Assembly: GCA_965655095.1 (NCBI GenBank) | Contig: OZ296656.1 | Location: 32,240,001-32,304,000, forward strand | Source of the DNA: Haplodiscus bocki | Lineage: Eukaryota | DNA: 64,000 nt | Reading direction: 5' to 3' | Part shown: positions 1 through 64,000 of the stretch, piece by piece | Position numbering within the stretch: position 1 is the stretch's first letter | Layout of the letters: the number at the start of each line of letters is the position of its first letter | Translations under genes and position numbers: made by a program | Notes under the pieces: model-generated | Told to the model about the DNA's origin: nothing | Database searches by the model: none | The model's input: the letters and a program-made list of their open reading frames with translations, nothing else

Positions 1-91
1 CTGCGAACTGCTTGACCATCCTTATTTGGATCTCCAATGCTTCAAAAATGGATTCCGTTGTCAGTTGTGATAGCAAACACTGATTACTAAC

Positions 92-509
92 CTTGATCAC
101 AGACGAAAACAGGATCTATACACCTGTCGCTGCCGCAATGGAAGAGGTCCTCGTCAGAGCAAGTCGTGCAGTTCGCTTCATCCGATGAGTCATCGCAATC
201 AGCGAATGAGTCACACCTGTAATCAATGTCTATGCACAGCCCATCCAAGATGCACTCGAATTGCTTCCCCTCTGCACAACAAGACTGTTTCTCATCAATC
301 CCCGATGCACAGTCTAGTTCTCCGTCACAAACCCAGCTTCTGGAAATGCAGTTTTCTCCGTCTTGGCAATCGAATTGCGTAAGTAGGTCACATGCTGGGG
401 GCCTTCGACTAGTTGTTTGACCAGCAGCTGACATAAAAACTAATCCTATCAGTAGGATAACCTTGATCCCAATTTGCTGGAGGTGTACAGCACGGTCGGG
501 TCTACAGTT
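92..509 (-). CDS. Exon of an LDL-receptor class A (LDLa) repeat protein; signal-peptide-like segment plus two complete LDLa repeats and part of a third
   Basis: The translation has a hydrophobic IKVILLIGLVFMSAAG followed by FDCQDGENCISRSWVCDGELDCASGIDE, FECILDGLCIDIDYRCDSFADCDDSSDEANC and FHCGSDRCIDPVFVCD, which fit the 6-Cys/DxSDE LDLa pattern. Splice donor CAAG|gttagt at 91 and acceptor ttccag| at 510. The gene continues off the window. Confidence 0.88.
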
Positions 510-1548
510 CTGGAACAAGCATTCGATACCACTATGTGACGAAGAGATTTTGAAAGATTTGAATTACAGAAAAGCTTTAGAGTGAAAATCAACATATCAT
601 TTTTTATCCAATCAAATGTGGTGTCCAAACGGTCATAGAATTTTTTCAAAAAACATCGATATTTCGAGTATTTCATAACTCTCGTGTTCTGATTTCAATG
701 ATTAGATTTATGATTTCAATGAGACAATTTAATCCATTTTTATCGCAAGATGCATCGACACAATCACACCATGTGTACTCTGGCCCGCATTTATTTTAAC
801 TTTACGCTACGTTGAAACATACTTTCGCAGACAAAATAAACAAGAAAGCGTACAGTCTTTAGCTCCTCCAGTGGTCTAATTTTCTTCTTTGGTAAAAGGT
901 CAATAATCAACTTACCATTGTGATTTCACACTTCTTGCTTATGAATTTCGCCACAACAATAGTGTCAATGAGTGAGCCGCGGTCTCACTTTTGTAATTTT
1001 GTCTCAAATTTAATTAAGTCGTTGGCAGGTTCTTATTTTAGGTCAACAGTTTGCTACATAAAATAATTGGCATGGAGACATTTGAGTAGACGTGGTTATG
1101 TAATACCATTGTATAATGTTGAAATAGTAGAGAAAGCTAAACTAGAGGGTAAATTGTACTGATGACCGAAAAGATGATGGCTTTTCATAAATATAGATCC
1201 TCAGCGTAGTTCATGTTGGACAACCGACTCAATTGGTGTCTTGTATTCCGACTAGCTAAACGTGACGTCATAGCCGAGATGCCGCGACCATGAGGTAAAT
1301 TGCTGCTCGACAAATCAGGCAAAATTTTGTCGTTTTTGTCTTGCTTGTCAATGATTGCTAAATCCCTCAAAGCTACAATTAGGGGGTGTCTCAATCCCCC
1401 TTCCAAAGCTGACATGGATTTCCTCCTTTCGGTCGATCGCGGAAGAGCCAAAATTTTTGACATTTCCACCGAGTACTGGAACCTTCGAGTTTCTCGCACA
1501 ATCGTTTTTTCTTCCTTTTGAAATTTCGATTGCACTATATGTTTGGTG

Positions 1549-2180
1549 GCCCGGGTTCGTTTTCGTTTTTTTCGTTTCTTCCGCTTACTGCCCTATAAAA
1601 ATTAAATTAAGAAATCTGAATAGTTGAAAATCTTGGTATTGGAGACAAACTTGATTGATCGATTTTTGAATCAAAAACTTCATTAAAAGAACGAGAACTC
1701 GATATGATCGTAATCTATGTGATCTTTCCAAGATCTTGGCTGAATCAGTGATACCAAGATCTTTTAGAGATCTTTGCAGGAGGTGACCTCGAATGTCCGT
1801 CCAAAATATTTTCTGGATCAGTGATATACATATTCTGTCCAAGAGTTTGTCTAGATGAAAATTCTCAAAGATCAACCCAATCGAAGATTCTCCGAATATC
1901 ATAGTTAGAACAGTGATCTCGAAGAAATGCTCAACATCGCAATAGGATCTGTGATCTCGATGATCCGTCCAAGATGGTAGTAGGATCAAGGTACAGAACA
2001 ATTTACAATTTAAAAAACTCTTAGATGTTTGACGAATTACTCAAGTGCAAAAAATCTGACTCGGCTCCTAAAAACTAATTCTCTCTGAAATAGCGCTGAG
2101 CAATGAACAACGCTGAAAAACGTCAAATCTCTGAAACAGCGCTATTCAGCGCTGAATTTTTCTGCGACTTCAACCCGGGC
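1549..2180. repeat. MITE-like segment bounded by gcccgggtt/aacccgggc, with a GATC-rich array (1640-1990) and a CAGCGCTG-rich array (2085-2160)
   Basis: 9-bp inverted termini and dense recurrence of gatc/aagatc and cagcgct/cgctgaa motifs; no credible ORF. Confidence 0.35.
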
Positions 2181-2372
2181 TTGTTTAGCTTCCGCTCATT
2201 TTTTGGATTTATTACATATCCGAATCACTCTTGCTCAGCTAATACTCTTTGAGAGAAAAGTCAATATCGCTTCAGTGAACAACTGGTCAATATCGCTAGA
2301 AAAGTCAATATCGCTTCAGTGAATAACTGGTTCCATGAGCACTCGGTTGGCTGATATGCACGCGCGATGGTA

Positions 2373-3094
2373 GTTTGACACTGTGATGTAACAACAATTA
2401 CGTAATTGGACTTTGGAACAGTTTTTGATCGACGACAAAATCGGTACTTTCATGTGTCCAATCAATTTCGAACGCAGCATTTTTTCCGCAATATTCTTCA
2501 AAATGACAGCAAAAACTCTTTTTTTTTCGAAATATTCTTGAAATTTCATCCCACTGAATAGGAAAATGCTTTTCAAAATTTGAACTTTAACTGAGCTGTA
2601 GGAAACACCCAAAGAGTTTTTTATAAATCCTTGGCCCGCAAGAAGATTGAATGACTAAACTTTTTTGTCTTCGTTTCGCAAATTGGGCTGAAAATCCGTA
2701 TTATGAGCCTCGAAATTGTGGTAGTGCTAAAAATTTTGAGGGAAATTTGGAAAAAAAACCGAAATTTGTCATTCTGAATCCGTCAAAAATCAGCACTGTT
2801 CAGCGCTGATATTTAGCTATGAAAATTTTGTTGAGCCTCAATGCATTTATTTTTCACATATGACATAGTCTAGCATACCATTCACTTGATTTAGGTGATC
2901 CTTAGGAGCATCCGAAAAAAAATCATAAATTTTTGAAATCAATAACCTAATGGAGAAGTGGGTTTACGTTCTGACCGTTCAAATCACTGCCGAGCTTGAA
3001 ATTGACTGGACACGTGAAAGTACGGATTTTATCTTCGCTTAATAATTGTTCCAAAGTCCAATTACTTAAGTGCTATTGCATGACAGTGTCAAAC
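2373..3094. mobile_element. Non-autonomous DNA transposon (MITE) with ~110-bp imperfect terminal inverted repeats
   Basis: gtttgacactgtgatg...aattggactttggaaca...gtactttcatgtgtcca (2373-2470) is the diverged reverse complement of ~2995-3094 (...tgttccaaagtccaatt...acagtgtcaaac). Confidence 0.65.
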
Positions 3095-3120
3095 ATTAAT
3101 GTTTGAGAATTAATTTGTTA

Positions 3121-3560
3121 CCCGGATTGAAGTTCCAGAAACTGTCAGCTCTGAATCAGCTCTGTTCAGCGCTGATTTTTTTGGCTCTGAAACATTGGGT
3201 TTTCATCGCTGATTTACCCTGAATCAGCTCTATTATTTACGCATGTAGATTGATATCAAAATTTGATACTATGGTCAGATCACAAAACCCATGAAGTGGT
3301 CATTAAAATTGCATTGCAGGTATTTAACAAGATGAAAATTTTCCCAATTTTCTGCAAAACAACAGCAAAAGCTTCAATTTTTAATATATTCTCAAAAATC
3401 CATCCCAGTCAACCGGAAAAGGCTTTTTGAAAATTTGAACCATTTCTGTGTTGTTTCGTGAGCAGTGGCCGGTAAGAAGATTGAACAAGTTAAATTTAAG
3501 TCTTCACTTCTTTTTCTCGGGCTTTTAGAACAGTTATATCGTGGCCTTTTCGATTTTTCA
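3121..3560 (+). repeat. Left end of a CAGCGCTG-motif DNA repeat (terminus cccggattgaagt)
   Basis: The terminus resembles the reverse complement of 2160-2179; repeated cagctctg/cagcgctg motifs; 3355-3530 is similar to 2500-2690. Confidence 0.45.
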
Positions 3561-3747
3561 ATTCGTGCAATAAAATTAGATTTAGAAGCTCAATGTTTTA
3601 CACTTCTCGATTAATTCTTATCTATTGGTTTGTTAATTCAAAACTTTGATGGTTAAACTTTATTAGATAACCCTTCTCAGCTTACTTCGTTTTCTACCTT
3701 GTTGAATTCATCTTGATCTCTTTCAACTTCTTTTATTAACAAAGAAA

Positions 3748-5201
3748 ATATTCAAAGGAGGCAAGAAAGGTCAAGAAGTGCTTCTCAGCAGTGTCCCTCT
3801 CCCCGCAGTCCCCAAACTGGATCAAGATCAAGATGTCCTAAACAACCCGAGTGGGCAAACTCAAGAAAATTCTAATGTGACACAGACAAGTAACGATAAT
3901 AATGTTGATCTTTTGAATATTATGAGCACTCCAGAAAAAATCAATTATGAAAAAGCGTTAAAAACAATGCCTTTGCCAGAAAGCAAAGAAGAAGTACAAG
4001 TTCTCAAAATTCCTGTACCTCTTCGCGTTGCAGATTTTCAATCAAAAGAGAGTTTAGATTTAGCATTCAAAAAAGGGTGTTCTGCGGTTTTGAAGCGGAT
4101 GCCGACTTTTTGCCAAAACGAAGTGACTTTGCGAAAAACTTTTACAGCATTAGGAGCAAGGAACATCCATACAATAACTAATGTCGCATCGTCCGCTGCA
4201 AGACCCTATTTTGATGAAATTAGAATAAAAGGCATTGAGCTTCTCGGAAAAACAGTTTTCCCTTTGGGACATAGCGCATTTGCAAGTAGCAATCGGCATA
4301 ATATGTTCCCACGAAAAGTGAACATCAAGTTCCATAACCTACTTTTCATCTGCTCGGACGATGAAGCAACGAAACTTTTAAATCTTCCCCCTGAAATTGA
4401 AAACATAGATATAATCGATCGTAAAAAAAAGAAAATGTTGAAGGTGTAGATTTCTACACAAGAGAAGCGCAAGTCAGAGTCGGTGTGCGCAATGAAAGGC
4501 AGTTGAAAAATCTTACACGGTGGTCATATGACAAGAGAACCAAAAACAAAGCAACCCGCTGGAACGGAATACCAGTGTCGTTTCACGCGCCGTCGTTGCA
4601 TATGCGTGAAGAGTGCAAAAAACAAAATAGGCGATTTCAAGGCCACCATAAAGACTGGTGCTTCCTGGCGAGGCGAGAAAAGTTGCAAAACGTAGCCAAA
4701 ATGACTTCAACTATCAAAAGTACCTCGATGCCACAATCTCAAGCGGTAGAATCGCAAGATGAATCGCAAGGCGAATCACAAGATGAAGCGCAAAACGTAT
4801 CGCAAGATGAATTGCAAGCGGAAGATGAATCCCAAAATGAATCGCCAGAAGATTCACAAGATGAGTCACAAATTGAAGAGGAAGTAGAAACTTTAGCTGA
4901 AGGAAGTTTAATAACGGCTCAAGCAGACATTAACACTACAACAAATGAGTTGGAAAAGGTTGAGAAACAAAAGTACGTACCACCCGAGGAACGGTGTAGA
5001 CGGGCTGCAGAGAGAGAAAACGAAGACACACGCCGTTTATCGTTGAGTAACTTTCCACCATTGTCCCAAAGTAGTGGAAAGAATAGAATGCTTAACAAGC
5101 AAAGAAATAAAAAACGAGTCACCACGCCGGGAAGTGCTGTAGCAAATGCTAAAACGAAGGCGGCCAAAGCGGGAGGATCCCCCATCAAATGGAAACGGTA
5201 G
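3748..5201 (+). pseudogene. LINE ORF1 (frameshifted near 4440)
   Basis: ORFs 3778-4449 and 4485-5201; probable start decayed to ATA at 3748; degenerate knuckle (R/C)EEC..GHHKDWC; acidic repeat and basic C-terminus overlapping the ORF2 ATG at 5189. Confidence 0.75.
4735..4875 (+). repeat. Coding minisatellite (12-bp gaatcgcaagat units, ESQD repeats) in LINE ORF1
   Basis: ESQDESQGESQDEAQNVSQDELQAEDESQNESPEDSQDESQ. Confidence 0.8.
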
Positions 5202-8200
5202 AATTTGATTTGTTCAATTTGAATGTGCGAGGAATAACTTCAATTAACTGTTTCGTGGCGATCCTAGATATCATACATAAGAGACATTTCTCTAAAAACA
5301 TTGTAATTCAAATGCAAGAGACTAAACTGAATAAGTTATCTCAAAATCATATTGATGAATTAGATTTACGCGGACTTTCGTTCATTGATATACCTGCTAC
5401 GGACTCAGCAGGGGGATTGCTCACGCTTTGGTCCAAAAACATAATAGTGCGGCTGACTGTCATAGAAAACAAAATCATCGGCATCTTGCTTCTCGACCGC
5501 GGGCCTCTAATATTAAATAAATATATGGACCAGAAAATCTTTGATGAGGAAGTGTCAGTCCTCGGAAAGTTTTTGGAAAATAAAACCTCAGAAGAAACTG
5601 ATATTATTATGTCAGGAGATTTTCATAGTTTTCCTATGCAATCTGACACAACGAACAGTGAAAAGAACTGGATGTCCAAATTTAAAGATACCAAAACTGA
5701 CACCTTTTCTGAATAAAAATGACCTACACGATATGGCCGAAGTGAATCAAAACTTTGGGCATACACATTTCGACAAAAAGAATGGGTCCTCATTGAGGAT
5801 TGATTTTGTTTTCACGAACTGTCTAACACAGTTTAATACGCTCAAGGTTTATTCCAACCCTTTTTCTGACCATTCGATAAATCACTGCCTGAAAACGAAG
5901 GAGGAAAAATCGAAAGAGGACAAGGAAGATGGAAACTAAACGATCAAATCATAGAAGACAATTATAGTTTGATCAGTAAATTTATCACTGTCAACAAAAT
6001 GAATCTCTCGAATGTCAAAAAGTATGATAACTGTAAAAATGATATGAAAGATTTCTTGAGGTCTTTGTGTTTGGTGTTGACTCAGTTTGAGCAGGAAATC
6101 GAAGTGAAACGAAGAAAGAAAATAGAAAAAATTGAGCTTGAATTGAAAAATGGTGAACTACCTGAGACCATCAAAAATATGAAGAAAATGGAGATCAGTG
6201 GTTTGCGGCAGCAAATCAATGAAATGGAACAAAAGAAAATGATTCTGAAACTAGATCGGATAAAAGAGATCCGGACTGATATTAAAGAAGGAGTATCAAA
6301 AGAAGTAAAGAAACTCTTGAGAACGCAACAAAGTAAGTCTACCATTACGAAACTATTGAACGGGCAAGATCAGATGGTTGTTGACAATGGAACAATTATG
6401 CAAGGATTTTTTACTTTTTATAAAGAACTCTATGATGAAAAAGTCACGGATGAAGTTGAAAAGCACCAAATACTCGACAGACTTGAAAAAGAAAAACATT
6501 TTGCTGAGAAAATGATCAGGCGTATGAATGAACCAATATCTGAAATTGAAGTAACTTCGGTCCTAAGAAGTCTCAATAAAAAATCTGCGCCTGGTCCTGA
6601 CGGATTGACTACTCTCTTGTACCAACTGTTTGAAAAAACGTGGGCTCCAATTTTGAAAAAAACTTTTCAATGATGTTGAGAGGGGGGGCGTTGTCTGACT
6701 CCTTTCGTTTTGCAATCATCAAAGTTTTGCCCAAAAAGGAAAATGCTAAACGTTTAAAAGATTACAGACCAATGAGTTTATTTAATAAACACTGATCAAA
6801 AAATCTATTCGCATGTTATTGCCAATAGATTGAAAAAAAGCCTACAAAAAATAATCGGAGAAGAACAAATTGCTTACTTGGAAAAACATCAGATCCATCA
6901 AGCGATCAATCTCACGAGATTAGCATGTGAAATAATAAAAAATGAATCTTGTGTTATCGCCATAGTTTTCAGAAAAGCTTTTGAAACTGTAGACAGAAAT
7001 TATCTTTACGAATTACTTCAGGTGATTGGAACTCCAGCAAATATTGTCAAATGTATTAAAGCGATCTATGAAAAGACAACTGCAGTTGTCGAAGTCAATC
7101 ATCATATGACAAAATCAATTGAAATTAAGCGGGGAGTCAGGCAAGGATGCCCGCTCTCAGCACTACTATTAATTCTTGCCATTGAACCACTGCTGCTTGA
7201 CATTGAAAATGACACTTTTATAAACACCAATTTTGTCACTAAAGTTTCAGCCTATGCTGATGATATAAGTTGTTACGTTAAAAGTAGATCTTTGGAAGCA
7301 CTATTTGACAGAGTAAAGTGTTTTTGCGATGCCACTCAACTATCTGTTAACGTTGATAAAACAGAGATTTTGAGTAGGAAAAGCATACAATATTATGAAA
7401 CACAAAAGAAAATGAAAATATTAGATATCGAGCATAAATTGAATGATCAGACAAATAACGACCCTTTCCAGCAAAAAATCTCGGAATTTCAAAAATCGGT
7501 TGCAACGATATCCAGAAGGATAATTTCAATGCGGGCAAAATTAATAAATTTTGAAATTTTCATTTACTCTAAGTTGATTTAAGTGTTACGGCATACAAAA
7601 GTGGTTATACAGCGTCTCAAAACATTCCAAAAGTATATAACAAAAGGTATATGGATGGAAAAGAGAGCAGCAGTGGCTTCAAACATTCTTAGTCTCCCCA
7701 CGCACAGCGGTGGAATTGGTCTCCCAAATATTAAACTGAAAACATTTGCAGCCGTAATTAGCGACTGGAAAAATACATTTTTCCACTCAAATCTAGGAAA
7801 AGATATTCTGCTGAATCAACTATTCGGATATGAGAAAAGTTTTTTGCATGACCTTAAGAAATCTCTTTTGAAAAGTTTAAAAATGAAAATTGATTTTTAT
7901 GGAGACCATATTCTGTTGGTCTGTGACGGGAGACAATTGCAAATTGATGAGACTACGAAAATGAAATAGATTCACCTTTTTCTTATAATTACGGAAAAAT
8001 GAAACGAAAAGTAGAAAACCGCCTGGCTCCATCTTGCAGGATTTTCGACGTTACTGCGCAACAACCTCTATCTTTTAAAAAGTTCCGTTGGAAGGCTTCT
8101 TCACTGTATCCACATGAAAAGAATCTAAAGTATCGAGTTCTCTACACTTCTTGCTCACACAAGCCAAAAATGAAACAATTAAATTTATTTCAACATGATC

Positions 8201-8510
8201 ACTGTACTTTTTGTAAACGTGGGCAAGAAACGATAGAACATGTGTTTTTCGATTGCCAAATTTTGGATAATCTCCGCAAAGAATACTTACTAAAAAATTG
8301 GAAAAACATTTTGTTGACGAAAACTCGATGTCAGTATATTTTGCTACTAACGTGTTGATTGGAGCATGGAAAAACGAAAGTGAAAAAACGGTTGACTATC
8401 TTAATAAAAACATATCCAGATGGAGCCGGGCAAACACCAAAAATGGATGAAATCTTCACAAAAAAATAATTGGTTTGGTACAAGCGAAAAATGGAAGATG
8501 GAAGGCAAGT
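5189..8510 (+). pseudogene. LINE ORF2: APE endonuclease + reverse transcriptase + zinc finger
   Basis: NLNVRGI, QETK, SGDF, RIDFVF and SDH (endonuclease); KSAPGPDG, YRPMSL, KAFETVDR, RGVRQGCPLS and AYADD (RT); CTFC..ETIEHVFFDC; several stops and frameshifts. Confidence 0.93.
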
Positions 8511-8658
8511 ATAAAGGTAGGGTATAGGTATTTCTGGAGAGCTCAACCCCGTTATTTTTAATAGAATATTGAATATAAAATTAAAACCGATTAGAATTTT
8601 ATGCAACCAAGTTGACGGAAAATCAATAGTGAAACCAAGTAATGCCGGACGGTGCGGT

Positions 8659-8719
8659 GGTCCCCGTATCCACCGTCACGCGTTGAGTGCTGCCTTCTCC
8701 GCGGGTGGATACGGGGACC
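8659..8719. other. GC-rich perfect 16-bp hairpin
   Basis: ggtccccgtatccacc (8659-8674) pairs with ggtggatacggggacc (8704-8719), 29-nt loop. Confidence 0.85.
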
Positions 8720-8765
8720 CTAAAAATTTTGGGACTCAGGCCATGAAATGGGTGAGAAAATATAA

Positions 8766-8852
8766 TGCAACTAATTTGACTAATGGTGCAAATAATTTGA
8801 CTAATTGTGCAGCTAATTTGATTAATGGTGGAACTAACTTGACTAAAGGTGC
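8766..8852 (+). repeat. 21-bp tandem repeat, about 4 copies
   Basis: actaatttgactaatggtgca-type units. Confidence 0.8.
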
Positions 8853-9135
8853 TTTTTTTTCCAATAAAACAAAACAATGGAACCGGGAAACGCAGGGGCT
8901 GATGAACAAACTCATGTCTTGGAGACGACCCAGCAAATTCAATTTCAAGGTTCTGGACGGTGTGACTGAGATGGACACTGACTGGCGATTCCAGTCGAGC
9001 ATTTGAGTTAGAGGACTCAGTTGGAATTCCATATCTGGCCTCAAACCCTTGTTTCAACCTTCCTCTTCAGAGCCACCCGCCTCATGCATTGCAATCATCA
9101 CCGTGCAACAGATCTTCCACCTTCAAAGTTTTGTC

Positions 9136-9207
9136 GCAGTTGCTGGGATTCGAACCTTCTACCTTGACATCAGCCACTCATGCTATGACCACTTAGTCAT
9201 CATTGTA
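9136..9207 (-). pseudogene. tRNA-derived sequence (SINE head or tRNA pseudogene)
   Basis: The minus strand has an A-box-like tgactaagtggt and a B-box ggttcgaatccc at tRNA-like spacing; the stems are degenerate. Confidence 0.4.
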
Positions 9208-9329
9208 CAAATGCGTGGCAATCTGAATGTATATCGGAATAGCGTATGCATCAGTCCCTGGCAAAAACAGTAAAAATATGAAAGCTTACATATATTTTTC
9301 AGTAAACAAATTATGTACATGTTTCAGTT

Positions 9330-9645
9330 AACAATTTCTGAGAAAGGTAATTTAAATATCTGAAATTCACTTCTTTTTGCATCTTGGGCTAAAAAATCAG
9401 AAATGTGTGCCTCGAAATTGAGAAACGTTTAAATATTTCGAGAAAAAAAGAAAAATTAACCGAAAATGCCATTCTTTATCCGCTTTATCCGTTAAAAATC
9501 AGCGCTGCCAGCTCTGTTTCAGAAGAAATCAGCACTGTTCAGCTAAATCTGCGCTGTTTCAGAGATTCTCAGGTAATGAACAGCGCTGAATCAAAACTGA
9601 AACATTTCTGAATCAGAGCTGATCTGAGCCGAATGTGTCTGAATT
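9330..9645 (+). repeat. CAGCGCTG-motif DNA repeat, same family as 2085-2160, 2785-2820 and 3121-3240
   Basis: aaatcagcgctg..aaatcagcactgttcagc..gcgctgtttcagagat..aacagcgctgaatca..ctgaatcagagctg. Confidence 0.55.
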
Positions 9646-10099
9646 ACATGATTGGTTGATTGCGCTCGGTTTGTTAATTGAAATTGGCCGTAGAACGAAC
9701 CAAGACAGCCGATTCTACAGCAAATTTGCAACCTTTCCCCGATATGAAAAATATACATTTTTCAAATACCGACTTTCAACTTCTTTTTCCCAAAAAAAAA
9801 GTATTTTTATTCGTTCTCAAGAAATTATACTACTTCATTTGCACTCTAATGCGAATTTCCTTTATAAATTGGTGATTAAAATTTTTAGAGTCAAAGTCAC
9901 CAAAACTGTGTGCAATTGGCAAGTACACGTAAAAAACGCAAGAGGCGAGAGAAAGATTTCCCTTCCATAATATAAGCATGATTGAGAATAATCAGAAAAG
10001 GAATAATTAAACTCATGATACATCAGCAAACTTAGCAATAACTAAAAGACAGAAAGGGAACGATATAACTAAGACGGACAGCTTCAAATTTTTTTCTAT

Positions 10100-10698
10100 C
10101 GCCACCTTTTTGGCAGAGTCGAAGATGATGCTGTGATGAGTGTGTGTTGGCCGGTCAAAATTTCTTTCGTTGGCCGGCAAATCACCTCCCTCTACGGTAA
10201 TAATACCACGAGTCTCATCAATTCTTCGTTAGTCTGTCTGTGAGTTTATTCTACTTGGAGCGGTCATTTGAAGGCCTTAGATATTTCCTGAAAAATCTTT
10301 CTGCTCAGAATCAAATACAACATACAACATTATCGATCCCACGTCCAGATGACTTATTAACCGACTTCATCTTGAGTTCCACTCTAGGAATCAACAAATT
10401 CTCTATTGCAGTCAATACTGCGTCCAGTACTCTAGTTTCAACCGTTAGCATCACAATATCCACTTCACTCAGAGTTCATTAACATTGTTTTCTTGAGTGT
10501 TTGCATATCGCTTGTGGACCATTATATTAAGTTAGGCTCTTCGCGTCATTGGAAGAGATATCGCCGTCAGCCGCATTAGACCTATTCTCCGTTTGGGCTG
10601 CAAAATTGCTTCGTCCAATTATGAAATCAGCATCGGATGCGCTTAAACTGACTGAGGAGCCTCTTATCTTGGTGTTTCTTCTTTCGAGTAGAAACCAT
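10100..10698 (-). pseudogene. 5' fragment of a Ty3/Gypsy gag-like ORF
   Basis: Frameshifted reading MVSTRK..KRLLSQ/LSASDADFIIG..SEVDIVMLTVETRVLDAVLTAIENLLIPRVELKMKSVN.SSGR resembles the N-terminus of invertebrate Gypsy gag (recognised by eye). Confidence 0.5.
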
Positions 10699-11976
10699 AT
10701 TGAAATCAACAGTTGAATTAACTATTAGTATTAGCCAACTCAATGCAAAAAAAAACAAAAATTGAATGATAATCAACGTGATGAGAACAGATCAGTTTCG
10801 ATGGTTCTGGAAGCAACTTTTTGTCGTTGTCTCTAATTTTTGCATGAATTCTTCCCCCTGGGTCAACTGTCCGTTGCGTTTCCTCCGTTGATCCTTGGTT
10901 TGGTTTCCAATTAGAGTATATTGTTACATGACGTCACAACTGCAATTGCTCCTGCAACTAAAACTATAAATAACATTAAACGAAAACTTACATAAATTAC
11001 ATGACATCATTGGATATATGCTATAAATAGTAAGAAAGGTAAAAAGCACTGCTAAGGTACAAATACGGTTTTTCTGAAAAATGTTATTTTCATTGGAAGT
11101 GCATGCAAACAACTATTAAAGCATCAATATGGTGGTGTGAACTGGTTGTGAGGCCAAAAAGTATGTTAGAACACGTCTAACGACGCCCTGTGGCCATTTT
11201 TTTGTTTATGTCAAAAGTGTTATGCGTGACCGGTGTTTGCCCCTCATAGCAAGCTCAAAAACCGGTCTCGAAGTTTATGTCTAAAATAGCTCCAAAATGC
11301 CAAATTATCACTCAAAACACAACCTCGAGGCCCCTTTGGGGTCTTATTCACGTAATATAGCATACATTGCGTGTCTTACATCAATGAGTTTCTGTTTATT
11401 AGGGAAGATTTCATATAATACATGTACAACGCCCAAAAATGATTGTTGGTTAGAATTCATAAACTTATCAAGTTTTTACTTGTTTCTTTGATCACTCTTT
11501 CAATTCTGAAGGCTCCAGGTCAAAAGTTTATTCCCAGTAATCAAAGATTGGCATTATTTAATAATTGGATTTTTCTAATTTCATGTAGAAGAGGTTATCA
11601 TATAATATTGCTCTGGTCTACAAAACGCATTCATTATGTCACAGGGATTAATTACGACCTTTTTACAGTCTTCTAAATGCTTGTTCGGGTATGTAGGTCT
11701 TCAATTTTTTGTTCGGTCGTGGGCCGGTCAAAAGACCGGCCGTCGACATATTTTGTTTCGCGGGCTTTGGTTTCGGCCGGTCAAATAGCCGTCAACGCTA
11801 GCCAATTTGACAGTGGAATATTTTTAAGCGTCAACAGCCGCCACAATTGAATGAATTGATTCAAAATCAGGTTTTAGGCAATAGGAAAAAAATTAGCCCA
11901 AAACTGGTTTACGTCCCAACAAAGTGATCTGGAATTCGATCGACATTATTTTGATGTTTTTGTTCGTTACACGAAT

Positions 11977-14900
11977 TTAACATACATATGTATTTACATA
12001 GGATAATCTTTCCATAAAAACAGAATGGATAGTATTGCATGTAATAGTTTTATTCGTCATTTCCGTCCTGGAATAGGGCCAAATATCCTCCATGTGTCTC
12101 GTGGGCAGTACCGTATGTGATGTCGTACATTCGCCCGTCGCAGGCGGCCGCTTGTGACACTCCTCGGGAGTGAGAGTGAATACGCCGCTTTGTAAGCCAT
12201 GAGGCAATTCTCCGCGTTTCAAAAGTCGCTCTCTAATTGTCTCATGGGGTTGAGCTGTTTGTTTTAAATAATGAGCAACTGTCTTGTCTATAACTTGATA
12301 ACAAGGTTTGCCGGAAGCCAAGCAGCCAGTTCTATAGGCATTGTCTAACATGTGCGGATGTAGTGTCAGACCTTGGAGATCCTGAGCATTTTTTGAATTA
12401 TCAGGAAGGGGGTGGGTTGTGTTGGTTGATGGCTGATTTGAATCCGAAGGGGTGGGGGGGGGTTGAGGTTCTCGTCATTCAGGGATAGGAGAGAAATGGC
12501 AGCACAGTTCGATAGGGTGAAGGTCGTGAGAATTTTGGTGTTGCGGTCCTTCAGCAAGTCCATGTGCCCAGCCTGAACAAACGGCAAATGTTTAATCCGT
12601 GTTTGATGAGCTAGCTTGAGACTGATTATTCGGGGTAAAAAGCGATGCCTGTGTGCCGTCAACTGTTTTTTCTGGCTGGATGGCCATAAATTAGTTGATC
12701 GCATCATATGATATGAGATAACTGGTCGTGTGGTAGTGATCGGGGTAAGAGCAGGGTGATGGGTCCCTTTCGTCACAAGAGAGATAGATGGGATCAACGA
12801 TCATGGGCTGCTCCTCTTCGAGAACAAATTGATTTGGGTATTCTGCCATTGCTTTCCACTTGAAGTTTTTCAAAGCCATGTTTCCTGTTTTAGTTGAAAT
12901 GATTAAGTTTTTAGTTTTAACTGAACTTTGAGAAGTGACAAATACTGAATGGAATGATTCGGAAGGTTCTGAGGGAAATAGTTTTTGGGAATTCCCGCGA
13001 AATTCAACGTCCAATAGGGGGCATTCATGCGTTACAGTAAATTTTTTATAGGCATCGTGAGGCAATTTAATGAGTAAGTTTCGCGCCATTATTCGCTTCT
13101 TCTTCTTTGAAGTGGCTGGAAAATCAGCTTGTAAGATCGAAGCTCAAACATCAGCATCATGCCCGCATGACGGTAATTTTGAGTTTTTTACATATCGTTC
13201 GAACTACGTTTATATTCCATAGGGATGAAACAATATTGTACGAAAAGAAACCGTATTGCAAGTTCATTTATGAGTGTCTATTTGGGTATCGTTACTAGCC
13301 GTCAGCGTCGAATTTCTCGTATTCTTTGTGTAGCTCGGGTCTGTACCCGAGGATTAGACCAAAATCAAACTGTCATTATATGACGCAATGTCAGCGTACG
13401 GATGGACATTGTTAATGTTTAGTGAGTTCTGCGACAGGAAACTTAGATCTTTTAGGATGGTATTTTCTGATTTCTTGACTTCATCTGTCTTTATCCAAGT
13501 TAGTTTGCTTTCCATCCCCAAGGAGATTTTGTCGAATTGTTCCTCCATTAATTTTTATGCTTCTTTATCCAGTCGAGGATAACAGCCAGGAATAAAAAGA
13601 ACCTTCCGCTCTTTGAGCGTCTTTACGGCGTATGTTCTCAGTGCAATCTTTTGTCGGCATTCAAAAGTTTTTCACCAAAAATGCCCTATGATTTGTTAGT
13701 TCAACCGGCAACTTTATTGAAGGTGCGGAAAGCATCTCTAAAAAGGTACAAAACAAAAGAGTTCAGTTGTTATATTATCAACAACCATTCTAGCACCAAC
13801 GAACCATTATTCAGCTTTTTCTGTTCGGTTTTTGGTTGAATCGGCTTTCAAAGCTATTCCAATCGAGACTGAACAAACCAGGCAAAACAGCCTGATTTCC
13901 CTAGTCCAGGAGTTCTGTGTCAGGAAAGTTGCAGAGCAATGCCGAGAGGAGGCGTTCATATTTTCCGCATTAAGTTTTGGGTCTTCAAAAAAAATAAAAA
14001 CGTCCTTACGTAACTGCCTGATAAAAACAAACCATAAATAATACTCTCTCAAATATAAATAAAGTTCAAAATCGGATTGAGAAAATCATTTTAAAAAACT
14101 TTTTCAAACACTGGTCTCCCTGGTCAGAGTAAAATCTAGTTTAGCAAAGTTGCAATAATCATGGGCTTCGGGCTGATAAAGCGCACGTCTTAGTTTAGAC
14201 TGGAGGGATGAGGATTCTACGCCTCGTAAAAGGTTTATAACACTGACATTCTTTTAATTTTTGGATTAGTTTAGACTTACGTCTCAAAGACCAGAATTGG
14301 GACCTGTGTCTATGGTGGAGCAACGTCAACACAAAGTATGAATTTCTTTTGTTCATTCAGTCTGCATGAGTTGATCATTATTTCATGATTTCAGTCCATT
14401 TGCGCTGACTGGACTCAAAAAGTAAAATGTTTTGCGAGAATAACATGCATAGTGTTTGAAATGATTACAACCTTTCTCCACTTGTACAGATTTGTGTGCG
14501 GCCTACTTGGCGGTAATTGGTTTTATTGAATAGACTACGTATTAGAAGGTTTTTGGCAAATTGCGCAAAACCGTTGAATTGCACAGTCCAGACAAAACTG
14601 GGGCGCATGTTTTCACTTCAGACATTTAACTCGGTCCGGGTAGCGCTGGGGTGGTTCTCTATTTTTAAAACTAGAAATTGAACAAAACTTTAGAGTTTCT
14701 GACTTTTTTCCGCTCCGGGAATGTCTTCTAAAGCTTCATTTACGTCTTTCCTACATGTTCTTCTCTGTCTGTGACAAATTTTGTGACGAAAATCTCATAA
14801 AAGTATGAATGCAAATTCTTTCTATTAGTTCCCTATCGCCATGACACAAAAGCGAAAGTATAGTATTCATTACAAAATTTAGTGTTTATGAACAAATACA

Positions 14901-15033
14901 AATGTGCTCACTATAAGTTATTAGTTTCACAGCAAGAGGTGCAGAAACAACCAGAAAAAATACACATTTTGGCACTTGTTTCTCACTGAAGCACGGAGGT
15001 GCAAATGCATATTAGGACACTAACACACACCAG
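11977..15033 (-). mobile_element. Decayed LTR-retroelement internal region: PBS-like site, gag remnant and long unknown ORF-X
   Basis: TGGTGTGTG PBS-like site at ~15033; knuckle-like PQFCLDCAI..FCAICQK at ~14550-14610; one stop-depleted frame from ~14250 to 11977 that links the listed ORFs 13807-14052, 13354-13548, 12691-13089 and 11977-12351. Confidence 0.5.
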
Positions 15034-18000
15034 TAAGTTTCGGCGGGAAAGATGCAATGATACAAGTGCCTATGCAATGCAATATATCTGATAGCCAGAC
15101 TAAAAACTGATTGAATTATCTGAATCCACGCTAAATTGGAGAACATCCGTATCGACGTTTTCAACCTGCAATCCAATCAGTCGTAAAAAAAACACGAGAA
15201 CGATTAATAGGACAGAATAGACTCATATAACTAAAAGTGGAACACAAGCGGAATGGAATAATGGAATTGGGAGAATTTATCAGAAACATATATCTCCGTC
15301 CGCCAAGGATAGAGAACGTAGACCAGCAACCATGTAATTGTTGTAACTCATCTACCGATAGAAAAAGAGAAATAGACACACAGTAGAACAACAGTAACAT
15401 GAAACATCCGTTCTGGTCAGACGGAGAACCATTGGTCCAACAGAGACAGCAACCGAAGCCTGACCAAATGACTCAACCCTAGTAGCGCTAAGACCTAATG
15501 ACCCCACCTTACGTTTGCTGAGATACTTTTTTTTCTGATATCTGATACTAGTTTATCCTCAGAGTAAGTATTTGCAGTGCTCAAAAGACTCTTTCAGATC
15601 TATCAACTCCATCACAAAAAAAAACAAACCTAAAAGTTTTCCCCGATGCTCCAAACTTACCATAACAGTAGAATTAGCCATCCCCATTTCAACTAGCTGA
15701 TACATAAGGTAACAAAAATTTTTCAATTTCTGTTCAATATAGGCGATTTTGCCTCATCTAGCACATGGATGGACATTTTCCGACGCAAAGAGTCGAGTGT
15801 GCTAGAAAACAATTCATGCTTAGAACAACCATAAAATCATACCTCAAACCATAATTTGAGAACGTTTTCAGTACGATAGAAGAAAAAACCGCCCTTTTTG
15901 ATTTGTTCATAGATTTGATCAGTAATTTAAATGAATTCATGCGTTTGATGTTCGAGCGTTTCAATTCCGTTTTAAACCCTAACTGGATTTTTAATGAAGA
16001 AACCAACAAACTAAGATGAATTCACAGATGGTAGAAACTATATCTGACTATCGGTAACGTGACTGCGCATTTGCGTCCTCATCCAGCTGAAACGCAAACA
16101 CTCATTCCAGAGAAAAATCTTTCCGGCGTCACACAGCAGTAACTTAGTTAACCACACAGCAGTAACAATATACCGCGTTTAGTTTTTTCATCTTGTTCGC
16201 CAGGGGCTGACATAGATTGCTTTACATATGTCCTTGCCTTTACTTCCTTTACTTATCTAACTCAATGTAAATATCAGGACGCACTAGACACTCATAGTTT
16301 TTATCACGTGTATGAGATATTTTCGTAGCACTTAAGTTTCAGGAAAGCAGGAAAACATACGAACAAACCAGCTATCCGAAAATGCCATGGACGCCAAAAA
16401 CATGAATATTGCATCCAAGCAGTCTGGTAACAGTGAAAACGACGTAGGAATTGACCGGATTCCGCCTGAATTGATTGTAGAAAGATACAGATCAAATTTG
16501 AGCCTCTCAAGGAAAGAATCTCACATCTAACGCAACTGCTCAATCTGTAAAAACTGCCTCAACAGAAGATTTTGGTGCTCACGCGCGCAAGTACGAAATC
16601 CTCACCTGACAATCAGTTGTCTCTGTAAAATTTGTTGTTATTTGATTTATCTTCGGTGAGTTCAATCAGGAAGAAGTTTTTACTAAGGTCAGATCCACAG
16701 ATTTCATAGCTTTTATTCTCATACTTAACGAATCTAATGAGATTCAAGAGTGGCTCAATGATCGTAGTGAGATACGAGGGCAAAACATCTAGAACCCTTG
16801 CGTGCATGCGGCCAATTTTTTTTCACTTATAACGTCGAATATTCAGCCTGCATTGAAATTCTTAGAAACTTCCCATGCAACATAGAAAAATTTTTACAAA
16901 ACTTCCATGCAGCATGCAAAACTTTTATAAAATTTCCATGCTCAAAACAACCAAAACTCAACAGAAATTAGTTGTCTGTGTTTTGTGATCATGTAGTGTA
17001 TAAAGGAAGGTATGTTACCGGTTAGTATAATTTACGGTGAAATGGCTCATTCATGATTGTCAATTTAGATTGTTCATTTATTGTAGTCTCACGTATTGCA
17101 GTCTCAACTTATGTACTTTTTGATCATGTATAGATCTTTCGAAAATTTCTTTTAGAACTAATCAAAATTTAAATTTCGATCATGCAGAAAAATTACTTGC
17201 ATTCATAAAATCTTGGATTAAACTTGAAGAAATTCAGAGCTGAAGGAAACTCCAAAAATACACGATAATGGTTTAGAAACCTCTGATTGTTTCCTCACCT
17301 TCTCATCGTCGTCTTCATCCAGTTTTTTCTTCTGCTTCGTAATCTTTACAGTCAAAACGGATTTTTTCGAGGAATGTTGTTTAACTTTGATCCCATAATC
17401 TTCCACATTCAGCGAGAAATCTGGAAATTGAACTATGTCCAGAATTTCCACCAAAAGCTGCCTCTTCAATTTCACCTTGTCGTGCCACAAGGATTGCAGT
17501 GATTCTAGAACGTTATTTGACAATATTATGAAACTTGAAAAATCTTTAACTTGTGTAACGAGTTTTAGTTTTGTAAAGTTTTGATACTGACATGCTGATG
17601 GGATCTTTGGTAAATAAATGTTCAAAATGTTATACAAATTTAGAATTTCGGCGTTTTGAAAATTTTTTCAATTAAAAATTGAGGTCTTTTCCTCGAGAAT
17701 GATAGACTTTTCGGAAACAATTTTTCAACAAAACCTGTTGCAATGATTCAAACAGTGTATGAGTTTCTCGATGAACCATCTTTCAGAGTTATGGGGCGGA
17801 AGTAGGTGTGGACAATTCTCAATTCAATTCCGTCGACTGAAGCTCAAAAATGATTGATCCAAAAAACGTCACAACAGTTTGACAGAAAACTTCGATTTTG
17901 AAAGACCGAACAATCAATGCCCACCACACTTAATCACTATTTCGCCCTAATAGGTTTCCAATGCGAGTATCAAAACGAATATGCTATCATACAATGACTT

Positions 18001-18624
18001 TCTACATCCTATAAACAGCTGTCGGCAAAGCCTTTTTCGATGAAATCATTTTATAGTTCTTTGTAGAAACATAACTTTTAACCTGCAGGAAATTCATATT
18101 TAATTGCTTTTGTGCAACTTCAGGCTTTCAAATTTTGAAATCAAACAGTAAAATTCAACAGAATTACGAGCGATACTCTATTCATAAATGGAGCTTTTCG
18201 ACTGAGATCTTGACGCAGCAAAAGCACATGGTAGATTCTCTTAGAAAAAGGGTGGTGTCAAAATCGACAAACATCACTTTTTGCTGATTTATTAGACATT
18301 CTCAGCCAATCTTTCTCCTTATACATGAGTAGTAGTATTAAGGGTTGATTGAGTCGGGGGGAGGGGGTTGAGTGAGTAAACTTTTACGGTCAATTACTCA
18401 ACCCACCCCGAGCCAAAAATTATTAGGTAATCGCGAGCGGAGAGACAATAATGACGTAACCGACAGGTGAATCTGGTTATTTGTAGTGTAGCACAGGAGT
18501 CGTAAGTTAGTTTCAAGTAATTTTGAACGTCGACATCGAGGTGCGACAATGGCGTAACCAATAGAGTTCAAAAGGACAACTCCTTGTCCTTTTTGCTGCT
18601 GCTGTGATGGGTCTTCAATCATTT

Positions 18625-20940
18625 TCAGCACTGTGAGACTAGAAAGGGAAAACTCTGAACAAAGACTGGAATAACTTCTTGCAATCTGAGAAAATTCAGA
18701 GTAGGGAACTTTTTAACTGTTCATAATCGCCGATATAACGAATTTTTTGGTGACAATTCCGAGGAACTGTGAATTATTCTGCAAATTTTGGCACTGTGAA
18801 ACTTGGTTGAAAAATTTTGAAACAGGCGAAAGAATGACAATACTTGTTGAATCTTTGACAATTTGCACGACCGGATCTTAACATGGAGAGCCTAGACTTT
18901 CTGCACTGTGAAATTTTTGCTTACAAACTTCGGAAATAGCAATATTTTTGAAGTTTTCGGCACTTGCCGACTTGATCGAAAAATTTGAAATCAGCAAGGA
19001 GTAGAAAAAAAACTTCAGTTTAAAAGTTTACACGTAGAGAACCTGTTTAATGGTCTTTGAGCTTAACTGATAAATAGAACTTCTCTTTATTATTCCGTGA
19101 AACTGTAAAACAACCGGTACTTTCGGCATACTGAAACTCGAGAGGGAAAATTTAAAAGAAAAATTTTTGAAATAAGTTATTGCATTTGGATGAAATTAAT
19201 GTAGGGAACATTTTTCACACTGTATAATGTTGCAGATAAATCGAACTGTTTATGGCAATTATGAGGAACTGTGAATTGTTCCGACAATTTTGGCACTCTA
19301 AAAATTGATGGAAAGATTGTGAAAGAAGCAGAAGAATTATTAAACCTGTTAAAGTTTTGACAGTTTGAACGTCCGGATATTAATCTGGAGAGTTTAACTT
19401 TGCTGAACAGTGGAATTTCTGCCTGAAAATCTCAGAAATTGTAACTGTTCTGAAATTTTCGGCTTTGTGAGACTTGATAGAAAAGTTTGAAGTCAGCAAG
19501 GAAGAGAAATATTCTTTCTACAATTTGAAAGTTTAAACGTAGGGAACTTGTTTAATTGTCTTTGATAACCCTGATAAATTTAGCTACTTTAATACTTTCC
19601 GAGAAACCGTAACACGTCTGGCATCTTTGGCTTTGTGCAACGTCAAGGCAGAGTAAAAAGCCGGCAGCATAGTGAGAAAACCTATTGCCATTTTCAATTT
19701 TTACGTATAAATACGTTTTACAGCTTTTTTGTCGCTGATAATTTAAATATTAATGGCATTTGTGAGGAATTTAACTTCTCTGATATCTTCAGCACCGTGG
19801 AGCCCATTTGCAACATTTCAACTAGCTGAAAAGTGGACAAACTGTTACTGCTCAAAAGTTTAAACGTAGCAACCTTGTTTCAAGTTTTCATTAATGCCGC
19901 TCATCAGAAACTTCCGTTCTAAATGTTCCAAACTACCACCGTTCTAGAGACTTCGCCATTGTGAGATTCGGAGAAATTATTTAAAGGCGGCAGCAAATTG
20001 AGTAAACCCTTTGCAAAAATATTTTATGGAGAGCACTGTGAAAGTGCCTGTTGTTGGTGAAAAACGGAACTTTTAGTGAAAGCTATGATGAACTGCAATT
20101 TTTCAGATAGTTTTAAAACTGTGAGTGTTGATGGATGAAAAGGATTCAGCAGAAAAATTAAAATCTTGTCGCAAGTTGAAAGTGTTTGAGCATGCAACAT
20201 AAATCATATAGTTTATACTTGTGGATGAGTAGAATCTGTACATTTCAGAGAGACTGTAACCTTTCCAACACTTTCATCACTGTGATACTCAACGGAAAAA
20301 ATAAAGAAAGCCATATTCCGAGAAAACCTTTTAAATTTGAAGCTTTGAACGTTCAGCACTTTATAGAGTGTTTGATAGTGCGTATAACTAGCATCTTTAT
20401 TGGGAAATTCAAGAAGAAATTAAAGTTTCCAACAGTTTCAGCACTGTGCGACTCTTTCGAAAAAATTCGATGAGGCAAAGACTGAAAAACTGTTACAACC
20501 TGAAAGTTTAGAGGGGAAGGTCATAGTTCAAAGAATTTAGCTGTGCTGGTCTTCCAAAACACTGCTGAAAAAGTTATGAAACTCTAAAGTTTCGAAACCT
20601 TCGGCACTATTGGATTTGGTGAGACATTAGAAGGTCAAACGTAAGGAAGTAACCTACTTAATAGCGAGCAATATTGCTGAACACTAAAAACTCTGTGAAC
20701 CAACCAATGAAACTGAAACCTTTCTGGATCTTCCGGCTCCACGAGACTCGATGGAGGTTTATGGAGACCGTAAAGAAAAGAGAACATACCTCCTTGGGAA
20801 AGACTCAACTCTGGGAGTTTGTTTCTTAGTCTGCCTTAACTTCTCTTGAAGAAAAATCTACAGAATGTTGTGAGAAAAAACAACTTTGTCAACATTTTTG
20901 CCACTGTGAGTCTCGTGTGAACGATCTGCAAGTTTGACAA
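18625..20940 (+). repeat. Degenerate ~165-bp tandem array in the left outer arm, mirrored at ~30340-31790
   Basis: A gcactgtgagact-like motif recurs at about 18627, 18790, 18959, 19125, 19292, 19461, 19629, 19791, 19955, 20116, 20276, 20440 and 20604. Confidence 0.7.
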
Positions 20941-21013
20941 GGAGATGCATGTTCATGGGAAAAAATTCAATTTGCTGGATAAGTATTAGGACAAGTACTT
21001 TGCTTACAGAGTT

Positions 21014-24000
21014 TGTTTCCACACCAACAGATGACAAACACCAACCGCGAAATCTGACATGGTTTTCTCAGAATAATCGTCAATAAAACCAAAACAGAAA
21101 GTACTCAGCGTGCTTTCTGGAGAATTTACTTGGTTCTAAGAAAAGAAATTGAGAATCTCGCTTTCAAAATATTCAAATGACTTCATAAACAGAATGATGT
21201 ATGCGCTCCTGAAAGTTTCAGGACTGTGAGACCTGCTCCGAAAAACCTGAGCAAGGACTGATTGTATTCTTTCTTTCTTTGGTTGAAAATATTTTACTTC
21301 GGAAAACTCATTTTGTCGACCAATGTCACGACCTAACAAAGGTTTTCATTCAGAAATGCAAAAAGTTCAGCATTTTTGTCGATCTCTGCACCATGTTACT
21401 TGGCACAGAAACTCCTAGGAGAAAAAAACAAAAAGGTGTAAGTTGACGTTTTTTCTGGATATATATCTTTTTTTTCGTAAAATCCAACTTTTGCACCAGA
21501 GTGATAAATGAAAGAAATTCCACGCAGGAATACGAAATCACTTTTTGCAAAGTTTTGTGCAATGTCACGCCATTTACATTTTTCCAAGCGTGTAGTTGAA
21601 AAAAGCATGAATTTGCCAGGACTGGCTTTATAGACAGATACTTGAGCTGATGTTGATCTGAGCGTTAAAAACAGTAGTCCCTTCATTTCTTGAAGTCACA
21701 CTTCTGGTAGAGTCCTTTTCCGGAATTAGAAACTGTTGGTTCAGAGTAGTCGAAGGTAGATTACAGCAACTCTTATCACCTACTCCCCTCGTGGAACAAC
21801 AAAGGTTAAACTTTTTTTCATGTATTTCTATCAGCATCAGTGAACTTTGGAAAAATTCATTGTTTCCAACAAAAGCTTGGTGAAAAAAAATTCGTAAAAA
21901 AACCTTGTGGGATTGGAGCTAGTGTGTTTTTCTGGTTGTCGACAAAGTTCCCCTGGTACTTTGTTAACATTTAATTTTCTAAAATTTGGGACACTAGGAC
22001 GCAAATGTCGTAAATGTCCTCAGTGAGAATTTATGTATAGGATCCATACAGAAGGCAACTTTACGATCGTAAAAACTTGAGCTTCTGACGAAATGAAAAC
22101 AAAAACATGAACTATTCTGCCCCTAGGAACCTACAGACATAAACGAGAAAACAAGCAATTGCACACGGAGACTGGTTTTTGGAAACTGTTGGAACAGTTG
22201 CAGTCAATGATAGTAGTGATCGATTGATTAATCAGGGAAAAAAGGTTCCCAACTTTTAAAATTGTTAGCGAAAGAGGACATTGTGCTGCTGAGATCACTC
22301 AAAAATCGAGACAAAACATACTTTAGATAAGTTTTTGATTATTCTAATTCATCTAAAAACTGCAAAAGCAAAAATCTGATGGTTTCCACAAACGGCAGCC
22401 CTTTTCCACGATGGAAAGTCATTGGAGTTAAAGCAACTTCCAAAACATATTTCTCGTTAGTCTCAGTTTTTTCCTCGGGAAGTGGTTTTTGTTTTGTATG
22501 TAAACAAGGACAATTCACCTGGAGATAATTGGAGATGGGATTTCTCTGAGAAACGTTCGTTTGACAGGTTGGATTTTTTAAGGTGTATAGAGTGAACAAT
22601 ATTCATGATTGAAGAAATTTTCGAGCTGCAATAAGCTCGAACAAAAGCATAGATTCTCGATCGGAGCAAATTTCCAAGAGACAGGAAAAAAACACTTTGA
22701 TCAGGATTTCTGGCTTGTGAAACCTGTAATATCGAAATGGGTTTTTCATTAGAGAGATTGCTTGCCCTCAACACAAAAATCTCTGTCTTTCGTTTTCCCT
22801 CTCTCAACGTCTCTAAATGTGTTGGCTGAAGATTGCCATGCTAGTAATAACTTTCCGTTCAATTTGAAAACAACTCAATTTGTTTTCCAAGAGCAGCCGA
22901 TCATCAAATGTTTGAGAAACTTAGAACGACTTTTCAGTGTTGGACTACTTCTTTCACAATCGTAGAAATGTACAGAAACTCGGCTCAACTTTTCTAACTG
23001 CAGGCATTTTTTCGAAAAAAAACAGGCAGATAAAGTTTTCAATCCAATACTTTTTGGTGGGACACTTCTGGTTGACAATTTTTTCTTTTTCGAATGTTAT
23101 TTTTCTGAGATTGTTCATTGCACGAAGTTATTTTAATATTGGCCAACCTAAGGCGACATTTGGCAGGTTTTGTTTTATTTAGCCCAGCTAATATACTGTA
23201 GGGAATACTAACATGAACCTCTTTCTTCCTTAATATGAAGAAATCCATAAAAATTCCCTGTGTCTCCAGACTTATCTCAATCCACATTTTAGATTTCGTC
23301 AAAGACTAGCATAATAGCTTTGGAATCTTACTGAAGGTTTTTCACCTACTTTTACTATTCCGCAGCTTTTCACTTTCTCCCTTAATTGTTTCAACATCAG
23401 TTATTGAACTTGCTTTTCGGCACAAAACGAAACTTTCTTGTAACACATCTTTTGCACTTTGGGTGACCGGTTCTCGTTACAAAAAGGGAAAGCCGAAAGA
23501 GCACAGAATTTTTTTGAAGGTTGTGTTTGATTTTTCAGTGGATGTCATTACTGGCGTGTTTTAACCAAAACCTGAATGCAGCAATGTTGGCACCTAAGGG
23601 AAGTGTGGATATCTTGGGAGAAACAGAGATCAGGGTTATGCATACAAGTGTTAGCATTGCTCAGCTATACTTCAAGTTGTCAATGTTCTTTTCGCAGAGC
23701 AACAGCGGTTTTTCAAACTAGCTTGCCAAAATGAGTTTATAAATTTGAAAAAACGATACTGATCTAGTTTTTTGAAAGCAGTGGATTGCTTTTGTTTTAG
23801 TTTTACATTCCTAAATAGGTTTTGAAATGGTTGATCTTTTTCGAAGTGAGTGTGGGTGTACTAATTTGTTATAAAACACCTAAAGAATCATGTTTTTTTG
23901 AGGAGGGTGACTACCAATTCCAAATTCGCCAAAAAAGGCACAACTGCAACAATCAATTTTTTCGCCGAGTTTAGGGGAATAATTTGCTCATTTCATTTTT

Positions 24001-24060
24001 GCTTCAGGCAAAAAAATGAACCATGTGGAAACTTCAGAAAAGGTTTTGAACGAACCTGTG
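21014..24060 (+). repeat. Near-identical inverted arm, left copy (partner ~27290-30334)
   Basis: Only scattered substitutions over ~3 kb; many mirrored spurious ORFs translate identically. Confidence 0.95.
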
Positions 24061-27000
24061 TGATAAGATCTGGACATGACTTAAATTCATTTTGCCGGTT
24101 TATAAATTTGGTTTTTGAAAACAAGAGATGCCGTGTTTGCTCGGAATGATATTTTGTCTCCATTTGTCTGATGATTAATCTTGGTTGATACAGCTAACTT
24201 CAATGGTTCACTGAAAAGGCCACATTAGAGTAACCCCAATTTTTTTGTCCTAATGCTTAAAAAAGAGAAACGAAATTTCCCTAACTAAAGTTACACTCAT
24301 GAGGAAATGTCTAAGTTGCAGAAAATGACCATGTACTTTTGCATCAAACAGAGGGCTACAAAAATCATAATGAAGATTTCCGTCTGGAGGTTTGCCTGTA
24401 GGTTTAAGCTTCATTGAAGACAGTACTCAGTCTATCAATTTTCCCGATGAATTTTCCGGTGCAACCACGTTCCAAAATTTTTATTCATTCGCTCGAATGC
24501 TGATAAAAACGCTGGCACATGCTTGCTTTGTCTATATCCATTTGCAAGTCGACAGCCTCTTTCTTCAGAATTTTCCCTGATCTGTAAACGTTTTTTTGTT
24601 CCGCGGACAAATCCATCTAAGTGCAATCTCCGTTGGCCTCTTGCGGTCCGTTCAATCGAAATGAACTTCTTTTGGTTGGTTTCTCTTATCTTTATATTCC
24701 TTCTCATCGCTGACGCAGGTTTGCTTGTTTCGTTTTGTAATTTATCGCTGACGTGCTTTATTTTCCAAGAATTGAATCTGCCAAAAAAATTTCTTCTTGG
24801 CTACACAGCTTTTATCCCAAATTCCTTCGTTTTGCCTCGTTTGCCTCAATGTCTTCTTTCAAAATCACTAAAGTTTTTTGGACGGAATGCAAGTATTGGA
24901 CACTTACAAATTTGCAAAAGGGAACCGTTTGTTCATCAATTGCGTTTCCTCCAATGCTGCATTTGGCAAAAAAATTTCTGAGAAAATTTTCCGTTCGCTT
25001 TGCAATGTTTTGTTTCTTCTTCGATGTGCGCACAGCTATCCTACAGTAAACTGATCAGGTTTTATGAAGATTAGATTTCAGCACCACCTCTTGGGATTTG
25101 GAGAGCTTGCTATGGAAGTTAAGTCATTTTCGTGCTGAATTCGACAAGAATTCCAAATTCTCAAGCCCATTCCACGGGACGGTGTGTTGTTTTGCGAATC
25201 ATTCCTACCCAATTTTGTGTAGTTCTTGCTTTGTAATCAACTTAGTGCAGCTATTTTGGCAGCAGATACTTTTTTCGCTGCTGGTCAAGTGTCTGGTAGT
25301 GTACACATGAGCTTAATCGCAGTGACTCTCAGAGCAAGAAAAATTCTCATCAAAACTAAGGACAAAAAATTGTCGACAATTTCAAATGACTGCCGTAATC
25401 GAACATTTGTAGTTTCGGTGAAATTTAAAATCATTTAGATTTTTCCCTAAATTCTTTTGTTTTTCAATTATATTCACGTCTAAATGTTCCAGAGCATAAT
25501 ATTAGCCCATTTAAATTGCTCTCTTTCACTATAAAAACTGATTTCAATGGGGTTTGAAGTCAAAAAATTCGTTCCTAAAAGATATTGAGTCCTATGTTTT
25601 AGTCACTACGCCCAGGTAGTATTCAGTTCTGCTACCAAGCTGGAGTCTCCGCAAAATTTTCTGTTGGACGATGATTAGAGATGACATTCAAAATCAGACT
25701 CCCAAGTAAAATTTCACGTCTGGGGCTTCCCTCATTTATCATTTTTCACTGTTCCGAGAAAATTGTTCCTCTAATATTGTGGAACTTTGTGCCAACAAAG
25801 AACTTTAATCTCACTCTAGCTGTTGAATGACTTTTCTGAAAGCAAAAAACTCGAGCCGTAAATACACGTTTTTTTGCAAATTCGAATAATTAGGTTCCAG
25901 TTGGGACTATTGAGTGGGTAAACAAACGTTATCATAGTTCAAACGAAACGCATTTACTTCAGAGCAGTAAGGAAAACAGATAGTAGAACCAAATCCACAG
26001 TTGATCGAAAAGACCTACCCCAATGTGCTTATGTTAACAAAATCTCAAATTAATACAATCTTTAAGTTATTCTGGAAAAATGTGGGGCTCAGTTAGATGT
26101 TAAGGTAATTAAAAAACAAAAGAGTTTCGTGAAAATTCTAAACATTTCTAACTTTTATCGAAACTCCAAGTGATCGATCATCGCGGTCATTTGAACTTCT
26201 GGAAAATTTTTTTCGTCAATAATCTGATGTGCTTTTTCTTAGCTTTGAGAGTCACTCTTGTGTACAGTACGGGAGACTTGAACAGCAGCGGGGAAAGTAT
26301 TCCTTGCCAGATTATCGCCACTGATTTGATTAGCAAGCAAGAAGTACACAAAATGTGGTAGGAACAGTTTGAAGAAAATGAAGCGTGCCTCGCAATTGGT
26401 TTGAAAAAATTTAGTTCTGCTCCAGTTCAACGCGAAAATCACTTCAATTCCATTTCAAGCTCCCAAATCCCAAGAAGCTGTGATAAAAACTAATCTACAC
26501 CAAATCAAATCATTTCACTGCAGGATTGGTGGGTGTGCGCGCATAGAAGAAGAAAACAAAACATTGCCAATTGATTTGGAAACAAATGAAGAAAACTCCG
26601 TGCCGAATGCACCATTGCAGGAATTTCAATTGGTGATGAAACAGTTCCTTTTCACAAATTTGAAAGTTTTCCAAAACTTGCCTTCCATCAAGATGACTTT
26701 AGTGAACTTAAAAGAAGACATAGACACAAACGCGCCAAAATTGGAACGAAAAAACGTTTACAGATTGGGAAAGCTCTGAAAAAAGAGGCTGTCGACTTGC
26801 AAATGGATATAGACAAAGCAAGCATGTGCCAGCGTTTTTATCAGCATTCGAGCAAATGGAAAAAAATTTTGGAATATGGATGCACCGTAAAATTCATCGG
26901 GAAAACTGATAGACTGTGTACTGTCTTCAATGAAGCTTAAAATTACAGGCAAATAACCAGACGGAAATCTTTATTATGATATTTGTAGCCGTCTGTTTGA

Positions 27001-27289
27001 TGCAAATATACATGGTCATTTTCTGCAACACAGACATTTCTTCATGGGTGTGATTTTAGTTAGGGAAAATTCGTTTCTCTTTATCAAGCATTAGGACCAA
27101 AAAAAATTGGGGAAACTCTAAAATGGCCTTTTCAGTGAACCATTGAATTTACTTGCATCACCTTGAATAATGATCAGAGAAATGGAGACAAAGTATCTTT
27201 CCGAGCAAACACGGCATCACCTGTTTTCAAAAACCAACTTTATAATCCGGCAATATGAATGTAGGTCATGTCCAGATCTTACCACACAG

Positions 27290-30200
27290 GTTCGTTCAAA
27301 ACCTTTTCTGAAGTTTCCACATGGTTCATTTTTTTGCCTGAAGCAAAAATGAAATGAGCAAATTATTTCCCTAAACTCGGCGAAAAAATTGATTGTTGCA
27401 GTTGTGCCTTTTTTGGCGAATTTGGAATTGGTAGTCACCCTCCTCAAAAAAACATGATTCTTTAGGTGTTTTATAACAAATTAGTACACCCACACTCACT
27501 TCGAAAAAGATCAACCATTTCAAAACCTATTTAGGAATGTAAAACTAAAACAAAAGCAATCCACTGTTTTCAAAAAACTAGATCAGTATCGTTTTTTCAA
27601 ATTTATAAACTCCATTTTGGCAAGCTAGTTTGAAAAACCGCTGTTGCTCTGCGAAAAGAACATTGACAACTTGAAGTATAGCTGAGCAATGCTAACACTT
27701 GTATGCATAACCCTGATCTCTGTTTCTCCCAAGATATCCACACTTCCCTTAGGTGCCAACATTGCTGCATTCAGGTTTTGGTTAAAACACGCCAGTAATG
27801 ACATCCACTGAAAAATCAAACACAACCTTCAAAAAAATTCTGTGCTCTTTCGGCTTTCCCTTTTTGTAACGAGAACCGGTCACCCAAAGTGCAAAAGATG
27901 TGTTACAAGAAAGTTTCGTTTTGTGCCGAAAAGCAAGTTCAATAACTGATGTTGAAACAATTAAGGGAGAAAGTGAAAAGCTGCGGAATAGTAAAAGTAG
28001 GTGAAAACCCTTCAGTAAGATTCCAAAGCTATTATGCTAGTCTTTGACGAAATCTAAAATGTGGATTGAGATAAGTCTGGAGACACAGGGAATTTTTATG
28101 GATTTCTTCATATTAAGGAAGAAAGAGGTTCATGTTAGTATTTTCTACAGTATATTAGCTGGGCTAAATAAAACAAAACCTGCCAAATGTCGCCTTAGGT
28201 TGGCCAATATTAAAATAACTTCGTGCAATGAACAATCTCAGAAAAATAACATTCGAAAAAGAAAAAATTGTCAACCAGAAGTGTCCCACCAAAAAGTATT
28301 GGATTGAAAACTTTATCTGCCTGTTTTTTTTTCGAAAAAATGCCTGCAGTTAGAAAAGTTGAGCCGAGTTTCTGTACATTTCTACGATTGTGAAAGAAGT
28401 AGTCCAACACTGAAAAGTCGTTCTAAGTTTCTCGAACATTTGATGATCGGCTGCTCTTGGAAAACAAATTGAGTTGTTCTCAAATTGAACGGAAAGTTAT
28501 TACTAGCATGGCAATCTTCAGCCAACACATTTAGAGACGTTGAGAGAGGGAAAACGAAAGACAGAGATTTTTGTGTTGAGGGCAAGCAATCTCTCTACAT
28601 GAAAAACCCATTTCGATATTACAGGTTTCACAAGCCAGAAATCCTGATCAAAGTGTTTTTTTCCTGTCTCTTGGAAATTTGCTCCGATCGAGAATCTATG
28701 CTTTTGTTCGAGCTTATTGCAGCTCGAAAATTTCTTCAATCATGAATATTGTTCACTCTATACACCTTAAAAAATCCAACCTGTCAAACGAACGTTTCTA
28801 AGAGAAATCCCATCTCCAATTATCTCCAGGTGAATTGTCTTTGTTTACATACAAAACAACAACCACTTCCCGAGGAAAACACTGAGACTAACGAGAAAAA
28901 TGGTTTGGAAGTTGCTTTAACTCCAATGACTTTCCATCGTGGAAAAGGGCTGCCGTTTGTGGAAACCACCAGATTTTTGCTACTGCAGTTTTTAGATGAA
29001 TTAGAATAATCAAAAATTTATCTAAAGTATATTTGGTCTCAATTTTTGAGTGATCTCAGCAGCACAATGTCCTCTTTCGCTAACAATTTTAAAAGTTGGG
29101 AACCTTTTTTCCCTGATTAATCAATCGAACACTACTATCATTGACTGCAACTGTTCCAACAGTTTCCAAAAACCAGTCTCCGTGTGCAATTGTTTGTTTT
29201 CTCGTTTATGTCTGTAGGTTCCTAGGGGCAGAATAGTTCATGTTTTTGTTTTCATTTCGTCAGAAGCTCAAGTTTTTACGATCGTAAAGTTGCCTTCTGT
29301 ATGGATCCTATACATAAATTCTCACTGAGGACATTTACGACATTTGCGTCCTAGTGTCCCAAATTTTAGAAAATTAAATGTTAACAAAGTACCAGGGGAA
29401 CTTTGTCGACAACCAGAAAAACACACTAGCTCCAATCCCACAAGGTTTTTTTACGAATTTTTTTTCACCAAGCTTTTGTTGGAAACAATGAATTTTTCCA
29501 AAGTTCACTGATGCTGATAGAAATACATGAAAAAAAGTTTAACCTTTGTTGTTCCACGAGGGGAGTAGGTGATAAGAGTTGCTGTAATCTACCTTCGACT
29601 ACTCTGAACCAACAGTTTCTAATTCCGGAAAAGGACTCTACCAGAAGTGTGACTTCAAGAAATGAAGGGACTACTGTTTTTAACGCTCAGATCAACATCA
29701 GCTCAAGTATCTGTCTATAAAGCCAGTCCTGGCAAATTCATGCTTTTTTCAACTACACGCTTGGAAAAATGTAAATGGCGTGACATTGCACAAAACTTTG
29801 CAAAAAGTGATTTCGTATTCCTGCGTGGAATTTCTTTCATTTATCACTCTGGTGCAAAAGTTGGATTTTACGAAAAAAAAGATATATATCCAGAAAAAAC
29901 GTCAACTTACACCTTTTTGTTTTTTTCTCCTAGGAGTTTCTGTGCCAAGTAACATGGTGCAGAGATCGACAAAAATGCTGAACTTTTTGCATTTCTGAAT
30001 GAAAACCTTTGTTAGGTCGTGACATTGGTCGACAAAATGAGTTTTCCGAAGTAAAATATTTTCAACCAAAGAAAGAAAGAATACAATCAGTCCTTGCTCA
30101 GGTCTTTCGGAGCAGGTCTCACAGTCCTGAAACTTTCAGGAGCGCATACATCATTCTGTTTCTGAAATCATTTGAATATTTTGAAAGCGGGATTCTCAAT

Positions 30201-30334
30201 TTCTTTTCTTAGAACCAAGTAAATTCTCCAGAAAGCACGCTGAGTACTTTCTGTTTTGGTTTTATTGACGATTATTCCGAGAAAACCATGTCAGATTTCG
30301 TGGTTGGTGTTTGTCATCTGTTGGTGTGGAAACA
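27290..30334 (-). repeat. Near-identical inverted arm, right copy
   Basis: Reverse complement of 21014-24060. Confidence 0.95.
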
Positions 30335-33300
30335 GAAATTTTTACAGTTTCATTGATTTTCAGCAGTTTTGCCCAAGGCCAGCAGTAATAAGCTCTCTGG
30401 ATTACGACCTTTCCGTCGAAACTTGCAGGTTGTAACAGTTTTTCAGTTTTTGCCTCTTCGAACTTTCTCAAACGATTCGCACAGCGCTGAAAATGCTGGA
30501 AAGTTTACATGTTCTTGAAGTTTTTATTAAAGATGCTAGATATAAACACTATCCAACATTGTATAAAGTGCTGTTTGTGCAAACTTTCAGTTTTCAAATA
30601 GTTTTATCAGAATATGGTGTCCTTTATTTCCCTCCACTGAACCTCAGAGTGCCGAAAGTGCTGGAATTGTTACAGTCTCCCTGAAAGGTACAAATTTTAG
30701 TCATCCACAAGAATGAACTACATGATTCAAGGTGCAAGCTCGAACAATTTCACTTTGTGACAAATTTTAATGTTTTTTGCCGAATCCATTTCATCCATCG
30801 ATTCTCACAGTTTTAAAACTGTCTGAAAAATTGCAGTTCCTCATGGTTTTCACTAAAAGTTCCGTTTATTGCCAATAATTGGCACTTTGAAAAATTTTTC
30901 GAACAAGAATTTCAAATTACAATGTGTGTTTTAAATTTGTTTTCGTTTTTATTGTTCTCCATCAAGTCGAACAGTAGTGAAAATTATGGTTTTAAAGATT
31001 TCTAAAGCTAATCTCCGAGGAGCAGCTTCACCAGCTTATGAAACAAGATCGCCACATTTGAATTTTTAGGTGGTAACACATTTCCGTTTTTCAACATGTT
31101 GAAAGTTTTCAAACGAACCTCAAAGCGCCAAAAATGTGAGAAACTTGAAACAACTCACAACTGCCGTTGAAGGTTCTACTCATTAGCAAAAAAATGCTGT
31201 GAAACGTCTCTATACGTGAAAATTTGTAACTGTATTATAAATTCTCCTTTTGTTGCTGGCTTTGTACTTTCCGTTCAAGTTGCACAGTGCCAAAAATAAC
31301 GGACGTGTAACAGTTTTTGGAAAAAATTTTTTTAAAGAAGTTCTCTTTATCAGGAATATCAAAGACTATTAAGCAAGTTACCCATCTTCAATTTCTCAAT
31401 TTCTAATTAGAGTTTTTCTCTTCTTGCTTAATTTACTGTGTTGAAAACAACACAATTGTTACACTACGTTCGATTTGTCAGCAGAATCCAATGTTCAGCA
31501 ATACTAAGCTCTCAAACTTAGGATAGGTACGTGCAAACTGTCAAAACTTCAAAAAATATTTTCGTTCTTTCGCCTGCTTCAAAGTCTTACAATCAAGTTT
31601 CAAAGTGCCGAATTTGGCAGATTAATTCCCAGCTCCTCAGAATTGCCACCAAAAAAATCGATAATTCGGCATTTATGATTAGTTAAAAAAATTCCCTACT
31701 CTGAATTTTTCAGAATACAAGAGCTTATGCCAGTTTATGTTCATTCAGAGTTTTCCCATTCCAGTCTCACAGTGCCGAAAATGATTGAACACCCATCATA
31801 TCAGCTGCAGCAAAAAGGACAAGGAATTTTCCATGAGTTAAATTTTCAGCGATAAAAAACCTGCGATGATCTTTCGGAACGGTTTAATGGCTTAAGAAAT
31901 TTGAAGACAAAGGGTTCCGGTCTGACTTAAAAACAGGTCTGGGAATTTTCCGGCTTTTGTCGGGTTTCAATGATGTCAAGAGATTTCCCTGGAGAGTGAG
32001 TTGCTTCAATTTGGCTTTTTTTTTCATTTCGTTTTGTCCTTGTTGGTCGGGAATATCTTGTGGTAACTCCATATACGGAAACGATTCTGTAATTAAACTC
32101 CATTGGTGACGCCATTGTCGCATCTCGATGTCGACATTCAGATTCGCTTGAAAGTAACTTACGACTCCTGTGCTGCAATGCAAATAACCAGACTCACCTG
32201 TCGGTTGCGTCATTGTCGTATCTCCGCTCGCGATTACCCCATAGTGTTTGGCTCGGGTGGGTTGAGTAATTGATCGTGAATGGTTACTCACTCAACCACC
32301 CGACTAAGTCGACCCATACTATTAGTAATTATATTGGACAAACTTTTCCATACAACTTTCTGCGATTAAGAAGTCGCCAATTCCAGCCCTGCTGGAAAAA
32401 AACTCTTAAAAATCGGCAGAAAAACAAATTTATATTCGAATAATATCAATAAATATTGCACATTTCGGCAGCTGGGCTTTTGTGGTTTCGGATTCAAGGA
32501 GCAAAAGGGAAGCAAACATTGTCACCTCAAAATTATATCCAAAAAGATGGCTGCCAATTGAGACCTTGATCGAAAAAATCCGGCCGGCATGTAGAGGGAT
32601 TTTAGTTTCAACGTAGAGAAAAGTCTTTCAAAATTGCGTTCCTTCGAAATTTGAGCCTATCAGCGTTCTGATGCAATAGCGAAACTGCAGTTACTTATAT
32701 CGAATAACCTGTTGTTAATAGTGTTGTCGAATAAATTCTGGTTGGAAGGATTAGGGTTTGATCTTTTCCGAAAAGAACGAGCTTGTTTATCGGGAAAATC
32801 TCAAAGTATATGACCATTTTGACATTTTCGGCCTATCAGGGTTCCAATGCAAGAAAAGAACCCAAGGTCTTCTTCTAAAAGCGAATTCTGCAAAAATAAA
32901 ACTGACCAAGAGTAAAGAAAGCTTTTCAGAATTTTAGAGAAATTTGAGTTTGAGTACCATGAAACATTCAAAACTAATAACTAACTCCAGATCCTTCTTC
33001 TGATAGAGAACAAACAAAATCATGTTCGAGCCATTGATTTTTTCAAGGGGCTATAAGTCAAGAAACAAATCCAAGGTACAGTTTGTCAAAGAACATTCTT
33101 GTGTTCTCTTATGAACTCTTATGTAATTTTTTAATAATAAATCCGAGTTCCAATAATTTTTACCGGCGTCAAAAAAATTCTCGGTTAAATGTGAAACGCT
33201 GGGGTAAATATTCAATATACTCGAGGATTTCATTGAAATTTGAAAATTTTCTGCTAAAACTCTTCAAGAATGGACAGCCAAAGTTTCTGCTGAAATAGAG

Positions 33301-33936
33301 TTATTTCGAGAATTTGGTAATTACGTGAAGTACTCTTTGTTGTGATGAACAACTCAGGACAATTTAAATTAGGAATTCAGCTTCTGCGAGGAACTATTAG
33401 ACTACTAAAGCAACTTTCGATTTCAATAGCTATAGCTTGAAGGTTTTTTGTAGCACTAAACACAAATCGGCGAATCAGTGGAGAAAACAGTTCACGTTCT
33501 GAGTTGAAAATCCTATTTCTCTAAGTTTATTACGACACAAAAAAAACAAATTTTCAGGTTGACAGGTTGTGAAGAAAAAAATGCTTCATTGAAAGTTTAT
33601 TTAGTGAAACGACTCTTTTTGGTAATGTTTGTGGAAGCTTTGCACGGCAATTCAGACTCGAAAACAGTTTAGGATCAAAATCGGATTTGGACCGAATTTA
33701 AAAATTGGCCCAAACTCTTCGACTAGTTACCCGAAGTACTTCAAAAAAAGAAACATACGACGTTATGTTTTCAGAAAATTTTCCATTTTTGTATACAGTT
33801 CAAACATAAATTGATTAGTCGACAACAGCTTTTTTCTTATGGAGCACGCGATGTCTCAATAAACATTCCAAGCTCTGGTACTCAAAATCATTTTTCAAAG
33901 CGCAAAATCTGAGAACAATCGAATCAATTGTAGCAG

Positions 33937-36900
33937 TATCGCGTGTACAGGAATTGTAGTTAAACTACGCATCAAATATATCACGTAATATTCGCCTCAA
34001 CTAATATTGCTAGGCGGCATGTGCGGCCATGTGTCTACGTCATCGTGTAAGAAAGTCGCAGAAGCTCACACTCTTTTCAGCTTCCTAAAAATGCCAATCT
34101 AAACCGCACGGAGGAAGCTGCGTAAGTTGTACTAGCAAAAACCTGGTGAGCAAAAGAAGAATAAAAAAGAGACGAAGTAATTGGTGAATTTACGGAAATG
34201 GCAGTCAGTCTAATTAATGTGAATGTACACGAGATAAGATTATGTTTCGGAAAAGTGAGAGTATTAGAATCAGGATTTGAGCAATCCAATATATTAAAAA
34301 TTAGCGGAAAACTCAAATTTCCAAAGCATCATTTCTTTTCCATAAAATTTTTTCTACATAAAAAGGCAAGCTGCAATTCTGCATAATCTCCCCTGTTGCA
34401 AAACCATGTCCCGAATCAATTGAGGCTCGAGATTGAAATTGCTTTGGTTCCCGTTATGTCTGAGCCTGAAATATATTCTTTCCCGATAGCTGGGCGTCCT
34501 GGGTGTGACAACAACTTGGGAGTCTCTTAACGAGTTGATGAGGAGGCTCTGGAAGATTGGGCTAACGTCACATGGTTTTTGACTGGCGGCCCTGGGTTCT
34601 CGGTTGAGGAGCCAGAATCTGCGGTTTCCTTCTGTTTTTGTACAGAAAAAACTTAGAAAAGCGAATTCTTTGCTGCACCACTATGGAAAATGACCTGTTG
34701 AAAGCTCTACTAACAGGCTTCAGCAAATTGAAAAATTACCAAAAAAAACAGCGGGCGGAACGATTTAATAGTTGGCCTCCATCTACATTTCGTGTGCAGC
34801 TCGAGGGAAATTCGAAAACTGGGGGATTCTTGGAAGTAGAGTAGGTCCATGGTTTACTTCAAAAGTGGTGTGAAAGTAGTCCACACCACAAGTGCATTCT
34901 GTTGGAGTGTTTGCTCCACCAAATAGTAAGATATTGGAATTGCAAAATAACACTCTCTCATAAAAGCTTACAATTTAAATTTGAAAATCATAACAGTTCA
35001 CAATTTAATGATACAAAGCATAAAAATTAAATTCAGCCAAAGTTGGAATTATTTAATTGAATGAGAACAGACATTTTTAGTAAATTTACAAAACTTTTCC
35101 ATGGAAAATGGAACATTTACCAAAATTAAGGACTAATTTGAAGTAACGTTTTATTAGCTTTCTGGCTAGGGCGAATAATAACTAATAACGTTCGTTTTTT
35201 CTAGCTCGCGCTTTGCTTTTTGCTATATAGAACTTCCAGTTTTATTTGATGATTCAGTCATTTCAATTTAAGGTAAGACTTCAGTATCATGCCTTAGAAG
35301 CAGTCAACCTAATGAAATCTCGCAAATCCCCATTAGCCGCGAACTATAAGTTGAATTTTGTGCAAATACCGAAGGGGATATTAAATTTTTTTAGACTCTG
35401 GAAAAAAGGATCAAACGCAGTCAAACAGGTCAGACATCTTAGATGATCTTTTCGTCAACTGTGAGGCACTGACGAGGATTTTACATGCATTTTCGTTTTA
35501 GGATTATATAGCTCCTTCAGCCTTATATACACAAGTCAGTACTTGCATTACCACATCGACTGGTTGAAACTTCTTAACTATCCCTACAATTACAAACTGT
35601 GAAGAAATCTCTGGATTCCTTGGACGGGTTTAAATATTTTTGGTGCTGTCTAAAACTCAGCTAAAACTCACTGTGAGCGGCAAACTTGTGTTTTTCTCCT
35701 AGTTCCTTTTTAACTTGAACGCAGCAGGTCTTCTGCCATTCATCAAAAGAGAATATATAAAAAACGAGTAGTGAGAATAATTCTACTAGATCAAGCAAGG
35801 TAATGACTAACGTATACCAAAGTGGAGCGGAGGATTTCTTTATGTTTTCAGCGGGTTGAAGCACCTTCCGGTTATCTTCAATTGGCTAATCGGTCAGTGG
35901 AGGATAGTTTTTTTGTTGGGTTGACAGCGGGTGAAGCCCCAACGAGTAGTGCAACCAAGAAGATCCTGATGATAAATGTCAGCCCACAATACGGAAAATT
36001 TGTAGACAAAATTCGATGAGTTGAAATTGAATTTCAGCGAAGACACACTTTGGACCTGTCTTAAAAGATTTCCATGAGTTGTAGTTGAATTTTGGCTTCG
36101 ACACAATGTTGAATTGTCTTAGAGTAAATTCGATGAGTTGTAATTGAATTTCAGCTGAGGCACAACTTGGAATTGTTTTAGAATTACATCCCTGAGTTGT
36201 AGTTGAAGTTCGGCCTAGACTTGACCTTGTCTTGGAGAAACTTCGAAAATAACTGTTTGGATTTAGGCTAACCCACAACTCGGAAATATTTCAGGATAAT
36301 TTCGAAGAGTAGTAACTGATATTCGGCTAAAACACAACTTCTTGGATTTGTTTCAGAAGATTTTCAACGAGTTGTAATTGAATTTGGGCCAAGATGCGGT
36401 TTGCAAATGTCTTGCAAACATTCTGAGGTGAAGCAAATTGAGAAAAGTGATTTTAGCTTGCTTGATAAAAGTGAGAATATTCTAGAAATTTAGTAAAGGT
36501 TGAGTGTAGCAGGCTTTTACTTCAGCTAATTAAGCAAGTGAATGAGGGCGAGCTCCTCGAAATTATGACTGAGCACTGGTTTTTTATGCCCCGTTTGGTC
36601 ACGTGACCACTTAGTGTGACATAGCATGTTGGTCATGAAGCCAATAGGAAAAACCCAGTAGGCTGGGGAAATTATAATTTTGTATCTGTAAATAAAAATC
36701 TTGAAAGTTTGAAACTTCACCCGAATAAATTGAGCTGTCTATCAATTTTATCTTGCTGCCGTAATGACTTCAATTTTTACTAGCCATCTCTATTGTATAC
36801 GTTCTGTCTTCAATTTTAATCTATGTTGCTCGTCAGAGTTGGGAGGTGTATTTGTCTTTGCCCTGGATTTTTGCAACGTCCCTTCGAGTCTGTGTGGTAA

Positions 36901-37083
36901 GTAAATTTCACTTCCTTCATAATCTCGTAAATTTCGCAAGTCCAGTTCGATTAGAAAATGTACAAACTGCACTAATCACTTCAAGTATTAATCTGAGGAG
37001 TGAAGTTAGTGTTAACTTTTCGTTAAAATGAAGTCCAAAAGTTTCACGTTTTGTATGATTTGACAGTTAAAGGTATCGCGATA
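33937..37083 (-). repeat. 3' LTR (3147 bp), termini TATCGCG...CGCGATA
   Basis: Colinear with 40420-42548 apart from an ~850-bp extra block (34890-35740) and the copy number of an internal repeat. Confidence 0.75.
35960..36420 (+). repeat. ~59-bp tandem repeat inside the LTR (~7 copies; ~4 copies at 41600-41850)
   Basis: atgagttgta(a/g)ttgaatttc-like motif at about 36015, 36073, 36132, 36191, 36304 and 36366. Confidence 0.7.
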
Positions 37084-37099
37084 ACTCACCCAACTGAAA

Positions 37100-39100
37100 C
37101 GAAGAAGATGTTGAATACAGGGTTCTAGGGGAAGAGACGAAAGGACTACTGGGAGATATAAAATGCAAATTTTTCAGATATCTCAAAGTTTTGATTGAGG
37201 GAGAGCAATAACAGTTTGCAGGATAACCATCAGTCACTGGGCAGGCAACGATGTTTTTTCGAGAGTCGGTTTGTCTTGGCGGCTTTGCCAAATGATAAAG
37301 TTGCATGAGTTGAACTCAGGTTTTAGGCCATGTTGAAGTCGAAATATGAACCGTGCTCAGCTAATCTTTCTCGTTTTGGAAGCAAAATACTCTCTGCGAT
37401 GTTGGTGACTAGGGACTAAAAATGCAGTTTCAACGAGGTGTTCACACTGACTGGGACATGATGAAAGGGGGCGACCAATGGTTGGAGAAGAAAAGTGGGC
37501 GGAAGTTGTTATTGATCTTCATTACTGTTGGCTGCGAAGGATCGAAAGTTTTCAGTTGAAGGGTTTTTAACTGTGGAAGCTCAATCAAGGGGCTCCGTAG
37601 TTGAAGTGATTAGAGGGCTTGCGTGATCGTCAGGCGAAACTGGGCTAAGAAGAAATACTGCAGGAGAAGTCGGAGGTGAAAGATATACTACTTCCGGGTT
37701 AGTGGTTACAGCAAGGCTACAGAGAGTCAATGATCGTAAATCTGCGTCTAGGTTTGAAAAAATAGAAAAGATGTCGACCTTGCAAGAGCGATCTTCGATG
37801 ATCTCAGCCATGGAGTCGGGTTAATCTGGCATGGGTACTTCCAATGGAATTTTATCGCACCTGGGCAAAAACAATTTGTCATCCAGTTGCAACCAAGATG
37901 CAAATTGTAAGTTTTGTGGAACCTAACCTACATCTGGAACCAATTTGTGAGTAACCTCGGTCGACAGCATGGAGATCTAAGACCATAGTTAGCTGCGCCA
38001 CTAGATTCACATAGGAAAAGATCTCTCTATTTTCTCATAGGAATAGTTTTTGAAATTGCCTTAATATCAAACCGGCGCTCCTTGGGCAGTAAGACAGAGT
38101 AGGAGCCAGGGTTCTAAAGTAGTAGCTCCAGTACTGTGCAAACGACGTTGACATTTTTTCTAAGAGATGCTGGCGCGAAACGGGTATCTTCAGAAAACTG
38201 CCATTCATTCTAGCTTCTTCCGTAAAAACTGTAAATATGATAAAATTTATCGGCCTATTTTGAGCCGGTTGTCACGGTTAATTGAGAGTAAAATAATCAA
38301 AGAAGCTTCAAGCCAGATATAATTTTGCATATAAATGAAATAATGACTGGTAAAAGAATTTTGGGCTCTTTAATTGTTATCTGGACATTGGAACAATACG
38401 TTTTTCGAGGAGAAAAGAATCCATGAATCCATGTAAATTTAACATGAGGGTGGCCAAGAGCTCAATTTCTTGCATCATGGAAAAATTCCAGATTTGTAGG
38501 CATGATTTTTTTGTGCCCAATCAGATAGTAGAAGTGAGTTGACGTTGATAAGTGACAACTTGAGAAATATCCCAAGAAATTTTCCCATAATCCAGAAGAT
38601 CGTCCAAGTTTTAGTTTTCCCGTTTTTCCATTTCTTTGCAGACCTTCATGGTCTCAAAGAGGTTGGCAAACTCTTCTTTTCAGGATGTTATGGAGTTATG
38701 ATTCAAGTATTGCAGCGAAGAGTTCCTCAATCGACCCGATCCAGACTTTGGAGAATGTTTTCGTCGGAATTTGAAAAGCTGGATAGAGGATTGTAAAAGC
38801 TGTTCTTGTTTATGTGCTCCCATTGAAGCATTTTTGGTTTCCACTTGCAGCGAAGAGTTACTTTTGATTGGTTTTGTGGTGTGACCATGGCATAAATTTC
38901 GATCATCTCAAAGTTCGCGTAAATGATTCGAAGTAAACAACTGCAAAGATAACTTCTGTTGGCAGGGCTTTGTATCCAGGCATAAGATTGTAGGTTCGGA
39001 TAAGATGATTAGGTGGAGAATTTAACTACAGCAAATAGGAAAGTGCCATCAAGTAACATCAGGAGATATAAAAGTTTAAAAAAAGGCAATAAAAAATGAG
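37100..39100 (-). pseudogene. Decayed ORF-X of unknown function downstream of gag
   Basis: Protein-like segments across frames (TFLFAVVKF..YPNLQSYAWIQ; SSLQYL..KEEFANLF; NFSMMQEIEL; NPGSYSVL; FASWLQLDDKLFLP); no RT, RNaseH or IN motifs seen. Confidence 0.45.
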
Positions 39101-39134
39101 ATCAAGAGATAGAGAATGCTCTTTCATAGGAGTC

Positions 39135-40304
39135 AGTAGCCCAATGGAAGCGGGTTAAATAGTTCATCGTCAGACTTGCTGGTTGAGGTGAATTGTGCCC
39201 TATTAAAACTCATTCCGTTAATCCTTGAGAAATTTCTTGGTTCAGGAGGGTTACACGTGTCAGTTTCATGTTGCCAAGTGGCTTCCTGGTTAGATAGACG
39301 TCCGTTCATTCAGCTTTTTCTATAATGAAGGTCAAGAAAATGGTTCATGATACGACCGTTCTGCGGTCTATGGTTGAAGTTGCTAGTTGAATAGTTTTGT
39401 ATGGGAGTGACATTCCTTTTTGAAGACATATCAATTCGTGCTTTTCTCACTTCTTCATCTGGCATCTTTTTGCGACATCAATTTAGTATAAGTCCATTGT
39501 CATCGCAGCAATTACAGAATCGGTTAGTTTTTTTGTCTTTCTCGTTAATCGAAATGAAATTTTAGGAAAATTACTGCTACGGCATTGACGTGATGTTCTT
39601 TCAACACTGATCGAAGGTTTTTTAACTCCTGTCCAATTGTAGCCAACTCTGTCCTCGTTTGTTCTTCTAACAAATAGAAAAGTCGAGGAAAAATCTAGTT
39701 CCAAACCCTTTGGAAATATTTGGCAGCAGACATTGTTCCAAATAGCGTGTGGACGCTCCATTAGATACTCGTGAAATTTCCGTTGTAGATATCTAGGTCT
39801 AAATCTTCGCAAATTGTTGTCCATTTACCGTCGTCGACTTTGTCTTCCTTGTGCTGCTCGTTCTGCATTTTGTTGTCCATATGTGATACAGTTGATATCG
39901 TCGGGCCAACCCTTATCTTCCGTTCATTTAATGCTACGGAGAAAATCCCGATTTTCTTTTCCATCTCTTCTATTACAGTGCTCAAGTTCCAATCGATTGC
40001 GGAATTTGGGTTGTAGTTCTTCAAATCTAGTAATAAAGTCGGTTCGGATAGCTTCCCATGAGGTAACAGCTTCCACAAGGCTTCCATAGCAATCGGCAGC
40101 TGGAACTCTAAATGAAAAAGAAAAGAGTGATTTCTTGCAAAAATTGTAGTTGGCCAATTGTTCGGCGTTAGCGGGGGACATCTCCAACGGCAAGGGTATT
40201 TTTCTTCCAGTTAATTGTACAATGGATTCAGCATCCTGATCAGGGTCAGTGTCAGAGAACTTTTCCACGGCCAGGTCGGGATACGCAAGATGAGCTGCAG
40301 CCAA
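39135..40304 (-). pseudogene. Gypsy-type gag (capsid-like region + Cys/His knuckle), frameshifted
   Basis: AAAHLAYPDLAVEKFSDTDPDQDAES..SWEAIRTDFITRF..RPRYLQRK.HEYLMERP.A.WN..RFCNCCDDNG..CRKK. Confidence 0.75.
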
Positions 40305-40398
40305 TGTGATATATTTTTTACAAAACATCAACTATACAAAACTAACTAGGGCACAAACTGCACAAATTACAGAAAGAATCAATGTTGCTCACAAGTGT

Positions 40399-40416
40399 GC
40401 CGCACTGCTCGCACCA
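40399..40416 (-). promoter_or_regulatory. tRNA primer-binding site
   Basis: TGGTGCGAGCAGTGCGG begins 3 nt inside the LTR boundary, ~100 bp upstream of gag. Confidence 0.65.
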
Positions 40417-40419
40417 GTT

Positions 40420-42548
40420 GGTCGAGCGTACAGTGGGTGAAGTTAAACTACCAATCAGATATAGTCACTATTGTTCATCCTAAATAAATGCTGTTTGGCG
40501 GAGTGTGAGGCCTTGCATCTGTATTACCGTGTAGGAAAGTCTAAGAAGCTCTCATTGTTTTAAGTTTCCTAAATTTGCCCTGCTAAACGAAGCTGCGTAA
40601 GTTCTACTAGCGGGGACTTGGTAAACAAAGAAAGAAGACAAAAGAAGATGAATTGCTTGGTGAATATGCGGAAAAGGCAGTCGGTATAAAAAATGTAAAT
40701 ATGCACCAGATAAGATGAATTATCGGAAGAGTGAGATTAATAGAATCAAAATTTGAGCAATTTAAATTCTTAAAATCTAGTAGAAAACTCAAAGTTCCAA
40801 AGCCTCCGTTTTCTTCAAAATTTATTCTTTTTAAAAAGGCAAACCGCTTTCTACACAATCTCCTCTGTTGCAAGACCCGGTTCCGACTCAAATGAGGATC
40901 GGGACTGAAGTTCTTTCAGTTCTCGATATGCGTGAACTTGAATTGTCTCCTCCCCTTTAGCTGGGTATCCTGGGTCTGAAAACTTCTTGGGACTCTTTTA
41001 CCGCGTTGATGTGGAGGCTCTGGAGGATTGAGCTAACTTCACGAAAATTTATAAATGACCGTCTTGGGTTTTTGATTGAAGATCCCGAAAATTCATGAAC
41101 TTTGTGCAATTTTCACATAATTATGTACGGTAATATTTGGGAAAAAAACGAATTCTACGCTACATCACTTTGAAAAAATAGAAGTTAAAAGCTCTAAAAC
41201 CCGGCTTCTGCAAGTTGACAAAGTACCAAGGAACTCAGTGTGTGAAACGATTTGATAGTTGGCCTCCTGCGACACTTTGAGTCCAGCTTCAGGAACTTGT
41301 GGAATCCGGAAGATTCTTGGCCAGTAGATTAGGCCCTGTGTCCACTTCGTCGTCCACATCAAAAGAGAATATATAATAAATGAGTAGTGAGAATAATTCT
41401 ACTAGATCAAGCAAGGTAATGACTAACGTATGCCAAAGTGGAGCGGAGGATTTCTTTATGTTTTCAGCGGGTTGAAGCACCTTCCGGTTATCTTCAATTG
41501 GCTAATCGGTCAGTGGAGGATAGTTTTTTTTGTTGGGTTGACAGCGGGTGAAGCCCTAACGAGTAGTGCAACCAGGATGATCCTGATGTTAAATGTCAGC
41601 ACACAATACGGAAATATCGTGGAAAAAATTCGATGAGTTTTAATTGAATTTCACTTTGGACCTGTCTTAAATTATTTTCATGAGTTGTAGTTGAATTTCG
41701 GCTACGAAAAAAAGTGGAATTGTTTTGAACAATTTTGAAGAGCAGTAACTGAATTTCGGCTAAGACACATCTTGCAATTGTCTCAGAATATTTTCGAACA
41801 GAAGTGATTGAATTTTGGCTGAGACTCAATTTGCAAAAGGCTTGGAAAAAATTTGAGGTTTGGGCAGTTGAGAAAAAAGAAATTGCTTTGCTTCAAAAAG
41901 TGAGATTATTCAGGAACTTAAGTGAAGGCTGAGCGTAGAAGAGTTTCGCTTCGGGTAATCAAGCGAGTGAATGAGAGCGAGCTCCTCAAAATTCTGACTG
42001 AGCACTGATTGCTTATGCCTCGTTTGGTCACGTGACCACTTCATGTGACCTGGCATATTGGTCATGTAGCCAAAAGGAAAAACCCACTAGGTTGCGGGAA
42101 TTAGAATTTTGTTTCTTTAAAAAAAATGTTGGAAGTTTGAAACTTTAACCGAATAAATCGAGCTCTCTATCAATTTTATCTTGCTGCCGTAATGACGGTC
42201 ACTATTTACCAGTCAACTTTCTTGTATCCATTCTGTCGTCAATTTTGTACTTTATTGCACGTCAGACTTGGAATCGTCTTTGTCTTTGCCCTGGGTTGTT
42301 GCAGTTGCAACGTCCCTTCCAGTCTGCGTGGTAAGTAAAATTCAACTCCTTCATAATCTCCTAATTTTCGCAAGTCAATTTCGAATAAAAAATGAACAAA
42401 CTGCACTAATCGCTTCAGGTATTTATCTGAAGAATGTTATTTCGCGAGTTTTTCTTTTAACGTCAAAAATTCATGAAGTTAGTTTTAACTTTTCGTTAAA
42501 ATGAAGTCCATAGTTTTGTAAGGTTTGAGCGTTAGCTCTGACACGATA
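40420..42548 (-). repeat. 5' LTR (~2130 bp)
   Basis: Diverged direct repeat of 33937-37083; outer end cacgata (TATCGTG on the minus strand). Confidence 0.75.
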
Positions 42549-43349
42549 GCGGAAGCTTCTGCTCTTATGTAAAGTTGTTTGGCGAGCGAATTTGGCATTG
42601 CCAAAAAAGGCATTGCGAGATTTGGTCTCAATTGTAAATTACCTAAGGCTGCACGTGTTGCTAGATTGTTTTCTCCGGTTTATGAAAAGGTGTACTTTTT
42701 CTGAATTTCTTCTGCGGGATAAAAAATGGTTCGAAATTGCAAGAGGGGCATCATAATGGGGGCGGTTGCTATCTTTCTTAGTTCTTAACGCCTTTTCGCG
42801 AAATAGAAAAATGAAAAACAGCTTTTTACGGAATTGGGAGCATCAGTGAATTGTCAAAATTTTGAATGTTAGCATATCCGAGATCCTGTGTATTAAACAT
42901 TGTATTTTGGTTGGTATTGGCTCATACTTTTGATTGGCGCTAAAAACTTATGACGAGACTAAGTCATCAGAGTTCTACTTAAAGCTGCTGTTTTCTCCTA
43001 GTTGAAGGTAATTGGAGGAAATTAAAACTTTGAGTACTTTTTCATCGGTCCGAATCTGTCTATGGTTCGAATTTGGTATGTTTCCAAATTGTCGCATTAC
43101 CGAAAAATTGGTACACTGTCCTATTGAGAAGAAATCGTTGATAGTGGAAGATCACATTTTTTTCATTTCGTTTCGAAGTAAAAACTAAGTTGCAGCGGGA
43201 GAACAATTTTTTAGACTATTATTTTAGAAATATTTTTTGACAAACTCGGAAAAATTTGGTGAAGTAAAAAAAACTTTTTAGCATGCAATTATATCTTATC
43301 GTGCATTTGGCAGATTTCATGAAAAGAAACAACGTTTAATGGTGTCCTT

Positions 43350-43671
43350 TCATATATGAAACATCGGAAGAAAATAATGATAACCTTCATCAGTCAAGAT
43401 GTCAACTTGAAGTAATTGTTCGCAATCACTCTCCGAGTCGCTCATCCAATCATTTTCCGCGAAAGAGGGAAAGGACTGGTTGGTGTATTCGAGCCACGAG
43501 GACACATCCGAACTGGTCGTCGTCGTCGCCGTACCCGATTGGGAAGCAGAGAAGGTGTTGCTCAATGAACCAGCGTGGGAATAATCAGATCGTTCTGTTC
43601 TCTTGGTTGTTCTGGTTGTTGTTTCCTTTCCATATTTCTTCACATTCTTCTGCACTTCCTGTTCTTTCTTG
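43350..43671 (-). CDS. Probable terminal exon of a Ser/Thr-rich host protein
   Basis: Clean acceptor ctcttcattctcag|, phase 2, open for ~106 codons to the stop; composition looks coding. Confidence 0.5.
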
Positions 43672-46600
43672 CTGAGAATGAAGAGCAATATTTAAAGTTA
43701 AAATTCATATAGTTTTCTGCTGAATTCAAACTGCTAGTGGGCCAAAATATCGAGCGATACTTCCCATCAAAAAAACTAATTAGGTGGGCTAGTGGTACGT
43801 TGTCACAGGCAGAGACTAGTTCATTTTCACTAGTTAAAACAGAACACTAACCAATGGTACAGCAGGGTTTTGAATTTGAAGTAATTAGATTTAGTTGAAA
43901 GAAAAATGTGTTACTTACTCGAGTTAAAGAATGAATCTCGCGTTTGTGAAACTGTCTGTAGATTTAGCAGTACTTTCGAGTTGCAAAAAAGACCCGCCAA
44001 GACCCGCAACAAAAGAGTTCCGATAAAAATGATGAGTCTGAAAAGTCTGAATTCAGGAAAAATAGTCTAGGGGAGTGAAAAACTTTCCTTATCAAAAATG
44101 TCAAGTAACAAAAACAGAAACTAAAACTGAAGACTCTAAGCTAACACTGTCAGCTTGATTGTGACCCGTAAGGAAAATCATTCTGTAGTTGACCTTTTGA
44201 ATTACCTAGACTCAAATGCGAGCATGACCCAGCTGTGGAGATTGCAGGTGGTCATTATCATGCAGGAAAGTTGACGAGTCTAATACCTTTTCTGTACTAA
44301 CAGCTATTTTGCGCAGGATTCCGTTGATGCGATATCTTCAGGAAAAAACGCTGCTTAAGTTTTATAACCTATTTCAAATGTAAATTCGGAAAAAAAATAT
44401 TGAGGAATATCGATAAGTAAGTCTCAATGTCTCAAAAATTGAAATTTAGTTGGCTCGATACACTCACTAACATTAAAGTTTGGTGTCTTGATAACAGAAA
44501 ATGAAATTTATTGTCAAAAACTGTGACATTTATGTCATAATTCTGCTCTTAAGAGTTTCCTTGAGGAAACAAAATTTACAGAAAATTGAAGCTCCATCTT
44601 TTTTTAATTCAACTACCATCGTCTTCAACAACCTCAGAAGAAAAATATATACTAAACCTGTACTCCAGAGAGTGACATGAGCCATAAGAATGACACTAAA
44701 AAAAGGAAAGACCAAATTAGAAGCGAAAGCCAAAAATGGCTGTTTTTTTTACCACGAAACGCTGGCAAACGCCACTTTTTTTGTTTAAAAACGGCGGTTT
44801 TGTTCCTCATGGTAACTGAGGAATTTCAGTTTTTGTCCGCATATGTACCTCTAGCGTGGAAATATTTCCGACGAACTTTCTATCAAAGAAATGATTGTAA
44901 AGCTTATTGCAGCTTTTTAAGCTCGAAAACAATATTTGGCGATTGTTATTGTATATTTACATTCGCAACACATTGAGCAAATGCTGCTAGTGGAAAACAA
45001 TCATCAAAAACTCCTGGGTCAAGTTCTTCTGGGAACACGCTGCTACTTTGTCGGCATAGAGGAGAAATCACCACAAATGACGATAACGTTTTAGTAAGAG
45101 GCCTGTAAAGACTTTTCTCCAATTAAGACTGCCTTTGACGTCTCTATGATTCCAGTTTACTGCCATTATGGCTTCCACACCAGAAAAAAAACTGCTTCCA
45201 CAAAACGCTAACTTTCTCATATCATGAATCAAAAAATCGTGGAACTAATTTTTTTTTCTAAAAGGGGTTGCTTTGTTCTTAGAGTGATCTTCCAAAATGT
45301 GGGATCCCGGTATCTGCGACAAACTGCCAAACTCGGACAAAAAAACATTCAACAGTTTCACCTTTGAGTTGTAGACTTCTAAAAAGGTCAGACAATTTAA
45401 GTCTGAATGTTTTTTAGCTTTTTGATATCTTTGATCCTGGATATAATGTAAACTTCACACTTTTCAGCCACCGAGGAGTGCGGCTCCTCAGGTGCAGGTT
45501 TACAGACCGAAGGTTTTGCGATATTCACAAATCTCGTTGGTGGTAAGATGTTGAGTTCTCTGAAGTATAAAGTTATTCTTAAAGTTAATCTTTTAAAAAG
45601 GATGGACTATGCGCTCCTTGGCTTCAAAGGGTACCTACTTCAGTAAAAGCTCTAGTGTTTGTTGCGAAAGTTATCGGAAAACTGTGCAATAGAAATCACT
45701 CTACACCCTTGAGGATAAGTACAAGACGTCCAGTTCACAACCATGCGTTAGCCGGTACAGCACACTTTGGGATATTTACTTGATTTCCGACAGGGAGATG
45801 CTACTAACCTGACCAACTTTGGCTCACGGTTTTCAATCAGCCTCTATCAGAGCAGGACCTAAGCGGGTTTTTACATAATTTATTCCCGTCCGTGGGTAGA
45901 GTGAATTTCTCCTAATACTCCTAAACGTCACCTTGATTCCAGTAATAATAAACCGTTTGCAAACGGGTTGTCTTCACTTGAGCACGACAGTTATAATTGA
46001 AGTAGCCCTTTGCGACGACCCAATCGCCAGCAGGTCAAAACACCACGCAAAAATTTAATCAAACAAAACTGACATACTAGGCTCGTTCTAGCCAAGGAAC
46101 GACTAGTTCACTCCGTGTAATTACAAATCAACCACCCACAAACAAGAATCTCTACTCGTTTATTTATCAAAACGAAATCCAGCCCAATTCCCTATTCAGA
46201 AAAATTACATTCCAGGTTAGCAAAACTTTCCAATTTGAAAACGCTTTGGAGTTAGTACCACCCTCCAGCAAAACGATTGTCAGAGTTTGAAACGGAAAAA
46301 TTGAGTCTGAAAAACAATTTGAAAAAAAAAGTATCGGCTTTTAAAAGATTAAAAGAAACTAGATGTTCAAAAACTATTTCTGGAAGTTGATATGAAGTTT
46401 CAACAGAAAATCCTTTTGTCCATAAAAAACTTTTGTCTCTCTTACTGAAACTTCAACGTGAAACACTTTAGACTAAATCTCTCGCAGTTTACTACATCTA
46501 GATTGCGAAATTTACCCCAAATGCAAACGGGTGTAACTGTTACTAAAATATCCAAATCACAAAATCACTTTCAATGCAATTCACAACACAACCCAGTGTA

Positions 46601-48140
46601 GTCAGGTTAAGTTGCTGGCGAAAGAAAAACATTTTGTTACAGCAACACTGTCAATTAAAGGGTTTATACGATCCTCCAGAATAAGTTTCATTCAGACTTA
46701 CTACAAGAAATCCAACAATGAAGCCGTTCCTTGGAGTGGCCGGCCAAGATCCCAGTTTTCGTATTCCGAATATCCCAGAAGAGTACGTATGAAAACTCCC
46801 AATTAATGCAACGGCCGCCATCCGAGGGAATTCCAAGAATTCAACATTTTCACGTACTCTAGAACTTCCTTGTTACTCCCGGACTGCCCAAGCTTTATCT
46901 ATTTTCGTCCGTTTTCATCGGTGCTATTTAGAGGAAAAGCGAGCGTATATTTAGATCGCCCATCTGGTCTAATTTACATGTGCCAGACTAAATCTCAGCA
47001 ATTGTCGAAAAAATCCATTAAGTCTGTCGGAAACTTCAAAAACTTACCAAAAAAAAGAAATTACCTCATGAGATTTCTCAGTTTTATCTTGGCATTGACG
47101 CCATTCTATCTGACAGGTGTTCGATGATAGGTCAACCCCCTTGGACACCTGACATACCCAAAATGGATGAAACAAATTCCATTTACGTCCTTGTCAAAGT
47201 TTTGGTTCCCTTCGAACTTCGTTGTAACTTAAAAATGGATTGAACTTTCAGTATTATTGATCAATTGCCTTGGCAATTCAGATTTTCAAGATTTGAATTT
47301 CTCGCTCTCGTAGTCTTTTCAGAAGTTAATTACCTTATAAAGATGTTTTGAGTGGACTCGAAGTCAACCAAAGTAAAGATTTTGTCAAGTTGAATAACAT
47401 ATTTTGTGCCAATTGTAAAAGTTTTTGGCGATTTAGGGTTTAATGAATACATATCAGATGATTTTAGTTGGAGTCAATGCGACTTCACCTGCTCGCTGTT
47501 AATTTTATGGCTCGCGAATTTCGGCGTTATTTGAAATGGCAATTGGCGTATCCGCAATGATTTGGAAAGATTTTTGGTTAGTTTCCATGTTACGATTAAT
47601 CTATGTCACATAAAAGGTCCGTTTTTTTTGGTTGTATTTCAGGCACTTGTGTTTATCTAGGTTGCTTTACAATGCCAAGGGTGAAGTTTCTTGTTTTTTT
47701 ATGTCTAAAATTTTCGTCTTCAAATGTTTTTTTTAGATAAAACCCGTGTTTTTTGACGTTATTTCTTCTTTTGTACATTTTTCTACAATCATGATGCTTT
47801 AAATTTGCGCCTGTACGTAGAAGCTTTGCCAATGTCAGCGACCATGTCACGAGGAGCAGCCAAGACTACACAAAAGTATTTTTCCACTGTACCAGCTTTG
47901 AGAATTCGAAGGTACTTTTTTGGTGTAACAGCGGAAAAAACGCAATGAGTTTCTATTGTAGCAGCAGAAATCACCACCACTATTTTTTCTGTATATGACC
48001 GTTAACGTGTAGTTGAAACCTTCGAGCGCAAACGTTTCTACAACGCCGCTATTTTTCTGTGACTAATTTGCACCGCAGTTAACGCCATTATACCGAAAAA
48101 TGTTCAACCAATATTTCGACCCAGACCTAAGAAGACCAAC

Positions 48141-48388
48141 CTTCTGCCGGTTGTGGTAGTGGTTGTGGTATGTTCATTTTTGGGTTCATAAGATCCAGAA
48201 CTTTCTCCAATGGTGTCATCTCTTTTAACTCTAACTCCGTTCACTTCAACCTCATTGTGGTTTTGTTTGTGTATATGTGGCAGTTCAGACCGAGGACTGG
48301 GCGTTCTTAGTTTTTTGGACTGAGCCCCGAACTCGCAGTTATCTCCTGGGGTCACTATCAAGGGTAGGTTCAAAGCATAATGGTTCAT
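48141..48388 (-). CDS. Probable first coding exon of the same gene
   Basis: ATG at 48388; donor GAAG|gttggt at 48140, phase 2, which joins in frame to 43671 (AG|C = Ser); both exons carry poly-Thr runs. Confidence 0.42.
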
Positions 48389-48502
48389 TGGTTAATATTG
48401 TCTTGTTGGCAAATACACTTGGTAAAGTTGGTAATAACATAATAATAGCTCATGGTTCTTCATGCATGAGCATTATGATAATTTTTCAAAAGGGTTTGTT
48501 AC

Positions 48503-48577
48503 TCAAACTTGATTATTCAAACTTGATTATTCAAACTTGATTATTCAAACTTGATTATTCAAACTTGATTATTCAAA
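48503..48577 (+). repeat. Perfect 14-bp tandem repeat (tcaaacttgattat), ~5.4 copies
   Basis: Directly visible. Confidence 0.95.
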
Positions 48578-49949
48578 TTTAGGCAATCATGGACAAACTT
48601 CTGAATTGCGCGACCCTTTTGATGAAAACGTCACGGATGAGAACTGAATATTCGGAAAGTTGCTAAAGAAATCATTGACATGTTGAATTGTCGGTGGACA
48701 TTTGGGATTTCAATCCTCGTGTAGACGGGTCGTTTTCCTCGGGCTGGTTCAAATTGGTCTGAGAGAGGTATACGCCCAGCTTTCGTAGTAAGTTTGAGGT
48801 AAATCCAGGGTTGTTCAAATTGTACCTGCTACCGAAGTTTTGCCGGGCTCAATGAGACGAAAAAAGGATTCTTAAATTCTTCCACTGCAATAAAACACTT
48901 AGTTAGTTTGAGAAAGGTACTATAAAGTTCTAAAAAATGTTGGTTGTCAAATATAGCTCATTGTATACTTCTGATTATGATTAAAGCACATTTCTTTAGA
49001 AAGGACAACTTGAACAGCAACATATAACATGAAAAATGATATTAGTGTAGTTAGTAAACGAGTGCACCCGCGAGTCGTCGACTGGAACACAAGTACATTG
49101 ATGTCAACAACAGTTTCAATGATAACGTCATGTTTTTTCCATTAGTTTTTTTGAATAATTCCCGCTGCGATGAACCAAAGTTTGGGCGCCTGGGTGGAGT
49201 GCAGTCCTCTTTTTGACTTCTGTATAGCCAACCGGACAAACGTTCCGATTGTGTTACGTTTCGTCAGACAACTAGCTATTTGATTTATCCAAAATTGAAT
49301 TTTCTAGCTGGATAATTAAAGTCAAAGAAAGTTCAAGTGCAAGGAAGACAAGTTCAACAAAATTCTCAGATTTTAAAAGCAGACTCAACGAATGATGGAA
49401 ATGTAATGAATGATGAAGTAAAAAACAACACGACTCTTCAAAAGGACTTTCAGTGTTTTCATTGTCTTGAATTCTGCTCTCTGGTTTACTTATTTTATAA
49501 TATTTGCAGACGTTTCTGTGCCTTTTAGCGGTTACTATTGTATTCCAGTTCAGTTTTTGAGTGCATTACGTTTGTAAATTTATAACTTTGTGGTGCCATT
49601 CTGGCGATTACTTTGTGCAATTTAATATCAATTTATAATTCATATAAACAAATGCCAAAATATAAAAACAAAGAATGAAATTTCAGCAAAAGAGACAAAA
49701 AGCATTTTTGAAGAAGAGAGGATTGCTAAGGAACTGCCAGCTGCCTTATCGTAACCTTTTAATTGTAGAAACCCGCTTCGATGCGCTCGGTTGATCACGT
49801 TCCACAATAATTTGGCTGCTTTTTGACCTTGCTTGGCAGGGATTTCAGGAGGATTCTGGTCAAATGTTCTGCTGTGGAATCTGATTATCAAGAAGGAAGA
49901 TATCCCAGTGATCAAAGCCATCCAGGATTGCAAATGTGCAGAAAAAATA

Positions 49950-50065
49950 TGGCAGCCATGCCATGATCATGGCATGATCATGGAAAGCTTTCTATGGCTC
50001 AGCAAGTTCCATGACAAGCATTCCATGACTTATTATAGACCATGAAATGGTTGCCATGTCATAAC
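49950..50065. repeat. CATG-motif cluster, probable MITE subterminal remnant
   Basis: gccatgccatgatcatggcatgatcatgg..ccatgac..ccatgac..ccatg..gccatg. Confidence 0.5.
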
Positions 50066-50519
50066 TTTTCGACGTGTATGAACAAAATTTAGTTTTCGTT
50101 TACGAAAATTGCAGAATACATATTTAAGAACCTAGGGTGCTTGTTCTTCGAAGTAACCCCATTGGACAAAAAACTCCATTAGATATGTTTGACCGAAAAA
50201 GTGTCTTTCAGAGATGTCCGTCAGTTCGGAACTATACTTTCCGATGAGAAAATCCAAATGAATTCTCCTTATTAATCGGAGTTTTTATTTATACTGCCAG
50301 TCTAGTACCGGGGCTTGTGTGCTTTTTCATATTGTACTTGGTGATCTGTTTGGAGTATAATTGATCTTAAATGTTAAATGTATTCCGCAGGTGAAATCTT
50401 CAGCAGGTAAACACATTTTTGCTCCCCAAAACTTTTGGTGCAAAAAACTGGAATCATTGATTTGGTTTCCTCTTCTGTAGTTTTTCATTCAACTAATTTT
50501 TGCATTTTGAGTGCCGAGT

Positions 50520-51750
50520 TTAGTGAAAGAACCGAGAACATCAATCTCAAATACTGCAGTGGAACGGGCTGCAATCTTGGATGTTTTGGATAACTCGGAT
50601 ATCAAAAAATAGTAAAAGCAGTCAGCTGGAAGCCAAAAGTTTGCGCAAACCTACAGCAGCTAAAGATTTAGAGCCGTTAAATAATCACTTAGCGCTCTTT
50701 AGGGTGCCAAAACGAACCAGGTCAGATCTAGGTCGACCGATCAAGTCAAAATCGTTTAAAAAATTTTCTAAGTGGGGGTTCATTGAACATGGTCAGTGTC
50801 CAATTGGAAACAAACATGGAAACGGAAAATAGAGCGATGCATTCGCACCACAACTGATTGACTGCAGGCTTAAAAAAATCATTCTTGAGAATGATAATAA
50901 AGGCTTGTTGTGGGTACTTTTTGTTTCACGGACGGCTTCCGGAAAGAAAAACAAGTTGTAGGCTGAAGTAAATATGGGTCCAAAGACAAGAAAATTGCAG
51001 ACGATGTGAAACCATCACCTTGTACTATTTCAGAAAAAGAGCCGATTTTCCAGCTTGAGTTGAGCAAATTTCTTCATGATGCTAATTTCATTATGCTGGT
51101 TTGAGAGCGTAGTCTTGGTTCTAAACAAGAATTAACTTCTCCAAAGCATTGTGGATGCACCTTGAATGAGTCTAATCACGCGCTGTCACTGCTACCGACA
51201 AAAAAGACTAACCGCCGATTAAAAGAATAAAAACAAAGAGGTATGCCGCCCATGCACCTGCTAATGCCAGGCCGGTTCATCACAATGTGACACAAGAGAC
51301 GCATAACGATTCAGTCAATCAGCACGAACATTTGTAAGCAAACGAGCCAATAAGAGCTGCCAAGCATGCTGCCGTTAAATATCCTTGTGGAAAAAAGACC
51401 AAAAAGCCCAGCCCTGCAAACACGAAGGAGCATAGATCTTATTTTGGCGTCCATAAACGAACCCCTCAGTACCACTTGCTTGATTCGACCGATGATGAGG
51501 AGTTGCCACAACAACTTGTGATTCATAATGTTGATATCAAAAACGCCTCTGTACCAGCATCTCAAAAAAAGTTACACCAACTACTTCTGCCAAGGTAGTC
51601 CAAAAACAAGTTGAAAGAGAGCTGCTTCATGACAAGTCTGAAAAAAATTTGATCTCACATCAAGGGGCGAAACCAAAGCAACATGTTTTAAACGGAAAAC
51701 GAAACACGTGAAATCGGTACGGCATGTGAGCGATGATCACAGTTATTGAA
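50520..51750 (+). pseudogene. Gypsy pol 3' remnant: integrase core and C-terminal tail
   Basis: EAK.LRKPTA..L..LNNHLALFRVPKRTRSD.G...KSK.FKKF....FIEH..CPIG..HGNGK/IERCIRT (rve D,D35E region), then ISEKEP..LV*ERSLGSK. Confidence 0.8.
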
Positions 51751-51990
51751 GCTAAAAACCAAATAAGGATAAAAAGCACATTAAGCAGGAGATGTTGGAT
51801 AAAATTGTTGACATCTGTTCTCCTATGATTCAAAAAAGCAATCATTTCGTTATCTCATTATGGTGAATGAGTTGCTCTAATATTTTACGTTTTTTGTTTT
51901 GTAAAATTACTAACCACTTGTTGAGTTTGAGTTGCGTGCCTGGTTACTTGTGTTACGGAAATTGTATGAGCACTGTCAATATTGACGAGG

Positions 51991-52132
51991 TGTTGTAGTG
52001 GCTTGGGTCTTGTCACTACGTAGTTCACATTTTAACGCTAGTTCATTTTGAAGTGCGATCCTCAATGTAAAGCGTCAAAAGTTGTGCTCGCGCACACCAC
52101 ACCAACAACCTGTCAACTAAGCTACTCTAACA
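51991..52132 (+). repeat. Possible short 3' LTR of the integrase-bearing element
   Basis: Purine-rich gacgagg followed by tgttgtag...ctctaaca; no partner LTR in the window. Confidence 0.25.
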
Positions 52133-52678
52133 ATAGCTCAAAACATTTATTCCCAAGTTCCCAAGTAATTGTTCTTATCAGTGTGTAGAAAAATTTGATC
52201 GTCTCAAGGAAGTCCGAAGTTTTTCATGATCGAGAATATCTTTTACTTTTTTCAAACCTTTCTCGACAAAGTATCATACGAAGATCGGGTTCAAAACTCA
52301 GAAAATGCACAACAAAATCTTTGCCAGACAAATACGATTTCACATAATGGGTGGCTAGATCTAAAATCACCAACGTTTCTTGAGCTCTGTTCATATATGT
52401 TATTTTTTTCTGAAAAGTTAACGAAGGAAGACTTCGGGTGTCTTTGCATGTTTTTTATGAGATATTAAAAATATTAAATGAGTCCTCTCACCGATTCTAG
52501 TGTTCCACTCGGAAAAAGAATGAAAACAACTTGCTCAAAGTCGGTCATCGAATTGCTGATCTTCCCTACAAACTGTAGAGAGCTCTTACGAATCTAGTCC
52601 TCATAGCAAGCTGTTGAGTATCTCAATGGTGGGTACAGTGTGAGAAGCATCTGTGACGACATCTTCAAAAAAATTTTA

Positions 52679-53430
52679 GCTCAGGTAATTTTTACCTGAG
52701 CCACCTGAGAGATAATCGGAAACTCAGCTGCTTTATTCAAGTTTTCAGTTTCTCTTGGCTTCCAGTTTGAGTTGCCTGAGAAGTACTAAGGTGGATTACC
52801 TGAGATACCAAAATAGGCGATATCAATAAATCATTATAACGTAGTCCTTGCTCAGCAACGTCAAAATATGAGATCTTGTGACTCAATATCAACTCTAAGG
52901 CTGTATTTTGATTTATTTTTTGCCTAAAACTATCTTAGTCCTGCAGTCATTGATATGGAAGTTGAACTGAGCAGAAACTGGTAGCAACAAGTGACTTTAC
53001 AAGAAAAACCGATAGGAAAAGTTCATTTCAGAGCACGACTCAGAATTTTTTAGCTCGGGAAATTCATTCTCTAGAATTCAAAAGAGACAAATTTTGACTT
53101 TGCTTTCTTGATAAGCTCAATTGGAAAAATTCAACTTATATAATTCAACGGAGAAGTCTGCAAACAATAGACATCACCAAGTTCACAATAAAAACACAAA
53201 CAAAGAACATTGTTTTGAAAAAAAAATCTTTACGTGGGAAACTCAAGCATTCTCACATCAGAAACTCATGTAAAAATCACCAGAGAGGTTAGGTAATATT
53301 ATGTGAAAAACTCAGGTAAAACTGCTCATGTCGTTATCTCTGAAGGACCTCAGCCAACTTTCAGGTTTTTTAGGCGATCCTCAGATTCTCGCTTTTTACC
53401 TGAGTAACTCAGGTGAAGTTGATGAGTTCT
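52679..53430. repeat. MITE-like repeat with CTCAGGT/ACCTGAG motif clusters at both ends
   Basis: ctcaggtaatttttacctgagccacctgag (52680) and ctcaggtaaa..tttacctgagtaactcaggt (53310-53415). Confidence 0.5.
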
Positions 53431-53766
53431 CATGCAACTTTCCGGAGAAAATTTTCCATGTTAATGCAGAAATGACCTCAATTGACACGAATTTCGCAAA
53501 AATAATAAGAAAATACTCCTGGCAAAATTGAATCCAAAGATTTGCTTCAAAATGACATTTATTATACTACAAATCTTTGTTAATTTAGGTGGATCAAATA
53601 TGAACAAAGACCAAATTTATTTTATTCAACTAATATATAACATAATGTCACCGAAAAAGCTATATATTGAATATTCTACATATAGAGAAAGAAGATTTCA
53701 CTGATGGACATTTCCAGCAGGAGAATCTTTTTCGTTGGAAATTTCCATTACATCAACTCGTTTTGT

Positions 53767-53976
53767 TCATCCCTTGTACGAATAACTCTTTTTGCCTTGT
53801 CTAGGGTCCTCTTCCGCCGCAATTACTTCGGTCCAGGTGTCATTGCAAACGATTTGGGAGCTGTTGGCTGAAAGATAATCACAATTCCTCATATCGACGT
53901 CGAATGATATCAGACAGGCGATCACCATGATTATCGTGATGCCAAGAGCGATGATGATCACTGCTACTCGCTTCAT
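53767..53976 (-). CDS. Small ORF with an N-terminal transmembrane/signal anchor (69 aa)
   Basis: MKR, then a ~20-residue hydrophobic stretch, two downstream Cys, N-glycosylation sequons NSS and NDT, and AATAAA ~150 bp downstream. Confidence 0.5.
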   Translation of the reverse strand: MKRVAVIIIALGITIIMVIACLISFDVDMRNCDYLSANSSQIVCNDTWTEVIAAEEDPRQGKKSYSYKG

Positions 53977-56900
53977 GATGACGTCAGACAGTCAGCGGGA
54001 AAATTCCACAGAAGAAAATCCCGATTAGCTACGTAATTTAATATTCGTATGCTATTTTAATATTTGTATTCCAATTAACTATTTGAATTCGGTTGAGCTA
54101 ATGGGAAGTTCTCAATAAGGATAATTTGGATGTATGAGGTTTTCGAACAAAGCTGGATCGTTGTAAGCACTCAATAGCTTTGAAAGAGCATGGGCACCCC
54201 GATAAATGAGTTTTTAATCTTGCTTTACCTAAAAGGTGAAAGCAATTGCTTCAATAGGTTGAGCTCGGTAATTTGACTTGTTGTTGAAATGAAAGGGATT
54301 GTCGAAAGAAGAAAACATTACAGTTCATTTTCGTTTGAGCCAAAAATTTGCCTTTTTGTAAAAAGAAATGGTTGTTCTAATCATATGTTCAGTTATATAG
54401 CGTCAGAAAACTGCTGTGCAACCAAGGGTCTTTTTCGTTTTTTCCAAAAACGTTTTTACCAAACATAAATAAGGAGTTAGAATTGTGCAAATAATGTATA
54501 ATGAAACTAGATGTAAAACGGATAATTAGTAAGATAGAAGTGAATAGGCCGGTACCGTAAATTTATTTTTCATTGAAGAGTAAATGAGATGAATTGTTAC
54601 AAAATTGGATTGTAGACCATTGAGTTGATTTATTGATAGGTAATAACGAAAGATTACAATTGAGGTGAAATAAAGCGTGTGTCATTGTTTTTTTTCGTTT
54701 CTTGTCACGCTTCAAAATATAATTCGAATGATAAAACGGTTGCGTACATTTAAAGCAACTTCGATGAAATTTTTCGCCGTTCTCGAAAGACAGTAAAACA
54801 AGATTAAGTAAGATAATATGGTAAATTCGTGTCTTGCAGGCAATGCATCCATTTGCTTATTTTAATGTTTCCGAAATACCGAAAAACGTCAATAATTCAA
54901 TGCATTGTAATGAGTTTATAAAGAGTGAAGAAACAAAAAGCAATGCCGTCGGAATTTAACGACTCGGGCTGAGCTTTTGTTTGATTTCATTAGCATTTAA
55001 TGCCTACCACGAAATAGCACCTCGCTATTTTCGTGCCTGCAGTATCAAGACTATACTATATTCCGTCACACCGCACTATACAAGCAATCTACGTGTGAAA
55101 AAAAAGACACGACATGGTACCAACAGGATTTCAAATTCAATACCCACCATATCCCTGTTTTAAGAGGTAAAACAGAAGGGGAGGTAGCAGTTGGAGCTGT
55201 TGTAATAGTGGGCTGGGAGAATTATAATGTTGATGATGTTGCTTCTGATAACCAAGACATTTTTCCTCACCACCTTAACATAGCAGTACATACTTAAAGC
55301 CAAGACTGAAGCTAAGTAAGTCGGCAAGGCAGGCTAGGGGAGGGGTTAGATAACGTATAATATTTCACTTACCTGCCTGAAGATTCCAAGGAAATGGAAA
55401 TATTTTTACTTCGGAACAGATAACGGCATGAAAGGGATTACAAAGACACCGGCGCACCGATAGAATGCTTATTACCGTGAGGTGCAGACATCAAAATTAA
55501 CTAGAGCAGCAGTTTATTAGAGATACGGAAAAATCTTAACTAGCTTTATTTGATTTCAGAGCCCTTCCCCATATGCCAACCCTTTCATGGTTTCTTATGT
55601 CTAACTACATTCTAGGAAATTTGAGACTGAACAATTTTCTTTGAAAATGACGAAATCACCAGTAACGCAGTTAGTATTATCGACATTTTCAATTAGGGAA
55701 GCTGATAAAAGCTGAAAAAAAAGAATCTCTTCAATTTCCAAAGAGAAAGAAAGAATGCTTTCTAGGCTTGCATCCGGATAAAAATACCCATGATTGGTAC
55801 TAATTCTAGGAGTCCTCTTAGACGTTCTCTGCGGACGCATTTACAGTCTTTTTATCATTTTTTTCCAATGGAACTTGGTGCGATCGAATAATTTCTGCGG
55901 TGCCTTAAATCCGGTTAGCACAGTGTGGGACCTTATTTCAATTATCCTTAGTTCTTCTTATTAAGTGCTTCAAGACGCAGAAATTAATGCATTTTTTGTG
56001 AACGAACAGGATATTGAGGAATTTTTTTGACGTTGCACTGGGCTTTGTTCATCATTTTTTTAATTTTCGAAAACTTTGGTAAAAACTACCCCGACAAAAA
56101 ACGCGAAAAATCGAATTTCTAGTCTAATTGAAACAACAAAAACTTCAAACATTTTAGATTTTTGAGTAATTTTTCTGAACGCTTTGAAATATACAGCGAT
56201 CTGCACCCTCAACTTCATTAAGCAATCGCTCGGCAAAAAGGGAAAAACCAAATAGTCGATTCAATGATTTTTATTTCCAAACATGATCTTATTTCTGAAT
56301 GGATCAGAGACACTCTATGGGGATCAGGATAAATTTCGTCCCGCTCTTTTTTTTAGATCTAGGCTTACGAACAACTAATGCCGGCAACAACCCATATAAA
56401 GAGACAACAAATATTAACTGAAAAAGCGACAACTTAAATAATCCTATTCAGGCTGGAAGTCTTAGGAGGGCTTTGCTCCAAATTAATGACCTCTTCGTTA
56501 CGTCTAATGCAATTTTGTCTGGTCTTGAATGAGATCAGAGTCCTTCCGCTTGAGTTGTGGAAAAGTGAGTTGATAAGGTAAGGAGTGAAGGCCCCCTATG
56601 TTTTAAGATAGACTAGACCGAGACGACTCGAGCCCAAATCCAAGAAGGATGTAGCTGAGAGCCCTCGGATGTTTCTGGTTGACGTAATGTTCGATTGTGA
56701 TTGGCTGACGAATTTTTAAGGTCTTTGGTGGTCGTTTCTTGTTGGCTACAGACAACTTCTCGCTTTGGGCAAAAGCGGACGCCATTTTAATAAGATAGGA
56801 ATTGATATTCGTCAATGTATTAGTATGAGCAATGAGTTTTTGCAATGTAAAAAGATATGAAGTCGCGTTTAATGCCTCATTTTCACCACTCTGAGACAAA

Positions 56901-57253
56901 TTGGGTTGCCTTGAGTCATTGTAGAAACACAGGTAATGTATTCATGTGGCCAATGTTGATTGCTTAGGGTTTAATGAGGCCACTTTTTAGTAGTATTATG
57001 TGAGCAGATGTAGGGGAGATGAGTTCCATCAACGAGATTTGAACTTTCGTGGAAGAATCAACAACTTTTTCTGGGAAGCCAGGCGGATGTCTTTTTACGC
57101 TTGCGAATAACTTAGTGCGCCTGCGGGTTTTTCAGTGCGGATGCGGCTACTGCTAAAGGTTGGTGCCACGAAAAAAGATTGATAAGAAATTTAAAAAACT
57201 CAACCATGGTGTTTAGAGATGAACAAACAGAACACAATACAATACTTTTATAC

Positions 57254-60200
57254 TTATGAGTTCAGATGTTGATTGTCAATTTCATCACTTTCAATCTTTT
57301 TTTTTCTGTATAAAAATACGACAGTCCTCTTTTGAACTTTTCAGATTAACTAACGGCAATTTTCATCGTGCGGAAACCGGAAACCGACAACCTCTGTTTG
57401 TTGACTGAATACTTCTTTTTTTGTCTAGGCCACACTGGTGTTATTGCTGCGGTCCGTCAGCACTCTGTTATAGTTCACGTTTATGGAGACCTTTAGTATG
57501 TTAAACTTGCTTGGTGTAACATCATAGCAGAAGTACGTATTGTTACATCAATACATTGTCAACAGCTGAACCCTTGAGCTGAACACCGGGTTCTCGCTCA
57601 TCGTGACTTTTGTGTTTGGGACAACACGTTCGCGAGAAAAAAGTTCCGACTGGAGCAGCATTGAAATTATCATTGCGTTCCTTTAATCGTGTTTACTCCA
57701 ATTCAGATTTCATTTCAAGTTGGATACATTTTCCGGTCCCTTTTTGGCAATAACAAGATTCAGAGAACCAGTGTCCGTTTCGAATTTTTCCAACTTATGA
57801 ACGTCACAAAAATTGGTGGGAAAGTTGCAATAGAGTTCCAACATTTAGAGTGTTGCTTATTAAGAAAGCTGACAATGATCGGTTTATTGTGCTCAATCTG
57901 TGCTTTGGCGGGCTTAACTTCAATAATTGAACAGTTTACATGATCTAACTTTTTGAACAGCCAAAAATAGTAACAACATGTGTTTTTTGATCTTTGAGGT
58001 ACTTCATCTCAGTGTATCGGCTGCGATATATGACCTGACGAACATAGGGAGTATTCGATAGCAACTTCATTGTCTCTGCGACGACAATTGGACTAAGACT
58101 TTTGTCACTCTGTCTTCTCGCATCAATCCATCAATCGCTGTCTGTCCAAAATAGTGAAAACATATGTTTGGCGGGTTTTAACGAGATGGTGTAATTTTTT
58201 ATCAACCAGGTTCACTTCAAGATTTAAAAAAGACAAAAACATGGACCAGTGTACTGTTTTGTATCGTGAACCTCAAATTTAACCTTTTCCTAGGTTGAGA
58301 CAATATTCGTTGCTCTTCGTTATTGTATTGCATTAGCTCACCTAAATTGTTCTGACTAAACGAAGCGTTCTTGAAGATTGGATGGAAGTTAGCAATTTTA
58401 ACTGTCATTTTCGTAGGTACTTAACTGTCGCATTGAACATAGCCGTACACTCTTACGTTCTATGTTTCTTCCAATAGACGGTTAGTTGTAACTGAACGTC
58501 TGTAAGGGAAATTTTTCGCGAGACAAAGAACTGTTTAAAGTCGACACCTCTCACATTCCCACATTTCAATGACAGTGAAAGCTCTTTTTCCTGTAGGTAG
58601 CGTTTGAATTCATCAAGCTCTTTGTTCTTACTGCCACGGTTGTTGTGTTCTCCAGTTATAGATGAATGTACTTCTTGCCGGTGACAGTAGCGGTAAAACC
58701 AAAACAATGCTTCATACACAGTGTTAATATGTTAACAAAACCCGTCAACACAGAAGCAATCAATTTCCCCTGTCTCAATGTTATATAGAATCTTGATTTT
58801 CTTAATCGGCTCTTGTTTGTTGAAAATAACACATGACCGTTTTTTAAAAGTTCATCTCTTGTTCTACGGCACTGTGAATATACTGACCTCTGAACCGATA
58901 TCTCACAACGCATAGCGTCTGGCCGGCGAGTTTTGTCTCATAGCGCATCGTTTTAGTTGGCTAGCATGAACCCCAACTATCGATTTGCATTTCTTTTTGT
59001 TTTTCGAAAGAACGGTGTCATCAACAACAACTTTACGTGTATAAATGATAAATCGACCAGCAACAGACTCTCAATTTTTTCTCATCAGACCTTTTCCTGT
59101 TTCCGCGATGCGATAGCACTTCGACTCTGAATGTTTGTGCAGACGGATTTGGGCCAAATGTGGTAATGTACAAAGCAGTTTTGACATATCGATAATATTG
59201 TTGTCGTAGGACACAATTTTTTTGAAATTCTTTCGGAGTTGGAACCACATTTTTTCTCTATGAGCGCAAAAATTCTTTGAATGAACTCATGCGTTTACGC
59301 TTCCATATTTCTTTCAGATTTTGATAGTTCTCAACCCCTAGTATGCTGACGACTTGATAGTTCCAATCAGAAGACGGCATTTTCTGTGATAATTCTACTA
59401 ATTTTACGTAAAAAAACAAATTTCATTGTGTTCGGCTCCAACAAGAGTACAGCTCTGAAGTTTACTGTGGCAGGCGTCATACGGGAAATGTTCTAGTTCT
59501 GCATTTTGTCGGGATATTGGAACCAGTCAAACTGGGAAATTTTATTGGTATGTGAAATTTCGGTCATCTTGAAGAAGAACCACGACTTCTTGGTCCGCCA
59601 AAAAACTCACTGTGCACAGGAGTTGAATTTTAACAGACTAAAATGAGACCAACTGGTTTGCATCTTTGATAACAGTAGGTTCAATATTTGTGTCACTAAC
59701 GAGGAACTGTAGTAAATAGGAATAGTTCCAAAAGAGACCATTATATGCACTGTCGAAACCAAACACAGGTGAAAACAACATACCGACAACGTGCAATTAT
59801 TTCTTGTAAGCCAAATTATTGTTTTCTTGTGTATGTAAAAACTAAGTAGGAGCACAATCCTTGTGAGCACACTCAACTCGACTGATGCTTTTCACTTGCT
59901 CCAGTACATTATGAAGTGGATTGTGTTTCTACAAGATGAAGCCCAGATTAAGCTTCAACTTTGTTTCATTACCTACGGTTAATTTCCCAAGTGGTCCTTT
60001 GTTTTTGGAAACCAAGTTTTCAAGTGTTGCTTTTCAGAACGTAGCAAGCCGACGATGATCAAAGTTGCAAAGGAAAGTCGTTTTATTCACAAGATTTGAA
60101 GAAATGTACATTTATTTTGTAACTTGTTTTTCTGTCCAGTTTGTTGTCTCAATTTCCTTGAACTTCTACTCTTGTGTGCACGAAGATTTCTTAAAAAAGC

Positions 60201-61500
60201 TAGGTATTCGGAAAATGTCTGCGTTTTCGAAAAAAAATATTTTGAAAATGGCTGAGCTGGTCACACCGAGTTCCTCGGATTTGATGTACATTCCAGAGAT
60301 AGACATTCTTTAACCGTTGATTGCATGTCGGTGAATATCGTAACAAAATGGGTGTTATGGTTTAAAAAATTGTATTAAAATTAGGGCAGCAAAAAGATTG
60401 CACAACAGCATTAAAAAGACTGACGTATTTTACATGGTTGTTTTATCTTAATACTCCCACAGTGTTTCCGTACTTATGCACACTTCGTTCAGCAAGTTCT
60501 CCAATAACGTTCTTATCCACAAAATTCATATCGTTAAGCAAAACTACTGAGTGTTGGCAGATCTTCAACAACTGAAAAATTGGACTCCTTAAAGCCGATT
60601 GAGTATTGATTCATCCATTCTATTCACCTTGAAAAAATTGATTTTGGAACTGTTTTCTTCAAATTTTTACTGTTGGTGCCAATGGTCACCAAAAGCGCCA
60701 AAAAAACAAAAACTTTCGTTATCTAGATGTCTTATGTTCTTGTCAAGCGTCAAGCAGTTGAATGTTCGTCTTTGACTGAAGCAGCAAATGCGGTAGATTT
60801 AGTCAAGTTGTTGAATAACCACTTTGTGTTAATGCTTTCTCCAGCACAAAACTCAATAACGTCAGTTTTTTGGCGCAATTCTCTGGCTTTGCGAAGTCAT
60901 CCTTAGCATACCTAAGTTTCAAGCGATCCATTTTGGTGATTTTTTCCGTGCGCGTGTAAGTATTTGAAACTTCCGTTTTTTTATAATTCCTCAGACGAAA
61001 TCAAATATTACAAACTAAACTTGCTGCACACTTCAGAATGGAAAAACAGCTTCTCGTGGACTCGAGTTCCTCGTCCACTGCTTGTGCGAGGAGTTTTTCC
61101 AATATCTAACTTTGTTCAACATTTGGTGTGTCGCTTTCTAGGTTCAGTCTACGAAAAACTAATGACATGAACGAAGCTCTTGTGTGAGGTTTGCATCATA
61201 AAATTTGTTGAAGATGTAGTCAAGATCAACTTTTGATGTTTTGATAGAAAAACCATACTGAGTAATTTTTCTTGTTGTAAAACAATAAGACCTGGAAGGC
61301 ACCACCAGCTCGTGGAGCGCCGTTTTTTTTACCATAAGAGATTTACAGTCAATCTTGGCGGTTAGTGAGAAATTGAGACATACGCCGCAGCACGGGCTTC
61401 CAACAAACCGTCTTTCTTCGTGTTGTTCAATGTTCTTTTTTATAAAATGCGTTCCATAAAGTTCACAAATGACTTTCTTAACTGATGTTGAGACTGGGCC
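57254..61500 (-). pseudogene. Protein-primed family B DNA polymerase (Polinton pPolB)
   Basis: Colinear motifs across frameshifts: PVFGFDSA (exo II-like), DWFQYPDKMQN, IVGVHASQL (Pol I, ~58960), ANFHPIFKN, ETMKLLSNTPY (KxxxNSxYG, ~58055), ETDTGSL (YxDTDS, ~57770), REPG and TYFCYD. Confidence 0.9.
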
Positions 61501-61624
61501 TTTCGTTATTAAATGAAATTAGTTAAGTCGGAAAAGAGGGTAAGTGTAGTGCAACTTGACTATAGCTTGGCATAAGAGACTGACGGTTAACTTGTAGTAA
61601 GTGGTACTCATTAAATTTTACCAC

Positions 61625-61715
61625 ACAAGGGAAGACCATAAAAAAAGACTGATTCACAAAACCATAGCAGGGAAAACTGATTCATAACACCATAGAAGGA
61701 GAAGTCAATCATTCC
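61625..61715 (+). repeat. ~30-bp imperfect tandem repeats upstream of pPolB
   Basis: accata..a(a/g)actgattca units, about 3 copies, in the intergenic gap between divergent genes. Confidence 0.45.
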
Positions 61716-62299
61716 TTTACTATTCAAAACCAACATCTGGTCTTGAAGAAATGCTTAGTAAAAAACGTTTTGACTCCTCAAGTAGGGATGTTTTGTTCGA
61801 GAAAAAGTTTCAGGCCTATCAAACCTCCTGGTAACGTGACAGGGTGTCTGAGTAAAAAGACAAAACGAACAATCTTCCTTGATGTCAAGACAACGTGTCT
61901 CAGAAGTTTGAATATGTGTATTAAAACCGCCTAAAGCTTCAGTTTCTGAATTAGAGTAATGGCATTCTTTCGGTGACGCTCCCTTCCGGAATTGATTCTT
62001 TCTCAAATGCCAATTAAGCCCATAAAAACAAGATATTTCCTGAAGAGATTGACATATTTGTTGCAGAGGTCAAAACTTCCAATCACAGATTCAGAGAGTC
62101 ATTGACGTAAGTTCCTGCCTGACAGCAACATCAAAAACCTAGTTTGTTTTTCGAATATTCTAACACGTAGACCGCTGCATGCCAATTTTTCAGCAAGAAA
62201 GTTTTATTCAGACCTGATTGGTTGAAATTAAAAGAATTTTGATACTGAGTTCACTGGAAATCAAACTCCGCCTTCAATTTACCGCTACACCGCGAGTCA

Positions 62300-62960
62300 A
62301 TATCATGTCATTCCGCAAAAGATGTTAGATTACGAACACTTAATGTTCTTTGAAAAACATATTCACAATTTGAGCAAATTTTATTCAATTTTCGAAGAAA
62401 CAGCTGAACGTCTTTTAGACAAAATGGACGCAGATAAAAGTTTTCATCACAATCTTTGCGAAAATTCACAGTCTCATTACTGGATAGTCGCAGTGTGCAG
62501 AGTTTCCAAGAAAAAAACAATAGCAATCAAATTGTGCCGGACTTGCGACTTGAAATTTCTGCTATGATTTGATCTCAAAGAGAAAAATTCTCAAATTAAA
62601 AATCTTTGCCGTCCTACTAGACAAAATGCTTGAGTTTCTGAAATATTGCAATCAGGCAGAATATTCATAAAAAACGTTCTTTTTACTGCAAACTAGGGTT
62701 TACATTAAATTTAGATTATTAAAAGATTACCCAATTGCGCAACGCACTGTTAAAAAGACTTTCGGGACATTCCAACAGCCAAATTAATAAATCCTTTTGT
62801 TTTCAACAAAACACCAAGTGTATCTTTCCCATCAAGAGTTCCGACTTTTTGCCTGTTGTTGAAATTATTAGTTTTAACAATCGGGGAAACAATTCCAACA
62901 AGAACCGCAATCTTGTTTAATATACAAATGTGGATTTTGTGAAATTACCATGGATGACTA
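62300..62960 (+). pseudogene. Polinton accessory gene remnant, function unknown
   Basis: Protein-like ORF pieces 62322-62567 (SIFEETAERLLDKMDADKSFH..HYWIVAVCR) and 62735-62920, divergent from pPolB. Confidence 0.5.
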
Positions 62961-64000
62961 AAGAAGTCACAACAAGAGTGGAATTATTTTACGAGTATTG
63001 CTCCTAGGAAAGCCGCAAAAGAGAAAACTGCCAGTGTTTGACGGTAATGTAACTACTAAAACAACCAGTTTTTTAGAAGTGTGGATTTTGGTTGTTTCTT
63101 CACCAAGTAATTTTTAGGATACAGGAGCACGTAAAAAATTAAGAACAGATATAAGAAGCTTTTTTCGCAAAAGTTAGGATATCACTTGATAAGCAAAGGT
63201 TCTTCAATATCCCAAACAAATGGACAGAGAGTACAAAGAAAAAACAGAAAATATTGTGTGCTCAAAAAGGTACCAGATATCAATGGAGATTTGTATGGTA
63301 AGATTAAAAACGAAAAAGCCTTTGCATTCTAAGCAATGAATCTCTCAAAAACAACTATCACGACTCCAAAAATGCAAATCAAGATGTCAGCAGCATGAAA
63401 GCTCAAATAAGGAACACAAAGTGACAATTAACTCATTTGATGGAGATGGCACACGATTTTGGCAAGAAAACATGTGCCGGAACAACCACGAAGAGAAACC
63501 TTCCCCTATTTTCAAAACTATTCTTCACCCAGCAAAACCTACTACGCTCAAAACTGACCCGCATACGCCTAAGCCAATCCACCTATAGCATAAAGTTGTT
63601 GAGTTTCCATTGGTCGATGAAATGAGCTGGAATTTCAATTTATACAAATTCAACATTTTGTGTTCTCTGCTGTAAATGAAAAAATCTAGTAGACTCTCAA
63701 GTCTTGTCCGCGTTATGTCACACTAGCTGTGAAAAATCTTGTCCAAGGTAAAACAAGAACGACCCAAAATTGTCATCAGCTGGCTAGGATTTTAATTTTG
63801 TCGTAAAACCAAAAGTATTTAGACAATCAGTTGGCCCGAATTCCATTTTTTTCAGCCTTCAAAAACTATTGGAAATCAAAGAAGATCAATCTAGTCTTGA
63901 AGCGCAGGAGATGGATACCAATGGTTATTACTTGTAATAGTTTAGCTACAGCTCATCAAAGTAGTTTTGCGAAGAACTTGAATCAAAATCTGACGAGACG

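Follow-up and report, generated by a model that had tools for sequence, protein, structure and literature searches.

A palindromic element with Polinton-type ends: probable dead copy of an extinct snap-back satellite family

The inverted duplication at 18328-32329 of the window (the whole stretch of 64,000 nucleotides analysed here) is best read as a dead copy of an extinct, helper-dependent family of snap-back Polinton satellites, a reading to which we assign a probability of roughly two-thirds (0.68). The element belongs to an old family and is not a one-off fossil; it is non-autonomous, its copies representing multiple independent insertions with target-site duplications (TSDs) and lacking enzymes of their own. 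After insertion, the copies decayed neutrally, lost sequence from one side of an unstable tip (in the window copy, ~600 bp from the left arm) and repeatedly underwent conversion between the arms. An earlier note on this DNA had pictured a single fossil molecule; instead, the family spread as a palindromic unit carrying a gene, and the likeness of the arms comes from later gene conversion.

Results

The features of the element and its flanks are collected in Table 1.

Table 1. Features of the palindromic element, in window coordinates
Feature	Position	Strand	Remarks
Left target-site hexamer TACATG	18322..18327	+	4/6 match to right hexamer
Left terminus: AGT triplets, G-run, subterminal hairpin (~18349-18416)	18328..18571	+	most conserved part of the family
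Subterminal repeat region	18574..20620	+	two ~495-bp units, 72% alike
Middle of left arm	20630..23880		conserved in family; no ancestral ORF in any frame
Youngest conversion tract, left copy	21014..24055		99.1% to 27290-30334
Decayed intronless TRAF-like ORF (coiled coil + MATH, domain ~24055-24363)	23900..25160	-	reads outward from centre
Older conversion stratum	24056..24602		89.7% to 26743-27289
Inner left arm	24830..25486		essentially unconverted, 75% to 26090-26740; ends at one-sided deletion adjoining tip
Apparent spacer: innermost right-arm segment, from ancestral hairpin tip	25520..26090	+	
Second decayed TRAF-like ORF	26415..27445	+	limits mirrored from left copy; tblastn 26830-27293, E 4e-15
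Youngest conversion tract, right copy	27290..30334		
Right subterminal region; right terminus with four degenerate AGT triplets	30341..32329	-	
Right target-site hexamer TATATT	32330..32335	+	4/6 match to left hexamer

The family occupies at least 90 loci in the 1.5-Gb genome, defined by the 135 matches that emerged when 150 of 190 candidates were scored. Divergent head-to-head pairs were found at 24 loci and convergent pairs at two, while the 100 termini listed include 15 inward-facing pairs and no outward-facing ones. Palindromic architecture was present in 23 of the 28 other loci fetched, which were picked from search matches and not at random. Copies are ~67% identical to one another, and outside the terminus no sister copy exceeds 84%. 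A central flip-flop was considered and dropped, since a symmetric element looks the same either way round.

Two copies, C10:62.0M and C2:50.0M, are palindromic through a 12-16-nt loop at a homologous site. Both halves of C10:62.0M map into the apparent spacer of the window, from 25520/25526, and this segment matches on both strands at further loci. What had been taken for an original loop of ~600 bp (25490-26090) is right-arm interior whose left mirror copy was deleted, with the tip at ~25520. Since two copies preserve the mirror sequence on each side of this small loop, the founder was a near-perfect ~16-kb hairpin with a loop of only ~12-16 nt, of which the window copy lost one side; the fold-back architecture proposed in the earlier note is thereby supported at the family level, more strongly than its author could have known. 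The minimal-loop tip is retained in 2 of 29 loci, the remaining copies being deleted over it. Secondary no-loop centres arose in at least two copies (C2:24.1M and C5:69.5M), and therefore hairpin tips can form in the chromosome.

We propose a snap-back origin and the use of a helper. On a Polinton-ended molecule under protein-primed strand-displacement copying, synthesis would have turned back ~8 kb from one end to yield a hairpin with a 12-16-nt loop, and copying of this hairpin would produce a linear palindrome of ~16 kb, either end of which could serve validly as origin and for integration. The polymerase and integrase of a helper Polinton could then have amplified the palindrome and inserted it, in an old burst that reached at least 90 sites and left 6-bp duplications, when each arm presumably carried an intact TRAF-like ORF acquired from a host-type gene.

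Alternatively, the palindromic founder might have been made within a chromosome: in a Foldback/Galileo-like TIR extension, repair synthesis from one end of an integrated Polinton would have replaced its interior up to the point where the two arms joined, and the resulting copy would then have been mobilised in trans. Boundary-overrunning conversion and secondary no-loop centres, both present in this family, speak for such a route, as does the recombinational extension described for Galileo in the sections consulted of PMC3573991, where Polinton inverted repeats are said to expand too. However, Galileo TIRs extend only to ~1.25 kb in the same material, the 12-16-nt loop at which the arms met here is common to two distant copies, and the genome repeatedly contains palindromes that are Polinton-like in overall length and differ in their ends; we therefore consider chromosomal extension unlikely.

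The Polinton affiliation of the proposed satellite is drawn from its ends. The left end of the element, AGTAGTAGT, agrees with the 5'-(AGT)2 or (AG)3 motif of Polintons/Mavericks. The terminus motif has 108 matches in the genome, and a genome search with the terminus gave 222 candidates, 40 of which were scored, at 75-83%. The hairpin of the left terminus folds with a z of -2.46, equally good folds occurring in 3 of 200 shuffles. The hexamers previously read as a TSD (agtagt or atgagt versus attagt) are in fact terminal AGT-type triplets, and the true flanks, TACATG and TATATT, reach only 4/6 in the window copy. At the family level, Polinton-type ends with 6-bp TSDs are supported by the AGT triplets and by a best match of 4.1/6, compared to 3.2 with swapped ends (permutation p=0.0046). 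Among the ten copies tested, two have a perfect TSD, two score 5/6 and two score 2 or less. Full Polintons of the same genome have an AGT-type motif and TSD size like those of the family. Academ, considered because the ends of the element are TAGT-like, was dropped after the 6-bp duplications appeared.

Searches of the element with Pfam on read-through frames and with tblastn using local Polinton ORFs gave no match to pPolB or integrase, nor to ATPase, protease or capsid genes. The absence of core genes is thereby supported at the family level. Across 22 copies, the middle arm has shared stops in all six frames, and Pfam matched it in none of three copies; an LRR gene suspected there by eye had neither a Pfam match nor a stop-free frame. 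No trace of a transposase was found in the arm by Pfam or the six-frame stop test. No RNA holder was found among those listed.

The earlier note had suggested seeking the terminus on full-length Polintons. None carrying it was found among the six regions examined around intact pPolB genes, which gave no DNA or protein match to the arm. In a weak test, 0 of 100 family termini lay within 25 kb of any of the 90 pPolB places used, which were only the best of 10958 candidates. C3:91.9M, where relics of ATPase, integrase and capsid genes lie flanked by family repeats, was rejected as a parent: these relics are a nested insertion, with an AGT end of their own and membership in a family of 20508 candidates, and the family TRAF and tip are located beyond them. 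The same genome does contain younger palindromes whose arms each bear a polymerase gene. The one at C4:88.4M is 19.3 kb long, is flanked by a perfect TSD and encodes a pPolB of 1208 aa in each arm; it shares 84% identity in the TIR and 94-96% in pPolB with an 18.8-kb full Polinton, one end of which its arm matches over the TIR plus pPolB. In two young pPolB palindromes the centre is an assembly gap.

The failure to find a Polinton gene or parent would also be expected of a non-autonomous foldback element from another DNA-transposon superfamily with 6-bp duplications, its AGT ends being coincidental. This is improbable, given that (AGT)2 plus a 6-bp TSD is the commonest Maverick signature in the parts consulted of PMC8097293, that three Polinton-type ends in the genome start with AGT, two of them with a G-run, and that the arm is without transposase trace.

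Each arm also carries a decayed TRAF-like ORF, where no gene had been named before. The left ORF (23900-25160) has one frame without shared stops (21 rows) and matches Pfam PF21355 at E 1.6e-5, under the cut-off, and an intact paralogue by tblastn at E 9e-17. PF21355 reaches E 4e-18 in family copy C10:62.0M, and PF21355 and PF22486 are both over the cut-off in one family copy and in the intact paralogue. The nearest relatives are two single-copy intact genes. As in TRAF proteins, a coiled coil (assigned from sequence only) precedes MATH/TRAF-C; unlike in TRAF proteins, no N-terminal RING or zinc fingers (as in TRAF2-6) were found by Pfam in the window frames, in a piece of 227 aa upstream or in the 397-aa ORF of the paralogue. 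A 153-aa family piece used as a query had no match among longer proteins. The three codon positions have diverged equally. A codon-periodicity test with the window as its anchor is uninformative even across the TRAF ORF. A giant env-bearing LTR element likewise carries a TRAF-like gene.

Identity between the two arms of the window copy is very uneven. It is 85% at the terminus, 82% and 73% in the outer parts, 99.1% over 21014-24055 (with one identical stretch of 906 bp), 89.7% over 24056-24602 and 75% over 24830-25486, with decay of ~17% per arm; the region 18574-20620 has escaped homogenisation with the right arm (73-82%). Of the departures from the common state, both arms share 35/36, 84/139 and 19/171 in the three strata, youngest first, the second count belonging to 24056-24602 and the third to 24830-25486. 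Within copies, arm identity is 0.89-0.95 (up to 99%) versus 0.67-0.72 between copies (0.81 at the terminus); the tree of arms is star-like, with the arm pairs of the same copy forming cherries in 9/9 cases; and the inverted match overruns the terminus into the flank by ~0.4-1.2 kb in four copies. Because the arms reach 99% versus ~67% between copies, stepwise and sometimes past the element ends, these alignments place the conversion after insertion: the arms overwrote each other in the chromosome, leaving three strata here (99%, 90% and ~74%).

Arm pairs clustering by element are also predicted if arms were homogenised during replication and each copy is a young insertion of its own diverged lineage, with no in-place conversion. 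We regard this as very improbable in view of strata of 99, 90 and 74% inside one copy, the worn TSDs, the lack of close sister copies, the equally diverged codon positions and the tracts that copy flanking DNA.

The palindrome itself, as one inverted duplication without any N, stands as first described, except that its right end is 32329 and not 32326. Contigs were taken from four public runs (two samples, one study), and these independent contigs, though the assembly's own sample may be among them, contain right-arm letters at sites where the arms differ. Contigs merge both arms at exactly 21014, and one crosses the centre with an opposite-strand joint at 24602, but no single read or contig among the four runs spans the whole element. 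An assembly artefact or two independent head-to-head insertions, which this lack of a spanning piece and a drop in read depth toward the centre in three runs might suggest, is scarcely credible when the same architecture occurs at many loci, arm differences are confirmed in contigs of two samples and a contig crosses the centre; two insertions are moreover excluded by the tree, in which both arms group together.

Discussion

A Polinton-length, perfect-hairpin founder is what would be predicted if replication by strand displacement is accompanied by template switching and if packaging limits size; the young palindromes with polymerase genes in the same genome make this prediction testable. The replication mode of Polintons and their formation of virions have so far been inferred from gene content. 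Tentatively, and with the odds somewhat against it, Polintons may regularly spawn a so far undescribed class of heritable snap-back satellites: near-perfect hairpin genomes whose helper length (~16 kb here; 19.3 kb versus 18.8 kb for the relative of the younger family) would result from packaging in helper capsids, some keeping the polymerase in both arms and some, such as the present one, with two RING-less TRAF copies damping host immune signalling. If so, they would represent defective-interfering particles that became fixed in the germ line of an animal, and would testify indirectly to a Polinton virion stage. The presence of a TRAF-like gene in both the palindrome family and the giant env-bearing LTR element hints at repeated capture of immune adaptors. 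More generally, an insertion can be far older than the identity of its arms or TIRs suggests: the arms here reach 99% in a copy with ~17% decay per arm.

We found no paper on whole-element palindromic Polintons in the open literature, subscription journals and Repbase aside. As far as the consulted parts of PMC8097293 describe them, Polintons/Mavericks share with the family the 5'-(AGT)2 end, the 6-bp TSD, a total size of 13-25 kb and accessory cargo. In contrast, the family is without pPolB, integrase, ATPase, protease and capsid, the whole element is one hairpin, and its inverted repeat measures ~7-8 kb versus 46-1447 bp in the vertebrate Mavericks of that source. Galileo and Foldback-like elements, in the portions consulted of PMC3573991 and PMC2775673, likewise have long, internally repetitive inverted arms, non-autonomous copies, instability and TIRs that change through recombination and conversion, but Galileo belongs to the P-element superfamily, with a 7-bp TSD, TIRs to ~1.25 kb and no duplicated cargo gene. 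The palindrome family has a 6-bp TSD and no transposase match, in place of the 7-bp TSD and P-type transposase of that superfamily.

Snap-back or copy-back defective viral genomes are similar in carrying one end in duplicate as a hairpin, in being able to use either end as an origin and in depending on a helper; the same holds for the palindromic mini-replicons of linear plasmids and of phage phi29, which is protein-primed. Those are transient extrachromosomal or RNA molecules, whereas the palindrome family is integrated, heritable and multi-copy. In sex-chromosome palindromes, the arms are kept alike by intrachromosomal conversion, in stepwise strata. Unlike these, the present family consists of dead mobile elements: its palindromes, dispersed in their dozens and all of the same age, are replicate natural experiments in which arm-to-arm gene conversion can be measured.

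Structure of the palindrome in the window

Self-comparison of the window revealed a single inverted duplication, free of N, at 18328-32329, in which arm-to-arm identity changes stepwise between segments (strata) of the arm (see table). The palindrome proposed in the earlier note is real: besides the self-comparison, the left arm is covered, and the centre bridged through an opposite-strand joint at 24602, by contigs from four public runs (two samples of one study, possibly including the assembly's own source). A merged contig begins exactly at 21014, right-arm letters are present at sites where the arms differ, and no contig from these four runs spans the whole element. Where a stretch occurs in just one arm (three cases), it represents family sequence lost from the opposite arm, since 19-27 of 28 other family loci match these stretches.

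Features of the window, with arm-to-arm identity for the strata of the palindrome
Feature	Position	Strand	Identity
Arm, terminus	18328-18571		85%
Arm	18574-18927		82%
Arm	19121-20588		73%
Arm	21014-24055		99.1%, including 906 bp without any difference
Arm	24056-24602		89.7%
Arm	24830-25486		75%
Decayed LTR-element relic	33939-42534
gag of the relic	39391-40304	minus	51%
Small inverted repeat (97 bp; self-comparison), typical of a miniature element	2373-3094		85%

The relic, with diverged direct repeats containing a 59-bp tandem unit, belongs to the same group as an ~18.6-kb LTR-type retroelement that carries gag, pol and a Monjiviricetes-like fusion glycoprotein, together with a TRAF-like ORF that is intact and lacks introns; the TRAF domain of this retroelement has 2967 candidates across the genome.

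The palindrome belongs to an old family

Palindromic elements with the same terminus, arm and TRAF-like ORF recur in this 1.5-Gb genome, whose contig 9 contains the window. The terminal 261 bp gave 222 candidates (75-83% identity in the 40 scored), and a 34-nt subterminal motif gave 108 matches versus 0 for a control. Among the 100 ends listed there are 15 inward-facing pairs (nine at 12.2-16.8 kb, six at 25-53 kb) and no outward-facing pairs, and 40 ends have a family TRAF match 2.4-9.9 kb inward. A census of the TRAF region, with 150 of 190 candidates scored, found at least 135 matches at at least 90 loci, the 90 being arranged as 24 divergent pairs, two convergent, three same-strand and 61 single. 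The earlier note had read the element as the fossil of a single defective molecule; its palindromic architecture stands, but a family at this many loci is not a one-off.

Inverted arms of family sequence were observed in 23 of the 28 other loci, fetched by search hit (eight end pairs, ten ends without a listed arm match, ten arm matches), and the remaining five are one-armed, interrupted or satellite-expanded. The subterminal repeat has grown into a >15-kb satellite at G000:C10:40.11-40.13M, and a 162-bp unit has expanded within the right arm of another locus. Between-copy identity in the middle arm is 67% (62-78%; 22 rows), the tree of copies is star-like (24 rows, each with at least 700 bp aligned), and no young member was found among the copies compared. 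The family is the product of an old burst.

The founder was a near-perfect hairpin

A ~600-bp spacer (~25490-26090) had been taken as the original loop. This central segment matches 17 other loci, three of them in both orientations, and in two copies (C10:62.0M and C2:50.0M) the palindrome continues through a 12-16-nt loop at that same site; both halves of the C10:62.0M centre align to the window from 25520-25526 outward. The founder was therefore a near-perfect hairpin whose arms measured roughly 8 kb each (estimated as window arms plus lost pieces), and one side of the tip has since disappeared from most copies. TRAF sequence is still found on both strands in 11 of 26 TRAF-bearing loci. Two further copies have loop-free secondary centres at other sites, so tips can also arise later.

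Arms are converted in place

Within-copy arm identity averages 0.89-0.95 in six of the seven intervals compared; between copies it is 0.67-0.72, except at the terminus, where it is 0.81. At 21400-22200, 15 of 16 arm pairs lie above the top between-copy value, as does one of only three pairs in the innermost interval. All nine arm pairs in a 24-row tree are cherries (100/100), placing the arms closer to each other than to other copies, as the first reading required. Where the window departs from the common state, the two arms agree at 35 of 36 sites in the youngest stratum (counted over 23900-24055), at 84 of 139 sites in the middle stratum and at 19 of 171 in the innermost. There, each arm has decayed separately by ~17%, and the 99% tract was therefore overwritten very late.

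The inverted match runs ~0.4-1.2 kb beyond the terminus into the flank in four of 23 palindromic copies. At C4:22.8M the overrunning match is 98.9% over 2.4 kb, and a TRAF fragment of the right junction has also been copied into the left arm. As the match includes flanking DNA, which conversion can reach only in the chromosome, conversion took place there.

Ends and target-site duplications point to Polintons

Family ends consist of AGT triplets, a G-run and a hairpin (fold z -2.46). The hexamers previously read as a target-site duplication (TSD; agtagt or atgagt versus attagt) fall within the terminal triplets rather than the flanks; with the end set at 32329 by family alignment, the flanks are TACATG and TATATT (4/6 match). 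The 6-bp TSD was perfect in two of ten two-ended copies, with two at 5/6 and two at 2 or less; the best hexamer match in this set, which leaves out copies with an overwritten flank or unanchored end, averages 4.1 versus 3.2 with ends swapped (p=0.0046). Among vertebrate Mavericks, (AGT)2 with a 6-bp TSD is the most frequent signature; these elements measure 12.7-24.6 kb, and their TIRs are 46-1447 bp long (PMC8097293).

Polintons are abundant in this genome (10958 candidates for the polymerase gene pPolB), and in the two full Polintons inspected the ends are of the AGT type and the 6-bp TSDs perfect. A full-length Polinton sharing the terminus had been anticipated; none examined shares sequence with the arm, and the sole apparent parent, at C3:91.9M, was rejected because its Polinton genes are a nested insertion, so that the putative Polinton dependence of the family rests on ends and TSD rather than on a parent.

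A TRAF-like cargo

A MATH domain at ~24055-24363 on the minus strand is under the Pfam cut-off in the window (E 1.6e-5) and reaches E 4e-18 in another family copy; no RING or zinc-finger match was seen with the cargo. In the 21 rows aligned, shared stops are absent from one minus frame over 23900-25160, versus 14-34 over the alignment in the other five, and divergence is equal across the three codon positions. The founder ORF was therefore intact, intronless, at least 420 codons long and directed outward from the centre, and later decayed neutrally; all 21 rows now carry stops (2-19 each). The 3.2-kb middle arm has no stop-free frame, with shared stops in all six.

Two single-copy ORFs of 397 aa and 392 aa, at G000:C5:50.4M and C5:9.06M, rank as the closest intact relatives, ahead of the family's own broken copies, and are likely the donor clade. 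The C5:50.4M ORF adjoins one resembling, by eye, a BED-finger hAT transposase. A ~50% homologue in the acoel Convolutriloba macropyga is annotated TRAF6-A-like, which suggests that the host is an acoel and that the cargo was captured from a host gene; a decoy role is speculation.

Younger palindromes carry pPolB

A 19.3-kb palindrome at C4:88.4M (G000:C4:88366120-88385434) is flanked by a perfect 6-bp TSD. Its 9.0-kb arms are 98.8% identical and each contain an open pPolB of 1208 aa, with a 200-N gap between them at the centre; no integrase or capsid ORFs were seen. An 18.8-kb full Polinton matches this palindrome at 84% in the TIR and 94-96% in pPolB. Its accessory cassette has 1110 candidates, with at least eight head-to-head pairs among 45 rows, and the palindrome is multi-copy. 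Among four further pairs, one is palindromic at 98.7% with an ungapped centre, one combines a perfect TSD with AGT ends, and two end differently. Palindromes sharing the cassette at C3:4.99M and C6:26.5M end in CAATAATAACC with apparent 4-bp duplications, and a different pPolB is encoded by one of them. Among Polinton capsids, one family is very abundant (20508 candidates) and has a copy at C3:91.9M, in which capsid and protease genes extend to the element end and pPolB was undetected; it is possibly a polymerase-less partner of the pPolB-only palindromes.

Origin and comparison with known systems

The comparisons establish the family, its ends, TSD, hairpin founder and cargo, its neutral decay and its conversion. 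Palindromic mini-replicons exist in phi29 and linear plasmids. A template switch during protein-primed strand displacement, the published replication model (PMC8097293, available text), would have produced the hairpin founder, which a helper may have amplified and inserted, and packaging would be the reason for its Polinton-like length. The main rival is that Galileo-like TIR extension in the chromosome produced the palindrome; the available part of PMC3573991 mentions reports of expanding Polinton repeats alongside such extension. Taken singly, non-autonomous TIR elements, foldback elements, defective viral genomes and the conversion of palindromes are all known. A multi-copy Polinton derivative in which the whole element forms a hairpin was not found in the literature compared (including available parts of PMC8097293, PMC3573991, PMC2775673, PMC6431247, PMC11414722 and two 2026 bioRxiv preprints).

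Follow-up and report, generated by a model that had tools for sequence, protein, structure and literature searches.

A decayed giant-LTR retrotransposon of Haplodiscus bocki with a short-tail Gypsy-type gag and no recognisable reverse transcriptase or integrase

The window analysed here, a stretch of 64,000 nt (64 kb) from a contig of Haplodiscus bocki, carries on its minus strand an LTR element of 8,612 nt (33937-42548), whose features are collected in Table 1. Two direct repeats (E down to 0) enclose an internal region of 3,336 nt and account for 61% of the element, in agreement with the original prediction of giant LTRs covering more than half of it and of an interior of about 3.3 kb. Both LTR starts are in register, and the primer-binding site (PBS), gag and a purine-rich tract follow one another between the LTRs in the expected order and orientation. 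At the polypurine position before the 3' LTR, this tract is a weak purine-rich (G-rich) 11-mer with several T. The outer ends of the element read TATCG..CGATA rather than TG..CA, and the LTR of the related locus L005 ends in CGACA. An alignment of LTR end and PBS with L005 outscored 1000 of 1000 shuffles; a relative sharing both the PBS and the LTR terminus is thereby identified. Misassembly of the element was ruled out, as a single contig of run X1 matches 36889-39867 without any difference and at the depth of a single copy. No second copy or pol relic was found elsewhere in the window, and no tRNA or other known RNA inside the element (no Rfam match). No RNA data set was listed as containing the element, a result that has no bearing on its expression.

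Table 1. Features of the LTR element and its left flank (positions within the window).
Feature	Position	Strand	Description
5' LTR	40420..42548	-	2,129 nt; TATCG start (minus strand); contains 59-nt tandem array
Primer-binding site	40400..40416	-	3-nt spacer from LTR; TGG-starting 17-mer, 15/17 nt identical to the L005 PBS
Decayed gag, short-tail type	39135..40304	-	capsid; broken CCHC knuckle near 39520
Post-gag DNA, proximal ('ORF-X')	37914..39134	-	high-copy; common to short-tail relatives; fewer sense-strand stops than expected; frame changes at several points
Distal internal DNA	37084..37913	-	low-copy; no coding signal; ends at purine-rich 11-mer beside 3' LTR
3' LTR	33937..37083	-	3,147 nt; TATCG start, CGATA end (minus strand)
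59-nt tandem array, 3' LTR	35988..36385	.	more units than the 5' LTR array (41601-41856)
892-nt block, 3' LTR only	34849..35740	.	4-6x single-copy depth in run X1; adjoins 97%-identical block
Left flank GCAG	33933..33936	+	possible 4-bp target-site duplication with 42549-42552 (GCGG); 3/4 match, weak

The element copy is old and dead: its LTRs are 80% alike and mosaic, and its gag is broken. LTR identity amounts to 80.3% across 2,026 aligned bases and is very uneven, passing from 73% to 97% over 235 nt and then to about 83%; the contrast between the first two values has a binomial p of 2e-14. The extra length of the left LTR consists partly of the 892-nt block and about three 59-nt units that the right LTR lacks. 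Within the LTRs, no frame showed the consistent drop in pN/pS sought as a mark of coding sequence. The uneven identity, the 892-nt difference and flanks that match at only 3 of 4 positions would suit a recombinant rather than one insertion, with LTRs drawn from different copies or subfamilies and a layout that says little about the family. Such an origin is very improbable in our judgement, given the well-ordered interior and the registered LTR starts, and the mosaic is explained equally well by gene conversion or template switching.

The gag of the window copy has suffered two frame changes (near 39670 and 39535) and four stops (39926, 39827, 39480 and 39312). It has 154 relatives (best E 5e-72), of which the intact P0010 and P0073 score above the Pfam threshold for PF03732, and it is 52-65% identical to P0010; the gag and PBS of the original prediction are thus both present. 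Judged from gag alone, the element is Ty3/Gypsy-type. It falls in a large unnamed Gypsy-type family with two capsid forms, termed long-tail and short-tail. Among the short-tail gags, 37 of 39 lie in one clade, which is separate, high-copy and made up mostly of full-length gags, and whose proteins may come from a host other than that of the window. One short-tail cluster alone has 277 members, with lengths of 385-455 aa in 11 of the 15 members listed. Short- and long-tail gags stop at homologous points (34% identity across the final 41 aa, E 0.01); at the DNA level, an alignment of the two types across the gag stop did not stand out from shuffled sequence (333 of 1000). The two forms also occur in mosaic. 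Ahead of the knuckle, P0078 shares 93% identity with the long-tail P0086, and behind it P0078 has the short tail; in the window gag, codons 46-113, which resemble one long-tail lineage, are long-type at 8/9 diagnostic sites and are followed by 7/7 short-type sites (25 of 2000 permutations). Five metagenome loci, whose best matches are long-tail gags, break off inside gag or shortly behind it, or are interrupted, and no pol of the element's gag family was seen anywhere in the analysis. Sister-copy DNA, sought in viral contigs (P0010, P0073, P0353, PBS pattern) and in genome contigs, gave no match. Small additional ORFs lie upstream of gag in the relatives L004, L005, P0114 and P0353.

In Gypsy elements, pol begins directly behind gag. 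The post-gag DNA of the window element opens where, by homology, long-tail gags have their stop, and therefore sits in the pol slot. Because it is high-copy and common to short-tail relatives, it is also family DNA: in two runs, whose depth is not equal to copy number, it reaches 3,054-10,334 up to about 37,900, compared with 1,767-15,631 in gag and about 28 for single copy. Depth peaks at 38089 (84,110 and 99,288 in the two runs), beside a stretch (about 38040-37960) that we take to resemble a Gypsy protease start. The stretch towards the 3' LTR (37212-37562) comes close to being unique, at 2-3x single-copy depth in the runs, and for this reason a pol-less layout may not extend to the family.

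The post-gag DNA had been described as decayed protein-like sequence, to which the tests for coding lend weak support. In favour is a deficit of sense-strand stops in 37914-39159 (49 versus 67.5 +/- 4.7 expected, z -3.9), which is restricted to the high-copy proximal part and absent from the distal part. Against it, one of three flank controls reached z -3.7, and the remaining measures lie near chance: 6 and 12 of 100 shuffles attained the frame-path score, a stop-free run as long as the longest one here (96 codons) is expected by chance (211 of 500 shuffles), and the codon model peaked at 6.4 bits versus a 95% null of 5.5. An antisense ORF-X, prompted by a plus-strand G skew, was rejected, the plus strand having no stop deficit (z 0.0 to 0.5).

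A motif scan in six frames of 37084-39159 found no protease, reverse transcriptase (RT), RNase H or integrase, which upholds the earlier description of about 2 kb behind gag without the last three. Pfam yielded no pol or env match with 12 whole frames and 30 pieces, and searches of the post-gag DNA in NCBIfam and PDB gave no match, Pfam and PDB matches above E 0.01 being treated as chance. A six-frame profile returned 0 matches against 1.84 billion representatives, as did two single-frame protein searches, which covered only the gag-tail frame (minus) and thus possibly the wrong one. No env, GDSL or DEDDy match was obtained in this low-power search, and furin-type motifs number 1 versus 2.2 expected. 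As a control, the six-frame search recovered 32-35 of 35 gags; under a harsher control with a frameshift every 140 nt, it recovered 3, 1 and 0 of 8 at 20, 25 and 30% change. Owing to this low power on so frameshifted a copy, the blanks carry little weight.

The original prediction of a novel second protein was not supported, given the start of the DNA at the homologue of the long-tail gag stop and the failure of three protein searches, of low power with a frameshifted query, to reveal an intact sister ORF. The idea can be recast as a non-autonomous family with its own capsid and a real non-pol second protein, accessory or env-like, that is intact in younger copies. Here the short-tail relative P0353, one case among 381 proteins, is of interest. 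It continues for 208 stop-free codons past the gag stop, a run whose probability is about 1e-5 given a background stop rate of 0.054, and its tail maps to the post-gag DNA of the window: five of nine overlapping pieces fall within 40 nt of the expected place, two further pieces map at a constant offset of 110 nt, and in one of six frames the whole tail scored 54, where the best shuffle reached 52. This extension would fit a second protein, as would the stop deficit, the small ORFs upstream of gag and the extra ORFs common in rotifer LTR elements (PMC5408684). Scored as an in-frame protein, however, the P0353 tail lies below background (-11 and -15 bits, where gag as a control gave +34 and +52), and it has no Pfam, NCBIfam or Atlas match (Atlas best 0.75). 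The hydrophobic start of the tail corresponds to T-rich DNA. Nor was an intact ORF-X cluster seen, despite the 277-member short-tail gag cluster, and we regard a second protein as unlikely.

The same tail bears on another reading, namely a family, similar to TR-GAG elements but large, that codes for gag only and whose conserved 3' region is non-coding, the post-gag DNA either never having coded in this lineage or being kept as cis-acting RNA. The tail fits non-coding background best in a frame-likelihood test that discriminated nothing; as off-frame coding DNA it scored -5 to -12 bits, where true off-frame controls mostly gave +12 to +35 (mixed codon table). Among 11 short-tail read-throughs, ten run into a stop within 15-61 codons. 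The chance-level codon model and longest open run and the missing sister ORF point the same way. The sense-strand stop deficit and the open tail of P0353 argue against it, the six-frame recovery of frameshifted controls tempers the missing ORF, and a cis-acting RNA finds no Rfam match. We consider a gag-only family rather unlikely.

The explanation that we favour, held with middling confidence, is a dead Ty3/Gypsy-type copy without RT, RNase H and integrase in which the post-gag DNA is most likely decayed 5' pol. The 1.2 kb behind gag would represent the 5' part of pol, from its N-terminal region to about the protease, and the remaining 0.8 kb would be 3' internal DNA. The window copy has three frame changes relative to P0353 in about 510 nt of post-gag DNA, compared with two in 1,170 nt of gag, as expected if the former decayed while gag was kept. 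Counting against this reading are the failure of every search to match the post-gag DNA to pol, the off-frame scores of the P0353 tail, and three long-tail read-throughs that part company with the eleven of short-tail type some four codons on. By established LTR biology, RNA driven from the 5' LTR would give Gag; this RNA may have entered particles together with RNA of a relative that has pol, whose enzymes would have copied it from a primer at the shared PBS and integrated the product. If templates were switched within such mixed particles, the mosaic gag and LTRs could result, and the long-tail elements would presumably carry pol. Whether RT, RNase H and integrase were lost before insertion or by deletion in one or a few copies is about evenly balanced. 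The original proposal of an animal non-autonomous Gypsy derivative with its own capsid is accordingly retained for this copy, which has gag and none of the three enzymes, but not for a pol-less layout as a family trait. A more ambitious version, which we judge quite improbable, is a high-copy animal Gypsy lineage long devoid of pol, with its own capsid clade under selection. It would encode a real non-pol protein directly after gag, perhaps reached by reading through the stop, as hinted by P0353, and would trade gag bodies with autonomous partners, the zinc knuckle being the switch point.

Closely comparable systems are found in plants. PMC9744471 describes wheat RLG_Sabrina_SA and RLG_WHAM as semi-autonomous GAG or GAG-protease Gypsy families, and PMC13570524, which also names LARDs, reports 28 GAG/PROT-only families in sugar beet. 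Such families share with the window element a size of about 8 kb, the retention of LTRs, PBS and gag with perhaps a protease trace, the lack of RT and integrase, high copy number and sequence exchange with partners; the window element differs in its animal host, in that the copy is dead and its protease putative, and in that the absence of RT and integrase is known from this copy. TR-GAG elements (PMC4350172) are non-autonomous plant LTR elements of <4 kb with a gag ORF only; the window element is likewise non-autonomous with gag, but has 8.6 kb, 2 kb behind gag and a possible coding relic. Non-autonomous RLC_Angela (PMC9744471) has internal coding DNA degenerate across the subfamily, with frameshifts and stops, as proposed here for the post-gag DNA, but it is a Copia element and its entire coding sequence, including gag, is degenerate. 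In animals, bdelloid TelKA2n and ORF3-bearing Juno and Vesta (PMC5408684) lack most of pol and keep a further ORF, and so set an animal precedent for the layout originally proposed; TelKA2n has a recognisable env and no gag C-terminus, whereas the low-power searches of the window element gave no env, GDSL or DEDDy match.

If the short-tail clade were pol-less throughout, it would correspond in animals to the semi-autonomous GAG(-protease) families of plants. Its intact capsid genes number in the hundreds and its exchange with partners is visible, and it could then serve to study how such partnerships persist. If pol was lost in the window copy only, the element would be nothing out of the ordinary for a decayed retrotransposon; evidence is thin for a new second protein, which would be the more remarkable finding. 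LARDs are large elements with long LTRs, no enzymes and no coding capacity. The window element resembles them in being large, long in its LTRs and enzyme-free, and differs from them in having a gag.

Self-comparison of the window delimits two direct repeats, at 33937–37083 (3,147 nt) and 40420–42548 (2,129 nt), which make up 61% of an 8,612-nt element and enclose 3,336 nt of internal DNA; the original prediction of an internal region of ~3.3 kb, with LTRs exceeding half of the element, is thus borne out. Since a TGG-starting primer site (PBS) lies 3 bases past the right repeat and a weak, purine-rich 11-mer just ahead of the left one, the element is placed on the minus strand. The LTR starts with TATCG in both repeats, in register, and the outer end of the element reads CGATA. 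Three of the four LTR ends (33937, 37083, 42548) carry TATCG/CGATA instead of TG/CA, which may be either a family trait or decay; the LTR end of L005, a metagenome locus with a related element, is CGACA. The flanks, GCAG and GCGG, are alike at three of four bases. Given that one contig of sequencing run X1, possibly the window's own source, spans 36889–39867 with no differences at depth 27, and that further X1 contigs cover most of the remaining element, this layout is not an assembly error.

The LTR pair is 80.3% identical over 2,026 aligned bases (K2P 0.23), yet unevenly so: identity is 73% over 898 nt, a 235-nt block has only 7 differences (binomial p 2e-14), and ~83% is found elsewhere. 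The left LTR additionally contains 892 nt and extra 59-nt units absent from the right one. No frame of the LTRs gave a consistent coding signal. A single clock does not fit this uneven divergence, and conversion or recombination is needed; a composite of two insertions is very improbable.

One frame of 39735–40331 matches 154 proteins (350–2,000 aa; best E 5e-72). The best 120 of these were analysed as gag relatives; among the matches listed, all have at most 572 aa and belong to one source class. Intact relatives exceed the PF03732 cut-off. They align to 40304–39135, where the window gag changes frame near 39670 and 39535 and contains four stops, so this copy is dead: the element is a real but decayed LTR element. 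The cluster of one relative, P0010, has 277 members, with full length in 11 of the 15 listed, and the host species of these proteins may differ from that of the window. Another, P0062, is a nested or chimeric copy: its first 186 aa match this gag, and PF03564, a gag-like domain of another family, lies in the rest.

Beyond the zinc knuckle, 117 of the 120 listed relatives can be divided into 39 short-tail gags (the window type), 57 long-tail gags and 21 left unassigned. A quick tree built from 115 gag bodies groups 37 of these 39 short-tail gags in one clade (SH-aLRT 100) and places P0078 and P0108 within a long-tail clade (support 99). P0078 is 93% identical to the long-tail P0086 up to the knuckle and divergent beyond it, and alignment resumes over their last 41 residues (34%, E 0.01), which indicates that the two types have homologous stop positions; DNA alignment of this gag-stop junction alone gave no significance. 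The window gag is long-type at 8 of 9 diagnostic sites in codons 46–113 and then short-type at 7 of 7 (25 of 2000 permutations), a patch that may reflect exchange with a long-tail lineage or, alternatively, retained ancestral residues. Three points merit further attention: the distinct clade of short-tail capsids, its exchange of sequence with long-tail lineages, and the relative P0353.

Depth over gag and the DNA behind it was summed over contigs of X1 and X4, two of the four runs listed and both from one study, at 80% likeness, a measure distinct from copy number, with single-copy DNA at ~28. It ranges from 1,767 to 15,631 over the gag bins, is 1,179 and 2,215 at the gag end and 3,054–10,334 over 37914–38966, and falls distally to 489 and 569 (37563–37913) and then to 54 and 93 (37212–37562); the LTR middles are similar to this distal DNA (107–478). 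The gag-like depth marks the proximal 1.2 kb as family DNA, and the low depth marks the distal part, like the LTR middles, as nearly private or fast-evolving. The deepest of the internal positions listed, 38089 (84,110 and 99,288), adjoins ~38040–37960 (−), which we take to resemble the N-terminus of a Gypsy aspartic protease, although a motif scan did not find the catalytic pattern there.

The description of this DNA as protein-like is weakly supported: the sense strand of 37914–39159 has a stop deficit (z −3.9), but one of three flank controls matches it, and the other tests of coding potential gave chance-level or near-chance results. The control 58000–60000 (−), picked as non-coding, itself gave z −3.7 and a path score that, at one setting, none of 100 shuffles reached, and is possibly another decayed ORF. 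A non-coding 3' region is, on balance, a rather unlikely account of the post-gag DNA. Eleven short-tail relatives read through past the gag stop from the same start; ten end within 15–61 codons, and P0353 runs for 208. When its tail was cut into nine overlapping pieces, five lay at most 40 nt from the position expected under colinearity, two were shifted by a constant 110 nt, and two did not fit. The window has three frame changes over the ~510 nt aligned to this tail, and a 15-nt repeat with copies 135 nt apart. Pfam, NCBIfam and Atlas gave no match to the tail, and neither as an in-frame protein nor as an off-frame view does it beat background, a likelihood result that counts against both coding readings. 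A real novel second protein behind gag is considered unlikely.

The post-gag DNA had no match in Pfam (12 frames; 30 pieces), NCBIfam, PDB or Rfam, in two single-frame protein searches, or when a six-frame profile was run against 1.84 billion representatives. The profile method recovers 32–35 of 35 gag relatives of at least 150 aa, and 3, 1 and 0 of 8 controls at 20, 25 and 30% change with a frameshift every 140 nt, so its blank is weak. The predicted lack of reverse transcriptase, RNase H and integrase in the ~2 kb behind gag agrees with the blank Pfam, NCBIfam, PDB and profile results, whose power on frameshifted DNA is low. The best fit to the position of this DNA, its copy depth, the stop deficit and the denser frameshifts is a decayed 5' portion of pol that remained once RT, RNase H and integrase were lost, a reading to which we give an even chance.

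If the enzymes were lost before insertion, the element would have moved in trans with its own Gag, a shared PBS and borrowed enzymes, and template switching could then have produced mosaics; if they were lost only afterwards, this would be a simple deletion. Both orders of events are compatible with the near-private distal DNA. L005 is a candidate for the anticipated partner, with an LTR end and PBS that align with those of the window element (15 of 17 PBS bases; 0 of 1000 shuffles equal), but none of the five metagenome loci, whose best matches are long-tail gags, reaches pol, and the autonomy of long-tail elements is therefore an assumption. In L005 the PBS and gag are separated by 1,097 nt, which contain small additional ORFs, versus 112 nt in the window. 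Such ORFs of ~110–120 aa, one to three in tandem and mutually similar, lie between PBS and gag in L004 (1–1090) and L005 (~850–1290) and are absent from the window. Similar ones are carried by P0114, P0172, P0191, P0216 and P0353, in some cases fused to gag; the extra-ORF part of P0114 or P0353 has no Pfam match.

LARDs are defined by having no coding capacity, which sets the window element apart from them. It also exceeds the size limit in the consulted part of the TR-GAG description (PMC4350172). Its proposed working would resemble that of plant GAG or GAG-protease semi-autonomous families, as far as excerpts of PMC9744471 and PMC13570524 describe them. Animal precedents are the rotifer TelKA2n, which according to an excerpt of PMC5408684 is missing most of pol but retains env, and a mosquito element with only gag, known from its title in the reference list of PMC3286476. 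The sections seen of PMC10886601, PMC5443660 and PMC9911081 contain nothing on the window's Gypsy family, and no description was found in the literature, although repeat libraries and supplements may contain one.

The LDL-receptor class A repeats of a gene piece at 87–563 suggest that the host is an animal. Among the other features of the window, two ORF pieces within the palindrome have no Pfam match. Its arms are 97.5% complementary (99% over 1,736 nt), dropping to 70–83% outward and inward, and it is either an ancient inverted duplication that has undergone conversion or else a giant foldback element.

Other features of the window, in window coordinates
Feature	Position	Strand	Details
Host gene piece, three LDL-receptor class A repeats	87–563	−	E 5e-20
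107-nt inverted repeat pair	2373–3094		508 nt apart
Decayed LINE-like element	3706–8358	+	RT PF00078 E 1.5e-25; ORF1-like pieces; endonuclease-like piece by eye
Three overlapping open frames, 144–165 codons	11977–13143	−	No Pfam match; G+C-richer, strand-skewed stretch
14-kb palindrome	18330–32327		Arms 21014–24602 and 26743–30334
14-nt tandem array	48499–48577		5.6 copies
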